NCBI GenBank assembly: GCA_902533295.1 | Contig: CACALG010000001.1 | Span: 19,048 to 83,047, forward strand | Origin: an uncultured marine group III euryarchaeote | Lineage (GTDB): Archaea; Thermoplasmatota; Poseidoniia; MGIII; CG-Epi1 | Reading direction: 5' to 3' | Length of the DNA: 64,000 nt | Part shown: positions 1-64,000 of the stretch, one piece after another | Numbering within the stretch: the stretch's first letter is position 1 | How the letters are laid out: every line of letters starts with the position of its first letter | Made by a program: the position numbers and the translations under genes | Notes under the pieces: model-generated | Databases searched by the model: none | Told to the model about the DNA's origin: nothing | What the model saw: only the letters and a program-made list of their open reading frames with translations

Positions 1-477
1 TCTAAAAATACTGAGTTTACAAAGTTAGTTAATGTACTTCAAGAGAAATTGATTCATCCTGGTAAAGTTGGGCGTGTGCATAACCTTTTCTTGCTTTCAA
101 AATCAGGTATTGTTATTAGCAACCTATCTGCTAATGATGTTGAAGAGACTGATGCAGATATATTAGGTGGAATGTTTACAGCTGTAAAGAATTTCATGGA
201 AGATGCGTTTAGTGCACGCAGTGATTCATCATTGAATGATATACAATTTGGTAATTTCCACATAACATTTGCTTCTGGAGCTTATTCAGAATTGGCAGTT
301 GTATATACAGGAATAATTAATCAAGCCTCAGAAGATGCTATTGCAGATACATTAATCGCTTTTGAATTAGAACATATGGCGGTTTTGGAAAATTGGGATG
401 GTGATCTTTCAAAATTAGCAAATTCAGCAGATTATTTGGAAAAACTTTTTTCAGATATTGATAAGGATAAAAGTTAA
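1..477 (+). CDS. 3' end of a gene running in from upstream of the window; Roadblock/LC7-like domain homologous to the cytoplasmic C-terminus of the 1720-aa surface protein
   Basis: Frame is open from nt 1 with no stop, so the first listed start (TTG at 49) is unlikely to be the true start. Translated sequence aligns with the C-terminal tail of ORF 16966..22128 (DADILGGMFTAVKNFMEDAF vs DTDIMSGMLTAINDFVQDSF; NWDGD vs NWNGD). Confidence 0.4.
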   Translation, partial: SKNTEFTKLVNVLQEKLIHPGKVGRVHNLFLLSKSGIVISNLSANDVEETDADILGGMFTAVKNFMEDAFSARSDSSLNDIQFGNFHITFASGAYSELAVVYTGIINQASEDAIADTLIAFELEHMAVLENWDGDLSKLANSADYLEKLFSDIDKDKS

Positions 478-1358
478 TCCTTTTTTAGTCTTGCAATTAT
501 ATGGCTGGTACTCGGTCCGTAGAATTTCACTCTTTCAAATTTTTCTACAGTAAATCTCTTTGTACCCATTAATTTAGAGAATTTTTCAGGAACTGTTCCC
601 CAGTCACTTCTACTTTTGAATCCTAACCAGTTATTTCGATATGCTTCATGAAAGATAACCGTCCCCTTATCATTTAAGCAGCTGTAAGCGTGTTCTAAGA
701 AATCGATGGTGTTCCCAATATATCCTAAATGTATTACGTCTGCTTTCGTTTCAATATTTCTGCAATCATCATTGATTATTTCCATATTTTCGATGGCATT
801 ATTTTTAGCGTTTAAGGAAAGATATTCAATAGATTTTGGGTTCTTGTCAATTGCAATTATTTCCGCTTCAGGATATCCCTTTGCCATTTGAATTGAAAAG
901 TATCCAATTCCAGCAAAATAATCTATAATTGTCTTAGGTTTGTCAAACGTATAAAATTCGGAAATTTTTTCTGGACCAGACAAAGCAGATCTCCATCCTG
1001 TATTTCCTGGAGACCACATAATCTCAGCTAAATCTAATTTGTATTTTATTCCATATTCTGAGATTTCTGTAACAGTTTCCTTTCCGTATAAAATTTTAGT
1101 ATCTTCTGGCTTTCGTAGTTCACCTGATATCTTATTCTTCTGTATTATGCTCTTTGCGTTAAGAACTTGTGCATAAATTTCAGCTATATTTTCTTTTTCT
1201 TTCTTAATATTAGATAAATCTAGAATCACTATATCTCCTATTTTCTTCCATTTTCTTGGTAGATTGTTGTGTAATTCTGAATCAATTTTACTTGTTATTT
1301 GTTCAAAAGGTTTCATTCTTCGGCTAACTTTCTTAGTACGGCTATTTCTGGTTTCCAC
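474..1358 (-). CDS. class I SAM-dependent tRNA methyltransferase, Trm5/Taw2 (Met-10+) family
   Basis: SAM-binding motif region IIDYFAGIGYFSIQ...IIAIDKNP typical of Trm5/Tyw2 family. An alternative start at the M at codon 15 (nt 1316) would reduce the 46-nt overlap with nfo to about 2 nt. Confidence 0.55.
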   Translation of the reverse strand: METRNSRTKKVSRRMKPFEQITSKIDSELHNNLPRKWKKIGDIVILDLSNIKKEKENIAEIYAQVLNAKSIIQKNKISGELRKPEDTKILYGKETVTEISEYGIKYKLDLAEIMWSPGNTGWRSALSGPEKISEFYTFDKPKTIIDYFAGIGYFSIQMAKGYPEAEIIAIDKNPKSIEYLSLNAKNNAIENMEIINDDCRNIETKADVIHLGYIGNTIDFLEHAYSCLNDKGTVIFHEAYRNNWLGFKSRSDWGTVPEKFSKLMGTKRFTVEKFERVKFYGPSTSHIIARLKKD

Positions 1359-2185
1359 ATATCAGGACCTCCTGGTGTTTCTAGGTATCCTGCTAAATGT
1401 TCTAGCCTTTTTTCCTGCATGAAACTCTTGAAAGTTTCTTTACCTAATTTTCCCATTCCAATATTATCATGTCTATCTACTCTAGATCCTAGTTCACTTT
1501 TTGAATCATTAAGGTGTAGAGCTACTAAATATTCCATTCCAACTATATCTTCAAAATCGTCCCAAATATTATCAAAATTATTTCTCCAATCATAACCAGA
1601 TGCCCACGCATGTTGTGTGTCTATGCATACACCAACCCTTTTCTTATCATCAATATGATCTATAATTTTCCTTATCTCTTCAAATTTAATACCCACATTA
1701 GTCCCTTGTCCTGCAGCATTTTCAATAACTAATTTTGATTCGTATCCTTTTGTTTCGTCTAGTGTTTTGTTCATATGGTGTGCTATTCTCTCAAGGGATT
1801 CATTTCTTGTTTGTTCATCATCCCTCATGCTTTTTTTTGGATGAGTATGTGAACCTGGGTGGAAATTTAGATAGGCAACACCTAAGGCCTCACAGCGATG
1901 ATATTCTTCTAGGAATGCAACTTGAGCTCTTTTTCCTTTGGCTTCATCTGGGCTTCCCATATTGATTAAGTAAGAATCATGGATCATTAGAGGCCCTAGA
2001 TCTGTTTTTGATAGAGGTTCTTTGAACCCCTTTATCTCCTCATCTGTGAGTGGTTTAGCAATCCATTGTCTTTGATTTTTACTGAACATTTGGAAAGTAT
2101 CAGCTTCTATTTCTAATGCCCAAGGTATTGCATTCTGCAGGCCTCCAGCAACACTTACGTGAGCTCCTAGTCTCATTATTTCCAA
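1313..2185 (-). CDS. nfo: endonuclease IV (AP endonuclease, xylose-isomerase-like TIM barrel)
   Basis: Conserved Nfo metal-binding motifs HPGSHTHP, NAAGQGTNVG, CIDTQHAWASGYD, LHLNDS. Confidence 0.85.
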   Translation of the reverse strand: MEIMRLGAHVSVAGGLQNAIPWALEIEADTFQMFSKNQRQWIAKPLTDEEIKGFKEPLSKTDLGPLMIHDSYLINMGSPDEAKGKRAQVAFLEEYHRCEALGVAYLNFHPGSHTHPKKSMRDDEQTRNESLERIAHHMNKTLDETKGYESKLVIENAAGQGTNVGIKFEEIRKIIDHIDDKKRVGVCIDTQHAWASGYDWRNNFDNIWDDFEDIVGMEYLVALHLNDSKSELGSRVDRHDNIGMGKLGKETFKSFMQEKRLEHLAGYLETPGGPDMWKPEIAVLRKLAEE

Positions 2186-2224
2186 TTCAAGCCTACCTTA
2201 ATAATAACTATTCGATAAGAGCCT

Positions 2225-3022
2225 GTGAAATTTTGCATAGTGGCTAACCCAAAACAGCCAAACATGAAAAAAATCTTAACAAAGGTTATTGGTTTTTTAG
2301 ATGACTTTGATTTGGAAGAAGAATCAGCCAAAATTGTTGGTTTGAAGGGGGAACCAATGGATCAATTAAAAGGTGAGATGGTAATTTCATTAGGGGGAGA
2401 TGGCACTTTATTATTCATACTAAATAATCTGAATAAGCCCGTTTTTGGAATTAATTGCGGTGGTGTGGGCTTTCTGACAGAAATAGAACATTCAGATGAT
2501 ATGTTCAATGCTTTTAAGCGGTTGCAATCAAAAAATTATCAATTACAGAAGTTAGGTAGAATTGATGCTTTTATCAATGATTTAAAGGTTGGAACTGCCC
2601 TGAATGAAGTAGTTTTACACTCTTCAAGAGTAGCTAAAATCCAAGGTTTCGAAATTGAGATAGATGGTTCAGTTGCAGATAGTTTTAGAGGTGATGGAGT
2701 TATTGTTGCTACGCCCACCGGATCAACAAGTTATGCAATGTCAGTAGGGGCGCCAATTCTATATCCAACAATGGATTCACATATTGTAGTTCCAATGGCA
2801 GCTTACCGTATTGGTGCTAGACCATTAGTTGTACCTTCTAAATATGATATTACAGCCAGAATCACGGGCCATCCTGAGGCTGTTATGGTAATTGATGGGC
2901 AAGATGAAATTATGATTAATAAGGATGATAAGATACAATTTAAAAAGTCTAAAGAGTCAGTAGAATTAGTTAGATTTGGTGACAATTTCTTTGACAAAGT
3001 TCGAAAAAAATTGAGGTTATAA
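2225..3022 (+). CDS. nadK: NAD+ kinase
   Basis: GGDGTLL and NxGxVGFL motifs; C-terminal DGVIVATPTGSTSYAMSVGAP motif; GTG start. Confidence 0.85.
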   Translation: MKFCIVANPKQPNMKKILTKVIGFLDDFDLEEESAKIVGLKGEPMDQLKGEMVISLGGDGTLLFILNNLNKPVFGINCGGVGFLTEIEHSDDMFNAFKRLQSKNYQLQKLGRIDAFINDLKVGTALNEVVLHSSRVAKIQGFEIEIDGSVADSFRGDGVIVATPTGSTSYAMSVGAPILYPTMDSHIVVPMAAYRIGARPLVVPSKYDITARITGHPEAVMVIDGQDEIMINKDDKIQFKKSKESVELVRFGDNFFDKVRKKLRL

Positions 3023-3023
3023 T

Positions 3024-4502
3024 TTGAAAAAACGTAAGGCAAGATTAAGAGGAACTAAAACAGCAGCTAAATTTGAGCAAAAGAAGTTGATGTCTCGTAT
3101 TAAAGAATTGAAGGAAAATCCAAAAATATTGATACCTAAAACTCCTCCAGGTAGTGAAGCTGAGAAGGTTTATTCAAGAGTTCTAAAAGAAATGGAACTA
3201 GCTAAAGAACAATATGAGAACCCACCTGGTTTCTTTTCAAGAATGATGGGAAATAGGGTTAAGGATCCTTTAGCAAAGGCATATGGTGCAACTCTCACAG
3301 TTTTAGACTCAGGTGCTCCAGTAATGGCAATTGCACGTTTCCCTCATGGTGAAGTAAATTATGTTATGAGAGGATCGGGGTTATCCAAAGAAAAATTGAT
3401 TGGTGTGCAAAATCATCACCATAGATTATGGTCACGTTTTGCGCATTTAGATTATGTGAAAAAGTATAAATTTTTCATGTATGCTTTAGACAAAGGCCTT
3501 GTTTGTACAGGAACTTCACCTAAATATCCAAAAGCTTTGTGGGAAGAGGCGTGTAGAACTCTTAAAATTAAAAAGGGTGGTAATGGTATAGAAGGAATTC
3601 AGATTCGCTGTAAATCATTGAACGAATTAGCAGTTTTACCTGTGAAGAAAGTCTCGAAATCTAAAGAAAATAGTTATAGCCATTTTCTTAGAAATCAAGT
3701 AGCTTTTGAACAGGATTTAGATTTTGAGATTACTGTTTCAACCTTCCTCTCTGAAATTATTGATGATATTCCTAAAGAATTATTTTCGGGTTATTTGACA
3801 GGCACTGCTACTGATTCAGATTTATGGAATGCAGTAGTTAGTTTTCAAAAGGAAAAAGTAAAAGCATTAGATGAGCAATATTTCATTATATCAAATACTA
3901 TTGTAGATAGTAAGGAATTAATCAATAAGATTAGTAGTAATAAGATTGATCAGGCAATTATAGAGGATATCCTGAAAGATTGCAAAGACACTATAGTAAT
4001 AGATAATTTTACACTATCAGCATTTACAGAATATACCTGGGAGTCTGCAGGAAGAGAAATAGTTAATAGCATAGATTCAAAGAAATTAGAGGATTATAAT
4101 GGAGAAAACTCGCTAGAATTATTAAGAGATTTGTACAATAAAATTGTCAAAGATAGTTTGACCAGTGATTATCCAAGATTCAAATCTCTCAGTGAACCAT
4201 TAAAGTTGATAGACGATGTCGTAAGGATGTTGAAATCAGGAGAAAAAGATAGTGCTATCAAGGCAATAGAGAGTCTTTCATCAAATAATAATATGACTAA
4301 ATCAGTGTCATGGGCTACATTGATATGTCTTAATGCTACATCTAGTAGGGCCTGGAAATATAGTAAGGAAGAGCAATCTCTTGGTGAATCACTTAAAGAA
4401 TTAGTACAAAGTTTAATTGATAGTCAACCATCTAAATATTTAGTAATATTAGAAGAGATATCGTCAAGAATAGGACTTGGTAATAAATTGGAAGTTATTT
4501 AA
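3024..4502 (+). CDS. hypothetical protein (492 aa; TTG start, a later ATG start is possible)
   Basis: Long ORF with no recognisable family motifs; basic N-terminus. Confidence 0.35.
   Translation: MKKRKARLRGTKTAAKFEQKKLMSRIKELKENPKILIPKTPPGSEAEKVYSRVLKEMELAKEQYENPPGFFSRMMGNRVKDPLAKAYGATLTVLDSGAPVMAIARFPHGEVNYVMRGSGLSKEKLIGVQNHHHRLWSRFAHLDYVKKYKFFMYALDKGLVCTGTSPKYPKALWEEACRTLKIKKGGNGIEGIQIRCKSLNELAVLPVKKVSKSKENSYSHFLRNQVAFEQDLDFEITVSTFLSEIIDDIPKELFSGYLTGTATDSDLWNAVVSFQKEKVKALDEQYFIISNTIVDSKELINKISSNKIDQAIIEDILKDCKDTIVIDNFTLSAFTEYTWESAGREIVNSIDSKKLEDYNGENSLELLRDLYNKIVKDSLTSDYPRFKSLSEPLKLIDDVVRMLKSGEKDSAIKAIESLSSNNNMTKSVSWATLICLNATSSRAWKYSKEEQSLGESLKELVQSLIDSQPSKYLVILEEISSRIGLGNKLEVI
4494..4502 (+). 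promoter_or_regulatory. TATA-like element (TTATTTAAA) about 27 nt upstream of tRNA-Val
   Basis: AT-rich TATA-like box at the typical archaeal distance from the tRNA 5' end; lies inside the 3' end of the upstream CDS. Confidence 0.25.
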
Positions 4503-4528
4503 AACGGGCTTAACTGGAGAAACTCTCT

Positions 4529-4605
4529 GGGTCCGTGGTCTAGTTGGTTATGACGTCGCCTTGACATGGCGGAGATCCCCGGTTCGAATCCGGGCGGACC
4601 CACCA
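4529..4605 (+). tRNA. tRNA-Val (anticodon GAC), CCA encoded
   Basis: Hand-folded cloverleaf: acceptor GGGTCCG/CGGACCC, anticodon loop TTGACAT with U33, T-arm CCCGG-TTCGAAT-CCGGG, discriminator A followed by CCA. Confidence 0.85.
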
Positions 4606-4606
4606 C

Positions 4607-5035
4607 TTATTTTCCTTCTTTCCATCTACGATATTCTTCACTGTCATGTGATATAGGCCCGTCATTAGGTTTAGTTTCAGTTTTCATGGATGATAACTTA
4701 GGTTGTACCGTAGTACTTTCCTTATCTTCATTGATGGTAGCACCAATTAAAATAGCACCAATAGTGAGTAATATGATTGGAATAAATAGTACAAAATAGA
4801 TTTGAAAAACAATAAAAACAATAAATATTACAAGGCCACATATAGCTAAAATCCAGCCAGCGGCTTTATGTCCATTGAGGCTATCATTAATTAAAATAGC
4901 ACCAATAGTGAGTAATAGGATTGGAATAAATAGTAAAAAAAAGAGTCCAACGAGAAGAAAAACAATGAATTGTATGAGGCCAATTATAGCTAAAATCCAG
5001 CCAACTACTTTACGCCCTTTGGCCTCTTGATCCAT
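4607..5035 (-). CDS. small membrane protein with an internal tandem duplication of a ~50-aa TM hairpin
   Basis: Two near-identical segments (GWILAI.GL..FIVF...LFIPIILLTIGAILI) at protein and DNA level (~4720-4800 vs ~4870-4950). Confidence 0.4.
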   Translation of the reverse strand: MDQEAKGRKVVGWILAIIGLIQFIVFLLVGLFFLLFIPILLLTIGAILINDSLNGHKAAGWILAICGLVIFIVFIVFQIYFVLFIPIILLTIGAILIGATINEDKESTTVQPKLSSMKTETKPNDGPISHDSEEYRRWKEGK

Positions 5036-6319
5036 TTATGGAGTCATCCGAGTCCTATCTCTAGGAAACAAAACACATTCTCTTACATTTTTTGCACCTG
5101 CAAAAATCATTGACAATCTATCCAATCCTAATCCCCATCCAGCATGAGGTGGCATACCATATCTAAATGGATCCAAATAATGATTAAATCCATCGGGTTC
5201 TAAACCTTGTTTTTTCAATCTTTCTCTAAGCATATTGACGTCATGAACTCTTTGTCCTCCAGATGTCATCTCGACTTCATTATACATAAAATCAAAGCCT
5301 TTACTGTATTTCGGATCATCATCTGGGAGTATGTAGAATGGTTTGAGCGATAATGGCCATTTTGTTATGAAATAGAAACCATTCATCTGCTGAGCAATTT
5401 CTCTTGTAGCTTCCATAGATAAATCTTCACCCCATTCCGCTTTTCCGTTTGACATTTCTACAGCTTCATCGTATGTTATTCGTGGCAAAGGTAATTCAAG
5501 CTCAATAGGCTCAATTCCAAGCGTTTCTAGGGCTTCTATCTCTTTTGCAACAGCTCTTGCTGCACTATCTACTAATCTCTCCATTACTCCCATTACTACA
5601 TCATCATCAGCAAACGACATTTCTATATCAATTGAGATAAATTCATTCAAGTGTCTGGGTGTGTTATGTTCTTCAGCCCTAAATGCAGGTCCTATTTCGT
5701 ATACTCTCTCTAAACCACCTCCCATTAACATTTGCTTGTATAATTGAGGAGATTGAGCAAGATATGCAGGTTTATCAAAATATTTCATTTCAAATAATGA
5801 AGTTCCACCTTCAGTTGCCGAAGCAATAATTTTTGGAGTTTGAACCTCAAGGAATTTTTCTCTTCTTAGATGTTTATGTACTGCGCCTGAGACAGCTGCG
5901 CGAATCTGGAAATTTGCAGCTATCTCACTTTTCCTTAGATCAAGATATCTGGCATTTAATCTAGTTTCAATTTCACTATCTATCTTATCAATCACACCTA
6001 AAGGAAGTGGTGTTTCAGCTTCATTCAATATTTCTATATTGTCTGGTAACATTTCAACACCTCCTGGTGCTTCTTTGTTTTCTTTGACAATGCCTCTGAC
6101 TAATACTATTGATTCTCTATTGATATTTGTCCATTTCTTGTAATTCTCAGCATCTAATTTCTTTTTTAATAATGTTAATTGAATTACTCCAGTGATATCT
6201 CTTAGTTGAAGGAAAGCAATACCTCCTAAATTACGTGTATCTTGCAACCATCCACATAGCGTTTGCTCAGAGCCGAAGTCTGATTCTTCGATTTCACCAC
6301 ATTTTCGAGTGTAAAACAT
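5036..6319 (-). CDS. aspS: aspartyl-tRNA synthetase, archaeal/eukaryotic class IIb type
   Basis: Class II motifs: FRAE in motif 2, GGGLERV, GLGLDRL in motif 3; QSPQLYKQ aspartate-recognition loop; N-terminal OB anticodon-binding domain; 427 aa. Confidence 0.8.
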   Translation of the reverse strand: MFYTRKCGEIEESDFGSEQTLCGWLQDTRNLGGIAFLQLRDITGVIQLTLLKKKLDAENYKKWTNINRESIVLVRGIVKENKEAPGGVEMLPDNIEILNEAETPLPLGVIDKIDSEIETRLNARYLDLRKSEIAANFQIRAAVSGAVHKHLRREKFLEVQTPKIIASATEGGTSLFEMKYFDKPAYLAQSPQLYKQMLMGGGLERVYEIGPAFRAEEHNTPRHLNEFISIDIEMSFADDDVVMGVMERLVDSAARAVAKEIEALETLGIEPIELELPLPRITYDEAVEMSNGKAEWGEDLSMEATREIAQQMNGFYFITKWPLSLKPFYILPDDDPKYSKGFDFMYNEVEMTSGGQRVHDVNMLRERLKKQGLEPDGFNHYLDPFRYGMPPHAGWGLGLDRLSMIFAGAKNVRECVLFPRDRTRMTP

Positions 6320-6323
6320 AGTT

Positions 6324-7442
6324 CTAACTTATTGGATACCTCAGTATCGCAGCCAGCCCTCCAAAAGCTTTCTGTAAGGAAACGCCTTCTTCACTTTCAG
6401 TAGATACTATCGTAATTTCTGCTTTGCTTTTTTCAGCTAGTTCTCCTAATTTTTTTACAGTCCCTTCTTCCACATTAGCCATTTTTTCCAGACCTTCAGA
6501 AATCATTAATTGATTTACTGCTCCCATTGTCAGAGCCATTTCAACTTGTTTCATGCCGTAAGTAGCTAATGTTCCTTTTGGAGATAATATTTCTTTCATA
6601 AATTTATCCATAAGTTTTTTCTCTTTTACTAATTGCATTTCTGCTAATCTTCCAGAACCTCTAGTAACTAATTCTCTCAATCCAGTCTCATCAGTATAAC
6701 CTGTATCAAAGGAATCGATAACTATTTTCTGTAATTCATGATTCAAATATTCTCTTTTTATAAAATATTCTTTAGTAGCTCCAGGTCCACCGATCAAAAT
6801 ACCTTCTACGTTATTCCCAAGAAAACATTCGGTAGCTGAGTGTGCCACCTTCTTGTACCATTCATGTGCTGCCTCCTCTATCAAACGTTCAAAACGTTGT
6901 TTAGATTGTCCACCTTTTCCATGTTTTGATGGAACTTGTGAATACATGTGTTTAAGCGTTGTAATTGTAGCCCCCCTAAGAATTCCTAGAGCTGCTTCAG
7001 ATCTATCTATAACTATCAATCCAAATTGAGTTTTGGTTTCACCAAGACCTTCTAATGGTTCTAAAAAGAAACCTGAATCACAACGATAAAGAAATGTAGG
7101 TAATGGTTCTGGAGGTACTACTACTTCTTGGACCATGGTAGTTTGATTTCCTCCTTTTGATACATGGCCAACAAAGAAAACCACTCCATTTTCAGGAGGA
7201 GTTTTGAACATTTTTAATCTAGACATTATTGATTCAATTGCTGCACTGACATTCTTTCTTGTGGATTTAGATTTTATGTTTGCAGATTGTGAAGCTTCAT
7301 TCCTAAGGTATGATTGCACATCATAAATTTTGCGATCAGGAGGAATATACAGGCTAACGAGTTCTGTAGCATGTCCTCTATAATTCTTGAGACGTTCAAG
7401 GGATTGCTTGAATTCATATTTTTGTAGAGACTCAGAACTCAT
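6324..7442 (-). CDS. prf1: peptide chain release factor aRF1
   Basis: NIKS motif (ANIKSKS) and GGQ motif (GGQSKQRFERL). Confidence 0.85.
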   Translation of the reverse strand: MSSESLQKYEFKQSLERLKNYRGHATELVSLYIPPDRKIYDVQSYLRNEASQSANIKSKSTRKNVSAAIESIMSRLKMFKTPPENGVVFFVGHVSKGGNQTTMVQEVVVPPEPLPTFLYRCDSGFFLEPLEGLGETKTQFGLIVIDRSEAALGILRGATITTLKHMYSQVPSKHGKGGQSKQRFERLIEEAAHEWYKKVAHSATECFLGNNVEGILIGGPGATKEYFIKREYLNHELQKIVIDSFDTGYTDETGLRELVTRGSGRLAEMQLVKEKKLMDKFMKEILSPKGTLATYGMKQVEMALTMGAVNQLMISEGLEKMANVEEGTVKKLGELAEKSKAEITIVSTESEEGVSLQKAFGGLAAILRYPIS

Positions 7443-7521
7443 TGATTTTGTTAATGCAGGACCTTTTTATGATATTGGTCTCGGTTTATACTCATTTTAT
7501 GCAAAACCAAAATCATCTTCA

Positions 7522-8112
7522 TTATTTGCCGTCATCCTCTGCATAATAATCAAAATCCAAATAGTAATTAAATATGATACAGTTCGAATCTTCCCAATTT
7601 AAGCTTGTATGGCATATATCTACAGGCGCCGCATGATCAATGAAGTATGGCCTTACCACCTCTTCGGATTCATATGATGTTCTATAATCCCAATCTATTA
7701 CAAAAAAGTAATTACTTGGTGAAAAATACGTTCCTTTCTTATCATCATGCACCATATATTCATTTTTCTCTACTATTAAATCAAAATTATTTACACCAAA
7801 TACTTCTCCATTTAGGTAATCATTATAATTAGAATAATCGAGAATAAATACCTCTTTTTCAAACTGACTTGGGAAATTTAAATAATATTCTAGCTCGCCA
7901 TGCCCTTCAATATATCCTATCTCACATGAAAAGAAACCTATATCTTTATTCAGATAAAATGGATAATCTGAACCATCACCATTTTGATAACTGAAATCTT
8001 TATTACAATATTCAGTAGTATAATCTCTCAATAAGCCTCCACTAGGTATTGCAGAACCTAAAATAATAACAGCTACAAAAACAATTACGATGTCATTTTT
8101 TATATTTAACAT
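7522..8112 (-). CDS. secreted hypothetical protein
   Basis: N-terminal signal peptide/TM (IVIVFVAVIILGSAIPSGG); Tyr/Asn/Asp-rich, no known motifs. Confidence 0.35.
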   Translation of the reverse strand: MLNIKNDIVIVFVAVIILGSAIPSGGLLRDYTTEYCNKDFSYQNGDGSDYPFYLNKDIGFFSCEIGYIEGHGELEYYLNFPSQFEKEVFILDYSNYNDYLNGEVFGVNNFDLIVEKNEYMVHDDKKGTYFSPSNYFFVIDWDYRTSYESEEVVRPYFIDHAAPVDICHTSLNWEDSNCIIFNYYLDFDYYAEDDGK

Positions 8113-8114
8113 AT

Positions 8115-8357
8115 CTAGTTTTTCCTCCTTTTTGCAGATAAGGAAATAATCGCAAATGATATAAGATAATATATTAGAGCAAATACAAGTATTGTATTAC
8201 CGTAATCGAATCCTAATTTTGCGTATTCTCTTAGTATAGGTATGTACATTAAATGGGATGAAAATAAAAGCAAAATAAAAGTAAAGATATTAAATTTAAT
8301 AGATGCAAATAGAGTTCTGGAGGCCAATGGTGTTGAATCTTCCACTGATAACGCCAT
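8115..8357 (-). CDS. small hypothetical membrane protein
   Basis: 80-aa ORF with 2 predicted TM helices; start overlaps the upstream ORF stop. Confidence 0.3.
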   Translation of the reverse strand: MALSVEDSTPLASRTLFASIKFNIFTFILLLFSSHLMYIPILREYAKLGFDYGNTILVFALIYYLISFAIISLSAKRRKN

Positions 8358-9151
8358 TATTCACCACCTTTCTCTTGATTGTCTAAATTAAATTCCTCAG
8401 AAAAATACTCATCTTCATTTTCTTCAGCAAAGTCTCTGATTGCTCTACCCTCGTCTTCATCAAATTCATCAATAGACTCAGCCTCAAGAACAATGTTTTC
8501 ATCAATTTGAGCCTCAAAGCCTTTAATATTAGTAGATGGGACTATTCTCCAAAGCCCATATGGTAAAACATAAACTAGGATGAAATCTCCAAATTTCCTT
8601 CCTTCTGATTTTTCCATCATAGGTTCGTTTCCGATAACTCCTAAGAGGTGAAATAATAGGAAAAAATTAATGAAGAAAACAACTAAAGATATAGAATTAT
8701 TGATAATATATTTTTCTTGAGATATTTGGAATGAGATTCCTTTAATTAAGGACAATATACCAACATAAATCATACAAGATCCAAGAAATACGGAGAATTC
8801 TGAATCAGATAAAAATAATAGAATTGCTCCAAACATTATAAAAATTAGGCCAAAAACAGCGAAACTGATAGCCCAGTTACGTTTTTCTTCAGCAACCAAA
8901 ACTTCTGGAGTTTTTTCTTCTTCTATTATCTCTTCTTCATCCTCTACATCATGACTTATATTATAACCAGAATTTGGGGCATCCAGACTATCTATAGTAC
9001 CTTCAAGTAATTCCAAATCTATATTTTGGTTTTGATTTGTCGCCTTTGGTCTTCCAAAATAGATAGTTATTGAAACAAGAAGAAGCGAAGCTAAAATAAG
9101 CCAAAAATATAATTCAAGAAGATAATTCCATCCAGAATAGTATGCCAACAC
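8357..9151 (-). CDS. hypothetical membrane protein with acidic cytoplasmic segments
   Basis: Multiple hydrophobic helices, Glu/Asp-rich N- and C-terminal regions. Confidence 0.4.
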   Translation of the reverse strand: MLAYYSGWNYLLELYFWLILASLLLVSITIYFGRPKATNQNQNIDLELLEGTIDSLDAPNSGYNISHDVEDEEEIIEEEKTPEVLVAEEKRNWAISFAVFGLIFIMFGAILLFLSDSEFSVFLGSCMIYVGILSLIKGISFQISQEKYIINNSISLVVFFINFFLLFHLLGVIGNEPMMEKSEGRKFGDFILVYVLPYGLWRIVPSTNIKGFEAQIDENIVLEAESIDEFDEDEGRAIRDFAEENEDEYFSEEFNLDNQEKGGE

Positions 9152-9163
9152 AGAAATACAAGT

Positions 9164-9191
9164 AAGAGGTAGATATTACAATCTACCTCTT
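9164..9191 (-). terminator. perfect 11-bp hairpin (AAGAGGTAGAT/ATCTACCTCTT) between the 16S 3' end and the next gene; flanked by A/T-rich sequence
   Basis: Inverted repeat seen directly; could be a 16S terminator or part of the downstream gene's promoter region. Confidence 0.25.
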
Positions 9192-9240
9192 ATTTTTATT
9201 CGAAATCAATTTAGCGCTAGGCAGCCAACCCTAAATCTTA

Positions 9241-10707
<1,467 letters not shown>

Positions 10708-10989
10708 TTTTTTCCTTTCGAATGCACACTATGAGTTTATAAATTTACTAGAATTGTCGGATTGACTGCACTAGTTTCGCTTAGATTTCGAATGTCAGAT
10801 GATAGCCCAAACTAGGGTTGTTATCATCTCCATAACATTGTCTGCAATAACGGAATAGGTCCATCATAAAATCAGGAATTCGCCGAAGTCATTGCAACCG
10901 CTTACACGGTACCTGGTGACAGTTTTACCTGTTCAGGAGCTTCATCACTTAAAATGGTCTATTTAAGAAAAACGCCATATTTATCATAG

Positions 10990-13900
10990 TTAAACCTTAA
11001 CTTGAAATTGTTGCCCAGGCTGTAATCCAGCAGGTATTGCAACAGTTACAACACGACCATCTGGTGCCTTAATTTGAATCTGCTGTCCTGGTTGTGCTCC
11101 AGCAGGTACTGCTACATTCAGAACGGTTCCTCCAGGAGCTGGTGCAGGCGGAGCTGCAGGTTCAGGGGCAGGTGGTTGTTCTGGAACTGGTGCAGGAGGT
11201 GCTGCTGCAGGTTCAGGGACTGGTGGTTGTTCTGGAACTGGTGCAGGAGGTGCTGCTGCAGGTTCAGGGACTGGTGGTTGTTCTGGAATTGGTGCAGGAG
11301 GTGCTGCTGGTGGTTGCTCAGTTATTGGAGGTGCAGCAGGCGGTTGTTCTGGTAATTCACCACCGAAAGCATCCAGTGAATCTCCAGAAGACTTAGATCT
11401 AGAATAGAAAAAGTATCCAGCTCCAGCTCCAACTAATACTACAGCTCCTGCCCCGGCTAAAACGATTGGATTAAATGATTCTGATGATCCTCCCCCTGTA
11501 ACTTCACTTTCTTTGAGTGTTCCTGAAACAGCTATTTTTACGATTTCAGAATCATCATTTAGAGCATCCTGTGGGCCCAATGCAGGTATTACACTATCTC
11601 TGTTAATTCTAACTTTTAGAGTTAGTTCACCATCATAAGGATCTGGTAATATATGTATTATTTGAACTTCAAGTGAACCAAAACCATCTATTGTAAAGTT
11701 TCCATCATTACCAGGATAAGTATCATCGTCCAAAGTGACTACAGAACCAAATTCTAACAATTCAAGAGTTCCACTAGCTGAAGCTCCCCCTTCGTTTGCC
11801 AAAAATATTTTTAGAGTAACCTCATCTCCTTCGCCAGCATTCATAGGAATTGCCATGAGACTTGTGATTGCGAGACTTGGTGGAGTGGAAATTTCCACTC
11901 TATTATTTGTATCAGAGAAAATAAGTTCCTCTGAATCCCAAAATTGCTCTCCACTATTTTTAGCATTGATATCTCTGATTGATAACTCAAATGTCCAGAA
12001 GCCTGTAAAATCAGAATTTCCACCAGATAGGAAAGAAACTGAAGGATAATTCTCATTAAAAGTGATTATTGTCTCTTCATTAGCAGGTAATTCTATGGAA
12101 CCATAACTGTCAACAATACCTGCAAAATTAACTTGGAGGTCTTTTCCAGATTTTGTAAGGCTAATTTCAGCATTTGCAGTTACATCAAAAGAACCTTCAT
12201 TCATTACATGGATTTTTGCATAAGCAATTGAACCATCACTAAATGAGACAAGTTCATTGCCATTCTCATCCTCCCAAACAATCTGAGTAACTATCAAATT
12301 AGGCAATTTTTTAATATCAATATCAACTTCTTCATCAAACAGTACACCTTCTTCAGAATCTTCTAACATTATATACAATTTTTCTACATTAGCAGTAGGT
12401 GTGATCTCTCCTTGGAAAGTTTTTGTCTCATCTACATCAACTTTTGTTTGAGGCTCAATAGTTATGATATTGTCTTCATCATCACTATCATCCCAATACA
12501 AAGTAGTTGTAATCTCTCCATATTTTTCACCATCATTCTCAATTTCTAAACTCCATGTATTCGCTATTCCTTCAACAAGCATATCTCCAAATTCAATATT
12601 GTAAGTAATATCGGGAGATGCAGATGAAACCAATATTGATTGTGAAACACTATCTTCGGCACCCTGACTACTGTCTTCTGGTAAAGAATCTACAATTTCT
12701 GCAGTTATTGTGTGTTCTCCCTCAGGTATATCTCTCCAGGTTGTAGTCACTGTTTTAGATTCCCCTCCTGTTACTCCATCTATATTAGCTGTAGCAATCA
12801 AATCCCCTCCATTTCTGAATTCTACGGTTACTCTTGCATCACCTTCCCCGTCATTTGATATGACTGCTGAAATAATTACATCATTACCTTCCACTAATTC
12901 TCCGGAAAATGATAGATCATCTATTGATAAATCTGCATCAGTAGTCAAGATATTTAGATCAGTAAGTTTTACTCTTCCAGGAGTTTCAGAATTTAATTTT
13001 AGTATTGCTTCAGCTTCCAAATCATCACTATTCTCTATCACTGCATTAAGTGCACTGACTAGCCCATTTGTACTGACGTGAATCACGGCATCATATTCAA
13101 TACTCAATTCACTAAAACCTACAGTACCTTTAGATGAACTACCCACAGTCATTACAATTTCAGTCATTTCTACACCATATTCATCAACAATAGTGTCACC
13201 ATTGTCTATTGCATCTTGTAATGCTTCTTGTAGGGCATTTTTCAAAGATTTTATTCCACCGGATTCACCCCATGTTTGCGGAGAATTTTCACTGTTTAAT
13301 TCACCAGCCCATTCCCAATCATTATTATTTGTAATTTTAATGTATGGATCCTCTGGGTAATCATCACTAAGAGTGCTTCTTACATAGATATTTTTGTCCG
13401 TATCCTCGCCACCAGAAATATCTGTTTCTTCAGTAAATGCAAAGTATGTTTTATCTCCAACTACCATATCCATGCGGTGATATTTTGCAACTAGTTGCTC
13501 ATTGTCATAATCAGTAATCTCGAAGCTGTCAGACCATGAACCTCCATCATCCTGGGTAAAAGCGAAATAGTAATCATACGAGCCTCCGGAAGCATATTGA
13601 TATGAAATATATGTAAAACCAGAACCACTAGCAATACTTGGTAATGCAAGCGTAGTACTAGTATCGGTATCTATTGCAATTGTAACATCGTTCCATGTTT
13701 CTCCATTGTCATTGGATACTGCCCAAACAATATCATAATCACTTGAACCATCTCCATCATAATCTCCACTGTCTACCCAAGCTACATACAATTTTGATCC
13801 TTCAGCACTAATAACGGGAGTATATGAGTAATAAGCAGTTGTTCCTTCATTTAAATAGACTAAATCAGCCCAGGAACTTCCATCAGTACTATATGTGTAA

Positions 13901-16197
13901 TACAAAGATTCACCATATGATGAATCACTCCAAACTAAATGGAATTTTCCTTCATTATATAATATTTCAGGCATATAATTTAGGCCAGTTGTGTCTCCAC
14001 TTACCAGGATAGCATCATCCCATGAGCCACCACCATTAGTTGAACTGACTGTGTAAATATCATATGTATACGTATTTGTCCATGAAGCAACAATATTATT
14101 ATCATCATCTGATGTAATAGTTAAACCATATTTTACTCCCGTGTTTCCACTATCTATTTTTTCAGGTGATGTCCAATCTTTACCATTATTTGTTGATTTT
14201 GTGTAGTAAATTGAGGATACACCAGTATATCCGTTATAATCTGTCCACGCCACATGTACATCATCTCCAGATGCAGTGATATCGGCTCTATATTGTAATG
14301 TTGTTGAAGAATAATCTAAATCTGTAGCATGATCATCATCAAAATTAGAGAGAACACTAAGTTCTTCCCATGATTCTCCACCATCATCCGATCTTGTGAA
14401 ATATACATCACCATCTCTTGTAGACTGATCACAACCGTTTGTGTCATCTTCCTGATCTAAATCACCATTATCAAGATAAACAAGATACAAATAATCATTA
14501 GAGTAAGCGATACTTGGACTACCAGAGTCTGCCTCATAATAATGTTCGGAAATATCCTCTATATCAGACCATGTAGAACCATCATTACTACTAACAGAAT
14601 AAACTATATCTTGGTCGTTTGAAGCACCACTTCCATCATATTCATCTGACCAAACTACAAGAACTTCATCAGAATTTGCAGTGATAGTGGGTGATGCTCT
14701 AAACTCATTCACATCGCCATTACTAATTCCGTCAACATTAACTGGTGAATTCCATGAACTTCCTGAATTCGCACTCCGTACAGACATTATTTTACGTGGA
14801 GAATTAATATCGTCGATATCCATCCATGTCATATAGAAATTATTGCTCCCATCATTGTCAGATCCTAAAAATGAAAAACTGGATCCATCTGCTGCTTGAA
14901 TCACATTTTCAGAACCAAAACTTGTGCCAGAATTAGATGATGTTTTAGATTTTATTGCATAACCATCTCCTGTAAGTTCAAGCCATCCAATAATAACATT
15001 AGATCCTTGTGCAGAAATTGTTGTTTCAGTGACAGTCTCATCTGAACTTATAGTGCCTGGCGAGCCAAAAGTTTCGCCTCCATCTGTAGAACGTGCATAT
15101 TCTGCTGCATAGTAAGATTGAGATTCATAGTATTGTTCCCAGCTGATGTGTACATTGTTTCCGCTAAGGGCTATTTGAGCACCAATACTACTTGAACTAT
15201 CTGCATCTGAAATTAATATTTCATCGTCCCAAGATTGCCCTAAATCATCTGATTTTTGATAATAGATGTGGTATTCATCATTACTACTCTCTTTGAGAGC
15301 AGACCAAACAATATGAATGGTCCCATCACTACTTACAGCTCCATCGTAATCATAGATAATGTAATGCGAACTACCTGGTTCTATTTGCTGTCCAGTAGAC
15401 CATGTTTCTCCCTCATCATCACTATAGGAAGCTTCAATGACTTCACCACCTGTGTCTGATATCCAGGCAATAACGGCATGATCATCATTTGCATGAATGA
15501 GAACATCGCTAAGAATAGCGCTTGTTTCAGCTCCATTTGTAGCAATAAGTACTATATCATCCCAATTACCATCATAATATCTAAACTTAACAGAATCAAT
15601 AGTTGTATCTCTATCGGTCAAGTCTCCATCATCAATCCATGCTACATAGTAATCATCATCTAGCATAGATACTACTGGTGCACTCGAAGTAGAACCGCCA
15701 TTTGTGCCTATTGAGGCTTTATTATAGTCATTTAATTCACCAGATCCATAAGGTAAACCAGTTATTTTGATAGAGGCCTCATTGATTGTAGTATTCGTAG
15801 GAAGATATAGTGATACCTCTTCTTCACCACTGCCTGCAAACCTTGCGGATGCACCTTTAGCATTACTAGAAAATTTTTCCTGATAGCCTAAAGCCCCATA
15901 TCCAGTTCCATCATATTTCCATTCGTAATTTTTAACACCTAATGATAACCCTTCAGGATATGAACCATCACTATCAGGCATACCTGAAAGGCCAATATTA
16001 GCTTCTAAAACTTCTGTAGCAGGAAATTTAACAGAAACACTAGAATCCTCATTTTCACCATCTAAAGTAACTGTCTTTTCATCACTGCCATTACCTTCTT
16101 TGTAATAGGTTGTTGAGGTTTCCCCAAATACAGATGAAGTACTACTGAGCAAGAGAAGTGTCACGGCGAAAGCCACGACTTTGTTTTCAAACATCAT
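10990..16197 (-). CDS. giant secreted surface protein (1735 aa) with many BNR/Asp-box (SxDxGxTW) repeats, a C-terminal TM anchor and a proline-rich cytoplasmic tail
   Basis: Signal peptide; at least 12 Asp-box motifs (SDDEGETWS, SDDLGQSW, STDGGETF, SNDGSTW, SDDGGESW, STNNGKDW ...); TM IVLAGAGAVVLVGAGAGYFFY followed by 17-aa Pro-rich repeats. Confidence 0.6.
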   Translation of the reverse strand: MMFENKVVAFAVTLLLLSSTSSVFGETSTTYYKEGNGSDEKTVTLDGENEDSSVSVKFPATEVLEANIGLSGMPDSDGSYPEGLSLGVKNYEWKYDGTGYGALGYQEKFSSNAKGASARFAGSGEEEVSLYLPTNTTINEASIKITGLPYGSGELNDYNKASIGTNGGSTSSAPVVSMLDDDYYVAWIDDGDLTDRDTTIDSVKFRYYDGNWDDIVLIATNGAETSAILSDVLIHANDDHAVIAWISDTGGEVIEASYSDDEGETWSTGQQIEPGSSHYIIYDYDGAVSSDGTIHIVWSALKESSNDEYHIYYQKSDDLGQSWDDEILISDADSSSSIGAQIALSGNNVHISWEQYYESQSYYAAEYARSTDGGETFGSPGTISSDETVTETTISAQGSNVIIGWLELTGDGYAIKSKTSSNSGTSFGSENVIQAADGSSFSFLGSDNDGSNNFYMTWMDIDDINSPRKIMSVRSANSGSSWNSPVNVDGISNGDVNEFRASPTITANSDEVLVVWSDEYDGSGASNDQDIVYSVSSNDGSTWSDIEDISEHYYEADSGSPSIAYSNDYLYLVYLDNGDLDQEDDTNGCDQSTRDGDVYFTRSDDGGESWEELSVLSNFDDDHATDLDYSSTTLQYRADITASGDDVHVAWTDYNGYTGVSSIYYTKSTNNGKDWTSPEKIDSGNTGVKYGLTITSDDDNNIVASWTNTYTYDIYTVSSTNGGGSWDDAILVSGDTTGLNYMPEILYNEGKFHLVWSDSSYGESLYYTYSTDGSSWADLVYLNEGTTAYYSYTPVISAEGSKLYVAWVDSGDYDGDGSSDYDIVWAVSNDNGETWNDVTIAIDTDTSTTLALPSIASGSGFTYISYQYASGGSYDYYFAFTQDDGGSWSDSFEITDYDNEQLVAKYHRMDMVVGDKTYFAFTEETDISGGEDTDKNIYVRSTLSDDYPEDPYIKITNNNDWEWAGELNSENSPQTWGESGGIKSLKNALQEALQDAIDNGDTIVDEYGVEMTEIVMTVGSSSKGTVGFSELSIEYDAVIHVSTNGLVSALNAVIENSDDLEAEAILKLNSETPGRVKLTDLNILTTDADLSIDDLSFSGELVEGNDVIISAVISNDGEGDARVTVEFRNGGDLIATANIDGVTGGESKTVTTTWRDIPEGEHTITAEIVDSLPEDSSQGAEDSVSQSILVSSASPDITYNIEFGDMLVEGIANTWSLEIENDGEKYGEITTTLYWDDSDDEDNIITIEPQTKVDVDETKTFQGEITPTANVEKLYIMLEDSEEGVLFDEEVDIDIKKLPNLIVTQIVWEDENGNELVSFSDGSIAYAKIHVMNEGSFDVTANAEISLTKSGKDLQVNFAGIVDSYGSIELPANEETIITFNENYPSVSFLSGGNSDFTGFWTFELSIRDINAKNSGEQFWDSEELIFSDTNNRVEISTPPSLAITSLMAIPMNAGEGDEVTLKIFLANEGGASASGTLELLEFGSVVTLDDDTYPGNDGNFTIDGFGSLEVQIIHILPDPYDGELTLKVRINRDSVIPALGPQDALNDDSEIVKIAVSGTLKESEVTGGGSSESFNPIVLAGAGAVVLVGAGAGYFFYSRSKSSGDSLDAFGGELPEQPPAAPPITEQPPAAPPAPIPEQPPVPEPAAAPPAPVPEQPPVPEPAAAPPAPVPEQPPAPEPAAPPAPAPGGTVLNVAVPAGAQPGQQIQIKAPDGRVVTVAIPAGLQPGQQFQVKV
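11130..11335. repeat. tandem 51-bp repeat (~3.5 copies) encoding a 17-aa Pro-rich unit (PVPEQPPVPEPAAAPPA) in the cytoplasmic tail of the 1735-aa protein
   Basis: Direct repeats ctggaactggtgcaggaggtgctgctgcaggttcagggactggtggttgtt with period 51. Confidence 0.7.
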
Positions 16198-16248
16198 AAT
16201 CCTAATAAGAAGCTAGTACTTTAATATAGTTTCACTAATGAGAATTAG

Positions 16249-16986
16249 ATGACTGAACAATACCACATGAATTCCCATGAAGGCACATATACTAGGGAAT
16301 TTGAGGCTAAAGTAGAGGCTACATTCCCAGGCATCATCGAACTAGATAAGACTGCATTCTATCCATTGGGAGGGGGCCAACCCTCAGATATTGGAACAAT
16401 AACTTGGAATGAAGGAGATGCAAATGTTACTGATGTGAGGAAAAAAAATCGAATTAGGCACATTGTAGAAGGAGATTTACCAGAAGTTGGAGATTCCATA
16501 AAAGGTAATCTTGACTGGTCACGAAGATATTCACATATGAGAATGCATACTTCTCAACATTTAGTTTCTGCTGTAGTGAATGAAATATATGGTTCAGATA
16601 CCGTAGGAAATCAGATAGGAAATGAGAAGTCTAGAATAGATTTTAAGCCTTTAAAAATAAACCAAACTGAGCTTAATGAAGTAGAGGACAAAGTCAATGA
16701 TTACATATCTAAAGACTTGAAAGTTACTATATCTGAGGAATTACGGTCCAATTTAGAAAATAATCCAGATATCCGTTCAAGTATGTCTAGTGGTCTTTGG
16801 AAAATGTTACCGAAAAGTGTTACAGAATTAAGAGTAATAACCATAGGTGATATCGATGTTTGTCCATGCGCAGGCACTCATGTAAAAAGCTTAAAGGAAA
16901 TAGGTAATGTTTCTTTTATTAAAAGAGATAATAAGGGTTCTGAAAAATTAAGATTAACATATAATCTAGGCGATATCGACTCTTGA
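16249..16986 (+). CDS. alaX: alanyl-tRNA editing protein AlaX (AlaRS editing-domain homolog)
   Basis: Zn-binding HxxxH (HTSQH) and CxxxH (CAGTH) editing-domain motifs; 245 aa. Confidence 0.65.
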   Translation: MTEQYHMNSHEGTYTREFEAKVEATFPGIIELDKTAFYPLGGGQPSDIGTITWNEGDANVTDVRKKNRIRHIVEGDLPEVGDSIKGNLDWSRRYSHMRMHTSQHLVSAVVNEIYGSDTVGNQIGNEKSRIDFKPLKINQTELNEVEDKVNDYISKDLKVTISEELRSNLENNPDIRSSMSSGLWKMLPKSVTELRVITIGDIDVCPCAGTHVKSLKEIGNVSFIKRDNKGSEKLRLTYNLGDIDS

Positions 16987-19900
16987 ATTTGTAAGGCCCT
17001 CTCTGTCCTTTTGTTCATACATCATTTTAATTTCTACAGAAGTTGCAGCATTACTTTTTTGTTGCATTTTTAGTTTAAATTGTACTTCGTTATATGAAGA
17101 TATATCACCCACAATAAACGAGTTATCTGAGAATGAATAATATACATCTGGATCTATACCTACTAATCCTAAGATGCTACTATTGAATTCTGGACTTATT
17201 TTACAACTACTAATAGTTTCAGATGAATAATTACTGAGATTTACGTTCAAAGTTATATTTGTACCGAGTTTTTCGTATGATGATGTAATAACAATTTCTT
17301 TTTCAGTGAAGTAATTGTCAACCATTTCTCTTGTAGATGCAATTGTTTCATCAATTATTGGGTTCAGATAAATTTTTACCTGCTTTACACTCTCGGCATC
17401 TCCATTCCAATTTGCTAGGGTTGGATTAATTGTTTCTATAGCTCTAACGGCATTAATCAGCTTCCCTTTGAACATATTATCTATTTCTCCATAAATTACA
17501 GCAGCAAGATAGGAATGTTCTCCTCTCTGTAGAATGATTTTATTATTACCATAGTCTATGGAACCCAGATCTCCTTCAGTTTGAAATGAGTCTTGAACAA
17601 AATCATTGATTGCTGTGAGCATCCCGCTCATGATATCTGTATCAGTTTTAACTTCAACAGCACTAACATTTCTAAGAAGCCTTCCATCTTTGTAAATTAA
17701 ATATAATTCTTCAACTTTATACTTAGCAATAGGTTTTGATTCAATAATAGATACATTTTCATCTAATTCTTCTTTCCTAGATCGGTATAGTAAAACACCA
17801 CCAAACATTAAGAAAAGAAGACTTATACCTATAGTAGCAGGTAAAATTTCTTTCATTCCAAATTGATCAGTTTCTGTACCTGAGGAACTATATAATTTGA
17901 CTACTTCTTCCATACTTACTGTTTCATTATTAGAATTGCTAATGTGACCGAATTCATCTTCTATTGTGATTCTATAAAAATAATCTCTGTCTGGACTTGG
18001 ATTCTTATGAATCCATTCATAATAACCTTGTTTACAGGAAGTTTCCATACCAACTCCTATTATTTCTTGTGTGAACCATCCACTATCTGAAGCAGGTAAT
18101 TCATCAGCTACCATTTGTACTTTACAAATAGCGGCATCTTCAGGAATAACAAAACCTAAAACCAATTCTGTAGCATTAGTATGCGATATTGCAACATTTG
18201 TAGCTTTCTGAGGGTCCTCTGTAAATACTTCAAAAGTTAAATGAACTCCTGAATAATCAATTTTTATGTTGTTATTACCTGTAATATCCTCAGTTGGTAC
18301 AAAACCTCCATTTGAAGTTCCACCAAATTGAATAGTCTTATTGATTATATCTAAATAATATTCATCTACTAACAATTTATTTTTGTTCATTCCTCTAACT
18401 AATGCTTTTTCATATATTCCATCTAAATCATTATCTACACTAACATTAAACCAATGGATATCATTAATTGCTGGAATATATTTCAAATTGAAACTTTGAT
18501 CATATTGCCCATTGGAACTGAAATATTCAGTAGTATCTAGTGGATTCTCAAGATTGCCTGCAAGATCACGACTTTCAGCATACAGGAAATATCGTGTATT
18601 ATCTTGCAAGTCCTGTAATTTAATTTTATCATCAGAGATATCATGAGGTAATAAATACCAAGTTAATAGATCATTACCTTTCTCTATAGTCTGTATTGCA
18701 ATATATATCTTATAATCTAGATTTAGATTATCTGTATCTATGAAGATTTCTAGATAATCATATCCCCATTTTTGAGGTACATTTGAGAAAGAAATGGTAT
18801 CTACTTTCGATGCATAATTCATTATTATATCATATTCTTCTTTATCCTCACTATTTCCGGCATAATCACTAGCCAGAATTTTAAATGCATAATGACCTAA
18901 TTCATCAAATTCATAAATATAGTGCGTGTCTCCATAAATATTTATTGAATCCAGAGCTGTCCAAGTAACTGAATTAGGATCTAAATTAGCATTTGTAAAA
19001 TTAGAATAGGAAACCTCTAGAGTATTATACGCAATATCATCTGCACTATTCTTCCACGATAAATCTATTTGACTATTGCCTATGAAATAATAATCCTCTT
19101 CAAAATTCAAAAGTTCGGTGGAAGGTATGGATGTATCAATCTTAACTTGATACTCGTAATTATTCTTATTCTCTGTGTTTCCATAAATATCTCTAGCTAA
19201 TGATCTAAACCGATATTCCTTACCATCTTCGCCAGTAAACAATACAATTGATTCTGTAAACGTGCCATATTCTTCCCATTGGGCAAATTTATCATTTACT
19301 ATATACTCAATAATATATTCTTTGAAATCATTATCATCATTCAAAAGAGATATTTGTAACTCAATAGATTCTGAATTAATTAATCCAGTTCCGGGAATTA
19401 TCTCTGATTGTGGTGATGTTGTATCCAATAATGCTAAAAGTGTGTGATTATAGGATAAATTTTTGTATATTTCTACCATAATGTCATTATTATAATAAAT
19501 AATTCTTATGGGATTATAATTAATTTCATTTTGATCGGCAGCTTTGCTAATTACATTTATCATATAATAATCGGAAAAACCATAGTTATCAGTTTGTGAA
19601 TCAACCAGTTTACTTCCAAAAGAATTTTCGATATCAAAACCATGCTCTCTTGAACCAGTGCCCCGCTCATCAGCTATATTAATTTGCAAATTGTAGCGGA
19701 TCAAATAATCAGTATCACGACAATTAAAATCATTGTTTTGTAAAGTAGAATCACTGTCAATTAAGTCCAAACAAAAATCTCCTTCTGAGAATATATTATT
19801 ATCTATTGATATAGTACTATTAAATGAATAAATAGCTTTTTCAAAATCGTTAAAGACATTGTTTAAAATATTTATATCTGATCTATAAGAGCTTACTGAT

Positions 19901-22128
19901 TGTGTATTATTCGTTAATATATTATTTGAAATTCTTCCTTCACTATTATTTGCAGTTATAGCTATTTCCGAAAAATTAATAATATTGTCTTCTAAGTCAA
20001 AATCTGCAAGAACGACAGTTATAGATTCTCTAAAATTCGTTATTATATTATCACTAACTTCGACTTCACCTTCCTGCGAAAAAATACCTACTGCAGCAAC
20101 TTTTTGTAAATAAAGAACATCACATCTATCATGTGTGCATAATCCGGTTACATTATTATTAACTATTTTACTATATGTCCTGTTACTAAGAATACCATAA
20201 TCATTTACATGCAATATATTATCTTCAATAAGTATAGGAAACGTACTATCCTCAAATCCTCCTACTTCGATACCCACTGCCGAACTTAATGTATTATTTT
20301 TAATTATAGTTTTTGGAATATAATATGCATAAATTCCTGATAATTGTGATTCAGGACTCATGTTTGTTTGAACTGTATTATTTGCAATATATCCTTCTTC
20401 AACATCTCTGAACATTATGCCAGCACCATCGATAGAATGAACAAGATTATTTGTTACATGTATATTATCAATTGTAAATGCTGAACCAAACTGAGTATAT
20501 GCAGATATTCCATTATATTTTATATTTTTGAGTGTGTTATTAGCGACAATACCATTTGATATGTCGCCAAAACCATTATCATATATCCAAATTCCTATAG
20601 ACGCATTATCAATATAATTATCCACTATAGTAAAATTTTTGTAGAAATTCCAAACCGTTATTGCTCTTGCTGATGTATTAGTAATATAATTTGAAATTAT
20701 ATGATTATCAGTTCCTACATCATTATATACATTTTCAAAATCAAGCGCTATTGGAAAGTCATTATCATTGATGGTATTATTTATTATATAATTTCCAGAA
20801 GGTGATATACCTCCTTCAGGCCAACCCCAAAGTCCTATAGCTTGCCATCCTATTTCAAAATTATTATTTCTTATAGTATTATTGTTCTGAAATGAATTAA
20901 TAAAAATAGCAATTGTGTAATTTTCAAAGTAATTATTTTCGATTAAATGACCTCCACCATAATATTCATCTGTATCAAAATCCCAGAACCAGAAAATCAT
21001 ACAACTATGCCCCCAATAGGGTTGTTTAGACCCGCAATTTATGAATGTATTATTACTGTATTCATTTCTATTTCCTGCACGATCCATAAGATTGTGCCAA
21101 TATACGCCAGAAACATTGAATATGTTGCGGCTAATTATATTGTCATCTGTAGCTTGTAGAGACATATCATGTATTGTATTATTTAGAAATTGGTTATCAA
21201 TTATTGTATGATTACTGCCTTGAGTTATAGTAAGCGTACCTCTGCCTCCCTGTCCATTATCCTTGTAAATATAATCTCTAAAGATGTTACCACTAATTAG
21301 ATTATAATTCCCATAGGAAATAGTTACACCTAATGTACCGTTAATGAAAGTATTATTTTGTATTAAGGCGTTCTCTCCTGAGACAAACAAGTCATAGAAT
21401 ATGTAACTATTATAAATCGTGTTATTAATAAATCTAAAATTATCAGTATAAGCACTAATTATTCCAATCATATCAAATGTGGAATTAGTTATGTAAGATC
21501 CAGCTCCAGTAAATCTTAATGCCTTTACATACTCAAAATCAGAATTCTCAATAATTACCCTAGTATTAGGAATTCCTGAGCCTGGCTGATTATTTACTAA
21601 TCTGCCTACTTGAACAGTATAATCTAACCTCTCTGTGTAATTCCCTTTACCAATTATATTAGATTTAATAACGGAACGATCATTACTAGTTGTCGGATTC
21701 AAATCATAATCTGTAACAATTAGTACAGAATTCTCATTTAAATCAAGACAATTAGCAGTTATTTCACTATTCTTTTGAATAGAATCAAGTATTAATTCAG
21801 AATTAATTATGGTCAGTGTACTGTATAATGATATATTGTCACCATGTGAATCTTGTTCATGAAATACTGTAGAATTAATCCATCTGGTTTCTCCTCTAAT
21901 TTCAATGAAACCTTTTGATGATAGAGAAACGTTTTCAAGTTTCAAAGTCTTACCAAAATTAACGACAATATCTTTGACTGAGACGTCCTCATCCCAAACA
22001 TGCGTGTCTTGAGTGATAATCCAATCCTGACCCTCTTGGGGTGCATTTCCATTTGAACCTGCTGAAGCATTTCCAGTACTGATTACTATCGCAGTAATTG
22101 CGATTAAAAGAAATGCTGTTTTCTTCAT
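16966..22128 (-). CDS. giant secreted surface protein (1720 aa) with parallel beta-helix repeats, a C-terminal TM anchor and a cytoplasmic Roadblock/LC7-like domain
   Basis: Signal peptide; long run of N-rich beta-helix-like repeats (NNT..N..I); TM ILPATIGISLLFLMFGGVLLY near residue 1350; C-terminal ~130 aa homologous to ORF 1..477. Confidence 0.6.
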   Translation of the reverse strand: MKKTAFLLIAITAIVISTGNASAGSNGNAPQEGQDWIITQDTHVWDEDVSVKDIVVNFGKTLKLENVSLSSKGFIEIRGETRWINSTVFHEQDSHGDNISLYSTLTIINSELILDSIQKNSEITANCLDLNENSVLIVTDYDLNPTTSNDRSVIKSNIIGKGNYTERLDYTVQVGRLVNNQPGSGIPNTRVIIENSDFEYVKALRFTGAGSYITNSTFDMIGIISAYTDNFRFINNTIYNSYIFYDLFVSGENALIQNNTFINGTLGVTISYGNYNLISGNIFRDYIYKDNGQGGRGTLTITQGSNHTIIDNQFLNNTIHDMSLQATDDNIISRNIFNVSGVYWHNLMDRAGNRNEYSNNTFINCGSKQPYWGHSCMIFWFWDFDTDEYYGGGHLIENNYFENYTIAIFINSFQNNNTIRNNNFEIGWQAIGLWGWPEGGISPSGNYIINNTINDNDFPIALDFENVYNDVGTDNHIISNYITNTSARAITVWNFYKNFTIVDNYIDNASIGIWIYDNGFGDISNGIVANNTLKNIKYNGISAYTQFGSAFTIDNIHVTNNLVHSIDGAGIMFRDVEEGYIANNTVQTNMSPESQLSGIYAYYIPKTIIKNNTLSSAVGIEVGGFEDSTFPILIEDNILHVNDYGILSNRTYSKIVNNNVTGLCTHDRCDVLYLQKVAAVGIFSQEGEVEVSDNIITNFRESITVVLADFDLEDNIINFSEIAITANNSEGRISNNILTNNTQSVSSYRSDINILNNVFNDFEKAIYSFNSTISIDNNIFSEGDFCLDLIDSDSTLQNNDFNCRDTDYLIRYNLQINIADERGTGSREHGFDIENSFGSKLVDSQTDNYGFSDYYMINVISKAADQNEINYNPIRIIYYNNDIMVEIYKNLSYNHTLLALLDTTSPQSEIIPGTGLINSESIELQISLLNDDNDFKEYIIEYIVNDKFAQWEEYGTFTESIVLFTGEDGKEYRFRSLARDIYGNTENKNNYEYQVKIDTSIPSTELLNFEEDYYFIGNSQIDLSWKNSADDIAYNTLEVSYSNFTNANLDPNSVTWTALDSINIYGDTHYIYEFDELGHYAFKILASDYAGNSEDKEEYDIIMNYASKVDTISFSNVPQKWGYDYLEIFIDTDNLNLDYKIYIAIQTIEKGNDLLTWYLLPHDISDDKIKLQDLQDNTRYFLYAESRDLAGNLENPLDTTEYFSSNGQYDQSFNLKYIPAINDIHWFNVSVDNDLDGIYEKALVRGMNKNKLLVDEYYLDIINKTIQFGGTSNGGFVPTEDITGNNNIKIDYSGVHLTFEVFTEDPQKATNVAISHTNATELVLGFVIPEDAAICKVQMVADELPASDSGWFTQEIIGVGMETSCKQGYYEWIHKNPSPDRDYFYRITIEDEFGHISNSNNETVSMEEVVKLYSSSGTETDQFGMKEILPATIGISLLFLMFGGVLLYRSRKEELDENVSIIESKPIAKYKVEELYLIYKDGRLLRNVSAVEVKTDTDIMSGMLTAINDFVQDSFQTEGDLGSIDYGNNKIILQRGEHSYLAAVIYGEIDNMFKGKLINAVRAIETINPTLANWNGDAESVKQVKIYLNPIIDETIASTREMVDNYFTEKEIVITSSYEKLGTNITLNVNLSNYSSETISSCKISPEFNSSILGLVGIDPDVYYSFSDNSFIVGDISSYNEVQFKLKMQQKSNAATSVEIKMMYEQKDREGLTNSRVDIA

Positions 22129-22220
22129 CTTGCTTATAGAGATAGTTATCTGTTAATAAAATAAACCGAAGATTTATACAATACAATAATTTTAAATTAG
22201 TCAATGAATCAAGATAATTA

Positions 22221-23555
22221 ATGGTTCTTGAAAAATTAGGAGATGCACTAAGAGAAACTCTTAGAAAAATAGCCGGTGCCAGCCACATTTCTCCTGAATT
22301 AATTAAAGAATTAGTAAGAGATATACAAAGAGCACTATTACAATCAGATGTTAATGTAAGACTCGCCCTAGATTTGAGTAAAAGAATAGAAACTAGAGCT
22401 TTAGATGAAAAAGCGCCGGCTGGAATGACAGGGCGTGAACATGTTGTTAGAATTGTGCATCAAGAACTAGTATCTGCATTAGGTGAACCAAGATCTCTTA
22501 AATTAGAAAAACAAAGAATTATGTTAGTAGGTCTTTATGGCCAAGGTAAAACTACTACTACAGGAAAACTAGCAAAGTACCTTAAGAAAAAGGGTTTGAG
22601 CCTAGGATTAATTGCAGCTGATGTCCATAGACCTGCAGCATATGACCAATTATCTCAAATTGGCGAACAAATAGATATTCCTGTATTCGGAAGTTCAAAA
22701 AACACTGACGCAGTAAAAGTGGTAAAAGAAGGATTAAAAGAATTTGAAGAACTAGATATTGTGATTGTTGATACTGCAGGTCGTCATGCTTTAGATGATG
22801 ATCTAATATCTGAAATGGAATCAATTTCTAAAGTAGTCAAACCAGATGAAATATTCCTTGTCATGGATGCAACTGTTGGACAGCAGGCTGGACCACAAGC
22901 AGAAGCTTTCCACGAAGCCGTTGGTGTTTCTGGTGTCATATTAACTAAATTAGATGGTTCTGCTAAAGGTGGAGGTGCATTATCTGCAGTTTCAGTAACA
23001 AATGCCCCAATTATATTTGTAGGAACTGGGGAAAGTTTAGAAAGTTTAGAAACATTGGATCCAGATAGATTTATTTCACGCCTTCTTGGAATGGGAGACC
23101 TACAAACTCTTCTTGAAAGAGCTGAAGAAGTTATAGATGCTAGTACAGCTGAAGATACTGCAAAGAAAATGCTCTCAGGTAAATTTACCTTAATTGATAT
23201 GAGAGAACAAATGGAAGCCATGAATAAAATGGGTTCATTAGATAAAATCATGGAAATGATTCCTGGCATGTCTTCAATGATGAACAAAGGCCAAATGGAA
23301 GAGACTGAGGGTAGATTAGAAAAATTTAAAGTTTTGATGAATTCAATGACTCATGAAGAACTAGAAAATCCAAAATTAATAAAACGTTCTAGGATTGAAA
23401 GAATTGCCAAAGGTTCAGGTTCCGACCCCCAAGAAATCAGAGAATTATTGAAACATTATAATAAAAGTAGAAAAATGATGTCCAATCTTGGTGGAAACAG
23501 AAGAATGCAACAAAGAATGATGAAACAATTTGGAAAGGGTGAACTAAAACTATAG
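22221..23555 (+). CDS. srp54: signal recognition particle protein SRP54
   Basis: GTPase motifs GLYGQGKTTTTGKLA, DTAGRH, TKLDG; Met-rich M domain. Confidence 0.9.
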   Translation: MVLEKLGDALRETLRKIAGASHISPELIKELVRDIQRALLQSDVNVRLALDLSKRIETRALDEKAPAGMTGREHVVRIVHQELVSALGEPRSLKLEKQRIMLVGLYGQGKTTTTGKLAKYLKKKGLSLGLIAADVHRPAAYDQLSQIGEQIDIPVFGSSKNTDAVKVVKEGLKEFEELDIVIVDTAGRHALDDDLISEMESISKVVKPDEIFLVMDATVGQQAGPQAEAFHEAVGVSGVILTKLDGSAKGGGALSAVSVTNAPIIFVGTGESLESLETLDPDRFISRLLGMGDLQTLLERAEEVIDASTAEDTAKKMLSGKFTLIDMREQMEAMNKMGSLDKIMEMIPGMSSMMNKGQMEETEGRLEKFKVLMNSMTHEELENPKLIKRSRIERIAKGSGSDPQEIRELLKHYNKSRKMMSNLGGNRRMQQRMMKQFGKGELKL

Positions 23556-23592
23556 CCCCAAAATACAAATACATAGACTTAGAGTATAACTT

Positions 23593-23943
23593 ATGTCGAG
23601 TTTCGAAATTAAGCGTGGACACGGTAAAACGTTGGAAGATGGTGGACTGAAATCACTAATGACCGAAGAATTTGGTGATATAACTGAGGAAAATAATCAT
23701 TTTACTGCATCTTTTAAAGCACTAAAGCAAATCAATGTAGAATTTGTATCAATTACAGAAATCCGGGTAAAAACTGAAATGGATCCTGATGCATCTTTAG
23801 AAGATGCAACAGAATCTCATCAAGCATACAATAGGTTCATGGAAGCTGCAACTAGTTTCAATGCTAAACAAAGAGTAGATAGGGCGAAAGCCAGGGCAAA
23901 AAAAGAAGCTAAGGCTGCTGCTGAAAAGGAAATGCAATCTTAA
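23593..23943 (+). CDS. hypothetical small protein with a basic Lys/Ala-rich C-terminus
   Basis: 116-aa ORF between srp54 and a kinase gene; no known motifs. Confidence 0.3.
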   Translation: MSSFEIKRGHGKTLEDGGLKSLMTEEFGDITEENNHFTASFKALKQINVEFVSITEIRVKTEMDPDASLEDATESHQAYNRFMEAATSFNAKQRVDRAKARAKKEAKAAAEKEMQS

Positions 23944-24449
23944 TGCAAAAATATGCCCTAACTGGAACACCAGGAACGGGCAAAACCTCAGTATCTAAGC
24001 TATTAAATGAAAAGGTAATCTCTCTTTCAAATTATTATAAGAAAGCCTCAGAAGGGAAAACAAAAGATGGAGAATGGCTTGTAGATATTGGAAAATTAAA
24101 TCAGATTCTTGAAACTTCAAATTCAAATCTTTTTGAGGGAAATTTTGCTCACAAACTAGATAATATAGATAAGATAATCGTTCTAAGATGCGACCCGAAT
24201 ATACTAAAAAAAAGATTAGAGGAAAGAGGATACAACAAAGAAAAGGTAATGGAAAATATTGAGGCAGAAGCTATTGGTTTAATTTTCTCAGAATCAATAG
24301 ATTATGTAGGGAAAAATAATGTTATTCAATTAGACACAAGTAATACTGATGTTGAAAGTATATCAAATATTATAGGAAAATATTTGGACGGGAAGATTAA
24401 AGTAGAAGAAGAAATTGATTACTCAGAAAGAATATTGGATTGGTACTAA
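23943..24449 (+). CDS. putative nucleoside monophosphate/adenylate kinase, Fap7/AK6-like
   Basis: P-loop ALTGTPGTGKTS at N-terminus, ~170 aa, typical of archaeal Fap7/AK6 homologs. Confidence 0.5.
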   Translation: MQKYALTGTPGTGKTSVSKLLNEKVISLSNYYKKASEGKTKDGEWLVDIGKLNQILETSNSNLFEGNFAHKLDNIDKIIVLRCDPNILKKRLEERGYNKEKVMENIEAEAIGLIFSESIDYVGKNNVIQLDTSNTDVESISNIIGKYLDGKIKVEEEIDYSERILDWY

Positions 24450-24450
24450 G

Positions 24451-25053
24451 ATGGTAGCTGACGATTACAGAGATTTTGGAACAAAATTACTTGATCCTAT
24501 AGCAGAAAAAATACCTCTTGGGCCAATGGGAATAAGTTTTTTATCGTTATTAACTGCAATTGGTGCAGGATATTCCTTTTTTATTATAGAAGATAATTTG
24601 TCAAATAAAGAATGGTTACTAATTGGTTCTGGACTCGTATTTCTAACAGCTGTTCTCGATGCACTTGATGGTATAGTTGCACGAAAAAGAAACTTATCTA
24701 GTAAGAGAGGAGACTTGGTAGATCATACACTTGATAGAGTTGCAGACATTCTAATTATTGGAGGTATTGCTTTTGGAGCCCTTGTAAATATCGAAATTGG
24801 TTTTGCTGCGATTATTGGAATTCTAATGTTATCTTATATGGGAACACAAGCTCAAGCAGTGGGGGCTGGCAGAGAATATGCAGGTTTACTTGGTAGAGCA
24901 GACAGATTAATCGTACTGATGCTCATTCCAATATTTCATTACTTTAATCAAGAATATAATTATATGGAGTTAATGTGCTATGCATTTGCAATTATTTGTA
25001 CATTATCTGCCATTTATCGGTTTCAAAAAATCTGGATTGAATTAGAAGAATAG
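24451..25053 (+). CDS. CDP-alcohol phosphatidyltransferase family protein
   Basis: Signature D-G-x2-A-R-x8-G-x3-D-x3-D (DALDGIVARKRNLSSKRGDLVDHTLDRVAD); multiple TM helices; ATG immediately after the upstream stop (an alternative in-frame start at 24415 overlaps). Confidence 0.7.
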   Translation: MVADDYRDFGTKLLDPIAEKIPLGPMGISFLSLLTAIGAGYSFFIIEDNLSNKEWLLIGSGLVFLTAVLDALDGIVARKRNLSSKRGDLVDHTLDRVADILIIGGIAFGALVNIEIGFAAIIGILMLSYMGTQAQAVGAGREYAGLLGRADRLIVLMLIPIFHYFNQEYNYMELMCYAFAIICTLSAIYRFQKIWIELEE

Positions 25054-25225
25054 TGGTGGGAGCACTGGGATTTGAACCCAGATCGGCGGGTCTCACCTAT
25101 TGAGCCGGAGCCCATAGTTTGCACAGGTCATAGCTCCAATCATTCATCACGACATCAGCAGACCCTGTAGCAATCATTCCTGTATAATTGGAGCCCGCAA
25201 TGCTGCCAGGTTACACCATGCTCCC
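25054..25225 (-). tRNA. tRNA-Trp (anticodon CCA) with a ~96-nt intron in the anticodon loop; intron contains box C/D-like motifs
   Basis: Hand fold: acceptor GGGAGCA/TGCTCCC, D-arm GTGT-AACCTGGCA-GCAT, anticodon stem GCGGG/CCCGC, loop CTCCAA|A, T-arm CTGGG-TTCAAAT-CCCAG, ACCA end. Intron ~25092..25187 contains GTGATGA (box C-like) and CTGA (box D-like). Confidence 0.7.
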
Positions 25226-25307
25226 CAATATAGGCTGATTAGAACACTACAATAAAAAGTCTCTGATGAGTAACGTTAATAACGTATGCTTTATCGAGTA
25301 TACATAA

Positions 25308-25745
25308 ATGAGCTCAGATGAAGAAACCGAAGAGGAGGTTTTGAATGAGCACAATCCTGCACCTCCTACTGAAAGAATTTGGATGCCCGTTTATCAGGAT
25401 GAAGATAAAAAACTAGCTAAACATGATTGGTGTTTAGATACTGGAATTATTAAGAATCTTAGTGGAGAAGAAGCAAAGCCTAAAGGTTTCTATGTTTCAG
25501 TTCTAAACAAAATGAAATACATTCTGGAACATGATTTAGGACACAGTAGAGGTGCTCCAAAATTTCCAGCTTCACAAATTAAACTAATTATAAAAGATTT
25601 AGATAATATAGATGGCTTCTATGATAAATGGTGGAGAACTGAATCTTCTCAATTGGAAGCCTTTATTCGTGTAGTTCAAAATAGAAGGGCTGACTTATCA
25701 CAAAGATTTATTATAGATTCGGTAACGAGGACTCTACGTGGTTGA
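25308..25745 (+). CDS. hypothetical protein
   Basis: 145-aa ORF, acidic N-terminus, no recognised motifs. Confidence 0.3.
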   Translation: MSSDEETEEEVLNEHNPAPPTERIWMPVYQDEDKKLAKHDWCLDTGIIKNLSGEEAKPKGFYVSVLNKMKYILEHDLGHSRGAPKFPASQIKLIIKDLDNIDGFYDKWWRTESSQLEAFIRVVQNRRADLSQRFIIDSVTRTLRG

Positions 25746-26361
25746 AATTGCACCATCAATGTTGGGGGCTGATTTCGGAGATATGCGGCGAGCTGCTGAA
25801 TTAGTTGCTCCAGAATCTGGCTATTTACATATGGATGTTATGGATGGTCATTTTGTGCCTAATCTCACCATGGGTTCTGATTTAGTTAAATCTCTGAAAG
25901 GTATTGCTCCCTTAGATGTTCATCTGATGATTACGGACCCTTGTGATTTCATAGATGATTTTAGTGAAGCAGGAGCTGAAATAATATCGATACATATAGA
26001 AGCGAATAATCCAAGTAAAGCAATTGATATTATTAAAGAAAAAAACATAAAAGCTGGGATTGCACTTAATCCTTCGACACCTGTGGATGCAATTGATTTC
26101 GTTGTAGATAAAGTGGATCTGATTCTCGTAATGTCAGTGGAACCAGGATATTGCGGTCAATCCTTTCATGAGACTTCTATTGAACGTGTAAGAAATTATA
26201 AAGAAAAATACCCTGATAAATTGATTGAAGTAGATGGAGGTGTGAGTACTTCTAATTCAAAAAAACTTATTGAAGCAGGAGCGGATATTTTAGTAGCTGG
26301 AAGTGCTGTTTTCAACTCAGAAGATCCAATTCAGACGATAAATCAAATGAAACAGGGTTAA
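25738..26361 (+). CDS. rpe: ribulose-phosphate 3-epimerase
   Basis: HMDVMDGHFVPNLTMG motif and C-terminal VDGG...VAGSAVF; GTG start. Confidence 0.85.
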   Translation: MVEIAPSMLGADFGDMRRAAELVAPESGYLHMDVMDGHFVPNLTMGSDLVKSLKGIAPLDVHLMITDPCDFIDDFSEAGAEIISIHIEANNPSKAIDIIKEKNIKAGIALNPSTPVDAIDFVVDKVDLILVMSVEPGYCGQSFHETSIERVRNYKEKYPDKLIEVDGGVSTSNSKKLIEAGADILVAGSAVFNSEDPIQTINQMKQG

Positions 26362-26385
26362 ACTTATTAATTAGAAAGGGATATA

Positions 26386-28719
26386 ATGAATGTGAGAAAA
26401 GTCTTTGTTATTGGATTAGCTTTGCTTCTAAGCGTCAATTTAGTTAAAATTGACACAAGTGCAGAATTACCTGTAGAAGATTTTACACATGCAGTTTTTG
26501 GAGAAGAATTTACTGCCACATGGTGTGTTTATTGCCCTAGTGCTGCAGAAAACCTGATGAAGGTTTATGATGACATACCAAACGAACCATATTATCATGA
26601 TAAATTTTTCTTTGTTGCCCTAATAACTGATGTTAATGATAAAGCAGATGAAAGGATGGATGATTATCCTGATGTAACTGGATATCCTACTGTTATATTT
26701 GATGGGAATGATGAAAAGGTTTCTGGAGGACAATCAGATACTGCTAATTATGAACAAGCAATAGATAGTTGTGGGCAACGTGACGATACAGATATATCAT
26801 TGGATATTGAAATGAATCATCTAGGGGCAGACCAATTAGAAGTAAGTGTGAAAATGACTTGGAATGAAGATGCTTCGCTTGGAGACCCCACTTTCAATGG
26901 TTATGTTCGAGCCTATATTGTAGAAAAGGTTTCTAGATACAATAATTATGATGGAGATCCATACCATTTTGGGTTCTTAGATTATGCCTTTGAGGAAAAC
27001 GTTGAATTAGAACCTCATGAAGAAACTGTATTGAATACTGTATGGATTGGGGGAGACCATGAAGATAAGAATGGAAATGATTTTTCAGATATCGATTATG
27101 AAAATATTAATATTTTCGTAGCTTTTTTCAATGATGAATCTGCTACAACTGACAAATATGTTTTAGAAACTGCTTTTGCAATACCTCCTGAACTGAGTGT
27201 GAGTGTTCCTGAGGGATTATTAAGTGGTAACATTGAAATTGAAGGAACTGCAGTTAGTGAAAAATCAGAAATTGAAAATGTATATTATAGATGGGACAAA
27301 ACAGAATGGATCAACACCGATTTATCTTCTTTTAATGGTAATTTTAATTTTGAACTGGATACTTCTGAAATGACAAACGGAGAACATGAATTGGATATCA
27401 AAGTTGTTGATAGAGGAGCGAGTATGATTAAAACACTCAATCTTGAAATCCTAAATGATGAAAATCCTCCTTCCATCCAGATAATATCACCCGAAGAAGG
27501 TGATACCTTAGAAAGTATAGCTATTCTGGAAGTCGAAGCTACAGATGATAACCAAATTTCAGAAGTTGATTATCGAGTAAACCAAGGAGATTGGAGAAAA
27601 ATGTATTACAATGAAGGAGACTCCTATATTGCTAGTTGGAATACACAAGAAGCAGGGGCTGGTAATGGAGATCATCAGATATCATTCAGAGCTATAGATA
27701 TGAATTCTAATGAGATAAGTCAAACAATAGAGATTACTGTTCTCAATGAAGAAGATATTACTTATCCATACTTAAAAATCAACGAACCTAAAGAGGAAAT
27801 TTACAATAATAGAGTGAATATTAATGTAAAATCATCTGATCCTGATGGGATTGAAAAGGTCCAATATCGTGTTGATAATGGCACTTGGAGAGATATGTCA
27901 CTAGAAGGAAATGAGATTTTCACTGACACCTGGACACCAACTTGGGACGGATGGCATTGGTTAGATGTTAGAACAGTTGATAACCAAGAATATGAGACCT
28001 TCCAAGGAATTCGATTTGAGACCGATAGTACTCCTCCATCACTAATCCTAGATTCCTTCTCAAATGATATTACTGCAATAGCTGAATTCGATCTCCAAGT
28101 TTATGATTATAGTAGTCTTCAGACACTAAAATATAGAATCAAACCATATGGTTCAATTTGGCAAGATTGGAATGAACTAGAACCAAGTGGAGAACAGGTT
28201 GCATTCGGTTGGGATTCAACAAAGTATGAAGATGGAGAATGTCTGTTAGAAATAGAATGTACAGATGAGTGGGGTGGAGTAAGCACATTATATCGGAACC
28301 TAGATGTGAAGAATCAAGATTTAGTTTATTCAATTCCTCCTTCAAATATTGAGACTAATACAGTTACAAAAATAACATCAATAGTTGATTATGAAAACCC
28401 AATTAGTGTTAATATGATAGTAGCTAAAATTGATGCAGATGTTTTGGCTGAAGGACAGAAAATACCAATGAAAAAAGATGGTAATTATTATATTGGTGAA
28501 TTATACTTTGAGAATTCAGGAAATTATGTTTATAGCATAGAAGTTGATACAGGTCATGGAAAATTAACTTCGTATGAGCAGAATATAATTGTTTCTGATA
28601 AACAAATGGTTACTTCCTCAGGTGAAGAAAATAATTCTCTGATGAGTCCTAATATTGTGCCTGTAATTGTTATTTTAGTAGTTGTGGCATTCCAAAGAAA
28701 ACGCTTATTTTCTAGATAG
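26386..28719 (+). CDS. secreted surface protein with N-terminal thioredoxin-like CxxC domain, Ig-like repeats and C-terminal TM anchor
   Basis: Signal peptide; TATWCVYCP redox-like motif; repeated ~90-aa modules (VQYRVDNGTWRDM / VDYRVNQGDWRKM); C-terminal TM IVPVIVILVVVAF + QRKR. Confidence 0.5.
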   Translation: MNVRKVFVIGLALLLSVNLVKIDTSAELPVEDFTHAVFGEEFTATWCVYCPSAAENLMKVYDDIPNEPYYHDKFFFVALITDVNDKADERMDDYPDVTGYPTVIFDGNDEKVSGGQSDTANYEQAIDSCGQRDDTDISLDIEMNHLGADQLEVSVKMTWNEDASLGDPTFNGYVRAYIVEKVSRYNNYDGDPYHFGFLDYAFEENVELEPHEETVLNTVWIGGDHEDKNGNDFSDIDYENINIFVAFFNDESATTDKYVLETAFAIPPELSVSVPEGLLSGNIEIEGTAVSEKSEIENVYYRWDKTEWINTDLSSFNGNFNFELDTSEMTNGEHELDIKVVDRGASMIKTLNLEILNDENPPSIQIISPEEGDTLESIAILEVEATDDNQISEVDYRVNQGDWRKMYYNEGDSYIASWNTQEAGAGNGDHQISFRAIDMNSNEISQTIEITVLNEEDITYPYLKINEPKEEIYNNRVNINVKSSDPDGIEKVQYRVDNGTWRDMSLEGNEIFTDTWTPTWDGWHWLDVRTVDNQEYETFQGIRFETDSTPPSLILDSFSNDITAIAEFDLQVYDYSSLQTLKYRIKPYGSIWQDWNELEPSGEQVAFGWDSTKYEDGECLLEIECTDEWGGVSTLYRNLDVKNQDLVYSIPPSNIETNTVTKITSIVDYENPISVNMIVAKIDADVLAEGQKIPMKKDGNYYIGELYFENSGNYVYSIEVDTGHGKLTSYEQNIIVSDKQMVTSSGEENNSLMSPNIVPVIVILVVVAFQRKRLFSR

Positions 28720-30075
28720 GACTTTTGATATACACAAACCCAAATCAGTTGGTAAAAAACCAGCCCCATATTCTTCGTAACATAGTTCTCCTGCCCTTCC
28801 TAATACATATGCACCTAAACGTCCTGCTTCGAATGATGACAAACCTTTAGCCATTAAACCTCCACAGAGTCCGGACAATAAGTCTCCAGTTCCTCCTACT
28901 GCCATTCTAGGATGTCCTGTAGTATTTATCTTAAAAGAAATCCCATTTGTGATAAAATCTCTTTCACCTTTTAATAATAAAGATATATGGTTAAAACTTG
29001 CAAATTTCATTAAACCAGATCTATTATTCTCGACCTTTAACCGTGCCAATTCCCCTGAATGAGGCGTGAGTAAGATATTATTTTTTCTAAAACTATAGAT
29101 ATCTATTGCATCAGCATCGATTACTACATTTTCAAAATTATCTATTATACCCTGAACGGCTTCAATAGAATCCTCGTGTTTACCCATGCCAGGACCTATA
29201 ACAACACTATCAAATTTATTTCCACCTATTGATGCTAAAACCTCTTTATTAATCCTATTTCCTTCCAATTTATGTACTATAAGTTCAGGTGCAAATGAAG
29301 AAACTTGTTCATATGAAACTTCTGGGACAAAAACATGAACCAAATCCACTCCACTTCTGTACGCACCAATAGCTGCTAGAGCAGGCGCCCCTGAATATTC
29401 TCCACCTCCTACTATTGCCACTTTACCATTTTGACCCTTGTACTTCTTTGAATCAAATTTAGGAAATAACAATAATTCCCCCGGTCCTGTTAATTCATCA
29501 ATATCAGAAGGAAAACCTACGTCAACAACAATAATTTCTCCACAATTAGTTTGGTTCATCCCTATTTTTTTCTCATGGAAAGTGATGGTTTGTGAAGGTT
29601 TCACAGATTTAGGCGTCCCAAACCCTGATGGAACATCAACAGATATTACATTTTCAAACTGATCGACTTTTCCTATTATTTCTTTGTAAGGTGGACGTGG
29701 TTGACCAATTATGCCAGATCCTAATAAACAATCAACTATTATTACTGATTTCTCGCCGAAATCACTCAGCTTTGTAATTTTCTTTATATTCCCATTATAA
29801 TTATCTAAGGCTCTCTTAGACGTTTCTGTTTTAGGTTCTTTTACATAATATACTTCTACATCAAATCCTTCATCTTTTAAAATTCCTGCAGCCACAAAAC
29901 CATCACCTCCATTATTACCATGCCCACAAATGAATTTTAGTGGAATTGTGTGCTCTATATTCTCAGATATGTGTTTAGCTACTTGAACTCCTGCATTCGT
30001 CATCAATTCAAAAAAATCAAGGCCATAATACTCTGCATTAATGTCTAAAATCTGGAACTCTACTAATTTTCTCAT
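28705..30075 (-). CDS. nnr: bifunctional NAD(P)H-hydrate repair enzyme Nnr (epimerase + ADP-dependent dehydratase)
   Basis: YjeF-N domain at N-terminus; C-terminal carbohydrate-kinase-like domain with GGTGDLLSGL motif. Confidence 0.8.
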   Translation of the reverse strand: MRKLVEFQILDINAEYYGLDFFELMTNAGVQVAKHISENIEHTIPLKFICGHGNNGGDGFVAAGILKDEGFDVEVYYVKEPKTETSKRALDNYNGNIKKITKLSDFGEKSVIIVDCLLGSGIIGQPRPPYKEIIGKVDQFENVISVDVPSGFGTPKSVKPSQTITFHEKKIGMNQTNCGEIIVVDVGFPSDIDELTGPGELLLFPKFDSKKYKGQNGKVAIVGGGEYSGAPALAAIGAYRSGVDLVHVFVPEVSYEQVSSFAPELIVHKLEGNRINKEVLASIGGNKFDSVVIGPGMGKHEDSIEAVQGIIDNFENVVIDADAIDIYSFRKNNILLTPHSGELARLKVENNRSGLMKFASFNHISLLLKGERDFITNGISFKINTTGHPRMAVGGTGDLLSGLCGGLMAKGLSSFEAGRLGAYVLGRAGELCYEEYGAGFLPTDLGLCISKVLSRK

Positions 30076-30998
30076 ATAACTGTTAACTGATAAATAAAGA
30101 ATAAAAAGAAAGCAAACAGTAGTGAACCACTTAGTCTATTTAATGGAATACGAATTAAACCGAAAGTAACCAAAGTTAAGATAATCAGTAATGGGAGAGT
30201 TTGCTCAACAACAAAATCTTGGACTGCTATAGGATTAATTAGTGACAATATACCCATAACTAGAAAGATATTTGCTATATTCGATCCAATAACATTTCCT
30301 ACAGCTATTTCTTTATGTCCCATCCTTGCGGCAGATATAGTTCCTGCTAATTCTGGTAAACTAGTTCCTACTGCTACAACACTCAAACCAATTACAATTT
30401 CAGGAATGCCAATTGCTATCGCAATCTCCACTGCTGAATCAACTGTTAATTGAGCTCCAATCAGCAATGCAATAAGACCTCCTAACAAGTAAATATACGA
30501 TGTCTTAGAATCATCAGAATTGACTTCATCTCCTTTTGTTCTATTGTAAAGCCAAAAAATATAAATTATGTAAAGTGAGAAAAATACGCCACCCTCAAAT
30601 TGAGATATTGATTTATCCATTGCAAAGAAATATAACATCAATACAGCCAATAGCATTACATAACTGTCATTATTTGCATCTTTATCTGGCAAAATATCAG
30701 TTTTAAGGACATAATAAAAAATGAAGGTCGAGACGGATAATACTAAACCTATATTTGATATATTAGAACCAACAATATTGCCTAATGCTAGGTCGTTGTA
30801 ATTATTTATTGATGATATGATTGAAACTAGCAACTCAGGTAAACTAGTCCCAAAAGCAACAATGGTGACGCCTACAACATGTGGTGAAATTCCTTTTTCC
30901 TCAGCAAAAGATGCTGAATTTTCAATAAAGTAGTCAGCTCCTTTAGTTAACAAAATAAATCCTACAATCAAAAGTAAGACTGCTAAAATTAAACTCAT
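30072..30998 (-). CDS. Na+/Ca2+ exchanger (CaCA family) membrane protein
   Basis: Two alpha-repeat signatures GTSLPEL in each half; ~10 TM helices. Confidence 0.7.
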   Translation of the reverse strand: MSLILAVLLLIVGFILLTKGADYFIENSASFAEEKGISPHVVGVTIVAFGTSLPELLVSIISSINNYNDLALGNIVGSNISNIGLVLSVSTFIFYYVLKTDILPDKDANNDSYVMLLAVLMLYFFAMDKSISQFEGGVFFSLYIIYIFWLYNRTKGDEVNSDDSKTSYIYLLGGLIALLIGAQLTVDSAVEIAIAIGIPEIVIGLSVVAVGTSLPELAGTISAARMGHKEIAVGNVIGSNIANIFLVMGILSLINPIAVQDFVVEQTLPLLIILTLVTFGLIRIPLNRLSGSLLFAFFLFFIYQLTVI

Positions 30999-32305
30999 CT
31001 GAGGCTCTCCATGTGATTTATTCTCTTTTGTATTAATTCTGATTTTCCTATATCATGCCTAGTAAATAAATTCTTACCAGAAACAAATGATAAACCAGTT
31101 TCACATTTTTCTTCAGCCTCCTTGATAGACTTCCCTGTAGAAACAATTGCAGCCGCTCTAGAACTTGTTGTAGTTATAATTCCATCTTTATTCAAATTTA
31201 CTGCAGCATAATAGAGATCTGAATATTTACTATAAGAATCATCAACAATCAGAGTCGCATCTTTTGCTGGATTACTTCCATATCCTTTTGGAACCACGTA
31301 CTTACACACTGAAGCATAATTGCTAAAATTTACAGAAGTCAAATTACCTTCTACAATATCATTACATATTGAAGCCAAATCTGTTTTTAACAAAGATAAA
31401 AGATTCATCGCCTCAGGGTCGCCAAAACGTGCATTATATTCTATCAATTTAACTCCATTAGCTGTTGCCATAAACCCACCATAAAGAATTCCTCGATATG
31501 GTTCACCAGTATGATCAAACAAAGCTTGGGCAACTCGTTCATTTATCTCTCTTGCCTCCGAAATTTCAGTATCATTTAAGAATGGTAGGGAATGGTTACT
31601 ATCTGAATAACACCCCATACCTCCTGTATTTGGCCCAACGTCTCCATCATATGCTCTTTTGTGATCCTGTATAGCAGGCATATGAGCTAGATTTTTACCA
31701 TCACAAAAACTCATTAATGAAAATTCTTCCCCTATTAATTTTTCCTCAATAACAAATATACCTTTCCGAGAAATAATGTCTTTACAATAACCTAGCCCCT
31801 CATCTATATTATCCAAATGTTCCCCTGATACTTTAACGCCTTTACCACCCATCAAACCATCAAATTTGACTACATAATTTTCTGACAACAACTCAATAAA
31901 TTCTTTTACACCTCCCATACTATCAAACCGTTTGTACAAAGGAGATGAATCTATGTTATATTTAGTCAATAAATCTCTGGTGAAACCTTTGCTAGTTTCT
32001 ATTTGCGCTAAAATCCTAAGAGGGCCTACAACAGGAAATCCTTTTTTCCAGAACAAATCTGAAAAACCATGCGCTAGAGGATCCTCAGGTCCAATAACTA
32101 CACAATCAATTCTATTTTCTACAGAAAAATCGATTATTTTTTTTTGCTCATTCACAAAATTATTAACAGGTAATGTCTTTTCAGAAATTGATATCAATCC
32201 AGGGTTAGAATTTGTTATAATTGAAAAAACAGTTGCCCCTGATTGTGACAATTTCTCACCTATTATATGCTCTCGAGCACCGCTTCCCATAACTAAAAAA
32301 TTCAT
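30995..32305 (-). CDS. purD: phosphoribosylamine--glycine ligase
   Basis: ATP-grasp fold; conserved GPEDPLAHG and GGMGCY motifs; 436 aa. Confidence 0.85.
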   Translation of the reverse strand: MNFLVMGSGAREHIIGEKLSQSGATVFSIITNSNPGLISISEKTLPVNNFVNEQKKIIDFSVENRIDCVVIGPEDPLAHGFSDLFWKKGFPVVGPLRILAQIETSKGFTRDLLTKYNIDSSPLYKRFDSMGGVKEFIELLSENYVVKFDGLMGGKGVKVSGEHLDNIDEGLGYCKDIISRKGIFVIEEKLIGEEFSLMSFCDGKNLAHMPAIQDHKRAYDGDVGPNTGGMGCYSDSNHSLPFLNDTEISEAREINERVAQALFDHTGEPYRGILYGGFMATANGVKLIEYNARFGDPEAMNLLSLLKTDLASICNDIVEGNLTSVNFSNYASVCKYVVPKGYGSNPAKDATLIVDDSYSKYSDLYYAAVNLNKDGIITTTSSRAAAIVSTGKSIKEAEEKCETGLSFVSGKNLFTRHDIGKSELIQKRINHMESLR

Positions 32306-32832
32306 TAATCCACCAAATCAGATATTTTAATTAAACTTCTATAATCCAAATTAAAAGGATTTATCTTTTCTTCAGCACCTTCTTCTCTATCGACAACAAC
32401 CATCACCTGAATAACTTCCACTCCTTCATCTACTAACGATTTAATCGATTCAACGTTAGAGCCACCTGTTGTTGCTACATCATCAACAAGAATTGCTTTA
32501 CCCTCACTTGGCCCTTCAATACGTGAGCCGGTCCCATGTTCACGAGCCGTCTTTCGTATCATTGAATAAGGAATTCCTGTTTCTAAGGAAAGTGCTACTG
32601 CTAAAGGAACAGCTCCTAATTCCATACCTGCTATGAAATCTACTTCATCTGATATGTGTTTAGCGAATTCTTTTGCTATACAGCCTAAAATATCAGGATC
32701 AGTAGATGCCAATTTCATATCTACATAAAACTTGGATTTCTTACCTGATGTCAAAGTAAAATCTCCAAATTTTACAGCTTGACAATCTAACAATTTTTGC
32801 TTTAAGATATCCAATGAGGAAGGGCCCTGCAT
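32305..32832 (-). CDS. pyrE: orotate phosphoribosyltransferase
   Basis: PRPP-binding motif ILVDDVATTGGS; ~175 aa type-I PRTase. Confidence 0.75.
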   Translation of the reverse strand: MQGPSSLDILKQKLLDCQAVKFGDFTLTSGKKSKFYVDMKLASTDPDILGCIAKEFAKHISDEVDFIAGMELGAVPLAVALSLETGIPYSMIRKTAREHGTGSRIEGPSEGKAILVDDVATTGGSNVESIKSLVDEGVEVIQVMVVVDREEGAEEKINPFNLDYRSLIKISDLVD

Positions 32833-32867
32833 ATCTCGTTATAGAATGCCTTAAAAAATTAGTATCC

Positions 32868-33905
32868 CTAATTAAAAACCTTAATAGCAGATGGTAAAAC
32901 CTTGATATCTATTGGAGTTGTCCCCAAATTTTCTCCATCAATATTTATTGAAGTTGGTTCATCTGTCTCAATACGTAATGTCTTGAATCTATAAAATTCT
33001 ACATTAGGATTCCATACATGGGAACCTTGAGCTTTTAATTGATTAAATAACTTGAGAATTTTGAATCTACCGATATGATAAATTATACCAAGATCCATCT
33101 TTCCATCATCAATCTGAGCTTTTGGTGCCAACCTAAGTCTATCACCACCTGTGCATGTATTTTGTATCAAAAGTAAAACAAAATCCGACTCAATGAGATG
33201 TCCATCGATGAAACATTTGGCTTTCCTTACTTTACCTCTTATAATACTAAGAAGGACACCAATATCATACCTTAAGGGTCCAAGGAAGCGCATTTTTTCT
33301 GCTAGGATGTTAGAATCTACACCCAGCCCCCATCCTACAAGATTATGAGAATATCTTAATACTTCCTTATCATCCTCTAAAAAACGAGTTTCAGCAATAT
33401 CCATCAACCTTACTCTTCCTTTAGTAATTCTCTCGACAGCATCCATGTAATCTGATATTTCCATATCATTAGCTTGACTATTTCCAGTTCCTGCAGGAAC
33501 AATAGCTAATGGAATATTGGGAGCCTCTTCTGTACGACTCATAAAACCAGATATGACTTCACAAAAGGTTCCGTCACCTCCAACAGTGACTATTGTATCA
33601 CCATCATTCAAATCTATATTTCTTGCAATTTCTATTGCATGTTCAGGTCTTTCAGTAACATATAATACAACTTCTATTTTGGAATTAGTTAATTCCTCTT
33701 TGACAAAATTGCCTACAGTAATTCCTTTTTTCTTTCCCGAATAAGGATTAACAATGACATGTGCTTTAGTTACATTATACTGCTCTTTGAATTGTAAATT
33801 AGAAAAATGAGAGACTTTATTAGGAGGTGAAAAATATTTGCTACCGAAGAAACCTCTTTGCACTTCTGGCTCTTCAAATATTACTTTCTCAGGGCCTTCA
33901 ACCAT
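32868..33905 (-). CDS. diacylglycerol-kinase-catalytic-domain lipid kinase (YegS/BmrU-like)
   Basis: DAGK_cat motifs: VTVGGDGT and PAGTGN; ~345 aa. Confidence 0.55.
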   Translation of the reverse strand: MVEGPEKVIFEEPEVQRGFFGSKYFSPPNKVSHFSNLQFKEQYNVTKAHVIVNPYSGKKKGITVGNFVKEELTNSKIEVVLYVTERPEHAIEIARNIDLNDGDTIVTVGGDGTFCEVISGFMSRTEEAPNIPLAIVPAGTGNSQANDMEISDYMDAVERITKGRVRLMDIAETRFLEDDKEVLRYSHNLVGWGLGVDSNILAEKMRFLGPLRYDIGVLLSIIRGKVRKAKCFIDGHLIESDFVLLLIQNTCTGGDRLRLAPKAQIDDGKMDLGIIYHIGRFKILKLFNQLKAQGSHVWNPNVEFYRFKTLRIETDEPTSINIDGENLGTTPIDIKVLPSAIKVFN

Positions 33906-33999
33906 TACAAAACTATTGTATTAACCTTTATAAGGTAGCTTCTGTCGAGACAAATACGGGAATGTGGCGAAAGCTGAACCCTAGAAGTGAGGAATCGCG

Positions 34000-34620
34000 A
34001 TGAGTAAATCATTATACAACTACGTAAGAGACCAATGGAAATCTCCATCTGGTGATGTAAAAAAATTACACAAAACAAGGCTAGTGCAGTATCGTGGAGA
34101 AGACGCTACTACTAAAATTGAAAGACCAACCAGAATTGATAGAGCAAGGGCCTTGGGTTATAGGGCAAAACAAGGATATGTTTTAGCACGTACTAGAATA
34201 AGAAGAGGAGGTATGCGAAAGCATGCTATAACTTCTGGCCGTAGAGCAAAGCGTGCGGGTATATCTAAAATAACAATGGGGAAAAATTTGCAAATGATTG
34301 CAGAAGAAAGAACTTCTAAAAAATATCCAAACTTAGAGATATTAAATTCATATTGGGTTGCAGAAGATGGACGTTACAAATGGTATGAAATGATAATGGT
34401 TGATCCAAACCATCCAGTCATAATGGCTGATCCAAAAATAAACTGGATTTGTAATAGAGCTCAAAAAGGAAGAGTTCATAGAGCTTTAACATCTGCAGGG
34501 AAAAAATCTAGAGGATTGATGAATAAAGGTAAGGGTGCTGAAAAATTAAGGCCAAGTCGCCGTAAGCACATGGTAAGAACCAAACAGAGCCGCACACCAC
34601 ACCCTCCAAGAAAAACCTAA
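34000..34620 (+). CDS. rpl15e: 50S ribosomal protein L15e
   Basis: N-terminus MSKSLYNYVRDQWKSP matches L15e family; highly basic, ~200 aa. Confidence 0.85.
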   Translation: MSKSLYNYVRDQWKSPSGDVKKLHKTRLVQYRGEDATTKIERPTRIDRARALGYRAKQGYVLARTRIRRGGMRKHAITSGRRAKRAGISKITMGKNLQMIAEERTSKKYPNLEILNSYWVAEDGRYKWYEMIMVDPNHPVIMADPKINWICNRAQKGRVHRALTSAGKKSRGLMNKGKGAEKLRPSRRKHMVRTKQSRTPHPPRKT

Positions 34621-34660
34621 GGAAGTTGATAAAATCGCCTACAATCGTAAAAATCCATTC

Positions 34661-35770
34661 ATGGCCACTGTAGTGGATGCACACTGCATATCTGAAGGTT
34701 CATACAAAGAAACAAACCACTATGCAGTATCCATAAGAGGAAGTGGAATCAGGTACAAACCTGGAGACTCTATGGGTTTTTATCCTAGTAATGATGAGGA
34801 CTTAGCAAAACAAACACTAAGAGCTATTGGCGCAAAAAAGAACGTTATTGTTGAAACTAAAGAAACTGGGAAAATAGAACTTTTTGATGCATTACTGAAT
34901 CGGTTCACAATTCATAGAGCTGGAAAGAAATTTTTAAGCGCAGTAGTTTCTAAAATGAAAAAAGGAAAAGAGAAAGACGAATTAACCAAAATACTAGAAG
35001 ATCGTGATAAGACTGAAAAATATTTGTTCACAAGAGACTGTATAGATATTCTAAATGAACATCTGGTTCATTTTGAACCACAGGAATTCATAGATACTTT
35101 ATCGCCTATAACTCCAAGATTGTATTCTATTAGTTCTTCACCTAAATTACATCCTGGTGAAATACATTTAACTATTGCAATAGTAAAATACAATAATTTT
35201 GATAGAGATAGATACGGTTTAGCAACAGGTCACTTAGCAAAAGAAGTAGATGTAAATAAAACAAATATTCCCGTCTATGTACAACCAACAAAAGAATTTA
35301 TTCTTCCAAAGGATAAATCTAAAGATATTATTATGGTTGGGCCTGGAACTGGTATTGCACCATTTAGAGCATTTATTGAACACCGGAAAGCTACTGAAGC
35401 AACAGGAAGAAATTGGTTATTCTTCGGTGAAGTAAATCAAGATTCTACCTTCTTTTACAACGATGAATGGGCTGAATACATGAAAGGTGGAAACTTAGAC
35501 AAACTAACTACTGCATTTTCCAGAGATCAAGAAGATAAAATATACGTGCAACATAGATTACTAAGTAATGCTAAGGAAATATGGGAATGGTTAGACAATG
35601 GTGCTTATTTCTATGTTTGTGGTGACAAACAATACATGGCTAAAGATGTTCATAAAGCCTTAATAGAAATTGCTGAGAAAGAAGGTAAAATGAAAAAGAA
35701 AGATGCTGAGAATTACATTAATCAAACATTAATGAAAGATGAACATAGATATCTCAGAGACATTTACTGA
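34661..35770 (+). CDS. FAD/NAD(P)-binding oxidoreductase (FNR-like module of the sulfite reductase flavoprotein CysJ / cytochrome P450 reductase type, without a flavodoxin domain)
   Basis: FAD-binding RLYSISSSP and NAD(P)-binding GPGTGIAPFRAF motifs; C-terminal YVCGD. Confidence 0.65.
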   Translation: MATVVDAHCISEGSYKETNHYAVSIRGSGIRYKPGDSMGFYPSNDEDLAKQTLRAIGAKKNVIVETKETGKIELFDALLNRFTIHRAGKKFLSAVVSKMKKGKEKDELTKILEDRDKTEKYLFTRDCIDILNEHLVHFEPQEFIDTLSPITPRLYSISSSPKLHPGEIHLTIAIVKYNNFDRDRYGLATGHLAKEVDVNKTNIPVYVQPTKEFILPKDKSKDIIMVGPGTGIAPFRAFIEHRKATEATGRNWLFFGEVNQDSTFFYNDEWAEYMKGGNLDKLTTAFSRDQEDKIYVQHRLLSNAKEIWEWLDNGAYFYVCGDKQYMAKDVHKALIEIAEKEGKMKKKDAENYINQTLMKDEHRYLRDIY

Positions 35771-35872
35771 TTTTTTTCTTTTCTTCGTCCATTTAATCAT
35801 TCAAAAGATGTTCATCCTGTTTGGAACAAACCAATAGAGAAGACCAAATAATCTCCTCATAATTATCTACAA

Positions 35873-38437
35873 CTAATCCTTTTCCTTTCCACCCTGCTGA
35901 ATTATTTCACCAGTTTGTGAATCATAAGTATTACCAGTTACTGGATCATATCTAAAACCAGATTGTTTACTTGGAATCTGATTAGTGGAAGAAGTACCTG
36001 TATCATAATCATCAAAATAATCACCACCATCACCTAAGCGACTGTAAGCAAATATTCCAAGGCCTGCAACAGTTAAAACACCTAATGGAATCCAAATCAA
36101 AGGTTGATTAATTAATGAATCTTCTTCTTCTTCTTCCACCTCAATAATTTCTATCTCTTCCTCTACAGCAACCGTAACTTCTGCGGAAACGCGATTATCT
36201 AATTCATTAAACTCATCAATTATATTATCAGGATCAATCACTGCTTCGATGTAATAAAGTCCAGGTTCAGTGGGTTTCCAATAGAAAACTCTCACTTCCT
36301 CACCATTGACACGTCCCAAAGGTTTTGTTTGATATATATCAACTAATTCACCATCAATAAAGAGAGAAATTTCAGCTCCAATACACTCTTCTGAAGAGTT
36401 ATCAAAAGAAATACCAAATGGACATTCACAACAAATTTCAGGACCGAAATTTATAGCACTAATTTCTATCTCCAAAGTTTGATTCAAATATATCATACTT
36501 GGAATGTCTCCCATCTCGACAGATAATTGGAAATTTCGTGGTTTAACATTGATTGATAAATTTATTTTATTATCTGTTAAATTCAAATCTTCAAAGTCGC
36601 TGTTTGTTATCACTGCCTCTATTGTAATATTGTGAAGACCATCCATTGTTGTTGTCCTCCAGAAGACAGTTACAAATCGAATTTCTTCATAAGCTAAATT
36701 TTCTTGGGGAACATTGTAGATTGCATTACCTTCAAAATCATAAGTCTGTACTTCAGGTGAAGTGGAATTATCCAAGTAAACCAATAAATGGAATGATGGA
36801 ATTTTAGCCATATTATTCCTTACCTGAACAACCATTTCAACATTATCTCCACGAAATACAGTATCAACAGCATCAACAGATACTAAGGTCAAATCATAGT
36901 CCGGAGCGGCTACGTTGATTAGCATAGATTTTACATTATTAGAATCATCTAATTCTTCAATCTCCTTCGCTGAATCTGCATGCCCTGCTACGCTTGGTTG
37001 CTGCTCATCCCAAGTATATTCACCCGTAATATTGTAAAATTCCCCTTCATTCAAATTTAGAATCCAAGAATCAATAACTTCTCCATCAATTCTCAACTCA
37101 ATAGGGCAATTAGTGATATCCTGTGCTCCTTTGTTAAAGGCTGTAATTATTATATCCGAAGGCATACCTCTAACAGCTTGACCTACTACTGAAATCTCAT
37201 GGATGGTGATATCTGGTTTAGATTCTAGAACGACTAAGCTAAAAGTAAAATTATTATCTTCTTCATCCCATTCTTCAATTTCATTCAAAGGGTCAATTCT
37301 TATAATAATTGTATGGTTACCGATAATCTCTGTACCAGAACCTGCATCCCATGTTACAGTAGCTGGTTCAGTTGCAGATACTATCTCTTCTCCTACCCTT
37401 GTAGCATTATCCATATTACTAATGATACTATAACCAATTAGTGACTCAGCACCTCCCTCTGGTATATCATAAAACCCTACACGTACATTCTCAGCTCCAA
37501 CAACATAATCATCATTAAAAATATGAACTGTTAATTTAACAGAATGTTGGTCAAATACATCTTCCAACCAAGTGTCATCAGGATTTATTGTAATATTACG
37601 AGATTCATCTAAGGTTAACTCAGGTGTGTGTGCTCTGACTTGAACTGTAGCCTCATAAGTGTTGTCATCTTCCACAAATTCATCAATATCGTCATCAGAA
37701 TCTAGAACAATCGTAATCGTAAATTCTCCTATTCCATCAGGTTGCCATGTTATATTGTACTGACCAGAATCACCAGCCCCAATTATAGTTCTAACTTGGG
37801 GATTAGAAATTGTATTTGTTTGACCATCAAGTGTTTGACGAAATTCAATATTGAAATTTGTACAATCATCACGGCCATTATTATCAAAAAGAACTAAAAT
37901 ATCAACTGAATCTCCCTCTGCGGGATTTTCAGGTGTAAACATGATATTCAATTCCGCAGGTAGTGGTCTAAGATTTGCTAGAGGACCAGGAGGCACAGGA
38001 TATATGGTATATTCATATACGATTTTGTTATTATCTTCATCTGTTTCAATAATCTCGTCATCATAGTCCACAGAGATAGTCAAGACACGATCGCCAAATC
38101 CGCCGCACTCACTTGCACCACAAGTAATATCAATTATCGCAATCCTTTCATTACCAATAACTGGCTCAGTTTGTTCATGGATAGGAATACATTCATCTTC
38201 TGGATCACATTCAGAGGTACTATTCCATACAATAATTTTTACATCAGTAGCAGGATTTATAGGATCATGATTGACAACTTCGAAATATATTTCTAATTCT
38301 TCTCCTTGAAGAGGAAAATCTGGTGAAAACGTAAAATTAACTGGTTCTAGGTCTATAGCTTCGGCATCTCCTGTAAATAAGAACAGAACCAATACAGCCC
38401 CAAAAACGGTCACAATTGCACTCGTCAACCTTTTCAT
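35873..38437 (-). CDS. secreted surface protein (854 aa) with CARDB/Ig-like repeats, a C-terminal TM anchor and a short cytoplasmic tail
   Basis: Signal peptide; repeated acidic beta-rich modules; TM PLIWIPLGVLTVAGLGIFAY near C-terminus. Confidence 0.5.
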   Translation of the reverse strand: MKRLTSAIVTVFGAVLVLFLFTGDAEAIDLEPVNFTFSPDFPLQGEELEIYFEVVNHDPINPATDVKIIVWNSTSECDPEDECIPIHEQTEPVIGNERIAIIDITCGASECGGFGDRVLTISVDYDDEIIETDEDNNKIVYEYTIYPVPPGPLANLRPLPAELNIMFTPENPAEGDSVDILVLFDNNGRDDCTNFNIEFRQTLDGQTNTISNPQVRTIIGAGDSGQYNITWQPDGIGEFTITIVLDSDDDIDEFVEDDNTYEATVQVRAHTPELTLDESRNITINPDDTWLEDVFDQHSVKLTVHIFNDDYVVGAENVRVGFYDIPEGGAESLIGYSIISNMDNATRVGEEIVSATEPATVTWDAGSGTEIIGNHTIIIRIDPLNEIEEWDEEDNNFTFSLVVLESKPDITIHEISVVGQAVRGMPSDIIITAFNKGAQDITNCPIELRIDGEVIDSWILNLNEGEFYNITGEYTWDEQQPSVAGHADSAKEIEELDDSNNVKSMLINVAAPDYDLTLVSVDAVDTVFRGDNVEMVVQVRNNMAKIPSFHLLVYLDNSTSPEVQTYDFEGNAIYNVPQENLAYEEIRFVTVFWRTTTMDGLHNITIEAVITNSDFEDLNLTDNKINLSINVKPRNFQLSVEMGDIPSMIYLNQTLEIEISAINFGPEICCECPFGISFDNSSEECIGAEISLFIDGELVDIYQTKPLGRVNGEEVRVFYWKPTEPGLYYIEAVIDPDNIIDEFNELDNRVSAEVTVAVEEEIEIIEVEEEEEDSLINQPLIWIPLGVLTVAGLGIFAYSRLGDGGDYFDDYDTGTSSTNQIPSKQSGFRYDPVTGNTYDSQTGEIIQQGGKEKD

Positions 38438-38484
38438 TGTTATTACCGTTATAGTTTTGTTATATAAAAGAATGCCAAAAAAGT

Positions 38485-39864
38485 TTGGAAAAAAGAAACG
38501 CAGAGTTTATAATGGGCAGTTTTTGCGAACACATGGACCCAGTAAGTGTGCTTGACTACAGATACGGCACAGAGCAAATGAGAACTATATTTCGTGCTAA
38601 TTCATATTTACAAGCATTACTGGAAGTAGAAGCGACACTTGCCGAAGTACAAGAAGAGAAAGATATAATTCCTAAAGGAACCTCTTCCCAAATCCGTAAT
38701 GGAATCAGTGCAGTAAAACGTGAAAGAGTAGAAGAAATAGAATCTCAAATAAATCATGATGTCATGGCTGTTGTCAAAGCTCTCGAAGAACAATCTGGTG
38801 ATGCAGGGAAATGGATTCATTTTGGAGCAACCAGTTATGATATAGTAGATACTGCAAGAGCTTTACAGCATAAAAGTGCTATTACGTTATTGGAAGTTGC
38901 AATTGATAAATTAATAAATTCTTTAGCTCATTTAGCAAAAGAACATAAAAAAACAGTTATGTTAGGCAGAACACATGGCCAATGGGCAACACCAATTACT
39001 TTCGGCCTAAAAATGGCTGTTTTTACATCTGAACTGAAGAGACACAGAGATAGACTTATTGAATTAAAACCTAGAATATTAACAGGGAAATTTCTGGGTG
39101 CTGTAGGTTCTGGAGCTGCAATGGCACCACATACTCTAGAAGTTCAAAGTGCTATTTGCAAAAAATTAAGTCTCAATGAACCATTAGCTACAACACAAAT
39201 ACTCGGTCGAGATCGAATTGCAGAGTTGATAGCTTGGGGTTCTAATCTAGCAGTAAGTTTAGAAAAATTCACTACAGAAGTACGTAACCTACAAAGAAGT
39301 GATATTGGTGAAGTAGCTGAAGCCTTTGATCGTGAAAAACAGGTTGGATCTTCTACTATGGCTCAAAAAAAGAACCCAATTACATCTGAGAATATTGGCG
39401 GATTAGCAAGAGTTGTTAGATCTATGCTCTATACTTCTTATGAGAATAATTTGCAGTGGCATGAAAGGGATTTAGCCAATTCCAGTGCAGAGAGAATAAT
39501 TTTGCCTCAATTCTACATATTATTAGAATATATTTTAGTCAAATCTGACAATGTTTTCTCAAACCTCTATGTTAATAAAAAAAGGATGAAAGAAAATCTA
39601 GACAATGCTGGTGGTTTACCTATGGCAGAGGCTTTTGTTATCGCACTAGGAAAAACAGATTTAGGAAGACAAGAAGCCCATGAACTCGTCAGAACTATCA
39701 CAATGGAAGCTGAGAAGTCAAATATATCATTTTCTCAAGCAATAGAAGAGAATAAAGAAGTTTTAAATTATTTAAATCAGAAAGAAATAAGTTATTGTTT
39801 AGATCCTCAAAATTACACGGGCCACTCTGAAGAAATCATTGACAAAGTTTTGGGTTCATTATAA
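38485..39864 (+). CDS. purB: adenylosuccinate lyase
   Basis: Fumarate-lyase signature GSSTMAQKKNP; 459 aa. Confidence 0.85.
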   Translation: MEKRNAEFIMGSFCEHMDPVSVLDYRYGTEQMRTIFRANSYLQALLEVEATLAEVQEEKDIIPKGTSSQIRNGISAVKRERVEEIESQINHDVMAVVKALEEQSGDAGKWIHFGATSYDIVDTARALQHKSAITLLEVAIDKLINSLAHLAKEHKKTVMLGRTHGQWATPITFGLKMAVFTSELKRHRDRLIELKPRILTGKFLGAVGSGAAMAPHTLEVQSAICKKLSLNEPLATTQILGRDRIAELIAWGSNLAVSLEKFTTEVRNLQRSDIGEVAEAFDREKQVGSSTMAQKKNPITSENIGGLARVVRSMLYTSYENNLQWHERDLANSSAERIILPQFYILLEYILVKSDNVFSNLYVNKKRMKENLDNAGGLPMAEAFVIALGKTDLGRQEAHELVRTITMEAEKSNISFSQAIEENKEVLNYLNQKEISYCLDPQNYTGHSEEIIDKVLGSL

Positions 39865-40304
39865 TGCAAGGATTTGCAATAAGCAATTTAACGAATAAGA
39901 ATCTTAAACAAAAAGCAAACAAAATTGTACTTGATTTAGTCAAAAAAGGGCTAAAAGTAAAATACAAAATCTTTGGGAAATATATATATTTAGAATCAAA
40001 AAATGAAATAACTCAAAAAAATTTGAATAAAAATATCTATCATGCAAAAATGAGCACAGATAAAAAAGATGAGATTTTCACATCTATAAGTGGGTTAATA
40101 GACGGTACAAAAGAACCTGCAGATTTTGCAGTAAGAGTCAATCGAAAAGGTGAACATAAATACACTTCAACTGAATTAGCTAAAGAAGTAGCCGGGGCTG
40201 CATTTGAAGAATGGCCAAATATTAAAGTAAATCTAGACAAACCCTCATTAGAAATTAATATTCAAATTATTAATAATCGGAGTATTATATACTTAAGAAA
40301 CTAA
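39864..40304 (+). CDS. THUMP-domain-like small protein (putative RNA-binding)
   Basis: C-terminal region FAVRVNRKGEHKYTSTELAKEVAG resembles the THUMP core (fsvrvkRrG.h.ftS.e.a.evG). Confidence 0.35.
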   Translation: MQGFAISNLTNKNLKQKANKIVLDLVKKGLKVKYKIFGKYIYLESKNEITQKNLNKNIYHAKMSTDKKDEIFTSISGLIDGTKEPADFAVRVNRKGEHKYTSTELAKEVAGAAFEEWPNIKVNLDKPSLEINIQIINNRSIIYLRN

Positions 40305-41191
40305 TGGACATTACAATAGTTGGAGCTGGCGCATTGGGGAATATGCTTGCCACTAAACTTTCGAGGAATAACAAAGTAAAGTTAATAGTAAAGTCAAAGC
40401 ATACTGGATTGATTGAAAACCAAGAAATACTATTCAGAGATATTGAAGGAAATATTATAAAATCTAAAATTAAGATAGGGACGAATATAGAAAATTGTGA
40501 TTTAATTATATTATGTGTAAAAAGTTATGATGCAGAAATATTAATACAAGAATTATCTAGATTAGATACTCCAATATTATTATGCCAAAATGGTTTGAAA
40601 ATTATGAATTATGCTTTAAAGAATATAGATGAGAAAAGAATATCATATCTAGTAACTGGTAACGGAATTTCTAAGATAAAAACAGGCATATCTGAACATA
40701 AAGGTCTAGGATTTACTTATTTAGGGAATTTATCTAAATCAAAATCAAATCTCTTGCATAGCATATCTAATAATCTAAAAGAACAAGATATGGATTGTAG
40801 TATTGTAGAAAATATAGAAGAATTTGTATGGCTAAAAACAGTAATCAATAGTGCAATAAACCCAATAGCTACACTGGCTGAAGTAAAAAATGGAAAACTA
40901 GGGAATCCAGAACTTAATGATGAAGTAAAGAAATTGTGTGAAGAGAGTAGTAATATTGCATCATCCAACGGCATTACATTACCATTAGATCCTTGGAGAG
41001 AAATAAACAAGATAATTGAAAAAACCGCTGATAACAAGTGTAGTATGTTACAGGACTTAGAAAACAATCAACAAACTGAAATTGATGCAATCAATGGAGA
41101 ATTGATTAGAATAGGAAAGAAACTCTCCATAAATACAATTTATAATCAGCAAATTTTTTCAGAGATAGAAAAATTATCAGTCTATTCCTAA
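40304..41191 (+). CDS. panE: 2-dehydropantoate 2-reductase (ketopantoate reductase family)
   Basis: N-terminal Rossmann motif IVGAGALG; C-terminal KPR motif SMLQDLENNQQTEIDAINGELI. Confidence 0.6.
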   Translation: MDITIVGAGALGNMLATKLSRNNKVKLIVKSKHTGLIENQEILFRDIEGNIIKSKIKIGTNIENCDLIILCVKSYDAEILIQELSRLDTPILLCQNGLKIMNYALKNIDEKRISYLVTGNGISKIKTGISEHKGLGFTYLGNLSKSKSNLLHSISNNLKEQDMDCSIVENIEEFVWLKTVINSAINPIATLAEVKNGKLGNPELNDEVKKLCEESSNIASSNGITLPLDPWREINKIIEKTADNKCSMLQDLENNQQTEIDAINGELIRIGKKLSINTIYNQQIFSEIEKLSVYS

Positions 41192-42211
41192 TGCTTTATT
41201 TGTCTTCAAAATAGATTTCATATTATCTGCTTCCAGATTAAACATTGCTCTTATAGCATCAATATTTTCAGGTATCACGTCAGATTCTTGATGTATAGCT
41301 TGGTAATAATACAATTTCTTTCCAAATGCATGAACTCCATCTTTCCAGACTGCAATTTGATTTAAGTCCCCTCGAGTATACAATGCGTCACGAGCTAATT
41401 CCATTATCTCTGCTGTACCTGGTAAATTACGTATTTTATTACCATCTGAATTCAAAAATCCTTCTAATAAATTTACACGAGGTGTTGAATCCCACATAGA
41501 TAATATCTCATCAACATCAGGTTCATTATCTAATTCAGCTATAATACAATGAACATGCATAATAGTTGTAGGTACTTTAACTGCCATAGTTTGTATGTTT
41601 ATACCCTCAATAACTGTTTGAACATCAGGGCCATGGTGACTCGGAACTGAAAGAACTGGTTCTATTGAATTCAGGGGGCCTCTATCACTATCTTTAGGAT
41701 CTCCACTTCTTCTAACCATAACTGCTTGGACATTATCAATACCATACTTCTGAAGTACTGGAAATAACGTCCTTGCAAGCCCTGTTGTATTGCAGGAAAC
41801 AACTCTGACAAAATCTTCATTTATAGATGAAGAATAATTTGTTAGAGCGTTAAAACTTACACCGATAGGTGCATGTTTTTCACCACCTTGCCAGATAGCC
41901 TTAGTACCTGCTTTTTTGTACATTTCCATATTATTTACACCTAATTTTCCAGGTGTACAATCTATGATAACATCCGAAATTTTGACTAAGTCTTCTGTCA
42001 CACCAGAAACTTCCACGCCTTTTTCCTCAAAGAACGGTATTTTTGATTTTGTAGAAGCAAAAACTGGAAAACCAGCATCGAGAGCTCCTCTTAATTCATA
42101 TGTTGGTTTTGTTTTAACTATACCAACTATTTCCATGTCATCTTGAAGTGTAACAGCTTCAGCAACACGCTTTCCAATCGTGCCATAGCCATTGATCCCA
42201 ACCTTAATCAT
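41177..42211 (-). CDS. gap: glyceraldehyde-3-phosphate dehydrogenase, archaeal type
   Basis: Archaeal GAPDH active-site motif VSCNTTGL; N-terminal Rossmann motif GINGYGTIG. Confidence 0.85.
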   Translation of the reverse strand: MIKVGINGYGTIGKRVAEAVTLQDDMEIVGIVKTKPTYELRGALDAGFPVFASTKSKIPFFEEKGVEVSGVTEDLVKISDVIIDCTPGKLGVNNMEMYKKAGTKAIWQGGEKHAPIGVSFNALTNYSSSINEDFVRVVSCNTTGLARTLFPVLQKYGIDNVQAVMVRRSGDPKDSDRGPLNSIEPVLSVPSHHGPDVQTVIEGINIQTMAVKVPTTIMHVHCIIAELDNEPDVDEILSMWDSTPRVNLLEGFLNSDGNKIRNLPGTAEIMELARDALYTRGDLNQIAVWKDGVHAFGKKLYYYQAIHQESDVIPENIDAIRAMFNLEADNMKSILKTNKALGID

Positions 42212-42238
42212 ATTTCTTTATTTGATAGTGCTATTTAA

Positions 42239-44332
42239 CTAATTTTCTTTATCATCACTCATTTTTTTTCTGAGCTGTTCAACAGAAACCGAAATTTTCT
42301 TTTCAGGAATGGATTCTGCGCCTTGGGTAAATTCTTCAACCTCTTCAACTTCCTCATTAAAATCACCAACGTCTTCAATATCTGATGAATCATCATCAAA
42401 AACTTCAACCGCTGACTCAGCGACATCCTCTTCTCCAATATTTTTAGAAATAGCATAATCTCCATCACTACCTTGTCCCACAGCAATATCCCCGCTTTCG
42501 ATATCCTCTGCCAATTGCATGCGCTTTTCTGAACTAGCATCATCCACTATTTCCTCTAACAATTCCTCTGGTGAAAGCTCCTCCTCCACTTCTGGAAATT
42601 CCTCATCTTCTGTCTCAATAAGTTCATCTAAATCTAATTCAACTTCCTCATTATACAAGAATTCTGGCATTTCAGGAGCTACCGCACCTGGTGTAGCTAT
42701 TGCATCATAAAATTCAAAAGCCGTCCTCTCAACCTCTTCCACAAATTCTTCTAAATCTTCTTCCCCTATTCTAGAATAGATAGTAGCCATTCTATCTGCA
42801 ATGAATGCAAAGTAATTCGGTGCAACTTCAAATGCTTTTTCAGTCCATGTAAATGGAATCCATGCCATAACTTGCTTATTTTTAGGATCTACTGTTATTT
42901 TTAATTGAGGACCAGGATAAATTATACCACCGCAGGAAACATCATAATTATTCATATATGCTAAAACTTTGTACACATCTTCTTGTTTTGGTGTTTCAGT
43001 TAAATTATATTTGGCCTCAAAATAGAAATTGACTTTCTTATAATTCATGAAAATTTCAGGCCTTCCTGAACCCTGAACAGGATTGGTCTTAGTGTCTGAT
43101 TCAGCAAAAAGTGAACCCATTATTGAATCGCTCCAGCCTTGCCTTACTTGTTCTGGTGCATCATATTTCAATACTACATCTTTATTTTTAGATCTAAACT
43201 CACGAAGTGATTTAGCATGTGCACTTAATTTTAATCCTGATGCCATCTCACAGAGAATCCATAGAGCATAAATATCTGTCATCTTTTGTGTCTGTACAAG
43301 TACTGTTTCTTCATAATATGATTGGTACTCATCTAAAAACTCTCTCCACAAAGGGGGCAATTCTCTGTAAGAACGATTTCTACTCCAAGTTTTAGCTTCG
43401 ATAAGTGCTTCTCTATTAATTAAACGCTGCTCTTTACGAGTAGCCTTAGCAGTAGGTATTAATTCTGCTAATTTCCCATCACCTAAGACCTGTTTATGGA
43501 ATTTACATGCCATATCTAACTTATCCAATTGCTCCTTAACTGAATCATTAGGGGGCTGATATTCTTTGCCATAAATTGCAGACCAAGCTTTCTTTTCCCT
43601 TTCTCTTCTATCCATTTCATCTCTAAAAAAGATAGCTTCAATGAAAACTTCCATATGGAATTTTACAAGAAGGATGTTAGTGGGTGTACTCCATCTCCTC
43701 TTTCGGATATCTGTTACATGAGCAGTAGCATATTCTGTACCTTTTTGAGCACGAGCAAGAGCCGTTTTTTGCCACCTTACTGCACCCCTTATCTGGGATT
43801 TCATAGTCTTTCTTTCAACTTCTACTTTGTAAGTGTAAGCTCCTTTTCGGATATCATTTGTAACTTTCAACAATTTTCCAGAAAATTCTAATAATTGTTC
43901 AATATTAAGTAATATTTTCTCCTCTTCAATTGATGATGTCCCACCAGGATACATGTCTTCGGGCGGATCATCGGCTCCAGAATTCTTAACCAAATCAGGA
44001 ATATGAACATCTCGTAATTCTTTGAAGCTCTCATAATCTAACATCTTAGGAGCTATCACAACTTCTAGCTTGTTTGAAACCGAACTTCCATCTTTACTGT
44101 GCAAACTTATAGTGTTAGTTCCAATATAGTCTGGCACTACAAACTGTAGAGAATGTGTTGTATTTGATCTAACTGGAGGTAATGAATCAACTTTAGCACT
44201 ACCTACTCTGATATGCACATCTTCTAATGCCTTGAAAGCATTAACATTCAACATAACTGATTCACCCTCAGTCAAATTCTCAGAATGACCCTCTGGTAAT
44301 CTGAGATCTATAGTTGCATCTGGTAAACTCAT
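42239..44332 (-). CDS. McrC-like PD-(D/E)xK nuclease-family protein with a long acidic C-terminal tail
   Basis: Candidate catalytic motif RPEIFMNYKKVNFYFEAKY (E-x13-E-A-K-Y, cf. E. coli McrC D-x12-DAKY); start 1 nt after the stop of the upstream McrB-like gene; last ~170 aa about 40% Asp/Glu. Confidence 0.5.
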   Translation of the reverse strand: MSLPDATIDLRLPEGHSENLTEGESVMLNVNAFKALEDVHIRVGSAKVDSLPPVRSNTTHSLQFVVPDYIGTNTISLHSKDGSSVSNKLEVVIAPKMLDYESFKELRDVHIPDLVKNSGADDPPEDMYPGGTSSIEEEKILLNIEQLLEFSGKLLKVTNDIRKGAYTYKVEVERKTMKSQIRGAVRWQKTALARAQKGTEYATAHVTDIRKRRWSTPTNILLVKFHMEVFIEAIFFRDEMDRREREKKAWSAIYGKEYQPPNDSVKEQLDKLDMACKFHKQVLGDGKLAELIPTAKATRKEQRLINREALIEAKTWSRNRSYRELPPLWREFLDEYQSYYEETVLVQTQKMTDIYALWILCEMASGLKLSAHAKSLREFRSKNKDVVLKYDAPEQVRQGWSDSIMGSLFAESDTKTNPVQGSGRPEIFMNYKKVNFYFEAKYNLTETPKQEDVYKVLAYMNNYDVSCGGIIYPGPQLKITVDPKNKQVMAWIPFTWTEKAFEVAPNYFAFIADRMATIYSRIGEEDLEEFVEEVERTAFEFYDAIATPGAVAPEMPEFLYNEEVELDLDELIETEDEEFPEVEEELSPEELLEEIVDDASSEKRMQLAEDIESGDIAVGQGSDGDYAISKNIGEEDVAESAVEVFDDDSSDIEDVGDFNEEVEEVEEFTQGAESIPEKKISVSVEQLRKKMSDDKEN

Positions 44333-44333
44333 A

Positions 44334-47243
44334 TCAACCGAATACGCTTAAACCTGGTGAATCAACCATTTTCTCTAAGGTATTGCTTATGCCGTGGTCT
44401 TGACCAAGAACTTCTTGAGCTTTTAGCATTAAACATTTTAGCTCATTTCTTTCCAATCCTTCCAATGCAGGCATTATATTGGATTTAATTACATCCTCTA
44501 ATGCTCTATCTAAATCATATTGCCCTCGAGAATTAAAGACAGTCAACATTGAATCTATAATTACTGCAGGACCAATCTTTCTATAAGTTCTAACACCTCT
44601 TGCAATTTCATCATCTCTAGATTGAGGTAACTCTTCTTCCTCCAAGAAATTCATAAATTTATTGAATGCTTTGAACATTGTCCCATCATCATCATAAAAG
44701 TCAAACATTTCTTTGGCATACCAATCCTCCTCTTCACTGTCCTCAGGCCTATCAGGTGCAATTCCCAACTTATTCAGTTTATTGAACACAAATATAGGCA
44801 TACGTCTGTACTCATCATCTCTATCAGGAAGACCAATTTCAACGAAAGCAAATCTTCTCATTAAAGCGTGACCCACATTGAAAAGAGTATTCTTATCTTG
44901 AGTATTCATAGTTCCAATTATTCTGAATTCTGGTGGCATCATAAACGGAGCCCCGCCAGTCTCTTTTGCTGTAAGAAGTGCTTGCTTGTCCCTGTACTCA
45001 AACACCGTAAATAATTTACCAAAAGCTTCATCGATATTTGCTCTATTAAACTCATCGATTACTAAATAATGAGGTTTGCCATCCTCTTGCATTGTTTTTT
45101 CACAACTCTTTGCAGCATCTGCAACATAACCATCTTTGAAAAAATAACCTCCTGAATCATCTGGTGAGATACCACCAATAACTTCGAAATTAGACCATTC
45201 TGCATTTGCAGTTACAATGGTGTAATTAGGAATAGGACTGCCGTCTTTTCCCTCTTTGACTCCACATATTTGACTCAGCAAAAGATTAGCTAATGCTGTT
45301 TTACCAGTACCTGGATCTCCATACAACATTATGTTTCTACCAGATTTAAGGTGTGTTACTGTCTGATTAATAGTATCTTCAGTCGTTGAATAATATTTTG
45401 ATAATTCTTCATAGTCAACATTGTAATCGACTTTCATTGCTTTTCGAATCTTTGGAGATTCAGCTAATTCTTCTTTCAAATCCTTTTCTAAATCATCTAA
45501 GTGAGAAAGATCAGCTCCATAATTTTCATCCTCTGTTGGCTTGATGTCTATTGTTGCTTCAGGAAATTCTGAAAGAAGCCTATCCATTGCATCTTCTAAA
45601 CTAATTTCTTTAGGTGTTGATGATGATGGAGTTTCGTCAGATTTTGGCCCATCTTCTGCCTCAAAAGAAGAATCGAAGGGATCTGAGGAAGGGGGACTAG
45701 ATAATTGCATTTCCATCATTTTATCTCTGAATTTCTCTGCACCAAATTGCCAACCATACCATATAGCACCTCCAGAAACTATGAGTGGAATTAGAAACAT
45801 AGCCCATTCTTCACTCGATTCAGGAGATGAAATATCTGAACCTGAAAGTAAAGCAGGAGCAATCATTGTTGCGAATAAAGTGCCTATTCCTGCTACAAAT
45901 AATCCAAAATAAGCAAACCCTTCCATGCTTTCTTCGGATTTCCTTTTCCGGTAAAATAAGAATACACCCAAAAATGTAATAACCATAAACAAAACAGTAA
46001 GAATCCAGTCTCCCTGTTCAAAATAAAAATTAGCCCCATTACGTAATAAATTCCATAACAATACAATGTACTGGAATCCAAGACCAAACAATATGAAGAA
46101 GAAATATTTTGCTTCTTCCATATCTTTCAAACGAATTGTTTGAAGAATATAGGCTGCAATACCTATCAAAAGAGCTAAAACACCAAGCATTAAAACTAGC
46201 ATTTCACCCGCTTGAAGATTAAGCATCACTGTTGCAGTTCCCATTGGTGGGTCTGCGGATGCACAAGCAGATTGAAGATCTGGGATTGTACTATCGTATG
46301 ATCCAACTGCGTCACATGAAGCCCATGGTCCACGCACCCAATTATGGTGTATAGATCCAAATACTAATGAACCGGCTCCCACAAAGGAATAAATTGTACT
46401 CAGTGGAGCCTCTCCAATGTCTTTTCCAGTTACTGCATACAAAAATACGATATAAGATACAATAATTATTATTAGAGAAGACGTCGCTCCTAGAGATGAA
46501 TAAAATCCATCTAGTGCACCTTTTGGATATGTCTCATTAATGAATGACTCACCTTCTGTAAGCTTTTCATCATTTGCGCTAGAATATCCACCGCCTACAT
46601 AAACATAAATAATAAGCATCACAAAAACACACAGAATTAATGGAGCCATGATATTACTATCATTAATCCGTCTTGCTTGTATCATAATTAATAGAGCAAG
46701 GAGCGTAAGCAAACCAAAAACAGACTGAAATTGATGAGTATCTACTTTGAAATCGGATGTATCAAAATTATCTCCTTCACCGACACGACCCCCCGGTCCA
46801 TTATTCAAAACCAACGGACATCCATCTTTATCTCCACGAACATCTATATCCGACCAACCTGGACACACAAGTGGGTTATTATCATCAGTCCAACCAAGTA
46901 AAGTCAACTGCGCTTTTTCTTCATCAGTTAACTCTTGTTCTATCTCGCTATTTGACTCTGGAGCCTCATCATTGTAATGTGGGATGTCTCCTGTTGTATA
47001 ATACAAAATCAAACCTAAGAGGGCAACAGCAATCAAAAATTGTAAAGCTGGCAAGTAAAAACTAGGTTTAGTTTTGATTAAAGGTGGTTTAGAAGTTGCA
47101 GCAGGCTTACCTTCAGATTTAGAAACTGGTGTCTCCACTTGAGAAGGACCTGAATCCTTAGCTCCAGACAGATTTACACCGCAAATATTACAGAATGGTG
47201 CATTATCTTCAACATCTACAGCACAGACTGGGCACTTTTTCAT
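44334..47243 (-). CDS. McrB-family AAA+ GTPase fused to an N-terminal zinc ribbon and a polytopic (~9 TM) membrane domain
   Basis: N-terminal CPVC...CNIC zinc ribbon; multiple hydrophobic helices across residues ~60-580; C-terminal AAA+ domain with Walker A LYGDPGTGKT and McrB-signature motifs VIDEFNRANIDEAFGKLF and IIGTMNTQDKN...ALMRRFAFVEI (cf. E. coli McrB IDEINRAN, IGLMNTADRS, ALRRRF). Confidence 0.65.
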   Translation of the reverse strand: MKKCPVCAVDVEDNAPFCNICGVNLSGAKDSGPSQVETPVSKSEGKPAATSKPPLIKTKPSFYLPALQFLIAVALLGLILYYTTGDIPHYNDEAPESNSEIEQELTDEEKAQLTLLGWTDDNNPLVCPGWSDIDVRGDKDGCPLVLNNGPGGRVGEGDNFDTSDFKVDTHQFQSVFGLLTLLALLIMIQARRINDSNIMAPLILCVFVMLIIYVYVGGGYSSANDEKLTEGESFINETYPKGALDGFYSSLGATSSLIIIIVSYIVFLYAVTGKDIGEAPLSTIYSFVGAGSLVFGSIHHNWVRGPWASCDAVGSYDSTIPDLQSACASADPPMGTATVMLNLQAGEMLVLMLGVLALLIGIAAYILQTIRLKDMEEAKYFFFILFGLGFQYIVLLWNLLRNGANFYFEQGDWILTVLFMVITFLGVFLFYRKRKSEESMEGFAYFGLFVAGIGTLFATMIAPALLSGSDISSPESSEEWAMFLIPLIVSGGAIWYGWQFGAEKFRDKMMEMQLSSPPSSDPFDSSFEAEDGPKSDETPSSSTPKEISLEDAMDRLLSEFPEATIDIKPTEDENYGADLSHLDDLEKDLKEELAESPKIRKAMKVDYNVDYEELSKYYSTTEDTINQTVTHLKSGRNIMLYGDPGTGKTALANLLLSQICGVKEGKDGSPIPNYTIVTANAEWSNFEVIGGISPDDSGGYFFKDGYVADAAKSCEKTMQEDGKPHYLVIDEFNRANIDEAFGKLFTVFEYRDKQALLTAKETGGAPFMMPPEFRIIGTMNTQDKNTLFNVGHALMRRFAFVEIGLPDRDDEYRRMPIFVFNKLNKLGIAPDRPEDSEEEDWYAKEMFDFYDDDGTMFKAFNKFMNFLEEEELPQSRDDEIARGVRTYRKIGPAVIIDSMLTVFNSRGQYDLDRALEDVIKSNIMPALEGLERNELKCLMLKAQEVLGQDHGISNTLEKMVDSPGLSVFG

Positions 47244-47282
47244 TAATGGACAGTTAAGAGTATTGGTTAAAAGCTTTTGATT

Positions 47283-47972
47283 ATGGCAAACGTTCTTAAC
47301 AACCTTTTCAATGCGAAAATAATGTCTAATGATTTAATGACTCTAAGAGATTTAAGAGTCCAAACTTTAAAGGAAAGAAGAGAAGGAAGATTAACCAAAC
47401 TTCCCTCTCATTTCTACAGAAGAGTATACCAATTAGAAGCAAATATTAGGATGTTTATAGAGGATTCAAAAGATAACCCACAAAAACTTGGGAAGGCAAA
47501 CGCAGATGTAAGGAAATTTTTAGACATGAAATTAGAATTACACAAACATAGGGAAAGAAAGTTGACAGATTTAGCCAGAGAACGGATCAATGGCCAGAAT
47601 CCTAATACAGATAATGTTCACAAAAATGAACAGGAATATCTCACATCACTCTGCGAAGTTATTGAAAATCATAGAAAGAAAACACTTCTGAGTAAAGATA
47701 ATGGAGAAAGTGAAGAACCGGAAATTAAAGAAACAAAACTCGAAGAAAAAGTAGAAGAAGAAATTATCGAAGAAGAACCTGTAGAAGAAAAGAAAGAAAT
47801 CGCAGACGAATATATAGAAGTAGAAGTTCTTGAAGATTTACCTACATTTACAGGAATGGATGCAAAAAATTATACTTTAAAAAATAACAAAAAAGAAATT
47901 ATTCCAATATACAATGCCAAGATATTGAGTGATGCAGGAAAAGTAAAAATTATTACTGAGGTGAAGGCCTGA
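47283..47972 (+). CDS. GINS complex subunit, Gins51 (Psf1-like) candidate
   Basis: N-terminal helical A-domain pattern (LRDL..ERREGRLTKLPSHFYRRV) and C-terminal B-domain-like segment (VLEDLPTFTGMDAKNYTLKNNKKEIIPIYNAKILSDAGKV); ATG at 47283 preferred over the in-frame TTG at 47277. Confidence 0.4.
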   Translation: MANVLNNLFNAKIMSNDLMTLRDLRVQTLKERREGRLTKLPSHFYRRVYQLEANIRMFIEDSKDNPQKLGKANADVRKFLDMKLELHKHRERKLTDLARERINGQNPNTDNVHKNEQEYLTSLCEVIENHRKKTLLSKDNGESEEPEIKETKLEEKVEEEIIEEEPVEEKKEIADEYIEVEVLEDLPTFTGMDAKNYTLKNNKKEIIPIYNAKILSDAGKVKIITEVKA

Positions 47973-48154
47973 CCTACAAAACCACCGATAAGGGCATATT
48001 AATTACAGACGAAAGATTAGCTGCACAAATATACAATAAAGGAAAAACAGGAACTACCCAGGAAAAAGGTAACCTGTTATTAAGGCCTGAAGAAGCATTA
48101 TATTGCGATTATCGAGGTGATTTTGAGCTTTCAGATAACGAGAGAAAGAAATTC

Positions 48155-48706
48155 ATGTCAAATAATTATACAGTTTACAGAGATCTAAAAGAACGTGGTT
48201 TAATAGTAAAAATTGATGATTTTGGCCTAAGAGTTTATGACCGAAAAACTGAAACTAAAGGACAAGCATCTGCAATTGTTTTGCCTAAAAATTTCGACGA
48301 AAAAATAGATTTTAGCAATATTTTTAATGAACTGGAAAAGGGACTTGAGAGAAGAGTCCAAATTGGAATAATAGATTCTGACAATGATGTAGTATATTAT
48401 GTGATTAAAGGCATCAAATGGGATGAAACTAAACTAAAAGAAGGTCAAAAAAGTACAATTACAGACAAGGAAGTTCAAGAACTACTCGAGAAAGGATACC
48501 AAATAAATTCTGGATTAAAATTTGGAACACATTACAGAGTCTACAACTATGAGTCAAATCATGCCCCTTGGCTAATACACGTCATAAAAGAAGGAATTAA
48601 TTGGTTAGATATTGCAAGAATGGTACGTGTAGGTCATGGTGTCAATAAGACAATAGTTTTAGCATACAAACAGAAATGGCTTAGTATTGAATGGATTAAA
48701 CCTTGA
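48155..48706 (+). CDS. endA: tRNA-splicing endonuclease EndA (catalytic repeat plus degenerate repeat); probably begins upstream near 47960 without a canonical start codon
   Basis: C-terminal catalytic domain GYQINSGLKFGTHYRVYNYESNHAPWLIHV; preceding degenerate repeat VYRDLKERGLIVKIDDFGLRVYD; an EndA N-terminal-domain-like segment (GILITDERL...EEALYC) continues in-frame upstream of the ATG. Confidence 0.65.
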   Translation: MSNNYTVYRDLKERGLIVKIDDFGLRVYDRKTETKGQASAIVLPKNFDEKIDFSNIFNELEKGLERRVQIGIIDSDNDVVYYVIKGIKWDETKLKEGQKSTITDKEVQELLEKGYQINSGLKFGTHYRVYNYESNHAPWLIHVIKEGINWLDIARMVRVGHGVNKTIVLAYKQKWLSIEWIKP

Positions 48707-49416
48707 TAGTTGGACTCTACACCAAAGATTTTGCTTTACTTAACAATATCACAAATAAGATAAAAGATCAAAAAATTAAACTTCGCCACCTAGATAATCT
48801 TTCAAATTTAGGAAAGGATTTGCAAATAATTATTTCTAAAAGAAGAATTAAGAATTGTAAAATACCTCAAATACAACCTGAAAATTTGGACGTTCTAGAA
48901 TTGAAATTAAGATGTAAACTATATACCTGTTCTGGTTTAGTAATAGGAATAGATCCTGGTGGCATGATTGGCCTATCTGCAATAGGTACTGGTAGAATAT
49001 TGTTCATGAATACTTATGATAATCCTAATGATTTAGCCATAATTGTTAAATCTATATATTTAGAAATAGGGCTAAAAGCGATTAAGATTGGATTAGGGTC
49101 TCCACCTGAGAGAACAAGAATATTAGACGTACTCAAAGAATATTCAAGTATCATTCAATTAGTCAATGAGCAAAATAGTGGAAGTGGGAGTCATACTGAA
49201 GCTGCAACAATAATTGCTTTGCGCCAAGGTAAATATAATTTAGATGAAAAATACAGACCTAAGGATGGAGAAATATCATGGATTCAGAAGGAATCAAGAA
49301 GATTATCAAAAGGATTAGTTACAATAGACAAAGAACTTGCTCATGAAATACTAATTGGGGAAAAGACTATGGATGAAGCCATAAAAATTTACACAAAAAA
49401 AATGAAACTTCGGTAA
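48703..49416 (+). CDS. putative RNase H-fold nuclease (RuvC/YqgF-like)
   Basis: GIDPGGMIGLSAIG resembles the first catalytic-Asp strand of RuvC/YqgF; C-terminal HTEAATIIAL resembles the RuvC terminal catalytic helix; low similarity. Confidence 0.3.
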   Translation: MIVGLYTKDFALLNNITNKIKDQKIKLRHLDNLSNLGKDLQIIISKRRIKNCKIPQIQPENLDVLELKLRCKLYTCSGLVIGIDPGGMIGLSAIGTGRILFMNTYDNPNDLAIIVKSIYLEIGLKAIKIGLGSPPERTRILDVLKEYSSIIQLVNEQNSGSGSHTEAATIIALRQGKYNLDEKYRPKDGEISWIQKESRRLSKGLVTIDKELAHEILIGEKTMDEAIKIYTKKMKLR

Positions 49417-49472
49417 ATTAGGCACTTGATTGAGAATACTTATATAGACAAATAATAACAAGGAGATACGAT

Positions 49473-50205
49473 ATGGCATTACTAGAAGTTAAAGAGCTAA
49501 AAAGAGGCTTTGGATCCAAGACCTTTGGCACTCGAATTGAGGTTCTTAAGGGCGTTAATTTAGAAATAAAAAAGGGTGAACTAGTTGCGTTAATGGGACC
49601 GTCTGGATGTGGAAAATCTACCTTATTGAATATAATTGGAGGATTGCTAAAAGGAGATTCCGGAAAAATAAGTATTACTTCTCAAGAAAATAATTATAAT
49701 TATGGAACTAAGAATCCTAATCGTGTTGTAGATGTAAGAAGAAATGGTGTAGGATGGATATTTCAAGATTTTCACTTAATCGAACATTTAACTGCTATAG
49801 ACAACGTTGCATTATCACTTGAAATTTCAGGATTAACGGAGAGAGAAGCTGAGGAAAAAGCTAGATTAGCACTTACTAAAGTTGGTCTCAGGGATAGGAT
49901 AGACTTTGGTGTAGAGCAACTTTCAGGAGGTCAACGTCAACGAGTTGCTGTTGCAAGAGCTATTGCTGGTTCTAGACCGCTACTATTAGCAGACGAGCCA
50001 ACGGGAAATCTAGATATTGAGAGCGGAAATGATGTCATAAAATTGTTTAAGATGCTTACAAAATCTGAAAAAACCAATCTCAGTACTAATGGTTACACAT
50101 GATCCTAATCTAGCCAGTCAAGCCGATCGTATGTTATTGTTAAAAGACGGACTTGTGGCTGCGAGTGATATAAAATCTGCATGGGGAATAGGAGGAAAGA
50201 AATGA
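49473..50205 (+). pseudogene. ABC transporter ATP-binding protein (LolD/MacB-type) interrupted by a +1 frameshift at an A6 run (50068..50073)
   Basis: Walker A GPSGCGKST, signature LSGGQRQRVA and Walker B LLLADEPT lie in frame 0. The H-loop segment LMVTHDPNLASQADRMLLLKDG continues in frame +1 after the A-run; deleting one A restores a ~245-aa protein ending TGA 50203-50205. Confidence 0.6.
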
Positions 50206-51734
50206 AGAAAAGAATAATAAAATGGAAAAATAAATTCCGAGATCTTCCTGATAATTTAAGAATAGCTGGCCTTAGTTCATGGCGTGACAAGGAAAGAGGA
50301 TTAGCTGTATTCGCAGGAGTTTTCCTCGCAAGTTTAGTAATTACTTTAGTATTAGTATACGGAGTTGGGCTTTCACAAGCTTTCTTAGAAGAATCATTAG
50401 AACAAACAGTTTTTGATTCAAAAATAGAATTTAAAAATGCTCCAGCTCAGGGTTCTACTGGATGGACAAACAACACTACTATTTTACAAAATATGTGTGA
50501 TGAAGTTACACTAAAGGAAGAATTTAGTGATTGCACAGTAATATTGGGTAAAAGTGGGATACATAGTGAGTTGAGCTTTTCTAATGATGCTGCATTTTAC
50601 GCATCTCCACTCTTTTTGAAGGAAATCGAATCTTCTGATAATGACAGAGACTGGGATCAAGAGGATTTATGGGATTATGAATACACGACAGGACCTCCTG
50701 TTGTAAACATAAGAGCTATTTCATTTTTGGGCCCTGAAGCTTTTGATGGTGAAATCTCAGAACGCTTATCTAAAAAAACATAATTTATGAAATGGGCGAA
50801 TGGAAAACTCATGAAGAGGTCCATGCTGAAAGAGGCATATACATTCCATTAGATATTGCATCTACTACTGGTGCGGAAGTAGGAGATAAAATAGAACATC
50901 TAACATTTACTTACACTTCTGAAAGAAGCCTTCCAGGAGGGATGTCTGAAGAAGATTGTGCTGGTGAGATAATTGAAGGTGAAGAATTCAGGCTTATGTA
51001 TTGCCAAATTCCCCTAACTCTTGATAATGTCACAATTCTAGGAATATATGAACCATGGCCACAAGGTAATCCAGTTCTTGCTGCTAATCCTATATACACA
51101 ACATGGACTATACTTGATGAAAAGCAGCAAACTACTCTGATTGATAATGACCATGTATACCTTGGTGTAACTGTAGATCGCACTCTATTACCAACATCAT
51201 CTATCTCAGCTGCAGAAGATTGGTTAGAAATTGTTGCAAATGATATGCAAAAAACAAACTTACGATGATGGAAATGTAAAGATATTCTATGTAGATATAA
51301 TAAGTAGCAGTATTTTGTGGCTTGAATTTTTCCTTGGATTCGTTCAAGTATTCGATTATATTTTAATGATACCTGTGGTTATTCTTTCCCTATACTTACT
51401 AATTTATGGACTAGAACTTTCATTAGAACAAAGAAGAAGAGAAATAAGTATTCATAGAGCCATTGGTGCAACAGCAGAAAAACTTAAGGGAATGGTTCTC
51501 TTTGAACTGTTTATAATCTCTACAGTTGCTTGGTTAGGTGGATATTTGCTTGCCCTTATTGCAGTTCCTTTTGTCCTATCTATTGTTGGTTTTATGGAAT
51601 TTGAGGCATTGGAAATCGATGTTAATCCAAGTCTGAGCTTTGGCGCTACATTCTTCACCATTCTTACCACCCTGGGATTAGCTTTAATTTTCGGTAATTC
51701 TCGCACGAAAAGCTTCCTAGAGATGGAAAATTGA
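50202..51734 (+). pseudogene. MacB/FtsX-type ABC transporter permease split across three frames by frameshifts at A7 (50772..50778) and A6 (51249..51254) runs
   Basis: The pieces 50202..50783 (TM1 + periplasmic domain), 50792..51268 (periplasmic domain) and 51231..51734 (FtsX TM2-4 with EISIHRAIGAT) are contiguous in sequence logic. A one-A change at each homopolymer joins them into a single ~500-aa permease. Confidence 0.5.
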
Positions 51735-51780
51735 TGAGGGGGTCAGAAAGACAAAGGAGACAGGTAAACCAAGAGTTTGG

Positions 51781-53778
51781 TTGCATTGGACTATGTTTGG
51801 CATAGGAGCCATAGGTGCAATAGATACTTGGCAAGAATTGAATACAACCGGTGAAGGAATAATAACCAACTGGTTTGTAGGTGGCTTAATTAATATTTTT
51901 GGACCTTTCTTATTATGGATAGGTGGGGCTTTGTTGCTTTCAAGATTAGGTGCAGCCGGACCTTCTATAATGCTTAAATTCTTCAGAAAAACCCCATTGC
52001 TTTCTGATGTAAAGAGAGGTCTTGAATCGACTGGAACAAGTGAATCTACAGGTAGACTATCAACAATTATGCTATTGACATTATCAATAGTAACTCTCGC
52101 AGCCGTACAAGGATATACAGGTTCTCTTGTCGATGAAAGAACAGCGGATTTAGATATTGGTAGCGACATCAAAGTTTATGCTGTTGAACCAATGACTTCA
52201 ATTGAAGTAGAACAAGCAATCACTAATATCAGCTCTAAAGACCTTACTGTAAATGCAGTAAATGTACCGATTATTCCCTTGATATCTGAGGATGGGACGG
52301 ACGTTAATGCATATGTACTAATGAATGAAAGTACCGAGATACTCAAATGGTTTCCTCAAGCCGTTCCTGGAAAAGATATTTCTGAAGCAATGATTGCATA
52401 CAAAGATGGAGGATTCACAGCAGGCGAAGATATAGCATTTACATTGGATTTATGGGGTTCTGGCCGTTACGGTGATTCAGAAGACATATTACTAGATAAA
52501 AGCAATAAGAACTCAGAAAATTTGAATTTAACATGGGAAGAAACTATTGTTACCTTTACAGGTGAGGAAAATGAAGAACTAGATCCAATGATGGCGATAG
52601 TGTTGTATACTGGGTTCATGGAAAAGAATTGGTCAAATATTGACCTATCTAACCAGGATATAAGCAGCCGGAATTTTACACAAACTGACTTTTCGAATAC
52701 AAATTTATCTGGTGCCAATTTAGCTAATTCAGATTTATCAGAATCGATATTCTTCAACGTTGATCTAAGGGGTGCTAATCTAACTGGTGCAAATCTAAAC
52801 AATACTGTATTTGTGATACAACCACAAAACATTGTCGGTGCAAACTTTACAGGTGCAAATCTGAGAGGGGCCTTTGAATATACTGGATTTGTTAATTTGT
52901 CAAACGAGGAAATAAGTGGTGCTATTTGCCCTGATGGAACTATACAAACTAATGATAATAATTGTTCCACTGGATTTAGTACAATACCTCCCCCCTTACT
53001 GGCACCTTTCTTTATTCCTGCAACAGTTGAATTTGAAGTGATTCCACATGAAACAACTATACGATACATTGGAGTTCATGAATTCATTCCTGGTGTTGCT
53101 ACAAATGACATGAATAATTATTTAGTAATAAATGAGCTAGCATATAGAGAATTACGAGGAAATCAATTCGTTGATAGTGAAACTTCAACTACTTGGATTG
53201 TAGATATAGATGGGCTCAATAATGATGAATTACAAGTATTGGCCCTGCTAATAGCTGCAGATTCTCGTTTTGAAAGTGCCGATGATTGGGAAACATCACA
53301 TGAAAATGTTGAGAGAAATGGAGGAATTATATTCGGAACACAGGGTCTTTTCACACTACAATATCTTGTTGCAAGTGTTGCTGCAATAGCCTCATCATTT
53401 GTTTTCTTATCATTAGTTTTAAATCAAAAGAAGAAAGAATTGGCTATTTTACAAGCAATAGGAGCTAGTCCAAATCAGATTATCAGACTCGTTTTATTCG
53501 AGATTCTATCTATAGTATTTGTTTCTATGATTTTAGGAGTTATACTCGGTATTGGTTTGGCTTTATCCTTTAACGGACTGTTTGATATCTTTGGATTCTT
53601 ATTCCAGTTGTTTTCTGGAACTGGAGAATCATCAGTAATTACAAGAGTACTACAGTGGCCTTGGTGGGTTATAATCAAGGTCACATTAGGTGTACTATCT
53701 GTGGTTGTCTTGGCTTTAATTATGACCACCAGAAGGGCATTACGTGCCGATTTAGCCGTTGTTTTAAAGGGAGAATAA
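51781..53778 (+). CDS. FtsX-family ABC transporter permease with a large extracytoplasmic domain containing pentapeptide repeats
   Basis: TM1 RLSTIMLLTLSIVTLAAV; extracytoplasmic A(N/D)LxG pentapeptide tract (FSNTNLSGANLANSDLSESIFFNVDLRGANLTGANLNNTVF...GANFTGANLRGAF); C-terminal FtsX domain ELAILQAIGASPNQII + 3 TM. TTG start; could be fused to the upstream permease via a further frameshift near 51725. Confidence 0.55.
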   Translation: MHWTMFGIGAIGAIDTWQELNTTGEGIITNWFVGGLINIFGPFLLWIGGALLLSRLGAAGPSIMLKFFRKTPLLSDVKRGLESTGTSESTGRLSTIMLLTLSIVTLAAVQGYTGSLVDERTADLDIGSDIKVYAVEPMTSIEVEQAITNISSKDLTVNAVNVPIIPLISEDGTDVNAYVLMNESTEILKWFPQAVPGKDISEAMIAYKDGGFTAGEDIAFTLDLWGSGRYGDSEDILLDKSNKNSENLNLTWEETIVTFTGEENEELDPMMAIVLYTGFMEKNWSNIDLSNQDISSRNFTQTDFSNTNLSGANLANSDLSESIFFNVDLRGANLTGANLNNTVFVIQPQNIVGANFTGANLRGAFEYTGFVNLSNEEISGAICPDGTIQTNDNNCSTGFSTIPPPLLAPFFIPATVEFEVIPHETTIRYIGVHEFIPGVATNDMNNYLVINELAYRELRGNQFVDSETSTTWIVDIDGLNNDELQVLALLIAADSRFESADDWETSHENVERNGGIIFGTQGLFTLQYLVASVAAIASSFVFLSLVLNQKKKELAILQAIGASPNQIIRLVLFEILSIVFVSMILGVILGIGLALSFNGLFDIFGFLFQLFSGTGESSVITRVLQWPWWVIIKVTLGVLSVVVLALIMTTRRALRADLAVVLKGE

Positions 53779-53780
53779 AT

Positions 53781-54872
53781 ATGAGTGAAGAACTATTTGA
53801 ACATACAACGGGACAAGGAAAAGAAAATGAAGAATCAAAGCAGCAAATGGAAGCTGCTCAATTCTCAGAGAATTTATATGACAACAAAATAGACAAAAAT
53901 GCTATCTTACAAGCTATAGCATTATATCATGTTTATCAATCTACTGCTGAAGATGGAAATGTTGTTGCTTTGAGAGGATTAAATGTAACTGTTAAGAAAG
54001 GAGAAGCTGTAGCCATTGTTGGTCCTTCTGGTTCTGGTAAATCAACCTTATTGAAATGTCTTGGAGTTTTAATGAAGCCCTCAGCAGGAGGGGTTATCCT
54101 AAACGGAACGCCAACTACACGTAAGACTGGACTTGAACTAGTAAAAATGAGACAAGAAACAGTTTCATTTATTTTCCAAGAAGGGAATCTATTGCCTGAT
54201 CTAAATGCCCTCGATAACGTAGCTCAACCACTACGCCACAGAGATGTAAGCCCATATGAAGCAAAAGAAAAAGCACGTGAATTATTAATTGAATTAGGCT
54301 TAGAAGAAAGAATATATGGATTTCCTGAAACACTTTCAGGTGGTGAACAGCAAAGGGTCGCAATTGCACGGGCGTTAGTAACAAATCCAAAACTGATTCT
54401 AGCCGATGAACCTACGGGGGCACTAGATCCTATAACCAGTAGAGAAGTACTAGAATTATTTGGAAAATTACACAAGGAAAGAGGTGTAGCATTCTTAATT
54501 GTAACACATAGTGCAGAAGTAGCAGCTTTTTGTGATCGTAGCTTAGAATTACGTGATGGCAGATTTGTCGCCGAACATGGAACAAACTTAGAAATAGAAG
54601 ATTTAGAAGAATCTCGTGAACTAATAATTGATGATTTAGGAACATTATCATTTCCTCCTGAAGTATTGATGAGAATGGGTGGTTCTGGACGATTTGAAGT
54701 TGAGGAAGCTGCTGATGGAAAAATTACCTTGGTTGCTGCTGAGAGAAAAGAATCTATGATTAAAGGAAAGCAAAAACTGGCTGAGAAATGTCCTGCTTGT
54801 GAGTACAAATACAAGGACAATAGCCAAATGTGTCCTGAATGTGGTTCAAGCCGACCAATGATTAAATCATAA
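53781..54872 (+). CDS. ABC transporter ATP-binding protein with a C-terminal extension ending in a zinc ribbon
   Basis: Walker A GPSGSGKST, signature LSGGEQQRVA, Walker B LILADEPTGALD, H-loop VTHS; ~120-aa tail with CPACEYKYKDNSQMCPECG. ATG at 53781 directly follows the upstream stop (the ORF-track start at 53655 overlaps and is unlikely). Confidence 0.75.
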   Translation: MSEELFEHTTGQGKENEESKQQMEAAQFSENLYDNKIDKNAILQAIALYHVYQSTAEDGNVVALRGLNVTVKKGEAVAIVGPSGSGKSTLLKCLGVLMKPSAGGVILNGTPTTRKTGLELVKMRQETVSFIFQEGNLLPDLNALDNVAQPLRHRDVSPYEAKEKARELLIELGLEERIYGFPETLSGGEQQRVAIARALVTNPKLILADEPTGALDPITSREVLELFGKLHKERGVAFLIVTHSAEVAAFCDRSLELRDGRFVAEHGTNLEIEDLEESRELIIDDLGTLSFPPEVLMRMGGSGRFEVEEAADGKITLVAAERKESMIKGKQKLAEKCPACEYKYKDNSQMCPECGSSRPMIKS

Positions 54873-55425
54873 GTTTAATTCTAGGACTTTGACTATTTAC
54901 CTCAGGAATTTGATCTTTGCCTATAGGTTTCACAAATTTTTCGTACTCTTTTAAAAAATTAGATATATCTAAACCCATAAATTCATCCTGCCCAACTTGA
55001 GATAGAAGAGACATACCTGATTTTGATAGATTACGGGCACCTATCAAATCCTGAATTTGATAATTGGCCATTCTTATTTTTAGAAGTGCCGCACCACATT
55101 TAATTAGTCCTTGAAGAAAGCGATGCTCACTACTATTTCTTACAGCTGCAATCCATAGACCTTCCCATGCTTCATGGGCTTCCCAGTAATAGTGATAATT
55201 ATACAAATCAATTCCAAATAAATAATCTCCATTATCTTTCCACAAATCTGAATCCCATTTTTCATGGTCTTCATCATCATTTCCATAACTGTGACCCTCA
55301 GGACTATTCGTAGGATGTGGGTGCATACCGGGAACATATCGGTATGGTGGAAAATTCCTAGATGAATATCTTACCTTTCCAATATTCAATTCAGTTTCTG
55401 AATCTGCTAAAGGATAATCTGCCAT
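54862..55425 (-). CDS. DUF309-like protein
   Basis: Motif YLFGIDLYNYHYYWEAHEAWEGLW matches the DUF309 core (LFNxGxYWEAHExWE..W). Confidence 0.45.
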   Translation of the reverse strand: MADYPLADSETELNIGKVRYSSRNFPPYRYVPGMHPHPTNSPEGHSYGNDDEDHEKWDSDLWKDNGDYLFGIDLYNYHYYWEAHEAWEGLWIAAVRNSSEHRFLQGLIKCGAALLKIRMANYQIQDLIGARNLSKSGMSLLSQVGQDEFMGLDISNFLKEYEKFVKPIGKDQIPEVNSQSPRIKLMI

Positions 55426-56624
55426 TAGCTACTCAAAGTTTCTTCAATAGCATCTGTGAATTTTCTAATATCTGATTCATTATTGTAAAGATACGCACTA
55501 GCTCTTGCAGTACCTTCTATTCCTCGAGAATTAAACCAAGAATGAACACAATGCATACCACTTCTGATTGCAATGTTATATTTTTCATCTAAATGCATTG
55601 CTACTTCTGTTGGATCCCAACCTTCTATATTGAAAGAAAATATACCTCCTCGGTGAGAAACGTCTTCAGGACCTACTATAGATATTCCATCTAAATCCTT
55701 TAATTTATTTGACATTATAGTATTTAATTTGTTCTCATGTTCCCTAATATTGTCTCTTCCTACATTCATAACATAATCTGCTGCCACGCCTGAACCTATA
55801 GCCCCAGCATAATCCTGTAATCCTGCCTCAAAACATGAAGGAGGTGGTAACAACTTATAATCATCATAGGAAGTATTGACGACTGTGGAACCTCCAACAT
55901 ATGTTGGAATCAATTTCTCTAATTCTTCATATTTACCATACAAAGCACCCATACCACTAGGTCCACAAAATTTATGTGCACTGACTGCCGCAAAATCTAC
56001 ATCTAAATCAACTACATTAACTTCTTTGTGTGGTGCTGATTGTGCTGCATCCATCATAACTTTCACTCCCTTATCATGACATATTTCTATAATTTCTTTA
56101 GCAGGATTTGAGTGCCCATCCAAATTAGATGTATGGACAAAACTTACTAATTTTGTATCGGAAGTTATCCTATCTTTTAGTGCTTCTAAATTGAAATAAT
56201 AATTGTCTTTAGCCTCTAAAACTTCATATTTAATACCCTTATATTTTGCCAAATGATGCCATGGTACCACGTTAGCATTATGCTCTTTATCAGATGTTAG
56301 AACTTTATCTCCTTTTTTGAGATTTAAACCATTTGCCACAATATTCATACCTTCTGTAGCATTTTTTGTGAAAACTATTTCGGTTTGTTTTTCAGCCCCC
56401 ATAAAACGGCGAATTTGGTCTCTTGCAATTTCAAAATTTTCAGTAACCTGCCAACTTAACTTATGTACTGAACGACCTCCACATGCAGGATAATTTGTAT
56501 AATAATCCGTTAAAGCATCTATAACTGCCTGAGGTCTGAGAGTCATACAGGCACTATCTAGATAGATCGGATTATCGTCAGAATTTAACAATGGAAAATC
56601 CTTTCTAAATTTTGAAATGTCCAT
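55425..56624 (-). CDS. sufS: cysteine desulfurase (SufS/CsdA-like class V aminotransferase)
   Basis: PLP-lysine motif SAHKFCGPSGMGALY; catalytic Cys loop RSGMHCVHSW; 399 aa. Confidence 0.8.
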   Translation of the reverse strand: MDISKFRKDFPLLNSDDNPIYLDSACMTLRPQAVIDALTDYYTNYPACGGRSVHKLSWQVTENFEIARDQIRRFMGAEKQTEIVFTKNATEGMNIVANGLNLKKGDKVLTSDKEHNANVVPWHHLAKYKGIKYEVLEAKDNYYFNLEALKDRITSDTKLVSFVHTSNLDGHSNPAKEIIEICHDKGVKVMMDAAQSAPHKEVNVVDLDVDFAAVSAHKFCGPSGMGALYGKYEELEKLIPTYVGGSTVVNTSYDDYKLLPPPSCFEAGLQDYAGAIGSGVAADYVMNVGRDNIREHENKLNTIMSNKLKDLDGISIVGPEDVSHRGGIFSFNIEGWDPTEVAMHLDEKYNIAIRSGMHCVHSWFNSRGIEGTARASAYLYNNESDIRKFTDAIEETLSS

Positions 56625-56708
56625 AGTTGTCTAAACACATTATAATAATGGGATTTAAAGCCATATGACCAGAAGAAAATTTCTTAAAGGGGACGCAATG
56701 AAACAAAT

Positions 56709-57587
56709 ATGAGCTGTGTAGATGACTTATCCAAAATTGGCATGAACGATTTGAACTATACTTGTGCAACAGAAATAGCAAGTATGGGGCCTGTTGCAGC
56801 TTTACTTACTATACTCATTGGAATCCCTCTTGTAAGGCTGGTTTTGAGGTACCTAAAGAATATATTTGAGAAGTATGATTACATCGATGAAGGAATAGAA
56901 AATTTCCTTTTTAGAGCTACCAGCGTAGCTCTTTGGGCTGTTATTTTCTTGACAGCCGCAAATGAACTAGGAATAAATGTTACAGGAATTGTAGCAGCTC
57001 TTGGTATTGTTGGTTTAGCAATGGCTTTTGCAGCTCAAGATACTATAGAGAATATTATTGCAGGTATATTCCTAATGGTAGATAGACCATTCCGTGAAGG
57101 TGATCGAATATTATTACCGAAGAAAATTGGTAGTTTGTATTCAAGCTGGGGTGATGTAACTGAAGTTGGCCTTAGAACAACAAGAGTGCGCTCCACTGAT
57201 GGAGTTTTGCTTACAATACCAAACAAAAATTTGACAAAAGACACCATTGCTAATTTCAACCATAAAGATGACCGAAATCTCCGTGTAAGGATTAGATTAG
57301 GACTAGTGCCAACATGGGAAAATGTATCCAAAGGTGAAGAAATTGTAGAAAATATTGCTAAAAGTCATGAGGACATTTGCCAAGATAAACCAAAACCACC
57401 ACAGATAGTTTTGAGAGATTTTGGAGATCAAGAAGTAATCATGGAAATTAGATACTATGTCCCTAATGCACCTCTAATGAGAAGTACAAAATCATATTTT
57501 GTTAAAGAAATTCTAAAACAATTTGAAGAACAAGATGTTAGATTGGCATACCCAACTAGACTAATTATGAAGGAAGATATTGAATAA
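56709..57587 (+). CDS. mechanosensitive ion channel, MscS family
   Basis: TM3 Gly/Ala-rich helix (AALGIVGLAMAFAAQDTIENIIAGIFLM) followed by PFREGDRI motif and beta domain. Confidence 0.75.
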   Translation: MSCVDDLSKIGMNDLNYTCATEIASMGPVAALLTILIGIPLVRLVLRYLKNIFEKYDYIDEGIENFLFRATSVALWAVIFLTAANELGINVTGIVAALGIVGLAMAFAAQDTIENIIAGIFLMVDRPFREGDRILLPKKIGSLYSSWGDVTEVGLRTTRVRSTDGVLLTIPNKNLTKDTIANFNHKDDRNLRVRIRLGLVPTWENVSKGEEIVENIAKSHEDICQDKPKPPQIVLRDFGDQEVIMEIRYYVPNAPLMRSTKSYFVKEILKQFEEQDVRLAYPTRLIMKEDIE

Positions 57588-58631
57588 TTAAGGATTCAAA
57601 CCCTTTTCAAGTTCTTCTATTTCCTTACGCAGAGAATCTAAATCCTTATTGTCTTGCGTAGTTGTGGTAGGTGCTTCCGTTGTAGCTAACTGATGCTTAT
57701 ATGGATTGAACCAATTGACAAAATGATTTGCTGCCACTTTCAAAACAGTACTAACTTTGGCCATACCGCCATTGGTTTTAGATATATTGATATCACATGA
57801 CAGCACACCACAGTCAGCATTTGCATTATTAATTTCTGAATATGGGATAGTAACACCTGCACCACCACCGGCAAAAATTAGCCTATCCTGTAAAGCAGCC
57901 ATTGCATTTACAGGAATACCATCAATCTGTGTGTTAAGTTGTGCCTGGACAAGTGCATATACTGTATCCCCGGATTGCATCATACCTATAAGTGGAAAAA
58001 TCTGGGAATCATTATTAGTTACATAAAAACCATCTGGCAACTGTTTGAGCATTTCTCTAAAAAAGGCAAAATCGGCATTGTAAGGTACTCCTGAGATACC
58101 CTGAACCTGATTAGAAACTGGAGGTGTAACTGGAGGTGTAACTGGAGGTGCAGCTGGAGGTGTAGCTGGAGGTGTGCTAATATTAGCATCTTGATTTGTA
58201 GCTAACTGATGCTTATATGGATTGAACCAATTGACAAAATGATTTGCTGCCACTTTCAAAACAGTACTAACTTTGGCCATACCGCCATTAGTTTTAGATA
58301 TATTGATATCACAGGACATTACGCCACAGTCAGCATGTGCATTATTAATTTCTGAATAAGGGATAGTAACACCTGCACCACCACCGGCAAAAATTAGCCT
58401 GTCTTGTAAAGCAGCCATTGTATTTACAGGAATACCATCAATCTGTGTGTTAAGTTGTGCTGGCACTAGTGCATACACTGTGTCTCCAGGCTGCATCATA
58501 CTCATAAGTGGAAAAATCTGAGAATCATTAGTCGTTACATGAAAACCATCTGGCAACTGATTTAGCATTTGTCTAAAAAGAGCCAAATCAGCATTGTAAG
58601 GCACTCCTATTATATTACTCATAAATATCAA
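57588..58631 (-). CDS. hypothetical protein with two near-identical tandem ~150-aa domains of unknown function joined by a Pro/Thr linker; C-terminal coiled coil
   Basis: Domain copies (YNAD.A.FR.ML.QLPDGF.VT.NDSQIFPL...IFAGGGAGVTIPYSEINNA.ADCGV.SCDINISKTNGGMAKVSTVLKVAANHFVNWFNPYKHQLAT) separated by TPPATPPAAPPVTPPVTPPV; ends LRKEIEELEKGLNP. Confidence 0.5.
   Translation of the reverse strand: MIFMSNIIGVPYNADLALFRQMLNQLPDGFHVTTNDSQIFPLMSMMQPGDTVYALVPAQLNTQIDGIPVNTMAALQDRLIFAGGGAGVTIPYSEINNAHADCGVMSCDINISKTNGGMAKVSTVLKVAANHFVNWFNPYKHQLATNQDANISTPPATPPAAPPVTPPVTPPVSNQVQGISGVPYNADFAFFREMLKQLPDGFYVTNNDSQIFPLIGMMQSGDTVYALVQAQLNTQIDGIPVNAMAALQDRLIFAGGGAGVTIPYSEINNANADCGVLSCDINISKTNGGMAKVSTVLKVAANHFVNWFNPYKHQLATTEAPTTTTQDNKDLDSLRKEIEELEKGLNP
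57682..58610. repeat. ~420-bp direct tandem duplication (period ~516 bp, ~90% identical; copies at ~57682..58100 and ~58198..58610) inside CDS 57588..58631
   Basis: Both copies begin tgtagctaactgatgcttatatggattgaaccaattgacaaaatgatttgctgccactttcaaaacagtactaactttggccataccgccatt and stay collinear for ~420 nt. Confidence 0.75.
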
Positions 58632-58657
58632 AAGGTTAGCATATTATTTATTATTTA

Positions 58658-59113
58658 TTATTCATCTAGACTGGCTTCAAGTTCTTCGATTTCTTTCTGC
58701 AAACGCAACTTTTCGGCTGCTTTCACTTCTTCATCTTTTTTCATTAAGTATTCCTTTCTCTTTTGCAAAAGTTCTTCTCGTTCAGCTTGTTCTACTTTTG
58801 CCCTTTCCCGTTCTTGAGCTTCAGCGATAATTCTTGTTTCCTGAAACTGCCTTGCCATTTCCGCATGTGCCTCTAAATTCTCCTTATCCTGTATATTTTT
58901 AGCCCAAGCTACAAAAACCAACATTATTATGAAACTGATACAACAAATAACACTATCTTCCCCAAATTCTTCATCTTGCTTTTCACACTCTGGTGTCCAA
59001 TCAACGTCACAAGAATCATCAGGAGACTCTGAACCAAAAAAGAAAACACATGCGATGAGAAAAAATGTTATAGCAAGAAAATTCAACAGATTCTTCAAAA
59101 TTCCAGAAGCCAA
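58658..59113 (-). CDS. small membrane protein with Cys-rich extracytoplasmic loop and C-terminal coiled coil
   Basis: Two TM helices flanking a CDVDWTPECEK...VICC segment; Glu/Lys/Arg-rich coiled coil ending LQKEIEELEASLDE. Confidence 0.4.
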   Translation of the reverse strand: MASGILKNLLNFLAITFFLIACVFFFGSESPDDSCDVDWTPECEKQDEEFGEDSVICCISFIIMLVFVAWAKNIQDKENLEAHAEMARQFQETRIIAEAQERERAKVEQAEREELLQKRKEYLMKKDEEVKAAEKLRLQKEIEELEASLDE

Positions 59114-59161
59114 ATAATCACCCTATAACAACAAGAAAAACACTATTTAAAAAAATTTACC

Positions 59162-60100
59162 TTATTTAGAAAGCTTTTCCATCCTTTCTTCATATATCTT
59201 ATCATTAATCAATCCTTCAGCATGCAATTCTTTAAGTTGATCAATCTTAACTTGCAAAGAACCACTTGAAGCTTCTTTCTCAATATTTGATTTACTTACA
59301 ACACTATCTTTGATAATTGTGTCTCTGTCATCTACATAAGTTGTTGTTGTATCTCTATCATCTATATAATTTCCTTGAACAATTGTTGTAGGTGGTCCTG
59401 CACTCACTTGCATCTTACTCTTATTAACACGACGTATATCCTCTACCCTATCTAATTCTCTATACAAATCAAGTGCATGTTCATAATCTAATTGTCTCTC
59501 ATACTTCCTAGCTAATTCTAACTTCTTCGCTACCTTTCTATCTGCCTCCTCTCGCCTCTTTTTATCCTTTAATTCATTCTTAAGCTCAGCCTTCTTAGCT
59601 CTGAGTTTTTCCAATTCGGGATCAACAGATTTACTTGATGGTTCAACTTTTTCTCTAGGGTTGTTAAACTTTTGACTCGTATTTGGGATTTCATTTTTAA
59701 ATTCCTGATTAGTAGTGTCGTGAACATTTACAGGACACAGACCAAACAGAACTTGGGCATCTGTTTGCGATACAAAAGTAGAGGCTGCCATAAACTGATA
59801 TTTTTCTTGAGCATATCCATTGTCATAACTGAAATTAAAGAATTGCTTACCATTTCCAGTAATCCATTTTGTTCGCATTTTGATTAATTCAAAGGCCATT
59901 TGATTAGTGGCATCTCCACAGACCAAAAGTCTCGTATTAGTCAAAAAAATATTTGCCTTACTGTATATTGTATTTTTACCCAAATATGAATCTGTTGTAG
60001 TAATATTGTAAAATTTTTGAATTGTTACATTGGCTCCATTTCCTCCAGAAGACCAAACAATATGCTCATTAGCCTCAAGCAAAGGATTCGTATTAGGCAT
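59162..60100 (-). CDS. bacterial-PH-like (DUF304-type) domain protein with central coiled coil and C-terminal SHOCT domain
   Basis: N-terminal IVWSSGG...IFLTNTRLLV resembles bPH domains; charged coiled coil (LEKLRAKKAELKNELKDKKRREEADRK); C-terminal LKELHAEGLINDKIYEERMEKL matches the SHOCT pattern. Confidence 0.45.
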   Translation of the reverse strand: MPNTNPLLEANEHIVWSSGGNGANVTIQKFYNITTTDSYLGKNTIYSKANIFLTNTRLLVCGDATNQMAFELIKMRTKWITGNGKQFFNFSYDNGYAQEKYQFMAASTFVSQTDAQVLFGLCPVNVHDTTNQEFKNEIPNTSQKFNNPREKVEPSSKSVDPELEKLRAKKAELKNELKDKKRREEADRKVAKKLELARKYERQLDYEHALDLYRELDRVEDIRRVNKSKMQVSAGPPTTIVQGNYIDDRDTTTTYVDDRDTIIKDSVVSKSNIEKEASSGSLQVKIDQLKELHAEGLINDKIYEERMEKLSK

Positions 60101-60190
60101 ATCTAATTACTATAAGTGGAGTTTTAGAAACTTTCTCCAAAAGATTCATTCTATACACATAAATATAATAAATCCCTCACAGATAGAGCT

Positions 60191-60807
60191 ATGAGGAAAA
60201 AAATGTCATTTGAAGTACCTGATTTACCGTACGACTACAGCGCTCTTGAACCATACATAGATGAAGAAACTATGCGAATACATCATGACAAACATCATGC
60301 TGCATATGTTAACATGTTGAATGGTGCAGTTGAAGCTGCAGGAATAAAGGGAAAATCTGTAAAAGAATTAATCACAGACTTGGATTCTGTACCTGAAGCT
60401 CAAAGAGGAGCTGTTAGAAACCATGGTGGTGGGCACTTTAATCACTCACTATTTTGGGAAGTCATGGGTCCAGTTAATGGTGAAATGAGTTCCGATCTGA
60501 ACACAGCACTTTTGGAAGCATTTGGATCATTAGATGATTTTAAAGCTAAATTTCAGAACGCAGGAATGACACGCTTTGGCTCTGGATGGGCCTGGTTATG
60601 TTCAAATAATGGAAAATTGGAAATATGTTCTACTGCAAATCAAGATAATCCAATTATGGGTAACAAATACGGTGGAACTGATGGAGAGATACCAATCCTA
60701 GGAATTGATGTTTGGGAACATGCATATTATCTGAATTATCAAAATTTGAGGGCAGATTACATTTCAGCTTTCTTCAATGTTATTAATTGGGCTGAAGTCT
60801 CAAGGCG

Positions 60808-60826
<19 letters not shown>
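60191..60826 (+). CDS. sod: superoxide dismutase [Fe/Mn]
   Basis: Metal-ligand motifs HHDKHH and DVWEHAYY; 211 aa. Confidence 0.9.
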
Positions 60827-63086
<2,260 letters not shown>

Positions 63087-63105
63087 CTATAAAGATATCT
63101 TACGA

Positions 63106-64000
63106 TTATATAGCTAAAGAACCCATAGGATCCCAAGGAGGAAGACCTATTGGTTCAGTATTGTATAAATCTACTAATTTTTTTGTAAGATGCTTTTTGT
63201 GAACCACTACTTCATACATGAATTGATCAAACCACGGATCTGTCATAATGTCATATCCTTTTTCACCATGATCTGCCCCCCAACTATTCTCTACTCTCCA
63301 CTTGACAGGACTATTATTTTTCAAATCAACGCCTGTGAACAACATTGCATGCGTCATAACACTGTCACCATAATCTAGCCTTTCAGCCTTATCCATTCCA
63401 AAAGTAGTACCAAAGAACTTATCAAACTCAAATAAATTAGTATCCATTACTCCAAACTCACGTGTAAAGAATTTACCTACATCACACCCAAACCATACTG
63501 GATCATCGGCCTTAATCGACTTTATGGTATATTTTTTCAATTCTTCATTTTCCAAATTAAGATATCTAATTATATTTCCACCATAAACATTTCCTAAATA
63601 TTCTACAGTATATGTTTTGTTATATTCAGTGAATTGCCTTGGATCATTAATTAAACAGACGAAATCATTTAAATCAATATCAACATGTTTTTTGAAAAAC
63701 GTTTGAGGAGTCAAATCTGTAAATCTCCTGAATTTATCCTTCTTGTCCCGTATGGACCAATCAAATTTCTCAGGAGGAGTTCCCAAACTAATACACAACA
63801 TTTGATATACTATTGAAAGCATCTCATCCTTCATTTTGGATACCTCAGCCTTGGATTTTCCTTTATTCACGGCAGCTCTGAGTTCTTTAGCGCTCTCACG
63901 TAATTTTCTAGTTATTAGCTTGTTCATTTGAGCTGAATGACTGCTATGAAAACTTTCAGCCATCAATTTTTTGGGAACTGTGCCATATTTCATCAATAAA
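63106..64000 (-). CDS. pepC: aminopeptidase C / bleomycin-hydrolase-like C1 cysteine peptidase (C-terminal ~296 aa; N-terminus lies beyond the window end)
   Basis: Collinear with the C-terminal part of PepC/BLMH (KYGTVPKKLMAESFHSSHSAQMNKLITRKLRE; NSWG...KGY). The frame is open to nt 64000, so the catalytic-Cys region must be upstream of the window. Confidence 0.7.
   Translation of the reverse strand, partial: LLMKYGTVPKKLMAESFHSSHSAQMNKLITRKLRESAKELRAAVNKGKSKAEVSKMKDEMLSIVYQMLCISLGTPPEKFDWSIRDKKDKFRRFTDLTPQTFFKKHVDIDLNDFVCLINDPRQFTEYNKTYTVEYLGNVYGGNIIRYLNLENEELKKYTIKSIKADDPVWFGCDVGKFFTREFGVMDTNLFEFDKFFGTTFGMDKAERLDYGDSVMTHAMLFTGVDLKNNSPVKWRVENSWGADHGEKGYDIMTDPWFDQFMYEVVVHKKHLTKKLVDLYNTEPIGLPPWDPMGSLAI

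Follow-up and report, generated by a model that had tools for sequence, protein, structure and literature searches.

A predicted longin-fold module shared by a response regulator and the cytoplasmic tail of a giant surface protein in Marine Group III archaea

The window (the whole 64,000-nucleotide stretch of Marine Group III DNA analysed here) contains two copies of a domain that we call module X: a giant surface protein carries one in its cytoplasmic tail, and the other lies at the C-terminal end of what orthologues identify as a two-component response regulator. The predicted fold of the module is that of a longin domain, a conclusion that is well supported, whereas its mechanism is something that we infer: we propose that module X mediates protein–protein interactions through which a phosphorelay is coupled to tails anchored in the membrane, a reading to which we give slightly less than an even chance.

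Two copies of module X and the proteins that carry them

A profile of module X finds exactly two copies among the six-frame ORFs of the window. The first belongs to a type-I surface protein of 1720 aa (16966..22128, minus strand; from the ORF list, its translation and Pfam), in which a putative signal peptide comes first, then a beta-helix and Ig-like domains, and after a single TM helix a cytoplasmic tail of 272 aa. The signal-peptide-like N-terminus (MKKTAFLLIAITAIVISTGNASA; 22060..22128, minus) was read by eye from the translation. The extracellular right-handed beta-helix with NosD-like repeats (aa 222-659; 20152..21465, minus) is defined by matches to Beta_helix (PF13229, E 3.9e-16) and NosD (PF05048, E 2.8e-8). 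In Marine Group III genomes (L003-L017) orthologues of the giant protein occupy syntenic positions.

The single TM helix (aa 1428-1448, ILPATIGISLLFLMFGGVLLY; 17785..17847, minus, placed by translation and coordinate mapping) lies just upstream of module X, has a Kyte-Doolittle 19-mer mean of 2.19 and is followed by RSRKEE. Because of this charged stretch, and because the same domain is fused elsewhere to REC, which acts in the cytoplasm, the sequence is consistent with a cytoplasmic position for the module. Thus far a previous reading made from the sequence alone (hereafter the sequence-only reading) was correct, both in the single C-terminal helix and in the side of the membrane. Its tail of ∼130 residues was too short: the 272 aa comprise module X (∼140 aa; profile envelope aa 1460-1600, 17329..17751, minus; folded core aa 1470-1593, 17350..17721, minus) and a C-terminal 9-strand beta-sandwich of ∼110 aa that is cohesin-like or adaptin-ear-like (aa 1612-1719; 16972..17295, minus). 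Accordingly, the interval to which the shared domain had been assigned (16966..17500) takes in the last third of module X and consists mostly of the beta-sandwich. The sandwich, which is also present in the predicted model, scores above the Pfam Cohesin cut-off (PF00963; 26.1 versus 24.1 bits). We treat this match as a generic beta-sandwich resemblance: cohesins belong to extracellular scaffolds and pair with dockerins, and the predicted topology places the sandwich in the cytoplasm.

The second copy is found at the left-hand edge of the window, in an ORF of 158 codons plus stop (1..477, plus strand) that forms the 3′ part of a gene encoding REC, a linker and module X; the longin-fold core of the module occupies 73..459 (plus) and REC lies upstream of the window. 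The tail of the giant protein and this ORF are 32% identical over 152 aa (BLASTP E 6e-20), and the motif pairs from which homology had originally been proposed align in register: DTDIMSGMLTAINDFVQDSF / DADILGGMFTAVKNFMEDAF; SYLAAVIYG / SELAVVYTG; NWNGD / NWDGD. Homology between the two was therefore rightly recognized, but the ORF is not the end of another giant protein. An orthologue (L048:5455-6405) is complete at 316 aa, 94% identical and carries Response_reg (PF00072, E 2.7e-22); homologues of ∼264-276 aa also carry PF00072, and the full-length homologues are all REC-X proteins of ∼314-337 codons. Four related loci (L047, L053, L055 and L060) moreover share synteny with the window at its left-hand end. 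Judged from these sequences, ORF 1..477 is the end of a soluble two-component response-regulator gene of ∼316 aa, its REC domain being deduced from orthologues and synteny, as the window begins downstream of the 5′ end. The ORF thus belongs to a stand-alone soluble protein, the very outcome that the sequence-only reading had named as contrary to its own proposal.

Module X defines a family of 5,473 clusters at 50% identity. A hydrophobic helix precedes the module by no more than 80 aa in 74 of the 143 top representatives, and in 66 of the 143 the module is the C-terminal end of the protein. The ectodomains joined to X-sandwich tails vary (beta-helix, PKD, Ig, CARDB), and the module is also fused to CHAT protease, STAND NTPase/TPR and DUF835/iKaiC domains. 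Many relatives of the tail carry, in addition to X and the sandwich, a third, putatively alpha/beta domain with the conserved sequence VVCPIFFT...ITGLLAEF, for which Pfam returned no match. There are also soluble multi-copy proteins and soluble X-sandwich proteins, and soluble paralogues end in repeated MDDLLGKLDEL helix motifs. One soluble paralogue (in L071) has a subtilase, ACT, Smr and transporters for neighbours, all unrelated.

Searches of curated collections did not place the family. At E ≤ 10, Pfam-A hmmscan of 14 X sequences gave stray matches only (DUF7280, 0.1; CNP_C_terminal, 0.13), and NCBIfam gave no match to the module. The cluster names of the family included one that was useful, a DUF835 protein of a Thermoplasmata archaeon, and a further word-indexed homologue search with the diverse profile A4 added almost nothing. 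On the sequence evidence, module X is a large archaeal family that neither Pfam nor NCBIfam annotates and that cannot be connected by sequence with any family in curated collections.

The predicted fold of module X

In the AlphaFold2 models of both the tail copy and REC-X, strands and helices follow the order bb-a-bbb-aa, and a five-stranded antiparallel sheet lies between helix 1 and helices 2-3, which is the longin topology. The tail model (mean pLDDT 79.5) has residues 1-18 disordered, begins with a strand and places two helices after the sheet. Overall confidence is low for the REC-X model (mean pLDDT 59), which has a helix ahead of strand 1, but with a pLDDT of ∼40. A structure search returned longin domains as the closest solved structures to the module, not PAS/GAF. 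From these predicted models the assignment of a longin fold is well supported. At 5-12% sequence identity the likeness could be either very ancient or convergent.

Sequence profiles are silent as to the fold. None of the 14 X sequences matched Robl_LC7 (PF03259) even at E ≤ 10, nor, in Pfam at the same threshold, the curated longin families (Longin, Clat_adaptor_s, Sedlin_N and Sybindin among others). PDB profile searches with alignments A2 and A4 returned no longin chain at E ≤ 10; those with A1, A2 and A4 returned REC, weak cohesin matches and de novo helical-bundle artefacts alone. Alignment of the family profile by hhalign gave a probability of 1.7% with human DYNLRB1 and <1% with AP2 sigma and Sec22b, each represented by a single sequence and thus uninformative as a template. 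The sequence-only reading had proposed a Roadblock/LC7 fold, while already suggesting longin profiles for comparison. The broad Roadblock/longin class to which it pointed stands; the specific assignment does not, the tail module being longin-like, devoid of the N-terminal helix and without a Robl_LC7 match.

A Roadblock/MglB-like or longin-type module might nonetheless act as a regulator (a GEF/GAP platform) of a Ras-like GTPase, through which an adhesin-like protein signals from the outside in. In prokaryotes the cognate small GTPase of a Roadblock protein (MglA/Rag-like) is usually encoded nearby. The gene neighbourhoods searched here, the window plus 70 related loci amounting to several hundred kb, yielded no relative of HRas, Arf1 or MglA by phmmer, and Pfam found no small GTPase among about 50 of the window's ORFs, so that the GTPase coupling previously proposed finds no support. 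Nor does the module look like a GAP. GAP-type longins (FLCN/NPRL2/SMCR8/C9orf72) are marked by a GP motif ahead of strand 2 and have an arginine finger that is catalytic (PMC12290439). In module X the corresponding b1-b2 loop has the sequence KDGRL for the tail copy and KSGIV for the REC-X copy; its Gly is invariant but precedes Pro in none of the listed sequences of alignment A2, and the invariant columns of the family alignments include no Arg. Finally, the second copy of X is the output domain of a response regulator, which points to signals arriving from a cytoplasmic phosphorelay; outside-in signalling has no greater support than inside-out control by such a relay. Regulation of a GTPase is, in our view, unlikely.

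Several polar residues are conserved across the family alignments: D37 (≥90%), D54 (invariant within the subfamilies of the window), E106 and W115-x-G117-D118, the W-x-G-D motif lying between helices 2 and 3. They might mark an acidic/aromatic site at which X, as a sensing or allosteric module akin to PAS/GAF, recognizes some small molecule or the head group of a lipid and reports a metabolite to phosphorelay regulator and membrane proteins alike. About half of the representatives do have X next to the membrane, and REC-PAS/GAF proteins, in which the latter domains may serve as inputs, prevail among archaeal response regulators (PMC5847659). The top structural matches are longins, however, and not PAS/GAF. 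Longin domains are not known to act as small-molecule sensors, and we consider this explanation very unlikely. The same residues (D37, D54, E106, W115-x-G-D118) do count against the protein–protein interaction reading that we favor, as they could form a ligand or partner site that has nothing to do with dimerization.

The tail as a whole invites a different comparison. The TM-X-sandwich arrangement, with the third domain in many relatives, might be a built-in, adaptin-like cargo handle that recruits membrane-remodelling or sorting machinery such as ESCRT-III/Vps4: surface proteins would be sorted, clustered or shed in vesicles, with REC-X and the soluble X-sandwich proteins as regulators or competitors. 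The best two-domain Foldseek matches are the mu subunits of AP-1/2/3 and COPI delta (E 5e-9 to 1e-6), although with low TM-scores of 0.2-0.3, and the sandwich resembles GAE and alpha-adaptin ear domains, although a beta-sandwich matches many things (the scores of cohesin, macroglobulin and pilin domains are just as good) and ∼110 aa compares with ∼270 aa for a mu-homology domain. The same tail is borne by many ectodomains, as would befit a handle. Asgard ESCRT-linked proteins are described that combine longin and adaptin-appendage domains, as are appendage-like domains in euryarchaeal ESCRT loci (PMC11188069); however, no ESCRT gene was seen beside any X gene examined. The MDDLLGKLDEL repeats of the soluble paralogues are loosely like MIT-interacting motifs, but are one residue off in spacing. 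Taken together, a cargo handle of this kind is distinctly unlikely.

Gene neighbourhoods and a proposed link to nutrient signalling

REC-X genes keep consistent company. Of the 20 related loci with a REC-X gene, 19 have two-component genes next to it, the neighbours being Hpt, HisKA/HATPase_c kinases and a stand-alone receiver. Hpt lies upstream of REC-X in nine of the 20. One kinase is fused, in several genomes, to an ammonium transporter (Amt): the Amt-HK fusion is whole in four loci near REC-X (L052, L053, L055 and L060), an Amt fragment is found at the contig edge in two (L057 and L058), and in seven further loci a histidine kinase is directly downstream of REC-X.

REC-X and membrane-anchored copies also occur together. 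At least 14 genome bins hold both REC-X and TM-X proteins. In one locus (L011) REC-X has two giant TM-X-sandwich genes directly beside it, and two loci without REC-X (L012 and L006) have one TM-X-sandwich gene in the matching position beside TYW2; this adjacency could reflect an insertion hot spot instead of function. In the window a stretch of 16.5 kb that contains housekeeping genes separates REC-X from the giant gene.

The usual role of longin domains is to serve as platforms for homo- or heterodimers, and it is for this reason that we propose the docking of REC-X on X/beta-sandwich tails. Phosphorylation of REC-X would control its docking onto the membrane-anchored tails, or onto a shared partner, such that a cytoplasmic nutrient signal may alter the clustering, sorting or turnover of surface proteins from the inside out. 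No dedicated small GTPase would be required. By analogy with dimeric longins, REC-X and the tails might heterodimerize. The proposal is supported by the two-domain likeness of the tail to AP mu/COPI delta subunits and to GAE ears and by the fusion of X to DUF835/iKaiC, itself another REC-associated output domain, and archaeal response regulators signal mostly via protein–protein contacts (PMC5847659). Overall the analyses suggest that nutrient signalling is wired to the cell surface through contacts of this type.

A simpler possibility is that X is a passive oligomerization or anchoring domain that gives large surface proteins mechanical stability, by dimerizing them or by tying them to a scaffold in the cytoplasm, the REC copy being an independent reuse. 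The position of X, C-terminal and right after the TM helix in many large proteins, would suit such a role, as would the crystallization of a Lokiarchaeota longin domain as a dimer (8yqg). Passive anchoring nevertheless leaves unexplained the conserved association of REC-X with two-component genes, the CHAT protease, STAND NTPase/TPR and DUF835 fusions, and the soluble multi-copy proteins, and we attach little probability to it.

A bolder version of the REC-X and tail proposal is that Thermoplasmatota possess, outside Asgard, an adaptor-like system assembled from trafficking folds of eukaryotic type, in which surface ‘cargo’ proteins bear a longin and ear-like (perhaps platform-like) cytoplasmic cassette of their own, controlled by an ammonium or nutrient phosphorelay via REC-longin. 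We regard this as a long shot; if true, the system would be a prokaryotic counterpart or an early relative of both longin-based nutrient signalling (GATOR1/folliculin) and adaptor cargo sorting.

Membrane trafficking in eukaryotes and Asgard archaea is commonly taken to have longin domains and adaptin-like appendages among its hallmarks, and the X family is present in archaea that abound in the marine plankton (Marine Group III and other Thermoplasmatota). A functional link would provide a testable path by which uncultured archaea of the ocean could pass from sensing nutrients to changes at the cell surface (adhesion, polymer degradation), and would widen the pool of prokaryotic building blocks for the origin of trafficking machinery. 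At a minimum, thousands of C-terminal tails now labelled ‘hypothetical’ gain an annotation at the level of the fold, as does an output domain of response regulators of which we found no description.

Comparison with known systems

Compared with eukaryotic longins (Sec22b, Ykt6, VAMP7, the N-terminal domains of AP sigma/mu, and TRAPP sedlin/synbindin), module X is 5-14% identical and gives no profile match. It is found in a non-Asgard archaeon, either anchored at the cytoplasmic face of the membrane, C-terminal to a giant ectodomain, or joined to REC, and has its own W-x-G-D motif but no SNARE motif, coat subunits or nearby GTPase. Asgard archaea have longins too, including a Lokiarchaeota Roadblock-Longin protein (PDB 8yqg) and NPRL2-like longins that carry two-component domains in the same protein (Liu et al., bioRxiv 10.1101/2020.10.19.343400). 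The host here, in contrast, belongs to the Thermoplasmatota, and X is without the GP motif of GAP-type longins. The accessible portions of the Asgard longin literature make no mention of a TM-anchored longin joined to a beta-sandwich, and no relevant paper came up in a literature search that combined longins with Marine Group II/III or Poseidoniales.

Roadblock/LC7 and MglB domains (PF03259) have a three-layer alpha/beta sandwich related to that of X and share its bb-a-bbb core. The order of the former is a-bb-a-bbb, with the N-terminal helix packed on the sheet, whereas the tail module lacks this helix and has two C-terminal helices; REC-X has a possible extra helix ahead of strand 1, modelled at low confidence. 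No MglA-like GTPase turned up in the neighbourhoods searched. AP mu and COPI delta likewise combine a longin with a beta-rich C-terminal domain, but the tail has a single ∼110-aa sandwich, the two-domain superposition is poor (TM 0.2-0.3), no heterotetramer is apparent and the ‘cargo’ itself bears the cassette through a covalent link.

A further parallel comes from archaeal response regulators (Galperin et al. 2018, PMC5847659), in which REC is followed, as in REC-X, by outputs that are neither DNA-binding nor enzymatic and presumably work by contacting other proteins. Lineage-specific examples include REC-DUF835/iKaiC and the Roadblock-related NitrOD3 (PMC5847659). X gives no match to any of the output families included in Pfam, the comparison otherwise being one of tabulated architectures, and it differs in being also hard-wired to the tails of surface proteins.

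Position and fold of module X

Module X is cytoplasmic and membrane-adjacent on surface proteins. The 1720-aa giant (16966..22128, reverse strand, by ORF translation) has a signal-peptide-like N-terminus in translation, right-handed beta-helix/NosD repeats (Pfam E 3.9e-16 and 2.8e-8), more beta-rich regions beyond these, and a single hydrophobic helix (aa 1428-1448, 17785..17847, reverse strand) followed by RSRKEE. After the helix 272 aa remain, rather than the ~130 claimed in the sequence-only reading. Module X lies at aa ~1460-1600 of the protein (~17329..17751, reverse strand); the interval originally proposed, 16966..17500, takes in only its last third and is mostly a second domain, which scores above the Pfam Cohesin threshold (26.1 bits versus 24.1). 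The 3′ end of the gene overlaps a convergent AlaX-like gene (16249..16986, tRNA_SAD) by 21 nt (16966..16986).

The proposed homology between this tail and the partial ORF at 1..477 was borne out: the two share 32% identity over 152 aa (BLASTP, E 6e-20), and every motif quoted in its favor aligns in register. Searched with a module profile, the window yields these two copies and no others. A second giant type-I surface protein (1735 aa; 10990..16197, reverse strand), found in synteny with the beta-helix protein in genomes of Marine Group III, combines BNR_2 sialidase-like repeats with CARDB and has no module X by profile search; its cytoplasmic tail is quite different, with Pro-rich PEQPPxAPP repeats preceding a duplicated 'Q(I/F)Q(I/V)K-PDG..V.V.IPAGLQPGQ' unit. 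Elsewhere in the window, a 969-aa AAA_5 (MoxR/dynein-type) ATPase (44334..47243, reverse strand) and the 697-aa ORF after it (42239..44332, reverse strand; no Pfam match) may form a two-gene system.

Fourteen family members gave no relevant Pfam match at E <= 10, module X had no match in NCBIfam, and profile searches of PDB sequences with it returned nothing relevant; hhalign against single sequences of AP2 sigma, DYNLRB1 and Sec22b gave probabilities below 2%. The 272-aa tail was modeled with AlphaFold2 from 29 aligned sequences (mean pLDDT 79.5). In the model the juxtamembrane linker is disordered; strands 22-31 and 36-41 precede a helix (49-66), strands 75-78, 81-87 and 91-99 precede helices 103-125 and 136-145, and a short helix then leads to a nine-strand beta-sandwich (164-271). 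The predicted fold of module X is that of a longin: its element order, bb-a-bbb-aa, is the longin order, while Roadblock/LC7, the fold suggested by the sequence-only reading, runs a-bb-a-bbb, helix first. The model of REC-X, the response regulator carrying module X, is weak except for the sheet and C-terminal helices. The same reading made X a platform for small GTPases; no Ras/Arf/MglA-like GTPase was found in the window or in 70 related loci (phmmer queries HRas, Arf1 and MglA), and Pfam identified no small GTPase across about 50 window ORFs.

The best Foldseek matches of the tail model are AP-2/AP-1/AP-3 mu subunits and COPI delta (E 5e-9 to 1e-6), which likewise consist of a longin domain and then a beta-rich domain; ranked below them, GAE/gamma-adaptin ears match the sandwich (E ~1e-5, TM 0.6-0.67). 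TM-scores over both domains reach only 0.2-0.3, and a mu-homology domain is much larger than the sandwich. We read the modeled resemblance as a likeness of architecture, not membership; where identity is 5-14%, structural likeness is no proof of shared ancestry. The AP mu/ear resemblance encourages a rival explanation – that the X/sandwich tail would serve as an adaptin-like handle for sorting, tied to membrane remodeling – as do the published longin plus appendage combinations in Asgard ESCRT-linked proteins (PMC11188069). GAP-type longins are marked by a GP motif (PMC12290439), which module X lacks, its b1-b2 loop reading KDGRL or KSGIV.

Module X in a phosphorelay

The ORF at 1..477 had been taken for the end of another giant. 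Its homologues are not giant: they are ~264-276 aa as called, bear Pfam Response_reg, and the orthologues are soluble REC-X proteins. One Marine Group III genome encodes the orthologue in full (L048:5455-6405; 316 aa, 94% identity to homologue P0041), with an intact receiver domain (E 2.7e-22) and a linker ahead of module X. The neighborhood of this gene is conserved in either of two forms. In the first, an Hpt gene lies directly upstream, and a histidine kinase and a stand-alone receiver are transcribed divergently; the second form belongs to another subfamily, where the gene immediately downstream encodes a histidine kinase. In loci L052, L053, L055 and L060 the divergently transcribed genes of the first form also include an Amt-HisKA-HATPase_c fusion, a histidine kinase joined to a complete Amt ammonium-transporter domain (L052:2823-5072, 749 aa; also L053, L055, L060), and L057 and L058 have Amt fragments at the contig edge. 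Module X is the output domain of a response regulator in a phosphorelay that includes this Amt-fused kinase, and the divergent arrangement of the Amt-fused kinase with the Hpt and REC-X genes suggests that the phosphorelay senses ammonium.

The left edge of the window is syntenic with REC-X loci, sharing genes for a TYW2-like methyltransferase, AP endonuclease, NAD kinase and AspRS together with an unannotated 492-aa ORF. On this gene order, the missing 5′ part of ORF 1..477 is almost certainly a receiver domain, with Hpt before it. By the test that the sequence-only reading set for itself, this refutes its view of ORF 1..477 as the end of a giant.

At least 14 of the genome bins represented by the retrieved loci contain both REC-X and TM-X-sandwich (membrane-anchored) or multi-X giants. 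In L011 (Marine Group III isolate AH-321-L02) two tandem giant TM-X-sandwich genes (1900-6783, 6822-11774) lie between TYW2 and REC-X (11809-12423), directly adjoining REC-X and convergent with it. In L012 and L006 a single such gene adjoins TYW2 at the equivalent site, and REC-X is not within these loci; in the window the giant and REC-X genes lie 16.5 kb apart, with housekeeping genes between them. Four loci with X genes (L002, L006, L035, L063) are labeled bacterial (uncultured bacterium, Flavobacteriaceae, Neomarinimicrobiota); since L006 shows synteny with the archaeal loci of Marine Group III through its AP endonuclease, TYW2 and giant X genes, and the other three each encode close relatives of Marine Group III X proteins, all four are probably mis-binned.

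Size and architectures of the family

Module X represents a domain family that is both real and ancient. In a full HMMER scan its profile matched 5,473 representatives of clusters at E <= 1e-3, 3,753 of them at E <= 1e-10. The window belongs to Marine Group III (Poseidoniia, Thermoplasmatota; named sources and genome matches), and there are relatives among other Thermoplasmata and the Methanomassiliicoccales. Architectures were counted on the best 143 of the 5,473 representatives: in 74 a hydrophobic 19-mer lies no more than 80 aa upstream of X, in 66 the protein stops at X, 75 measure 800 aa or more, 25 carry two or three copies, and 42 have a beta-sandwich after X, as in the window tail. The sandwich is often followed by a third conserved alpha/beta domain of ~130 aa without a Pfam match (consensus VVCPIFFT..ANTAMLRRL..EAWFYGETKVK..FAAS..ITGLLAEF; P0183 aa 4726-4911, P0194, P0172, P0215, P0132, P0116 and others), which may form the platform half of a unit resembling an adaptin appendage.

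PKD, Ig and CARDB ectodomains are joined to module X; further partners are CHAT protease, STAND NTPase/TPR, DUF5915 and DUF835/iKaiC, the last of which is listed among the output domains that accompany REC in Methanomicrobia and Thermoplasmata (PMC5847659). The fusions to DUF835/iKaiC, CHAT caspase-like protease and STAND NTPase with TPR (P0160, P0176, P0139, P0167) suggest a wider signaling role. Proteins of ~2,390 aa with no TM helix near X occur in Marine Group III/II (L026:22-7185, L018-L042), and their representatives P0120 and P0129 have two internal X copies, CARDB and a C-terminal DUF5915. Soluble paralogues (P0028, P0029, P0035, P0036, L071:1-1188) combine X with a beta-sandwich and a long acidic tail that carries two to three copies of the amphipathic motif MDDLLGKLDEL; this motif is similar to a MIT-interacting motif, although its spacing differs by one residue, and no ESCRT genes are among the L071 neighbors.

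A proposed docking model and known systems

Longin domains are generally dimeric platforms. Archaeal response regulators mostly work via protein contacts (PMC5847659), and from these two properties we infer that phosphorylation-governed docking of REC-X would be the most economical mechanism. Phosphorylation would control whether REC-X docks to the anchored X/sandwich tails, or to a partner common to both, and docking would thereby couple a nutrient signal to surface-protein organization. Besides the GTPase platform of the sequence-only reading and the sorting handle, rivals to docking cast X as a ligand-sensing module or as a passive anchor.

A literature search of incomplete coverage found no published account of the module X family, of any longin fold from Marine Group II/III or of a longin plus sandwich tail anchored by a TM helix. 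Related arrangements have been reported: REC/two-component fusions of NPRL2-like longins in Asgard archaea (bioRxiv 10.1101/2020.10.19.343400), and a Roadblock-related output domain, NitrOD3, in Thaumarchaeota (PMC5847659). Beside these, we classify module X, on its predicted structure, as a longin-fold domain in new sequence space, in a new lineage and in new architectures.

Follow-up and report, generated by a model that had tools for sequence, protein, structure and literature searches.

The intron of the Haloferax volcanii pre-tRNA-Trp is reportedly a box C/D guide RNA, an arrangement that Clouet d'Orval (2001) and Singh (2004) are said to have described. According to published accounts, this intron guides 2'-O-methylation of C34 and U39, the splicing endonuclease requires an hBHBh' (bulge-helix-bulge, BHB) structure, and the intron, once excised, exists as a stable circle (PMC4090602, PMC7714728, PMC3326292). 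The intron and its methylations are dispensable in Haloferax (PMC4090602). The tRNA-Trp intron of Sulfolobus solfataricus is a stable circle of 65 nt that is complementary to positions 34 and 39 and carries no recognisable C and D boxes (PMC3326292).

Here we describe an intron of this kind from a Marine Group III (MGIII)-related archaeon (Thermoplasmatota), encoded in a 64-kb stretch of DNA with a G+C content of 35%, hereafter the window. As in H. volcanii, the intron interrupts tRNA-Trp(CCA) at position 37/38, has the layout of a double-guide box C/D RNA directed at positions 34 and 39 of its own tRNA, and is accompanied by a BHB. It is 96 nt long, compared with 103-105 nt in Haloferax, and position 39, a U in Haloferax, is a C here. 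Further differences from the Haloferax intron are the non-consensus terminal boxes (AUGAUUG/AUGA), a D' duplex of 6 bp, and A37. The complementarity to positions 34 and 39 is shared with S. solfataricus, but the MGIII intron has all four boxes.

A literature search on MGIII tRNA introns found no paper. A first-pass annotation of the window had proposed the same arrangement as in H. volcanii, and guide geometry, BHB, box order and homology support that proposal. We conclude that the MGIII intron is a diverged member of a well-known system and not a new system. It would extend a known archaeal arrangement, the tRNA intron that serves as a modification guide for the tRNA it interrupts, to a marine lineage that is abundant and uncultured, where this arrangement appears to be under strong purifying selection.

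An intron-containing tRNA-Trp(CCA) gene

The gene spans 172 nt and runs from 25225 to 25054; the tRNA is readable on the minus strand only, with its 5' end at 25225 and the encoded CCA finishing at 25054. ARAGORN in intron mode reported tRNA-Trp(cca) with a 96-nt intron at exactly 25054-25225, the coordinates proposed at first pass. The spliced tRNA, 76 nt in length, forms a regular cloverleaf with the acceptor stem GGGAGCA/UGCUCCC, discriminator A and an encoded CCA. The identity of the tRNA and the intron of ~96 nt at 37/38, both proposed in the same annotation, are agreed upon by ARAGORN intron mode, the cloverleaf and the BHB register scan described below. The gene consists of the following parts.

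25054-25225, minus strand: pre-tRNA-Trp(CCA) gene with encoded 3' CCA (ARAGORN intron mode, spliced cloverleaf); conservation stops sharply at the gene ends in relatives
25188-25225, minus strand: 5' exon, 38 nt, ending ...GCGGG-CUCCAA, with the anticodon CCA at 25191-25189 and C34 at 25191 (ARAGORN, BHB scan)
25092-25187, minus strand: intron, 96 nt, at the canonical 37/38 position in the best hBHBh' register; the same position is best in 105/107 homologous pre-tRNAs
25054-25091, minus strand: 3' exon, 38 nt, starting A38-CCCGC, with C39 at 25090 (ARAGORN, BHB scan)

Standard annotation does not recover this gene. Default ARAGORN and an Rfam scan at gathering threshold made no call at 25054-25225; across the whole window their sole matches were a tRNA-Val (4529-4605) and an archaeal 16S rRNA (9240-10707). 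Detection of the locus needed ARAGORN intron mode and Rfam E-value mode. A close relative (L078) was likewise missed by the sR3 and tRNA models at gathering threshold. Because the Rfam tRNA and sR3 models at that threshold and default ARAGORN all miss the gene, MGIII genomes annotated in this way would appear to have no tRNA-Trp, skewing estimates of completeness and of the tRNA complement.

The gene is convergent with a CDP-alcohol phosphatidyltransferase ORF (24415-25053, plus strand), whose stop codon adjoins the last base of the encoded CCA (25051-25054). The oligo-T run 3' of the tRNA therefore lies inside the phosphatidyltransferase coding sequence. In two clade variants (L131 and L133), U26-to-C occurs in the tRNA body together with C44-to-U, a possible covariation of the 26:44 tertiary pair.

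Box C/D anatomy of the intron

Read 5' to 3', the first half of the intron comprises UUAU, the stem strand ACAGG, a single A, box C (AUGAUUG), the spacer CUACAGGGUCUG, box D' (CUGA) and the linker UGUC. The second half comprises box C' (GUGAUGA), the spacer AUGAUUGGAGCU, box D (AUGA), the stem strand CCUGU and a 3' extension of 31 nt, which contains a hairpin and terminates in GGUGAG. All four boxes are thus present in the order C, D', C', D, and the terminal stem could support a k-turn. Each spacer, C-D' as well as C'-D, is exactly 12 nt, an archaeal hallmark, as in most of 107 homologs; box C was located in homologs by fixing the 12-nt spacing to D'. Both box motifs reported in the first-pass annotation exist, but they had been assigned to the terminal pair: GTGATGA, taken for box C, is the internal box C', and CTGA, taken for box D, is box D'. 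Its report of intron sequence complementary to the exon was borne out, with ATTGGAGC complementary to GCTCCAAT.

25179-25183, minus strand: terminal stem, 5' strand ACAGG, pairing with CCUGU at 25127-25123; equivalent pairs co-vary across 67 unique cores
25171-25177, minus strand: box C, non-consensus AUGAUUG, exactly 12 nt upstream of D'; U at its position 6 and A at position 1 of box D form a pair
25159-25170, minus strand: D' guide spacer, 12 nt, of which GGGUCU pairs with intron A95-G96 and A38-C39-C40-C41, placing N5 opposite C39
25155-25158, minus strand: box D', CUGA (Rfam sR3 alignment, spacing)
25144-25150, minus strand: box C', GUGAUGA (sR3 alignment, spacing)
25132-25143, minus strand: D guide spacer, 12 nt, forming a 12-bp duplex with G30-A37 and the first four intron bases, placing N5 opposite C34
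25128-25131, minus strand: box D, non-consensus AUGA (sR3 alignment, spacing, covariation)
25123-25127, minus strand: terminal stem, 3' strand CCUGU (covariation)
25097-25117, minus strand: hairpin in the 3' extension, CUAUGGGC-UCCG-GCUC(A)AUAG, present in the minimum free energy (MFE) fold; a G-to-A change in relatives converts a G.U pair to A-U

Several sequences recur within the intron. The 9-mer GAAUGAUUG occurs twice (minus strand, 25171-25179 and 25137-25145), once as box C with the two bases that precede it and once from the end of C' into the start of the D guide. As a consequence of this duplication, the 5' splice junction CAAUUAU is an alternative pairing partner for box C, and the MFE fold contains this pairing. 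A second repeated sequence, UACAGG, is found once in the terminal stem and once in the D' spacer. At 25107-25113 (minus strand) the 3' hairpin holds GGGCUCC, which is identical to G29-C35 of the 5' exon and so mimics the D-guide target; across 20 clade sequences, variants of this hairpin sequence showed no correlation with variants of guide position N1.

Guide geometry and predicted targets

The D guide can form a 12-bp duplex on the precursor, in which C34 is the partner of the nucleotide five positions upstream of box D. The D' guide can form a 6-bp duplex (GGGUCU with AGACCC) across the 3' splice junction, in which C39 is the partner of the nucleotide at the equivalent position upstream of D'. 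The original proposal was of a guide for C34 and U39, with antisense elements 5 nt upstream of D or D' relative to these nucleotides. That spacing is exact for C34 (D) and for the second target (D'), and the placement of both stands; the nucleotide at position 39, however, is a C and not a U. Predicted duplex energies were -15.7 kcal/mol on the precursor and -12.0 kcal/mol on the spliced tRNA for the D guide, and -11.3 and -6.6 kcal/mol, respectively, for the D' guide.

When the intron was mononucleotide-shuffled 20,000 times, only 3 shuffles targeted both position 34 and position 39 with N+5-compliant guides of 6 bp or more, even though the C and C' boxes and the 12-nt spacing were not demanded. 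Given this result, and a test pattern with 0 expected matches in window shuffles, the dual-guide arrangement is more than chance. The 16S rRNA in the window offers no alternative target of note: the best guide matches to it were 8 bp, no better than chance (~3 per guide, estimated).

Position 37 is A in this clade; the 107 homologs include 98 with G37 and 6 with A37. Because of A37, a complete D' duplex requires the unspliced precursor, in which the 3' end of the intron supplies the AG; on the spliced tRNA the guide meets a C.A mismatch. Methylation of C39 would consequently have to precede splicing. It is also the least secure part of the model, since the D' duplex is just 6 bp long compared with 8-9 bp in most other lineages.

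The clade's A37, in place of the usual G37, occurs alongside a gene for a Trm5/TYW2-family tRNA methyltransferase in the same window (474-1358, minus strand); the product of Trm5 is m1G37. A THUMP-domain protein is encoded at 39864-40304.

Splice sites and the bulge-helix-bulge

The unconstrained MFE fold of the pre-tRNA does not display a BHB; it is built on pairings that RNP proteins would occupy. For this reason we adopted an explicit scan, in which every register of the pre-tRNA was examined for a strict hBHBh' motif. The top-scoring register was CUCCAA^96 nt^ACCCGC (cuts marked by ^), which is the junction, CTCCAA^ACCCGC, of the first-pass annotation. Helix h is the 5-bp anticodon stem, the two bulges (AG^A38 and A36-A37^U) are 3 nt each, and h' has 3 bp (UAU/AUA). 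The central helix consists of C32-G, U33.U, C34-G and C35-G, so that three of its four positions are paired; the BHB anticipated at the predicted junctions is thus present, with one U.U mismatch. The same count, 3 of 4, is found in 29 of the 107 homologs.

25184-25193, minus strand: BHB 5' strand, with C32-C35 of the central helix, the bulge A36 A37^U and then UAU of h' (register scan)
25091-25100, minus strand: BHB 3' strand, with AUA of h', GGUG of the central helix and the bulge A G^A38 (register scan)

With the cut sites held fixed, 2.4% of shuffled introns matched the observed BHB score, and the BHB taken alone is therefore only modestly significant. The BHB conformer lies 10.8 kcal/mol above the naked-RNA MFE, and we count both this and the U.U mismatch against our preferred explanation. 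The BHB is also in competition with the 3' hairpin, by way of that hairpin's lower stem.

ARAGORN itself reports a different placement, GCUCC^intron^AGACC, and if this were correct the mature anticodon loop would be CUCCAGA, with G37, instead of the CUCCAAA of the canonical register; the predicted mature exon junction would be CUCCAGACCCGC instead of CUCCAAACCCGC. Such a tRNA would carry the majority state of other lineages at position 37, and the D' guide would match the spliced tRNA as well. However, the BHB is not part of ARAGORN's model, and its register has no BHB, that is, it lacks 3-nt bulges separated by a 4-bp helix, while the canonical register scores best. Moreover, A37 together with a canonical BHB is also found at two Methanomicrobiales loci, in Methanogenium cariaci (L077) and in a Methanomicrobiaceae MAG (L080). 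The placement CUCC^...^AGACC was rejected as incompatible with a BHB, and we regard it as extremely unlikely to be the true splice register.

Homologs and the Rfam sR3 family

The guide-core pattern GGGTCTNCTGA...TGATGA...TTGGAGC, searched against genomes, matched at least 120 of them, from Methanomicrobiales, Archaeoglobales, Hadarchaeia, one Bathyarchaeota MAG, one Nitrososphaeria MAG and Poseidoniales MGIII. Among the matches listed, the core lay inside an intron-containing tRNA-Trp called by ARAGORN in 106/120, and several others were cut by contig ends. At loci of Archaeoglobus, Methanospirillum and Methanocorpusculum, the Rfam family RF01133 (sR3) scored 52-66 bits, nested in the tRNA match. 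Since these scores fall inside homologous tRNA-Trp genes, sR3 is the tRNA-Trp intron guide family.

In the window, the whole 55-nt sR3 model aligned end to end with the intron at 24.8 bits (E=3.6e-4 in a 701-nt search), short of the RF01133 gathering score of 41. This sub-threshold result is a failure of score and not of architecture. In the order of its boxes, its two spacers of 12 nt and its guide cores (GGGUCU-N-CUGA and UUGGAGC), the intron agrees with sR3. Unlike the sR3 of the higher-scoring lineages, it has variant C/D boxes, the 5' half of its D guide (AUGA) is matched to its own intron start (UUAU), and it carries the 31-nt 3' extension with its hairpin.

Four Hadarchaeia loci (L020, L034, L048 and L108) have tRNA-Trp introns of 58 nt with the D' guide, a D' box CUGA and a C' box AUGAUGA; at the 12-nt spacing they showed no recognisable box C (AGUGGCA instead), and no box D was parsed after UUGGAGC. 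These introns may represent a reduced or differently organised guide. One further guide-core match (L098) is in a MAG labelled Alphaproteobacteria and is accompanied by no tRNA-Trp call; it may reflect chance, with ~1 chance match expected for the pattern, or mis-binning.

Conservation and k-turn covariation within the clade

The closest genome loci among the matches listed, two labelled Thermoplasmatota (L078 and L110) and two labelled Candidatus Poseidoniales MGIII (L003 and L049), are syntenic with the window. The pre-tRNAs at these loci are 97-99% identical to that of the window, compared with ~74% for flanking coding DNA. A pattern requiring box D to be ATGA matched 63 marine-metagenome contigs; pooled with the MAG loci and the window, they provided 59 complete pre-tRNAs that reduce to 20 unique sequences. 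Across 48 distinct genomic contexts (MAGs and marine-metagenome contigs), mean pairwise identity was 99.8% for the exons and 96.6% for the intron, against 78% for the 60-nt 5' flank and 60% for the 60-nt 3' flank.

In the 20 clade variants, the intron sites that vary were limited to the linker between D' and C', the base adjoining box D, two spacer positions, and the 3' hairpin (its loop and lower stem); at one of the two spacer positions the change replaces an A-U pair by G.U. None of the 20 departed from D' CUGA, C' GUGAUGA or GGGUCU. Such a pattern would be unexpected for a neutral spacer and is consistent with purifying selection on a functional RNA.

We assessed covariation over 67 unique C/D cores from all lineages, using as control the same cores with the 3' partner slid by one. 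The three box-adjacent pairs of the terminal stem were paired in 61-65 of the 67 cores, as A-U, G-C, C-G or G-U, compared with 15-18 of 67 in the slid control. The pair between box C position 6 and box D position 1 (C6:D1) was kept in 67/67 cores, as G-C in 62 and as U-A in 5, and all five U-A cores come from the MGIII clade. The clade-wide change from G-C to U-A was probably a single evolutionary event and counts as one compensatory change, not five. The other homologs with a recognisable box D (n=99) carry RUGAUGA/CUGA consensus boxes. The MGIII k-turn AUGAUUG/AUGA retains its tandem G.A/A.G, its U.U and its terminal stem, and the covariation points to a compensated variant and not a decayed motif. 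A natural compensatory k-turn variant, together with a D' duplex that reaches full length only on the precursor, would be a small, testable addition to what is known of box C/D recognition and of the order of methylation and splicing.

A proposed pathway and its alternatives

Our preferred reading, to which we assign a probability of about 0.85, is that the 37/38 intron of this tRNA-Trp(CCA) acts as a double-guide box C/D sRNA, directing formation of Cm34 and, less certainly, Cm39, before it is spliced out by EndA. The steps below are drawn from the anatomy of the intron and from the published Haloferax system. L7Ae, Nop5 and fibrillarin would assemble in the precursor at two sites, the terminal C/D k-turn (ACAGG-A-AUGAUUG ... 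AUGA-CCUGU) and the internal C'/D' motif. The D spacer would pair with G30-A37 and the first four intron bases, bringing the wobble base C34 opposite the fifth guide nucleotide, while the D' spacer would pair with the last two intron bases and A38-C41, bringing C39 opposite its own fifth nucleotide. Fibrillarin would then make Cm34 and, with less certainty, Cm39.

Both guide duplexes would need the anticodon stem to be melted. Guide duplexes, anticodon stem and BHB draw on overlapping nucleotides, which prevents them from all existing together; guide pairing and the BHB are mutually exclusive, and the RNA would therefore have to refold before cleavage. EndA would cut at the two 3-nt bulges, exon ligation would follow, and the excised intron would probably persist as a circle, by analogy with Haloferax and Sulfolobus. 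The functional importance of the modifications is uncertain, given that the Haloferax intron and its methylations are dispensable (PMC4090602).

The non-consensus boxes C and D count against this reading, in which binding of L7Ae to the variant k-turn is a prediction, as do the shortness of the D' duplex and the low sR3 score. Both terminal boxes depart from the consensus of the other 99 homologs and the sR3 score is sub-threshold, as would be expected if AUGAUUG/AUGA were no longer a functional k-turn and the intron a spliced spacer that merely keeps ancestral sequence. We consider such decay very unlikely: the box changes are compensatory at C6:D1 and leave the G.A/A.G, U.U and terminal stem in place, the intron is conserved far above its flanks in a way that a neutral spacer would not be, and the only parts of it that vary are the linker, N1 and the hairpin loop. 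A guide that is active on one side only deserves more weight. The D guide might modify C34 while the D' guide, its 6 bp too short for C39, survives as a conserved relic or for structural reasons. The shorter D' duplex is in keeping with this idea, as is guide position N8, an A opposite G42; in one metagenomic variant N8 is U, which would add a G.U pair and suggests that the duplex is marginal. Yet N5 falls exactly on C39 with a spacer of exactly 12 nt, the duplex is GC-rich, intramolecular and predicted at -11.3 kcal/mol, and the D', C' and GGGUCU elements are the same in 20/20 clade variants. On balance we judge a half-functional guide to be unlikely.

The double-guide reading also admits a stronger form, in which the variant box C does more than persist as a tolerable form of the k-turn, and the intron is a conformational switch working in a fixed order, with its splice sites hidden until the RNP has assembled and both methylations are complete. 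It would draw on the pairing of box C with the 5' splice junction, on the A37-dependent, precursor-only D' duplex and on the competition between the 3' hairpin and the BHB. We hold this form to be unlikely; if true, it would amount to a hard-wired methylate-then-splice checkpoint, compared with a looser order in Haloferax.

Genomic context

Upstream of the gene, the positions from -37 to -26 relative to the mature 5' end, the expected site of an archaeal BRE/TATA promoter, are occupied by AGACTTTTTATT. This element is conserved in the 48 distinct genomic contexts, while the surrounding bases vary. The TTTTTATT within it is probably an archaeal TATA box, a promoter role suggested by its position. 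As the first-pass annotation had noted, a gene for the tRNA-splicing endonuclease EndA is present in the same window.

25251-25258, minus strand: TATA box candidate TTTTTATT, at -33 to -26, within the clade-conserved AGACTTTTTATT
48155-48706, plus strand: EndA subunit, 183 aa, matching Pfam PF01974 (E=1.5e-25) and EndA catalytic domains in the PDB (E down to 2.6e-10)

Among ~40 ORFs scanned in the 64-kb window, none encoded fibrillarin, Nop5 or L7Ae, a result that is uninformative for a fragment of such size.

The near-palindromic GTTATTAAC (minus-strand reading, 25272-25280) is conserved in the clade within the 82-nt intergenic region and is seen in the 5' flanks of relatives too. It lies ~30-35 nt upstream of the ATG of a divergent ORF (25308-25745, 145 aa), which had no Pfam match, and is probably the TATA box of that ORF. 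Elsewhere in the window, the archaeal 16S rRNA gene (9240-10707, minus strand) is complete, at 1504 bits, and no 23S or 5S lies within the 64 kb; the rRNA genes therefore appear to be unlinked. Two very large minus-strand ORFs, at 10990-16197 (1735 aa) and 16966-22128 (1720 aa), have BNR, CARDB, beta-helix, NosD and cohesin domains and likely encode surface proteins.

Follow-up and report, generated by a model that had tools for sequence, protein, structure and literature searches.

McrBC is the textbook example of a motor-driven, modification-dependent restriction enzyme, and the known diversity of these systems lies in swapped soluble nucleic-acid readers. The canonical complex is a tetradecamer in which two rings are bridged by a dimer of McrC. 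An AAA_5 motor and an McrC-like nuclease subunit are also found in the LlaJI, LlaI, and BsuMI-type (YdiS/YdjA) systems. These restrict at specific sequences and are encoded by three genes, and they come with cognate methyltransferases and a DNA-binding subunit of their own. The combination of an EVE domain with McrB is a standard architecture for type IV restriction (PMC7641849). In McrB, the consensus loop MNxxDR[ST] replaces sensor I: its asparagine and aspartate are catalytic, and its flanking arginine makes a trans contact in both TgMcrB and EcMcrB. McrB also has a pair of trans-acting arginines (R348/R349 in EcMcrB and R425/R426 in TgMcrB; PMC7680126). Finally, the CoCoNuT and CoCoPALM systems are derivatives of McrBC in which domains have been exchanged or added (Bell et al. 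2024, PMC11090510). Their McrC homologs have an N-terminal Ig-like beta-sandwich and, sometimes, an inactivated PD-(D/E)xK nuclease (PMC11090510). The McrB GTPase of CoCoPALM carries a fused FtsB-like domain with a single transmembrane (TM) helix (Bell et al. 2024, PMC11090510).

Here we describe another McrBC derivative with swapped and added domains, from Marine Group III (MGIII) archaea. This group is widespread in the ocean and, to our knowledge, uncultured. The stretch of DNA that we analysed (the window, 64,000 nucleotides) encodes two adjacent proteins on the minus strand. We will call them p1 (969 amino acids, 44334..47243) and p2 (697 amino acids, 42239..44332; both ranges include the stop codon). 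An earlier note on this DNA had described the same two reading frames, and it had placed p2 one nucleotide after the stop of p1; indeed, the junction reads TGA-t-ATG. p2 lies immediately downstream of p1, as expected for an McrC, and the order of motor and then nuclease in adjacent genes is that of McrBC from E. coli and T. gammatolerans (PDB 6HZ4, 6UT6, 6UT5, 6UT7). Both proteins have full-length homologs at 45-95% identity, and their cytoplasmic domains have a dN of ~0.03 while synonymous divergence is saturated, so these are real genes and not chance reading frames.

Judging by its sequence, p1 is a divergent member of the McrB family with a different N-terminus. Pfam's AAA_5 covers residues 637-798 (E = 1e-18). 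When p1 was searched against the sequences in the PDB, all five matches were McrB (E ~ 4e-17, and all at 2e-15 or better), and E. coli McrB is 32% identical to p1 over 186 amino acids (E = 8e-21). Among NCBIfam models, McrB scored highest (61.5 bits), followed by GvpN (30.4 bits). By these database scores, p1 appears to be closer to McrB than to MoxR, GvpN, NorQ, or dynein. It is far below the 637 bits that NCBIfam requires of an equivalog of E. coli-type McrB (PRK11331), and the match covers the AAA+ core only, so p1 does not count as an equivalog of the E. coli protein.

The AAA+ core (residues 603-810, minus strand 44814..45437, as aligned to E. coli McrB) has a Walker A motif (GDPGTGKT), a Walker B motif (VIDEFNRAN), a consensus loop of the NxxD type (MNTQDKN), and paired arginines (in ALMRRF). 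In their longer forms the four motifs read LYGDPGTGKT, VIDEFNRANIDEAFGKLF, IIGTMNTQDKN, and ALMRRFAFVEI; all four had been quoted in the earlier note, and all are present in the translation. The Walker motifs align with GPPGVGKT and IIDEINRAN of E. coli McrB, and ALMRRF aligns with ALRRRF. Thus p1 has the same elements as the AAA+ domains of E. coli and T. gammatolerans McrB (Walker A and B, an NxxD loop in place of sensor I, and paired trans arginines), and its Walker motifs, MNT[QK]DKN, and MRRF match the catalytic elements defined previously (PMC7680126). Together with the database searches, the NxxD loop and the arginine pair bear out the assignment of this domain to the McrB type. We recovered 75 full-length homologs of p1. 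Across 72 homologs, the AAA+ motifs are invariant or nearly so: both arginines of ALMRRF are invariant, as are the M, N, and D of the loop (MNT[QK]DKN). The loop of McrB ends in R-S/T, but in p1 it ends in K-N, with lysine for the canonical arginine, which is a conservative change, and asparagine for the serine or threonine. Column conservation among representatives is 94% in the core, whose dN is ~0.027, and 86% in the C-terminal region, which comprises the lid and an extension and ends in SPGLSVFG (residues 811-969, minus strand 44337..44813).

The N-terminus is where p1 departs from McrB. McrB from E. coli or T. gammatolerans begins with a DNA-reader domain, but p1 begins with a zinc ribbon and about ten predicted TM helices. 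In the N-terminal 600 residues we found no modified-base reader domain, only TM segments and a weak zinc-ribbon match. The ribbon itself (residues 1-25, minus strand 47169..47243) is predicted to be cytoplasmic and weakly matches Pfam's Zn_Ribbon_1. The CxxC...CxxC pattern that had been noticed before corresponds to C4, C7, C18, and C21. All four cysteines are found in every homolog whose sequence reaches the N-terminus (68 homologs). Residues 61-499 (minus strand 45747..47063) form a polytopic membrane domain, as predicted from Kyte-Doolittle hydropathy and from loop charges (the positive-inside rule). The predicted helices are at 61-82, 172-192, 197-217, 251-272, 279-300, 347-368, 380-400, 412-431, 444-466, and 479-499. 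The earlier note's polytopic hydrophobic region is therefore present, but with ten predicted helices instead of about nine. Eight of these segments are strong and two are weaker (mean Kyte-Doolittle score of 0.9), and a homolog from another lineage (L042, 45% identical) has ten clear hydropathy peaks. The short "in" loops are basic and the "out" loops are acidic, so the N-in/C-in topology predicted from hydropathy is self-consistent. No Pfam family matches this membrane domain. A linker (residues 500-602, minus strand 45438..45746) joins TM10 to the AAA+ core; it is acidic (29% D/E over residues 520-620), with 72% column conservation among representatives.

Two large acidic loops (83-171 and 301-346) are predicted to be extracytoplasmic. 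Cysteine pairs in the predicted "out" loops (C127/C142 and C310/C327) are kept wherever the column is aligned. Between genomes whose AAA+ domains share 97% identity, the predicted external loops share only 40-50%. Where dN/dS could be estimated for these loops it is below 1, with saturated dS.

In the literature that we searched, we did not find a description of a polytopic-membrane McrB. The earlier note's claim of novelty holds to this extent, but the single-TM, FtsB-like fusion in CoCoPALM shows that membrane-associated McrB homologs are not unprecedented. CoCoNuT and CoCoPALM systems have an NxD motif and extensive coiled coils; their hosts are bacteria, and they hardly occur in archaea (PMC11090510). 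In contrast, p1 has NxxD, lacks coiled coils, and is polytopic, while CoCoPALM is anchored by one TM helix accompanied by a coiled coil. A polytopic, membrane-integral form of McrBC, with the reader swapped for a membrane domain, appears to be new.

p2 is an McrC-family partner, with a beta-sandwich scaffold, a putative finger, a PD-(D/E)xK fold with an E-E-K triad, and an acidic tail that is predicted to be disordered. Its resemblance to McrC can be traced only through intermediate relatives, or else by fold. Searched directly, p2 has no significant match in Pfam, NCBIfam, PADLOC, or the PDB sequences, and it does not match Pfam's McrBC (PF10117) or DUF2357 at an E value of 1 or below. Distant relatives of p2 score 18.8-24.3 bits against PF10117 (the cutoff is 23.9), over the last 60-135 positions of the profile only. 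Among these are relatives from Chloroflexota: P0250 reaches 24.3 bits, and P0233 reaches 23.9 bits against PDDEXK_7 (cutoff 22.1). The AlphaFold2 model of p2 has a pLDDT of 84.4 and a pTM of 0.76. When this model was compared to known structures with Foldseek, McrC was the top match (probability 1.00), but with TM-scores of just 0.2-0.3 and a large rmsd, because the arrangement of the domains differs. The alignments span 429-497 columns and cover most of each McrC chain (336-414 residues). The model of YdjA was the fourth-best match. The family of p2 comprises 161 homolog clusters, and it is rare: an exhaustive profile search of 1.8 billion proteins found just 37 representatives at 50% identity.

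The first domain of p2 (residues 1-95, minus strand 44048..44332) is a beta-sandwich, either Ig-like or a scaffold. The AlphaFold2 secondary structure and the Foldseek alignments place a finger/helical region at residues 96-340 (minus strand 43313..44047), with beta-stalk strands at 133-142, 169-178, and 204-213. This region contains the most conserved motif of the family (IRGAVRWQKT, residues 181-190). Across the family, no substitutions were seen at G183, T190, or N219, and within MGIII the same is true of R182, R186, and K189. By analogy to McrC, we infer that this region may be the finger that contacts the McrB-type subunit.

The PD-(D/E)xK nuclease-fold domain (residues 341-520, minus strand 42773..43312) is towards the C-terminus, as expected for an McrC. 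Its motif reads PEIFMNYKKVNFYFEAKY, and the putative catalytic residues are E426-x12-E439-A-K441 (PEIFMNYKKVNFYFEAK; minus strand 43010..43057). With hhalign, E426, E439, and K441 fall on D244, D257, and K259 of E. coli McrC; in this comparison to a single McrC sequence the probability is low (4.6%), with E = 0.009. The spacing is that of E. coli McrC (D244-x12-D257-A-K259). The earlier note had called this an McrC-like PD-(D/E)xK motif, which agrees with the fold and the E-E-K residues, but it had counted x13 rather than x12. p2 shares with E. coli and T. gammatolerans McrC the scaffold, the C-terminal PD-(D/E)xK domain, probably the finger, and an acidic-acidic-lysine triad with x12 spacing, although the triad is E/E/K in p2 and D/D/K in McrC. 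E426, E439, Y442, and K455 do not vary among 138 MGIII homologs, while position 441 is a lysine in 129 of them, a glutamine in 8, and an arginine in 1. Within p2, dN is lowest in the nuclease domain (0.036-0.065).

p2 is twice as long as E. coli McrC. It has an Ig-like domain at its N-terminus and, at the other end, an acidic tail of ~150 amino acids (residues 547-697, minus strand 42242..42694; 35% D/E). The tail is predicted to be disordered (pLDDT < 50). The final 168 amino acids are also 35% D/E, which confirms the long poly-acidic C-terminus. The middle of the tail varies, and its end is a conserved short helix (residues 684-696; ...KKISVSVEQLRKKMSDDKEN). The tail is absent from relatives in Thermoplasmata (~545 amino acids) and Chloroflexota (500 amino acids). 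It is found in the L042 lineage, which likewise carries a TM-fused p1.

We then examined relatives beyond the recovered MGIII loci. In the L042 lineage, p1 and p2 are again adjacent, with a gap of 63 nucleotides. In four of the six distant archaeal relatives with readable neighbourhoods, an AAA_5 gene is beside or near the p2-like gene. Among the Thermoplasmata, it is directly upstream in L047, L048, and L049 and about 1.8 kb upstream in L040. No AAA_5 gene was found near the distant p2 relatives L043, L044, and L045. In L040, L047, L048, and L049, which belong to the nearest relatives, the Thermoplasmata, the AAA+ domain and C-terminal module are 46-55% identical to residues 602-969 of p1, their partners belong to the family of p2 (E = 1e-48 to 1e-95), and the surrounding genes are housekeeping genes. 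But the Thermoplasmata proteins do not have the membrane domain. They are either TPR-EVE-AAA-AAA proteins, in which the first AAA+ domain is degenerate, or AAA_5 proteins with no fused domain that follow a separate zinc-ribbon protein. (In L048, the zinc-ribbon gene is just upstream of the AAA_5 gene, and its pattern, CPxC...CxxCGV, is as in p1.) We found no description of either kind of pair, TPR-EVE-AAA_5-AAA_5 or zinc-ribbon/AAA_5 with a p2-like partner, in the literature that we searched. Also, unlike p2 from MGIII, the Thermoplasmata partners lack both the acidic tail and the catalytic lysine. The lysine is lost in all six representatives, which still pair with intact AAA_5 genes; their motifs are D-A-D-Y, D-T-Y-Y, D-T-I-Y, E-P-N-Y, I-T-L-Y, and N-S-H-Y. 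Since the lysine is also Q or R in 9 of the 138 MGIII homologs, nuclease activity may not be the conserved function of the family.

One of the Thermoplasmata lineages (L040 and L041, on two contigs) differs from MGIII in that a SIR2_2 gene adjoins the p2-like gene, joined in L040 by a Bro-N-like gene. SIR2_2 and Bro-N domains are common in defence loci.

Unlike the usual mobile defence system, the pair has the same position in every recovered MGIII locus. The gene order is endA, GINS-like, p1, p2, gap, with the same neighbours wherever the flanks reach. The earlier note's identifications of gap (Gp_dh_C, E = 1e-17) and endA (tRNA_int_endo, E = 1.5e-25) were correct, while the GINS-like gene has only a sub-threshold match to Sld5 (18.1 bits; the cutoff is 22.3). 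p1 and p2 may be co-transcribed with gap. Between p1 and the divergent GINS-like gene is a gap of ~33-39 nucleotides, in which we read a TATA-like A/T-rich element (GCTTTTAA, minus strand 47267..47274) about 27 nucleotides upstream of the ATG of p1; we infer that it could be a promoter. At most a few nucleotides separate p1 from p2 in each of the 34 recovered metagenome-assembled loci that extends far enough upstream, and close homologs are linked in every recovered locus that covers both genes. Inspection of the reading frames and their Pfam matches found no integrase or transposase nearby, as had been claimed, and the GC content is unremarkable. The viral contigs that we searched had no match to the pair. 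In the deepest MGIII lineage, p1 is 52% identical and p2 is 55% identical, as compared to 47% for gap, 62% for ADSL, and 40% for the GINS-like gene. From the 34 recovered loci, the pair appears to be fixed and vertically inherited in MGIII archaea, and it is a candidate core gene pair. The distribution of McrBC is patchy, but the patchy, island-associated, mobile distribution expected of type IV defence was not seen here. As for PADLOC's defence models, p2 has no match, and p1 has only weak matches of the AAA type (REase_II at 2e-6, mad8, and IetA). REase_II, the best of these, may represent the LlaJI/LlaI/BsuMI type, whose separate DNA-binding subunit and methyltransferases are absent from the MGIII pair.

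Because the pair is apparently fixed and vertically inherited, we consider a conserved, lineage-wide role in DNA handling at the membrane more likely than a mobile restriction cassette. We give a probability of roughly 0.6 to this reading, in which the pair is a derived, two-subunit, McrBC-type machine in the cytoplasmic membrane. The role could be either a domesticated cellular function or a fixed immunity at the point of entry. We weighed this against a plain defence system that became fixed in MGIII, either type IV-like restriction or abortive infection, whose variable loops would sense virus attachment or DNA entry. As the effector, p2 might destroy incoming DNA where it enters, or else the ten-helix domain might disrupt the membrane. 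This is somewhat unlikely, in our judgement. The family as a whole goes back to McrBC-type systems, its closest relatives outside MGIII have EVE readers or (in L040 and L041) SIR2_2 and (in L040) Bro-N-like neighbours, the triad is kept in 129 of 138 MGIII homologs, and the contrast between loops and AAA+ domains (40-50% versus 97% identity) is what would be expected of a virus-facing surface. However, the loops' dN/dS is below 1 where it can be estimated (given saturated dS), PADLOC's McrBC-type models are unmatched, and the pair has no modification reader. Furthermore, it sits at one fixed housekeeping locus of normal GC, with no island, no mobile-element genes, and no copy on viral contigs. 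And across the deepest split in MGIII, its conservation equals or exceeds that of its housekeeping neighbours.

Another explanation does without the nuclease: p1 would be a membrane AAA+ remodeller of a membrane-associated protein or nucleoprotein, and p2 would be the adaptor or regulator that plugs its ring. The loss of the lysine from all six Thermoplasmata representatives with intact AAA_5 partners, its replacement by Q or R in an MGIII sub-lineage, and the location of p2's most conserved motif in the finger region, outside of the nuclease, are consistent with this, and inactivated PD-(D/E)xK domains have been documented in the McrC homologs of CoCoNuT systems (PMC11090510). But E426, E439, Y442, and K455 are invariant in MGIII, K441 is kept in 93% of MGIII homologs, and the nuclease domain has the lowest dN in p2 (0.036-0.065). 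Also, a glutamine at the position of the catalytic lysine need not mean inactivity, as BglII is an active enzyme with this residue. Overall we consider the remodeller quite improbable. Least credible, and very improbable indeed, is that p1 is a generic AAA_5 chaperone (of the MoxR or GvpN type) or a misannotated transporter ATPase, and that it is next to p2 by accident. It is true that GvpN is the second NCBIfam match (30 bits), that the McrB score of 61.5 is far under the cutoff of 637, and that JGI labels two homologs as "ABC-type multidrug transport system fused ATPase/permease". But the PDB search with p1 found McrB only, p1 has the NxxD loop and arginine pair that are hallmarks of McrB, and a VWA partner, gas-vesicle genes, and an ABC signature are all absent. 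Its neighbour p2 is structurally an McrC according to the predicted model, and the two are adjacent in every recovered locus that covers both, again in L042 (63-nucleotide gap), and in Thermoplasmata.

Returning to the membrane-bound McrBC-type machine, p1 is an McrB-family AAA+ NTPase in which a predicted zinc ribbon and a domain of about ten helices stand in place of the DNA reader. By analogy to McrBC from E. coli and T. gammatolerans, six AAA+ domains of p1, each on a flexible linker of ~100 amino acids, would form a ring under the membrane. The finger of p2 would enter the ring and stimulate NTP hydrolysis, and the nuclease of p2 would then cut nucleic acid in an NTP-dependent manner. Since the membrane domain occupies the position of the EVE reader, the complex would be positioned or triggered at the envelope and not by base modification. 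A caveat is that the two-ring tetradecamer of McrBC is hard to reconcile with two rings that are anchored in one membrane.

We also considered a more specific proposal, which we regard as doubtful: that MGIII archaea converted an EVE-type McrBC into a permanent, membrane-integrated motor-nuclease. This would be a lineage-wide "gatekeeper" for DNA that crosses the membrane, in which something that happens at the cell surface sets off the NTP-driven capture and cleavage of DNA. The ring of p1 would have about 60 TM helices in total, and its fast-evolving external loops would face the environment. The trigger might be virus docking, DNA entry, or the uptake of extracellular DNA, and p2 would cleave on the cytoplasmic face. 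If this is true, MGIII would have the first McrBC with a polytopic membrane domain, and with it a clear case of a defence module that was fixed as a core gene.

Our analysis defines a rare family of p2 partners that current profile libraries miss. If the mechanism predicted from homology holds, the Thermoplasmata and MGIII proteins form a series, from an EVE reader with a lysine-less nuclease, to a zinc ribbon only, to a zinc ribbon and membrane domain with the triad. This stepwise series should be useful for understanding how defence modules are domesticated. Under the same condition, the membrane can be the place from which an McrB-type ring is run, and the pair would be a testable candidate for DNA handling at the envelope of MGIII archaea, whether in virus exclusion, DNA uptake, or transactions between the chromosome and the membrane.

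Both reading frames lie on the minus strand where the earlier note had put them: p1, a 969-aa McrB-like protein, is at 44334-47243, and its McrC-like partner p2 (697 aa) is at 42239-44332. As that note also stated, p2 begins 1 nt past the stop codon of p1 (the junction reads ...GGT TGA t ATG...). The GC content of this region (0.36) is the same as in the remainder of the window. The neighbor described as GINS-like (47277-47972, plus strand) does match Sld5, but below the threshold (18.1 bits; the cutoff is 22.3). The TTG start that is listed for this gene is probably wrong, with the actual start being an ATG 6 nt downstream; this leaves ~39 nt to the divergent start of p1.

p1 and p2 are intact, unlike the genes for an ABC-transporter ATPase and a large FtsX-family permease at 49473-53778 (plus strand, downstream of endA and orf237), which are split by several frameshifts. 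(The ATPase moves from frame 3 to 1, and the permease from 3 to 2 to 3 to 1.) Among the close relatives, L006, L027, and L039 each have the alignable parts of these genes in one frame, and at another locus (L004) the permease is one gene of 1247 aa. Either these are pseudogenes, or there are assembly or sequencing errors in the window's genome. Elsewhere, the window contains a complete archaeal 16S rRNA gene (9240-10707, minus strand, 1504 bits), which explains the GC peak at 8-12 kb, and a tRNA (4529-4602, plus strand). No 23S gene was detected anywhere in the window. Two very large minus-strand ORFs adjoin the 16S gene (10990-16197, 1735 aa, and 16966-22128, 1720 aa), and the second is within the lowest-GC part of the window (0.29-0.30).

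The AAA+ domain of p1 belongs with McrB. Pfam's AAA_5 matches residues 637-798 (E = 1e-18), and a search against the sequences in PDB found five distinct sequences (E = 4e-17 to 2e-15), all of them McrB from E. coli or Thermococcus gammatolerans. By BLASTP, p1 is 32% identical to McrB from E. coli K-12 over 186 amino acids (E = 8e-21). The top model in NCBIfam is McrB (61.5 bits), with GvpN second (30 bits); 61.5 bits is far under the NCBIfam cutoff, so p1 is no equivalog of E. coli McrB. The catalytic elements of McrB were defined structurally by Niu et al. (PMC7680126). p1 has these elements, which hardly vary among 72 homologs: Walker A (GDPGTGKT), Walker B (IDEFNRAN), a loop in the place of sensor I (consensus MNT(Q/K)DKN), and two adjacent arginines (ALMRRF). 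In the classification of Bell et al. (PMC11090510), the loop is NxxD, but p1 has K-N after the aspartate instead of the R[ST] of MNxxDR[ST]. The uniformly McrB matches in PDB and the McrB-specific motifs bear out the family assignment that had been made from sequence, and the PDB and NCBIfam rankings favor McrB over another clade of ATPases such as MoxR. These rankings and motifs, along with the McrC-like partner, led us to reject a MoxR- or GvpN-type chaperone, and also an ABC transporter, which is the name from JGI. (The automated labels already on homologs of p1 are one "McrB" and two "ABC-type ... ATPase/permease".)

The N-terminal part of p1 is as the earlier note described it, with a zinc ribbon and multiple transmembrane helices. 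The four cysteines of the ribbon (C4, C7, C18, and C21) are present in every homolog that covers the N terminus. Hydropathy indicates 8 strong and 2 weaker transmembrane segments in p1, and there are ten clean peaks in a homolog from a sister lineage (L042; 45% identical). Given the hydropathy and the charges, a ten-helix topology with both termini inside is self-consistent. The short "in" loops contain basic residues (ARR, K, RLK..K, and RKRK), and the long "out" loops (residues 83-171 and 301-346) are acidic. Each of these out loops has one pair of cysteines (C127/C142 and C310/C327), which is conserved in every homolog that aligns there. With this predicted topology, the zinc ribbon and the NTPase would both be cytoplasmic. 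No family in Pfam matches the membrane domain. An acidic linker of ~100 amino acids lies between TM10 and the AAA+ domain. Unlike McrB, p1 has no nucleic-acid reader, and the membrane domain is in the reader's place.

For p2, neither the single sequence nor the family profiles (A1 and A3) had any significant matches in Pfam, NCBIfam, PADLOC, or the sequences in PDB, so its homology to McrC was reached transitively and by fold. Among 1.84 billion representative sequences, only 37 relatives of p2 were found by an exhaustive profile search; these are from Marine Group III (MGIII), one sister lineage (P0216), Thermoplasmata archaea (~545 aa), and Chloroflexota bacteria (~500 aa). Seven of the Chloroflexota members match the C-terminal nuclease part of Pfam's McrBC (E = 2e-5 to 8e-4), and one of these (P0250) is above the gathering score. 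Several Chloroflexota members also match PDDEXK_7 (P0233 is above the gathering score). In the family alignment, these Pfam matches map to residues ~420-475 of p2.

The fold points the same way. Given a shallow alignment of MGIII proteins only, AlphaFold's model of full-length p2 had a pLDDT of 53 (under 50 in the nuclease region) and was kept out of the fold search. A diverse alignment (A4) gave a confident model of residues 1-560 (pLDDT 84.4, pTM 0.76). When this model was compared to PDB with Foldseek, McrC chains ranked 1-3 (6hz4_M, E = 1.2e-7; 6ut7_G; and 6ut6_G), and the fourth match was the McrC-like YdjA of BsuMI. The alignments cover most of each McrC chain; the global TM-scores are low (0.2-0.3) because the domain arrangement differs. 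Using hhalign, residues 424-508 of the p2 family align to 242-347 of E. coli McrC, which is weak by itself (E = 0.009, probability 4.6%, single-sequence template). In this alignment, E426, E439, and K441 correspond to D244, D257, and K259 of McrC, with x12 spacing in both. The PD-(D/E)xK motif that had been proposed for p2 is present, but its spacing is x12, as in E. coli McrC, and not x13. Three independent lines (transitive homology, predicted fold, and the register of the putative active site) place p2 with McrC. The earlier McrC-like call stands by fold and motif register but not by direct profile search, as the sequence of p2 is below the Pfam thresholds for McrBC and DUF2357.

In the predicted model, p2 starts with a beta-sandwich (residues 1-95). 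Residues 96-340 are finger-like, with helical bundles and a stalk of three strands, and residues 341-520 make up the nuclease fold, which is followed by two more helices. The most conserved motif of the family, IRGAVRWQKT, is within residues 96-340. The poly-acidic C-terminus had been recognized from the sequence: the last ~150 residues are 35% D/E and are predicted to be disordered, with a short conserved helix at the end. By eye, we saw no PIP-box-like motif in this tail.

Among 138 homologs of p2 from MGIII, E362, E426, E439, Y442, and K455 are invariant, and position 441 is mostly lysine (129 K, 8 Q, and 1 R). The invariance of E426 and E439 and the prevalence of K441 suggest that the window's p2 has a plausible active site. 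We considered that the nuclease might be dead in MGIII, but for this protein those same residues leave the idea unsupported. Chloroflexota members keep a canonical motif (RPD...LDVKY; PD...DxK in P0229-P0250). The catalytic lysine is lost in all six Thermoplasmata representatives (D-A-D-Y, D-T-Y-Y, D-T-I-Y, E-P-N-Y, I-T-L-Y, and N-S-H-Y), and in two of these the acidic residue before it is gone as well. Judging by these motifs, the family's pairing with an AAA+ motor outlasts the loss of catalysis. Inactivated PD-(D/E)xK domains are already known in McrC homologs from CoCoNuT systems (PMC11090510).

The pairing seen in the window extends across the recovered MGIII loci. The word-indexed homologs of p1 and p2 are all full-length and all from marine metagenomes, and they are 53-91% (p1) or 53-100% (p2) identical to the window's proteins. 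When one genome per GTDB species was scanned, 34 loci came up, all in MGIII-type MAGs. p1 and p2 are strictly adjacent in the recovered MGIII loci, and when we compared the window's neighboring genes by tblastn, the order was unchanged wherever the contig reaches (orf237, endA, GINS-like, divergent p1, p2, gap, then ApbA, THUMP, ADSL, and CARDB). For the deepest MGIII lineage, identity to the window is 52% for p1 and 55% for p2, compared with 47% (gap), 62% (ADSL), 40% (GINS-like), and 26-32% (endA) for the neighbors. No relatives were found when viral contigs were scanned with p1. This is what one expects of two genes that are inherited vertically and have become fixed in the lineage, and not of a mobile defense island. 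Judging from the recovered loci, and not from a completeness-corrected census, p1 and p2 appear to be core genes. The CARDB-domain gene of this conserved neighborhood (35873-38437, minus strand; 40-76% identity across loci) encodes an acidic protein of 854 aa that has a signal-like segment at its N terminus and a TM segment at its C terminus and is probably on the cell surface.

Relatives outside MGIII suggest how the pair arose. In the sister lineage (L042), a protein of 909 aa that combines a zinc ribbon, 10 TM helices, and AAA_5 precedes a long-tailed, 886-aa p2-like protein, and the pair adjoins endA and a GINS-like gene. On two Thermoplasmata-type contigs (L047 and L049), a protein of 1015-1090 aa is encoded directly upstream of the p2-like gene, and its C-terminal AAA+ module is 46% identical to residues 603-969 of p1. 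The L047 protein is TPR-EVE-AAA_5-AAA_5; for L049, Pfam TPR and AAA_5 are among the listed matches, and BLAST finds two AAA_5-like regions. At L040 (cluster at 2866-9728 of that locus), another TPR-EVE-AAA_5-AAA_5 protein, whose EVE domain is above Pfam's gathering score (25.3 vs. 23), is 1.8 kb upstream of a p2-like gene without the catalytic lysine (D-A-D-Y). Genes for a 96-aa Bro-N-like protein and for SIR2_2 lie between these two genes. L040 and L041 represent one Thermoplasmata-type lineage with this SIR2_2-bearing cluster; it looks like a defense locus, and SIR2 might be the effector in place of the inactive nuclease. At L048 (8072-12329 of that locus), consecutive separate genes encode a double zinc-ribbon protein of 137 aa, an AAA_5 protein of 462 aa (55% identity to residues 602-969 of p1), a p2-like protein, and a Cys-rich protein of 217 aa in which CxxC recurs many times; all of them are among genes for RNA polymerase, SRP54, and ribosomal proteins. 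The zinc ribbon beside AAA_5 implies that the association of zinc ribbons with this McrB subfamily is older than the membrane fusion. No AAA_5 gene is within the available flanks at two archaeal loci (L043 and L045) or one bacterial locus (L044). L044, whose p2-like gene is at 8001-9560, is the one Chloroflexota locus that we inspected, and it lacks an AAA_5 gene within 8 kb; the Chloroflexota members may be stand-alone McrC-like nucleases. Of the architectures with EVE in defense systems, EVE-McrB is the most common (PMC7641849). The simplest history would be that in the MGIII stem, the base reader of a Thermoplasmatota EVE-type McrBC module was lost and the zinc ribbon and membrane domain were gained, and that p2, with its catalytic triad retained, acquired the acidic tail at this same stage.

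Within p1, the domains evolve very unevenly. Identity to the three closest genomes (L039, L027, and L006) is 97-98% in the AAA+ domain, 92-94% in the C-terminal region, and 90% in TM6-10, while it is only 40-42% in external loop 1 (residues 83-171; 46731-46997 in the window) and 46-50% in external loop 3 (residues 301-346; 46206-46343). Nonsynonymous divergence is ~0.03 in the AAA+ domain versus 0.42-0.62 in loop 1. Because synonymous sites in the external loops are saturated (pS of 0.5-0.85), only this nonsynonymous contrast is usable and we make no claim of positive selection. The cytoplasmic machinery is strongly constrained; the surface loops seem to be either relaxed or diversifying, which saturated dS does not separate.

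We infer the function of p1 and p2 from homology alone, and we favor a conserved, lineage-wide role in DNA handling at the membrane (a probability of roughly 0.6 for this overall statement). The divergent external loops could instead be the sensor of a fixed system for immunity or abortive infection; we consider this the less probable reading, and the pair does not have the signature of a mobile defense island. That the pair acts as a nuclease-independent remodeller is improbable: catalysis seems to have been lost in the Thermoplasmata relatives of p2, but the window's protein retains the E-E-K triad. GvpN is the second-ranked NCBIfam model for p1, but a non-McrB chaperone that is adjacent to p2 by coincidence is very hard to credit given the McrB-specific motifs. 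What the analysis establishes is which domains the two proteins have, that the NTPase motifs are intact, that p2 has an McrC-like fold with the triad, and that the pair is strictly adjacent and fixed in the recovered MGIII loci. The identity of the pair is considerably more secure than the statement about its role.

By analogy to the structures from E. coli and T. gammatolerans, the AAA+ domains of p1 would assemble into a hexameric ring that is held beneath the membrane. The finger of p2 would plug this ring and stimulate hydrolysis by way of a basic residue that acts on the N/D loop, and NTP turnover would lead to substrate engagement and cleavage by the nuclease of p2. As the reader is replaced by a membrane domain, targeting would be by location, by an envelope signal, or possibly by the zinc ribbon. 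The canonical tetradecamer, in which a McrC dimer bridges two rings, does not sit easily with both rings being anchored in one membrane, unless the long linkers allow it.

At the family level, the pair is McrBC-like. The census of ~34,000 McrBC systems by Bell et al. (PMC11090510) includes many domain swaps. In CoCoPALM, McrB is fused to an FtsB-like single-TM domain; there are McrC homologs with Ig-like domains, and some of the nucleases are inactivated. According to the census, archaea have almost none of the CoCoNuT branches. The earlier note knew of no membrane-integral McrB. Our full-text literature searches turned up no account of McrB with a polytopic membrane domain and none of McrBC in MGIII, but given CoCoPALM, the statement does not extend to single-TM fusions. 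The architecture of p1 and p2 and its apparent fixation in the lineage would be surprising to a specialist, and they are testable.

Follow-up and report, generated by a model that had tools for sequence, protein, structure and literature searches.

The tRNA-splicing endonuclease EndA of this Marine Group III euryarchaeon most probably begins at a near-cognate CTG codon. As read from the window, by which we mean the whole stretch of 64,000 nucleotides that was analysed, and from its relatives, the predicted enzyme comprises 245 residues (47969–48706), and its initiation would be driven by a strong Shine–Dalgarno sequence and coupled to termination of the upstream gene, the stop codon of which overlaps the CTG. 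The N-terminal domain of EndA lies ahead of the first canonical start codon, and standard gene finders cut it off because the CTG start has been kept in related genomes. Comparison of these genomes established the gene structure as well as the conservation of the CTG, of the Shine–Dalgarno sequence and of the overlap, and it likewise showed constraint on the C of the CTG and purifying selection on the codons of the N-terminal domain. The coordinates of all features are collected in Table 1.

Table 1. Features of the EndA locus and of the 16S rRNA gene in the window.
Feature	Position	Strand	Basis
Upstream gene, weakly GINS-like (Gins51-type domain order)	47283..47972	+	Pfam below cut-off; stop TGA 47970–47972 overlaps the EndA start
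Shine–Dalgarno sequence GAGGTGA	47958..47964	+	4 nt ahead of the CTG, inside the last upstream-gene codons (GAG GTG AAG GCC)
CTG, inferred EndA initiation codon	47969..47971	+	Alignment with ATG/TTG ortholog starts; CTGA 4-nt overlap with the upstream stop
Full EndA coding sequence (predicted)	47969..48706	+	245 codons plus TGA; TIGR00324, PDB sequence and fold matches
EndA N-terminal domain, residues 1–62	47969..48154	+	PF02778, 2OHC alignment, AlphaFold2 model, dN/dS
Degenerate structural C-type domain of the first repeat, residues ~63–150, Sen15/beta-subunit-like	48155..48418	+	Pfam Sen15, NCBIfam, PDB
Catalytic C-terminal domain	48479..48679	+	PF01974; Tyr, His and Lys aligned with solved EndA enzymes
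Downstream gene, function unassigned	48703..49416	+	ORF list; TTG start overlaps the EndA stop (TTGA); internal control junction
16S rRNA gene	9240–10707	-	Rfam SSU_rRNA_archaea, 1504 bits
Anti-Shine–Dalgarno tail GATCACCTCC of the genome's own 16S rRNA	9241..9250	-	Sequence read directly

The EndA reading frame and its domains

The frame of the 183-aa ORF, which runs from the ATG at 48155 to the TGA at 48704–48706, is open back to 47960, where it is preceded by a TGA (47957–47959). No in-frame ATG, GTG or TTG occurs within 47960–48154, and the first canonical start is the ATG at 48155. An earlier note on this DNA had drawn attention to this stretch devoid of canonical starts, which we confirm together with its translation; it had also described 48155 as the only ATG, and this is right insofar as 48155 is the first in-frame ATG, but a further Met codon lies within the catalytic domain (..IARMVRV..). 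Its observation that the upstream GINS-like ORF terminates in a different frame holds as well, the overlap of that ORF with the open EndA frame being 13 nt. In a scan of the window for late first starts, which covered every open frame of 120 codons or more, EndA alone among ~55 real genes had a 65-codon open stretch ahead of its first canonical start. Two other long pre-start stretches in the window belong to shadow ORFs that overlie longer genes. Nothing points to a variant genetic code: TAA, TGA and TAG all serve as ORF ends in the window (33, 20 and 9 times, respectively), and this use of all three stops, together with several stops in the EndA frame upstream of 47960, speaks against both an alternative code and stop-codon readthrough. 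The CTG is also not a general start codon of this genome: a second CTG-start case was not found in the 64-kb window, either among the open frames of at least 120 codons or in a search for GGTGA ahead of possible starts of long ORFs. Rfam models, run against the entire window, matched only the 16S rRNA and a tRNA-Val, and thus no RNA element at the junction.

The stretch ahead of the first ATG encodes a genuine EndA N-terminal domain, as the earlier note had proposed, and this is the result of Pfam, NCBIfam, PDB searches and AlphaFold2 modeling alike. The match to PF02778 (tRNA_int_endo_N) is marginal in score (E=9.5e-5, 22.3 bits vs a gathering score of 21); it covers residues 13–62 of the 248-aa conceptual translation, which are residues 10–59 when counted from the CTG, it is lost when the 183-aa ORF is scanned alone, and a precomputed match is also present in several orthologs. 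The NCBIfam models of homodimeric EndA align their profile position 16 with residue 18 of the protein, a register that agrees with a CTG start, and the whole protein exceeds the cut-off of the NCBIfam endA model TIGR00324 (67.5 vs 59.6 bits). In the PDB, which was searched by sequence and by profile, the best sequence match is the EndA of Thermoplasma acidophilum (2OHC), with query residues 18–118 aligned to residues 19–118 of the chain. The AlphaFold2 model, built on 35 orthologs, has a mean pLDDT of 73.6 (~72 for residues 1–20) and shows the topology expected of the N-terminal domain, with strands at residues 3–6 and 9–12, a helix at 15–25, a strand at 36–38 and a helix at 40–47, and the best Foldseek matches of this model are 2OHC, 2GJW and 1RLV, with E-values of 1e-11 to 6e-13.

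The following degenerate domain is matched by Pfam Sen15 (E=4e-5) and by NCBIfam EndA beta-subunit models, which cover residues 60–151, and PDB 1A79 and 3IEY_B align over it. The catalytic domain is matched by PF01974 with E=4.2e-25 and 88 bits against a cut-off of 27, and its alignment with 2OHC (..FGTHYRVY..NHAPWLIHV..GHGVNKT..) includes a Tyr (HYRVY), a His (NHAPW) and a Lys (GVNKT) that coincide with those of the T. acidophilum enzyme and are invariant or nearly so in 35 orthologs; going by M. jannaschii EndA, we take these three residues to be the catalytic triad. The protein thus plainly falls into the EndA family, closest to the homodimeric alpha'2 enzymes, and is predicted to cleave bulge-helix-bulge motifs of pre-tRNA. 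With the alpha'2 enzymes of T. acidophilum (2OHC) and A. fulgidus (1RLV, 2GJW), which are its best sequence and fold matches, it shares the order of a first repeat, consisting of an N-subdomain and a degenerate structural C-subdomain, and a catalytic C-domain with Tyr, His and Lys. The Poseidoniia are placed within the Thermoplasmatota and hence in the same taxonomic neighbourhood as the Thermoplasma EndA. Unlike the alpha'2 enzymes, which have 289–305 aa, the Marine Group III protein has 245 aa and probably begins with CTG, and ~40 residues of the second-repeat N-subdomain are missing: query residues 118–163 stand opposite residues 118–200 of 2OHC (~45 vs ~82 residues), and residues 149–166 form only a coil or linker in the AlphaFold2 model. 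The strict definition of alpha'2 EndA by two complete tandem repeats does not apply to it because the N-subdomain of the second repeat is absent, even though its best fold matches are alpha'2 enzymes.

Conservation of the CTG, the overlap and the Shine–Dalgarno sequence

The comparison included the window, eight GTDB species representatives that carry the gene, and 80 fetched metagenome loci, and 86 loci were usable. The codon aligned with 47969 is CTG in 69 of these 86 Marine Group III loci, TTG in 12 and ATG in 5, and the distribution is much the same after removal of duplicates (66, 10 and 5 of 81 unique genes). In the window and the eight genomes, the junction is near-invariant (GAGGTGAAGGC[C/T]TGA), and in every locus the aligned codon overlaps the upstream stop, either as NTGA or, in two loci, as TGATG. 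The two unidirectional genes are hence joined by a stop–start overlap of -4 or -1 nt throughout, which in the window is the CTGA at 47969–47972. Orthologs of 247 aa that have TTG or ATG at the aligned codon are called from there and begin with M/L-T-Y, and database proteins of 245–247 aa begin with M/L-T-Y precisely at the Leu codon CTG of the window (47969–47971); the starts of shorter database calls (235, 229, 208, 193, 183 and 173 aa) are scattered over internal positions. The earlier note had suggested an alignment with full-length EndA proteins and had reckoned with orthologs that all lack the N-terminal domain and begin where 48155 aligns, in which case the upstream similarity would be fortuitous; the alignment instead gave full-length orthologs of 247 aa that start at the codon aligned with 47969.

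The CTG therefore stands in frame exactly where orthologs have a canonical start, and a canonical alternative is lacking. Between the CTG and the preceding EndA-frame stop, which is located 1–27 codons upstream in every locus, an in-frame canonical start is absent from all CTG loci. Downstream of the CTG, the first canonical start is found at very different places (codons 10–149); none is conserved among the CTG loci, and many of these alternatives would delete most of the protein. In one NCBI GenBank MAG record (NZXJ01000002.1, labelled Marinimicrobia), the annotated ortholog already starts at its CTG. In a midpoint-rooted neighbor-joining tree, every deep lineage includes CTG loci, the TTG loci make up a single derived clade, and ATG arose twice within it. 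CTG may thus be the ancestral state in these EndA genes, an assignment that is provisional because the tree was rooted at its midpoint and without an outgroup.

Several observations bear on the question of whether the codons following the CTG are translated. Column entropies indicate that, at the CTG, the periodicity of the upstream gene's frame gives way to that of the EndA frame. The Tyr at codon 3 is conserved, its codon varies at the wobble position only, and translation therefore begins at or before this codon. Among the CTG loci, pN/pS is 0.33 for codons 2–62 vs 0.28 for codons 63–245, and dN/dS of the N-domain codons 2–62 between the window and one related locus (L001) is 0.028/0.420 = 0.07; these low ratios argue that the region is translated and constrained, and its codons are under purifying selection as strong as that on the remainder of EndA.

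The C of the CTG can be regarded separately, as it is the third base of the last codon of the upstream gene (GCC for Ala or GTC for Val) and thus a fourfold-degenerate position. Any base at this site would keep the upstream protein, and A, T or G would give a canonical EndA start. A C is present in 81% of the 81 unique sequences. At 31 conserved fourfold-degenerate EndA sites in the same 81 sequences, at which C has a mean frequency of 12.7% and a maximum of 30%, even the commonest base reaches a mean of only 52%, and with a mean pS of ~0.7 the synonymous sites are near saturation. The junction between the EndA stop and the start of the downstream gene served as an internal control, since it has the same NTGA geometry with N being the wobble base of a Pro codon, and there we found ATGA in 34, TTGA in 24, GTGA in 10 and CTGA in 1 of the loci. 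Canonical starts interchange freely at this control junction, whereas the CTG is held at EndA, and these base frequencies show that the C of the CTG is under constraint.

The Shine–Dalgarno sequence has been maintained to a similar degree. The 3' tail of the genome's own 16S rRNA is GGATCACCTCCT, and GAGGTGA pairs with its UCACCUC over 7 bp, which gives a ribosome-binding site that is complementary to the cognate 16S rRNA and lies at a functional spacing from the CTG. In 79 unique loci GAGGTGA is almost invariant, even where it falls on wobble positions of the upstream gene (entropy of 0.00–0.56 bits at positions -9 to -3), and this in a genome of 35% GC, in which the motif has to be formed from the rare codons GAG, GTG and AAG; within the EndA genes, these account for 16% of the Glu, 12% of the Val and 20% of the Lys codons. 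The predicted Shine–Dalgarno/anti-Shine–Dalgarno duplex amounts to -10.5 to -11.8 kcal/mol at CTG starts (66 unique loci), -7.2 to -14.2 kcal/mol at TTG starts (10 loci) and -5.8 to -8.5 kcal/mol at ATG starts (5 loci), vs ~-2.4 kcal/mol at the downstream control junction (69 loci), where a Shine–Dalgarno sequence is not present. The weaker Shine–Dalgarno sequence in the ATG loci fits a compensation between Shine–Dalgarno sequence and start codon, and with two independent ATG origins this is suggestive only.

Alternative readings of the junction

To account for a domain encoded ahead of the first canonical start, the earlier note had listed non-canonical initiation, a frameshift from the upstream ORF, an indel error, and a loss of the N-terminal domain, and of these only non-canonical initiation stood up to the comparison, namely at CTG 47969. 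It could be argued that another non-canonical codon further downstream is used, such as the ATA at 47993 or the ATT at 47999, and that the CTG is a mere wobble context of the upstream stop. ATA and ATT are permitted starts in table 11, several of them are in frame, and gene callers chose a TTG at codon 11 in some relatives (P0001, P0002). We consider such a start improbable. Codons 2 (Thr/Asn) and 3 (Tyr) are conserved and show coding-type variability, the AlphaFold2 model sets residues 3–6 in the first beta strand of the N-terminal domain, and codons 9–11 vary among Ile, Val and Leu as expected for a hydrophobic strand and unlike a start codon. Moreover, the distance from the Shine–Dalgarno sequence is 4 nt for the CTG and ~28 nt for the ATA, and a start at ATA or ATT would leave the constraint on the C unexplained. 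We give slightly less credence still to the view that the 183-aa protein from ATG 48155 is the sole product and that the N-domain coding region is a decaying remnant. While 48155 is the first canonical start, and public 183-aa calls exist in close relatives (P0047, P0048, P0098), a remnant is difficult to reconcile with the constraint on codons 2–62 (dN/dS of 0.07 vs L001, pN/pS of 0.33 in the family) and with the finding that this region is free of stops and frameshifts in all 66 unique genes of the CTG lineages. In addition, the ATG at codon 63 is not conserved, with TTG, AAA, TCG and others found elsewhere, and there is no Shine–Dalgarno sequence ahead of 48155.

A GINS–EndA fusion would result if ribosomes underwent a programmed -1 frameshift on the last upstream-gene codons, stimulated by the Shine–Dalgarno-like GAGGTGA. 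Such a shift would agree with the -1 offset of the EndA frame from that of the upstream gene, and internal Shine–Dalgarno sequences are known frameshift stimulators in bacteria (dnaX, prfB). Such an event would have to fall within 47960–47972, which reads GGTGAAGGCCTGA (the GAG GTG AAG GCC TGA region) and lacks a slippery heptamer of the form X XXY YYZ. At the corresponding place, sister lineages show a normal start–stop overlap, TTGA or ATGA and in two cases TGATG, and the EndA-frame stop 1–27 codons upstream is present in every locus; we therefore regard a frameshift as highly unlikely. The probability of a sequencing or assembly error, be it a misread ATG or TTG or an indel, is close to negligible: one window by itself cannot exclude a misreading, but the same CTG was found in 69 independently assembled loci from several projects, including a single-cell genome and several sets of MAGs.

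Probable initiation at the CTG: proposed mechanism, precedents and significance

For initiation at the CTG, which we clearly favour, the following sequence of events can be envisaged. EndA would probably be co-transcribed with the upstream GINS-like gene, and either a ribosome that has terminated at the TGA of the CTGA overlap or a small subunit that is recruited de novo would be held at the junction by the 7-bp pairing of GAGGTGA with the 3' tail of the 16S rRNA, which would set the CTG in the P site 4 nt downstream. De novo initiation and reinitiation are inseparable here because the Shine–Dalgarno sequence is strong. We infer that initiator Met-tRNA decodes the CTG despite the first-position mismatch, that initiation is coupled to upstream termination, and that low expression is the purpose of the arrangement: the weak start codon and the invariant strong Shine–Dalgarno sequence would together be a conserved setting by which the output of EndA is fixed, probably at a low level.

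Non-canonical starts and coupling by overlap are already known, and the CTG of Marine Group III EndA would be a further example. In bacteria, conserved weak starts are the AUU of infC, which is autoregulated by IF3, and the AUU of pcnB. As in these cases, a near-cognate start has apparently been kept by selection in one gene across a clade, with the rest of the genome being canonical; in contrast to them, the EndA start belongs to an archaeon, whose initiation is of the aIF1/aIF2 type, uses CUG and not AUU, and lies inside a 4-nt stop–start overlap. Termination–reinitiation at -4 nt overlaps of the ATGA type has been demonstrated experimentally in Haloferax volcanii and E. coli (PMC10666635). 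The EndA junction resembles these systems in that a unidirectional pair of genes has a 4-nt NTGA overlap of conserved geometry, and the next junction of the operon is NTGA as well, but it differs in that N is C and the start thus non-canonical, in that a strong Shine–Dalgarno sequence is present, and in that the GINS-like product and EndA are not known subunits of one complex.

With regard to the codon, reviews limit archaeal non-AUG initiation to GUG and UUG, archaeal aIF1 discriminates against non-AUG codons, and CTG was a very poor start where it has been measured (PMC4705826). On the other hand, near-cognate initiation sites were seen by ribosome profiling in H. volcanii (PMC7261190), and CTG-started small ORFs have been reported in M. 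mazei (PMC11456600). The EndA start resembles these profiling sites and eukaryotic CUG initiation in that a CUG start is combined with a eukaryote-like initiation machinery (PMC4705826; PMC7261190; PMC11456600). However, most of these archaeal cases concern alternative sites or small ORFs and lack comparative support (PMC7261190; PMC11456600), whereas the CTG of Marine Group III EndA would be the sole start of a core housekeeping gene, with a conservation that comparative genomics has shown. Our literature search returned no paper that links Marine Group III with tRNA-splicing endonuclease, and none on a conserved CTG start in archaea or on the annotated ortholog start in NZXJ01000002.1.

One consequence is practical. 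Gene finders that are limited to ATG, GTG and TTG truncate a core enzyme in most Marine Group III genomes; public EndA calls of 183, 193, 208 and 235 aa miss part or all of the N-terminal domain, and domain-based typing of EndA is therefore biased in this group. Beyond annotation, EndA is a case in which genome comparison gives unusually good support to a near-cognate CUG start that appears to be kept by purifying selection in an essential archaeal gene, and the case is strengthened by the internal control junction and by the possible compensation through the Shine–Dalgarno sequence. As initiation at codons other than AUG, GUG and UUG is poorly documented in archaea, the gene offers a specific case on which start-codon stringency and translational coupling could be tested in this domain of life.

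A further idea, which we put forward with clear reservations and would not yet bet on, is that the CTG is an actively selected control point at which EndA initiation is kept weak and dependent on stringency, for example on aIF1 levels or on translation of the upstream GINS-like gene. If this were true, the dose of EndA would be tied to the state of replication or growth, and the CTG would be an archaeal counterpart of the autoregulatory AUU start of infC. The weakening of the Shine–Dalgarno sequence where the codon became ATG would then be the footprint of stabilising selection on the initiation rate.

The identity of the upstream gene as GINS-like is weak: the Pfam matches to Sld5 (E=0.0033) and PSF1_C (E=0.079) are both under the cut-off, and it has no NCBIfam match and no PDB sequence match. 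The same gene is nevertheless found ahead of EndA in all related loci. In the window, it has an alternative TTG start at 47277.

Compact architecture and public gene calls of EndA

The tRNA-splicing endonuclease EndA of the window, which starts at an inferred CTG codon, is a compact protein of 245 aa composed of three modules: an N-terminal domain, a degenerate C-terminal domain and a catalytic C-terminal domain. The solved enzymes of the homodimeric two-repeat alpha'2 type have 289-305 aa and contain the N-terminal subdomain of the second repeat, whereas this subdomain is missing from the window EndA (region of residues about 118-166). A length of 245-247 aa is common to the whole MGIII family. 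Among the public gene calls of the EndA ortholog group, at least ten distinct lengths from 157 to 247 aa are found (P0007, P0047, P0059, P0098, P0106 and others), and most entries lack the N-terminal domain PF02778, both because gene callers take the first internal TTG, ATG or GTG as start.

The 3' junction of EndA

The downstream gene is a conserved neighbour of EndA in most MGIII loci. Its product gave a sub-threshold match to DUF460 (E=0.066) and no NCBIfam match. In a single related MGIII genome, L003, the overlap of the EndA stop with the downstream start (about 3740-3750) reads CTGA, in contrast to the ATGA, TTGA or GTGA of its relatives. The downstream gene of L003 is a possible second case of a CTG start within the clade. 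The sequence 3' of EndA also differs in the derived clade with TTG or ATG at the EndA start (L006, L007, L025, L026, L029-L040, L045, L048): EndA often ends in TAA, with AT-rich sequence behind it in place of an overlapping downstream gene. The lineage that switched the start codon has therefore also had its operon rearranged.

Other genes of the window

The 969-aa ORF appears to combine a Cys-rich zinc-ribbon-like motif at the N-terminus, a long hydrophobic region of multi-pass type and, at the C-terminus, a putative ATPase domain with a P-loop (GDPGTGKT). As the complete 16S rRNA gene is accompanied by no 23S or 5S rRNA match across the 64-kb window, the rRNA genes appear to be unlinked.

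Features of the window
Feature	Position	Strand	Remark
tRNA-Val(GAC)	4529-4605	+	single; about 4.6 kb from 16S rRNA gene
16S rRNA gene	9240-10707	-	archaeal, complete
969-aa ORF	44334-47243	-	divergent from the weakly GINS-like gene upstream of EndA
EndA	47969-48706	+	
Downstream gene, 237 aa	48703-49416	+	TTG start overlaps EndA stop (TTGA)

Follow-up and report, generated by a model that had tools for sequence, protein, structure and literature searches.

At the locus examined here, which lies within the window (the whole 64-kb stretch of DNA that was analysed), two genes of an ABC transporter operon cannot be read in a single frame. The question is whether these genes are really broken, whether they are decoded in an unusual manner, or whether they are intact in the organism and misrepresented in the record.

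Four frame breaks in a three-gene operon

Three-frame translation of positions 49473-53790 and alignment to orthologous loci showed four frame breaks within 1.66 kb, all of which are surplus A residues in coding-strand A-runs (Table 1). A reading made earlier from the letters alone (hereafter the sequence-only reading) had followed ATPase 1 in frame through Walker A, the signature and Walker B to a shift at the A6 run of site 1; the translation agrees, with the H-loop segment PISVLMVTHDPNLASQ... read in frame 1 past that run. It had likewise split the permease at the runs of sites 2 and 3, which both the translation and the ortholog alignment confirm. The further shift that it had thought possible near 51725 is real and lies in the A4 run of site 4: in relatives the permease is one ORF of 1190 to 1212 aa spanning both halves, and the fourth break is thereby proven. 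The three, possibly four, poly-A frameshifts of the sequence-only reading are thus all present, and their number is four rather than three. Along the permease, the frame passes from 0 to 2 at site 2, returns to 0 at site 3, and changes to 1 at site 4, where it remains to the end of the gene. No nonsense codon, deletion, or non-homopolymer lesion was found in the broken genes. All four breaks fall within the first 40% of the 5.4-kb operon, and the distal 3.1 kb has none.

Table 1. Segments of the operon and sites of the frame breaks (window coordinates).
Feature	Position	Strand	Basis
ABC ATPase 1, 5' part (frame 0: Walker A, Q-loop, signature, Walker B, to the A6 run)	49473..50073	+	Three-frame translation, ORF list
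ABC ATPase 1, 3' part (frame 1: H-loop segment PISVLMVTHDPNLASQADRMLLLKDG...; stop 50203-50205)	50074..50205	+	In the shifted frame, amino acids agree with those of all orthologs
Permease segment 1 (frame 0: N-terminus, TM1 aa 34-52, start of extracytoplasmic domain 1)	50202..50778	+	Translation, hydropathy
Permease segment 2 (frame 2: middle of extracytoplasmic domain 1; own TM segment or signal absent)	50779..51254	+	Translation, hydropathy
Permease segment 3 (frame 0: TM2-4, first FtsX domain)	51255..51730	+	Translation, Pfam, hydropathy
Permease segment 4 (frame 1: second half; TM segments, extracytoplasmic domain 2 with pentapeptide repeats, C-terminal FtsX)	51731..53778	+	Pfam FtsX 1.6e-23, Pentapeptide 5e-12
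ABC ATPase 2 (intact, 363 aa, LolD/MacB-like; C-terminal zinc-ribbon-like tail)	53781..54872	+	Third operon gene, conserved in relatives
Site 1: A6, +1 A versus all relatives (A5, AGAAG, GAAAT and others)	50068..50073	+	Ortholog alignment
Site 2: A7, +2 A versus relatives (AAAAA or GAAAA; 46 loci)	50772..50778	+	Ortholog alignment
Site 3: A6, +1 A versus relatives (AAAAA, AAAAG, AGAAG; 41 loci)	51249..51254	+	Ortholog alignment
Site 4: A4, +1 A versus GGAAATT in 18/18 aligned loci; inter-half linker	51727..51730	+	Ortholog alignment

Removal of the extra bases yields a 243-aa ATPase and a 1190-aa permease without internal stops, and the permease start at 50202 overlaps the restored ATPase 1 stop as ATGA. 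It had been proposed that a single-A change at each site would restore one continuous protein. The frame does recover in this way, but at site 2 the orthologs show that the true restoration is the removal of two A's; adding one A there also restores the frame and gives a permease of 1191 aa. We rejected the view that the pieces are separate functional polypeptides: segment 2 covers only the middle of an extracytoplasmic domain and has neither a TM segment nor a signal, and the truncated ATPase loses its H-loop. Mutual compensation of sites 2 (+2) and 3 (+1) was also rejected, as a frame-0 stop codon follows immediately after site 2.

Domain organization of the corrected proteins

The corrected ATPase 1 is a standard ABC_tran protein (Pfam, 6.5e-35), and the top NCBIfam matches of the ATPases are DevA, MacB, FtsE, and LolD (about 1e-54 to 1e-62), every score being under its curated cut-off. 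The corrected permease matches FtsX (PF02687, 1.6e-23) in two stretches, carries a pentapeptide-repeat block, and has homologues annotated as FtsX-like permease. Against the ADOP duplicated permease family (TIGR03434), it scored 60 bits over a partial match, compared with a curated cut-off of 622 bits. Because all NCBIfam scores are far under the curated cut-offs, the operon proteins belong to no named equivalog. Hydropathy predicts TM1 at aa 34-52, a loop of ~310 aa at aa 53-365, and a TM bundle at aa 366-496; the second half is predicted to repeat this pattern, more TM segments and another large loop preceding a three-TM bundle at the C-terminus. Since the domain and hydropathy pattern recurs in both halves, we describe one duplicated FtsX-type permease and not two, and what had been called a permease pair, or a following permease, is instead the second half of that single protein. 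Sites 2 and 3 interrupt its first extracytoplasmic domain, and site 4 interrupts the linker joining the two halves.

The permease shares with MacB/LolCDE/FtsEX-type (type VII) ABC transporters two FtsX domains and, as predicted from hydropathy, a TM1 followed by a large extracytoplasmic domain and a three-TM bundle. It differs from them in being a fused, duplicated protein of ~1190 aa with a pentapeptide-repeat insert and in having two different flanking ATPase genes. The locus is an ordinary operon, strongly conserved in Marine Group III, that is predicted to encode a MacB/LolD-like ATPase, a duplicated FtsX-type permease of ~1190 aa, and a second ATPase.

Several features of these proteins vary among lineages or are unusual in themselves. 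ATPase 2 (53781-54872), which is conserved in all relatives, is extended at the N-terminus and ends in a zinc-ribbon-like tail (weak DZR match). The pentapeptide-repeat block, encoded at 52600-52900 (permease aa ~805-890), lies inside the second extracytoplasmic domain, and many Poseidoniia homologues of the permease, 1040 to 1068 aa long, have the FtsX domain only, without this block. In ATPase 1, a hypervariable insert of 0 to 32 aa is located between Walker A and the Q-loop (aa ~57-90, 49640-49740) across Marine Group III lineages; the window and the related locus L008 have the short form, and the related loci L001 and L004 carry ~32 additional residues.

Orthologous loci in Marine Group III

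The window comes from a Marine Group III (Poseidoniia) archaeon. The short-read ortholog set consisted of 51 loci, 10 from a genome scan (73 to 96% amino-acid identity) and 41 from a metagenome scan. The ATPase and the permease are each in a single frame in 51/51 of these loci, over whatever part each contig holds, and none of them (0/51) carries any of the four breaks. At each site, 18 to 46 relatives have runs of A5 or shorter, often interrupted by G. The suggestion that this might be a true pseudogene with equally broken orthologs is therefore refuted, all orthologs being intact, and an inactivation, if real, would have to be private to this lineage and very recent.

A close relative provided an independent view of site 1. 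A protein search identified P0296, an intact 243-aa ATPase that is ~100% identical to the corrected window ATPase, and that is encoded on L058, a contig assembled with MEGAHIT from the Tara Oceans run ERR594337. Over window positions 48601-50362, L058 shows 98.8% identity and 20 mismatches. The sole gap in these 1761 nt is site 1, an A5 run in L058 as against A6 in the window; the Tara scaffold L059 likewise reads A5. The genome scan, the metagenome scan, and three protein searches gave no contig of at least 98% identity over sites 2-4, L058 being the only one found at that identity and covering site 1 only, and the Tara scaffolds L057 and L059 do not reach sites 2-4. Exact look-ups of five window proteins found no identical contig, and the five transporter fragments looked up (P0127, P0128, and P0220-P0222) were listed as NCBI only. 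Elsewhere in the window, two Tara scaffolds other than L058 match at 99.8% identity, over 3.1 kb and 0.8 kb, with zero indels, which indicates that the population of the window is present in Illumina data and that the record is otherwise accurate. The scaffolds of 98.8 to 99.8% identity come from run ERR594337 and samples SAMEA2622733 and SAMEA2622737.

Similarity to the relatives is mosaic along the operon: positions 50900-51500 are 96 to 97% identical to L009 and L014, 52100-53300 are closest to L001, and 49400-50000 are closest to L008. This pattern suggests that recombination may have occurred among Marine Group III lineages.

The comparison bears directly on phase variation, in which the A-runs would be contingency tracts that toggle the transporter on and off. 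The lesions do lie in mononucleotide runs, as such tracts would require, but the runs are short (4 to 7 nt), and the ancestral A3-A5 forms are fixed in length or interrupted by G in 18 to 46 relatives per site. Moreover, one slippage event cannot switch back four simultaneous OFF lesions, and longer A/T runs elsewhere in the operon and the window are stable. The ancestral runs being short (A5, A5, A5, and A3) and showing no length variation among relatives, the proposal that the tracts are phase-variable found no support, and we consider this mechanism extremely improbable.

Selection on the corrected genes

Pairwise dN/dS values of the corrected genes against L001 were 0.074 for the permease and 0.115 for the ATPase, compared with 0.015 to 0.139 for neighbouring genes. 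With L001, L008, and L009 as references, the codon changes private to the window comprised 46 synonymous and 6 non-synonymous changes in the permease and 26 and 3 in the ATPase (72:9 in total). The corresponding ratios in intact sister lineages were 55:13, 71:23, and 112:27, so the window branch is the more constrained. Changes located 3' of every break remain overwhelmingly synonymous in the ortholog frame. Relaxed selection, as expected of a decaying pseudogene, was thus not found on the window lineage in these private changes, and a detectable neutral period is therefore absent; we estimate that any such period amounted to at most about 0.004 substitutions per site.

Selection in the ortholog frame is also what would be seen if recoding, whether through ribosomes shifting +1/-1 at AAA-A Lys contexts or through slippage of RNA polymerase on the A-runs, still yielded a full-length transporter; the signal is equally explained, however, by breaks that are unreal or very young. 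An AAA Lys codon directly precedes the extra A at three sites. In Sulfolobus solfataricus, fucA1 is subject to programmed -1 frameshifting at A-AAA-AAT, and site 2 can be likened to that site, as a stop codon comes after its A7 run and a -1 shift there would recover the frame. Unlike the fucA1 site, site 2 is unconserved, is out of the canonical phase (the A7 run does not fit X XXY YYZ), and is one of four breaks. None of the shifts is conserved in any relative, site 4 (GAA AAT TGA) has no slippery codon, and serial sites needing +1, -1 (or +2), +1, and +1 would multiply their inefficiencies. Neither an in-phase slippery heptamer nor an A/T run of about 9 or more was present at the sites (A6, A7, A6, and A4). 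Transcriptional insertions grow exponentially with run length up to 9 to 11 nt, and deletions rarely occur at homopolymers (PMC5574713), whereas rescue by transcriptional slippage would need deletions at three of the sites. The Lys-tRNA slippery context invoked in the sequence-only reading is accordingly unsupported, since the four breaks need different shifts and relatives share none of them, and we regard recoding as very unlikely. Junction-spanning peptides such as ...TKSEKPISVLMVTHD..., if detected, would support it.

Genuine inactivation is far more difficult to dismiss. In this scenario, a first frameshift very recently killed the transporter, and further slippage insertions in A-runs were then neutral, leaving a pseudogene private to the lineage. 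The grouping of lesions in one functional unit is what lost selection predicts, with purging elsewhere explaining why the other parts of the window are clean; indels in AT-rich genomes arise chiefly at homopolymers; and the record is otherwise accurate, showing no indels against independent Illumina assemblies of its population. Homopolymers account for 88.7% of the indels in Blochmannia, and the indel/substitution ratio in neutral sequence is 0.19 to 0.29 (PMC3622351). Real inactivation would be compatible, at the edge, with such ratios of neutral AT-rich sequence (PMC3622351), but 1 to 4 indels are expected within 0.004 substitutions per site only at the very upper limit. The 72 synonymous to 9 non-synonymous private changes, a ratio under that of the intact sisters, also speak against it, as do the restriction to A insertions without deletions, T-run changes, or stop codons, the absence of lesions from the last 3.1 kb of the operon, and the fact that the closest strain (98.8%) is unbroken at site 1. 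The young A/T-run pseudogenes of Buchnera and Blochmannia (PMC3622351) are a close parallel, sharing AT-richness (35% GC), poly-A frameshifts, and several lesions per functional unit; the window differs from them in that dN/dS is not relaxed and the lesions are insertions only. On this balance, we consider inactivation in the cell a serious contender, albeit somewhat improbable. Tamas and colleagues are said to have described, in 2008, endosymbiont tracts of about 9 to 10 A that are rescued by transcriptional slippage; the runs in the window are much shorter.

Clustering of the breaks and the rest of the window

The sequence-only reading had held the clustering of the breaks to be non-random, and a simulation bore this out: four events targeted to A/T runs would fall within 1.66 kb of the 64-kb window with a chance of 7e-5 to 1e-3. 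As a control, it had pointed to two 5-kb ORFs that are intact despite many A-runs. These ORFs contain only two runs of at least 6 each, and the whole window, with 105 A/T runs of at least 6 (27 of at least 7), serves better. The other ~60 kb include about 100 A/T runs of at least 6 yet showed no further frameshift, and these four are the only non-3n coding indels in the 12.4 kb that align to L001 (91% nucleotide identity). Within the tract, three of the seven ancestral A5 runs are altered, compared with 0 of about 240 A/T 5-runs elsewhere.

We considered and rejected the presence of other split genes in the window, the suspicious pairs of adjacent ORFs being distinct, complete Pfam families. 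A divergent or low-quality patch or a foreign segment was also rejected, as few parts of the region are as well conserved as this tract, which contains no N's and no repeats. No excess of substitutions was found in the broken tract.

If error-prone synthesis across about 1.7 kb, either a slippage-prone repair patch or a conversion from a slipped RNA copy, had introduced every additional A in a single event, this would explain at once why the changes cluster tightly, share strand and type, and show no elapsed neutral time; transcriptional errors at A/T runs are indeed insertions (PMC5574713). Four slippages in one transcript or patch would nevertheless be very improbable at A3-A5 runs, and the tract carries no accompanying substitutions. 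In addition, we know of no process that yields homopolymer insertions exclusively. A single event of this kind therefore appears highly unlikely to us, less so than phase variation but more so than recoding. If true, it would be a strand-specific 'mutation shower' of homopolymer insertions alone in an archaeon.

Local consensus error as the favoured explanation

The lesions are private, uniform in type, clustered, and without relaxed selection. Of the three options put forward in the sequence-only reading, sequencing or assembly error and genuine pseudogenization survive, and phase-variable or slippery tracts are not supported, the runs being short and the breaks shared by no relative. We favour, with about even confidence, the explanation that the four extra-A calls arose locally, as errors of consensus or assembly, and that the real genes of the organism are intact. 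It is favoured because of the uniform type and strand, the clustering on a sub-operon scale, the lack of relaxed selection, and the unbroken A5 run at site 1 of the closest strain, from which we infer that the lesions originate in the measurement rather than in the cell. Each of the four events adds A to an A-run, always on the same strand, and they include an unusual +2 and a change from A3 to A4.

Such errors would sit in a ~1.7-kb stretch of the consensus of the record. They might have arisen in a patch backed by very few reads or a single noisy read, or else in an unpolished stretch or a region where contigs were merged. Homopolymer consensus errors of long-read, pyrosequencing, or semiconductor data and of unpolished or merged patches share with the window changes in mononucleotide-run length that are private to one record, and one lesion that is missing from an independent assembly of a 98.8%-identical strain. 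They differ in that the changes in the window are confined to 1.66 kb and are A insertions only. The clean remainder of the window and the indel-free matches to Tara scaffolds of its population speak against error, since the process would have to be strictly local, and so does the lack of a substitution excess that would mark the tract as low quality. If the record is a plain Illumina assembly, a possibility raised by the Tara scaffolds that nearly match it, errors in the form of homopolymer insertions would not be anticipated at A3-A5 runs.

Two nanopore contigs polished with pilon, L012 and L013, cover the orthologous locus and show what a generic long-read error looks like. They contain about 2 indels per kb in every gene, involving all four bases and both insertions and deletions. 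Against a 97.4%-identical short-read MAG, L012 has 28 small indels in 14 kb, in all four bases and often outside runs. We rejected generic long-read error as a global cause, as this pattern is pervasive and mixed, unlike that of the window; any artefact in the window must therefore be local.

The comparison also turned up irregularities in public records. In L012 (ENA lagoon_1 contig_13145_pilon, 717 kb) and L013 (agincourt1_1 contig_22959_pilon, 141 kb), nearly every gene is fragmented, and the gene fragments populate public protein collections. Positions 1-45 of the contig L055 are adapter-derived sequence at the contig end, and similar ends have been translated into the protein entries P0005, P0132, P0136, and P0139; such adapter-derived translations read MCSSDL..., MYKRQ..., ...DLSLIHI, and ...CLLYTSPSPRDS. 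A 1-nt deletion, at 3.7x coverage, is present in L055 as well.

Other features of the window

A 2.6-kb island at 57575-60202 contains three minus-strand ORFs (57588-58631, 58658-59113, and 59162-60100). It is missing from every related locus that spans the junction, where the alignments jump from about 57574 to about 60203. The ORFs of the island (57588-60100) gave no Pfam match and no meaningful PADLOC match. An archaeal 16S rRNA gene at 9240-10707 on the minus strand stands alone, with no adjacent 23S gene, and two giant ORFs adjoin it (region 9240-22128), one of 1735 aa (BNR, CARDB) and the other of 1720 aa (beta-helix, NosD, cohesin).

Implications for the Marine Group III transporter

Under either surviving explanation, the locus is no new kind of feature, and it provides no evidence for recoding or phase variation in archaea. 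For annotation, it should be read as one conserved three-gene Marine Group III operon and not as five gene fragments. If the lesions are real, the locus would be an unusually fresh snapshot of the loss of a transporter in an uncultured marine archaeon, an event of a known kind.
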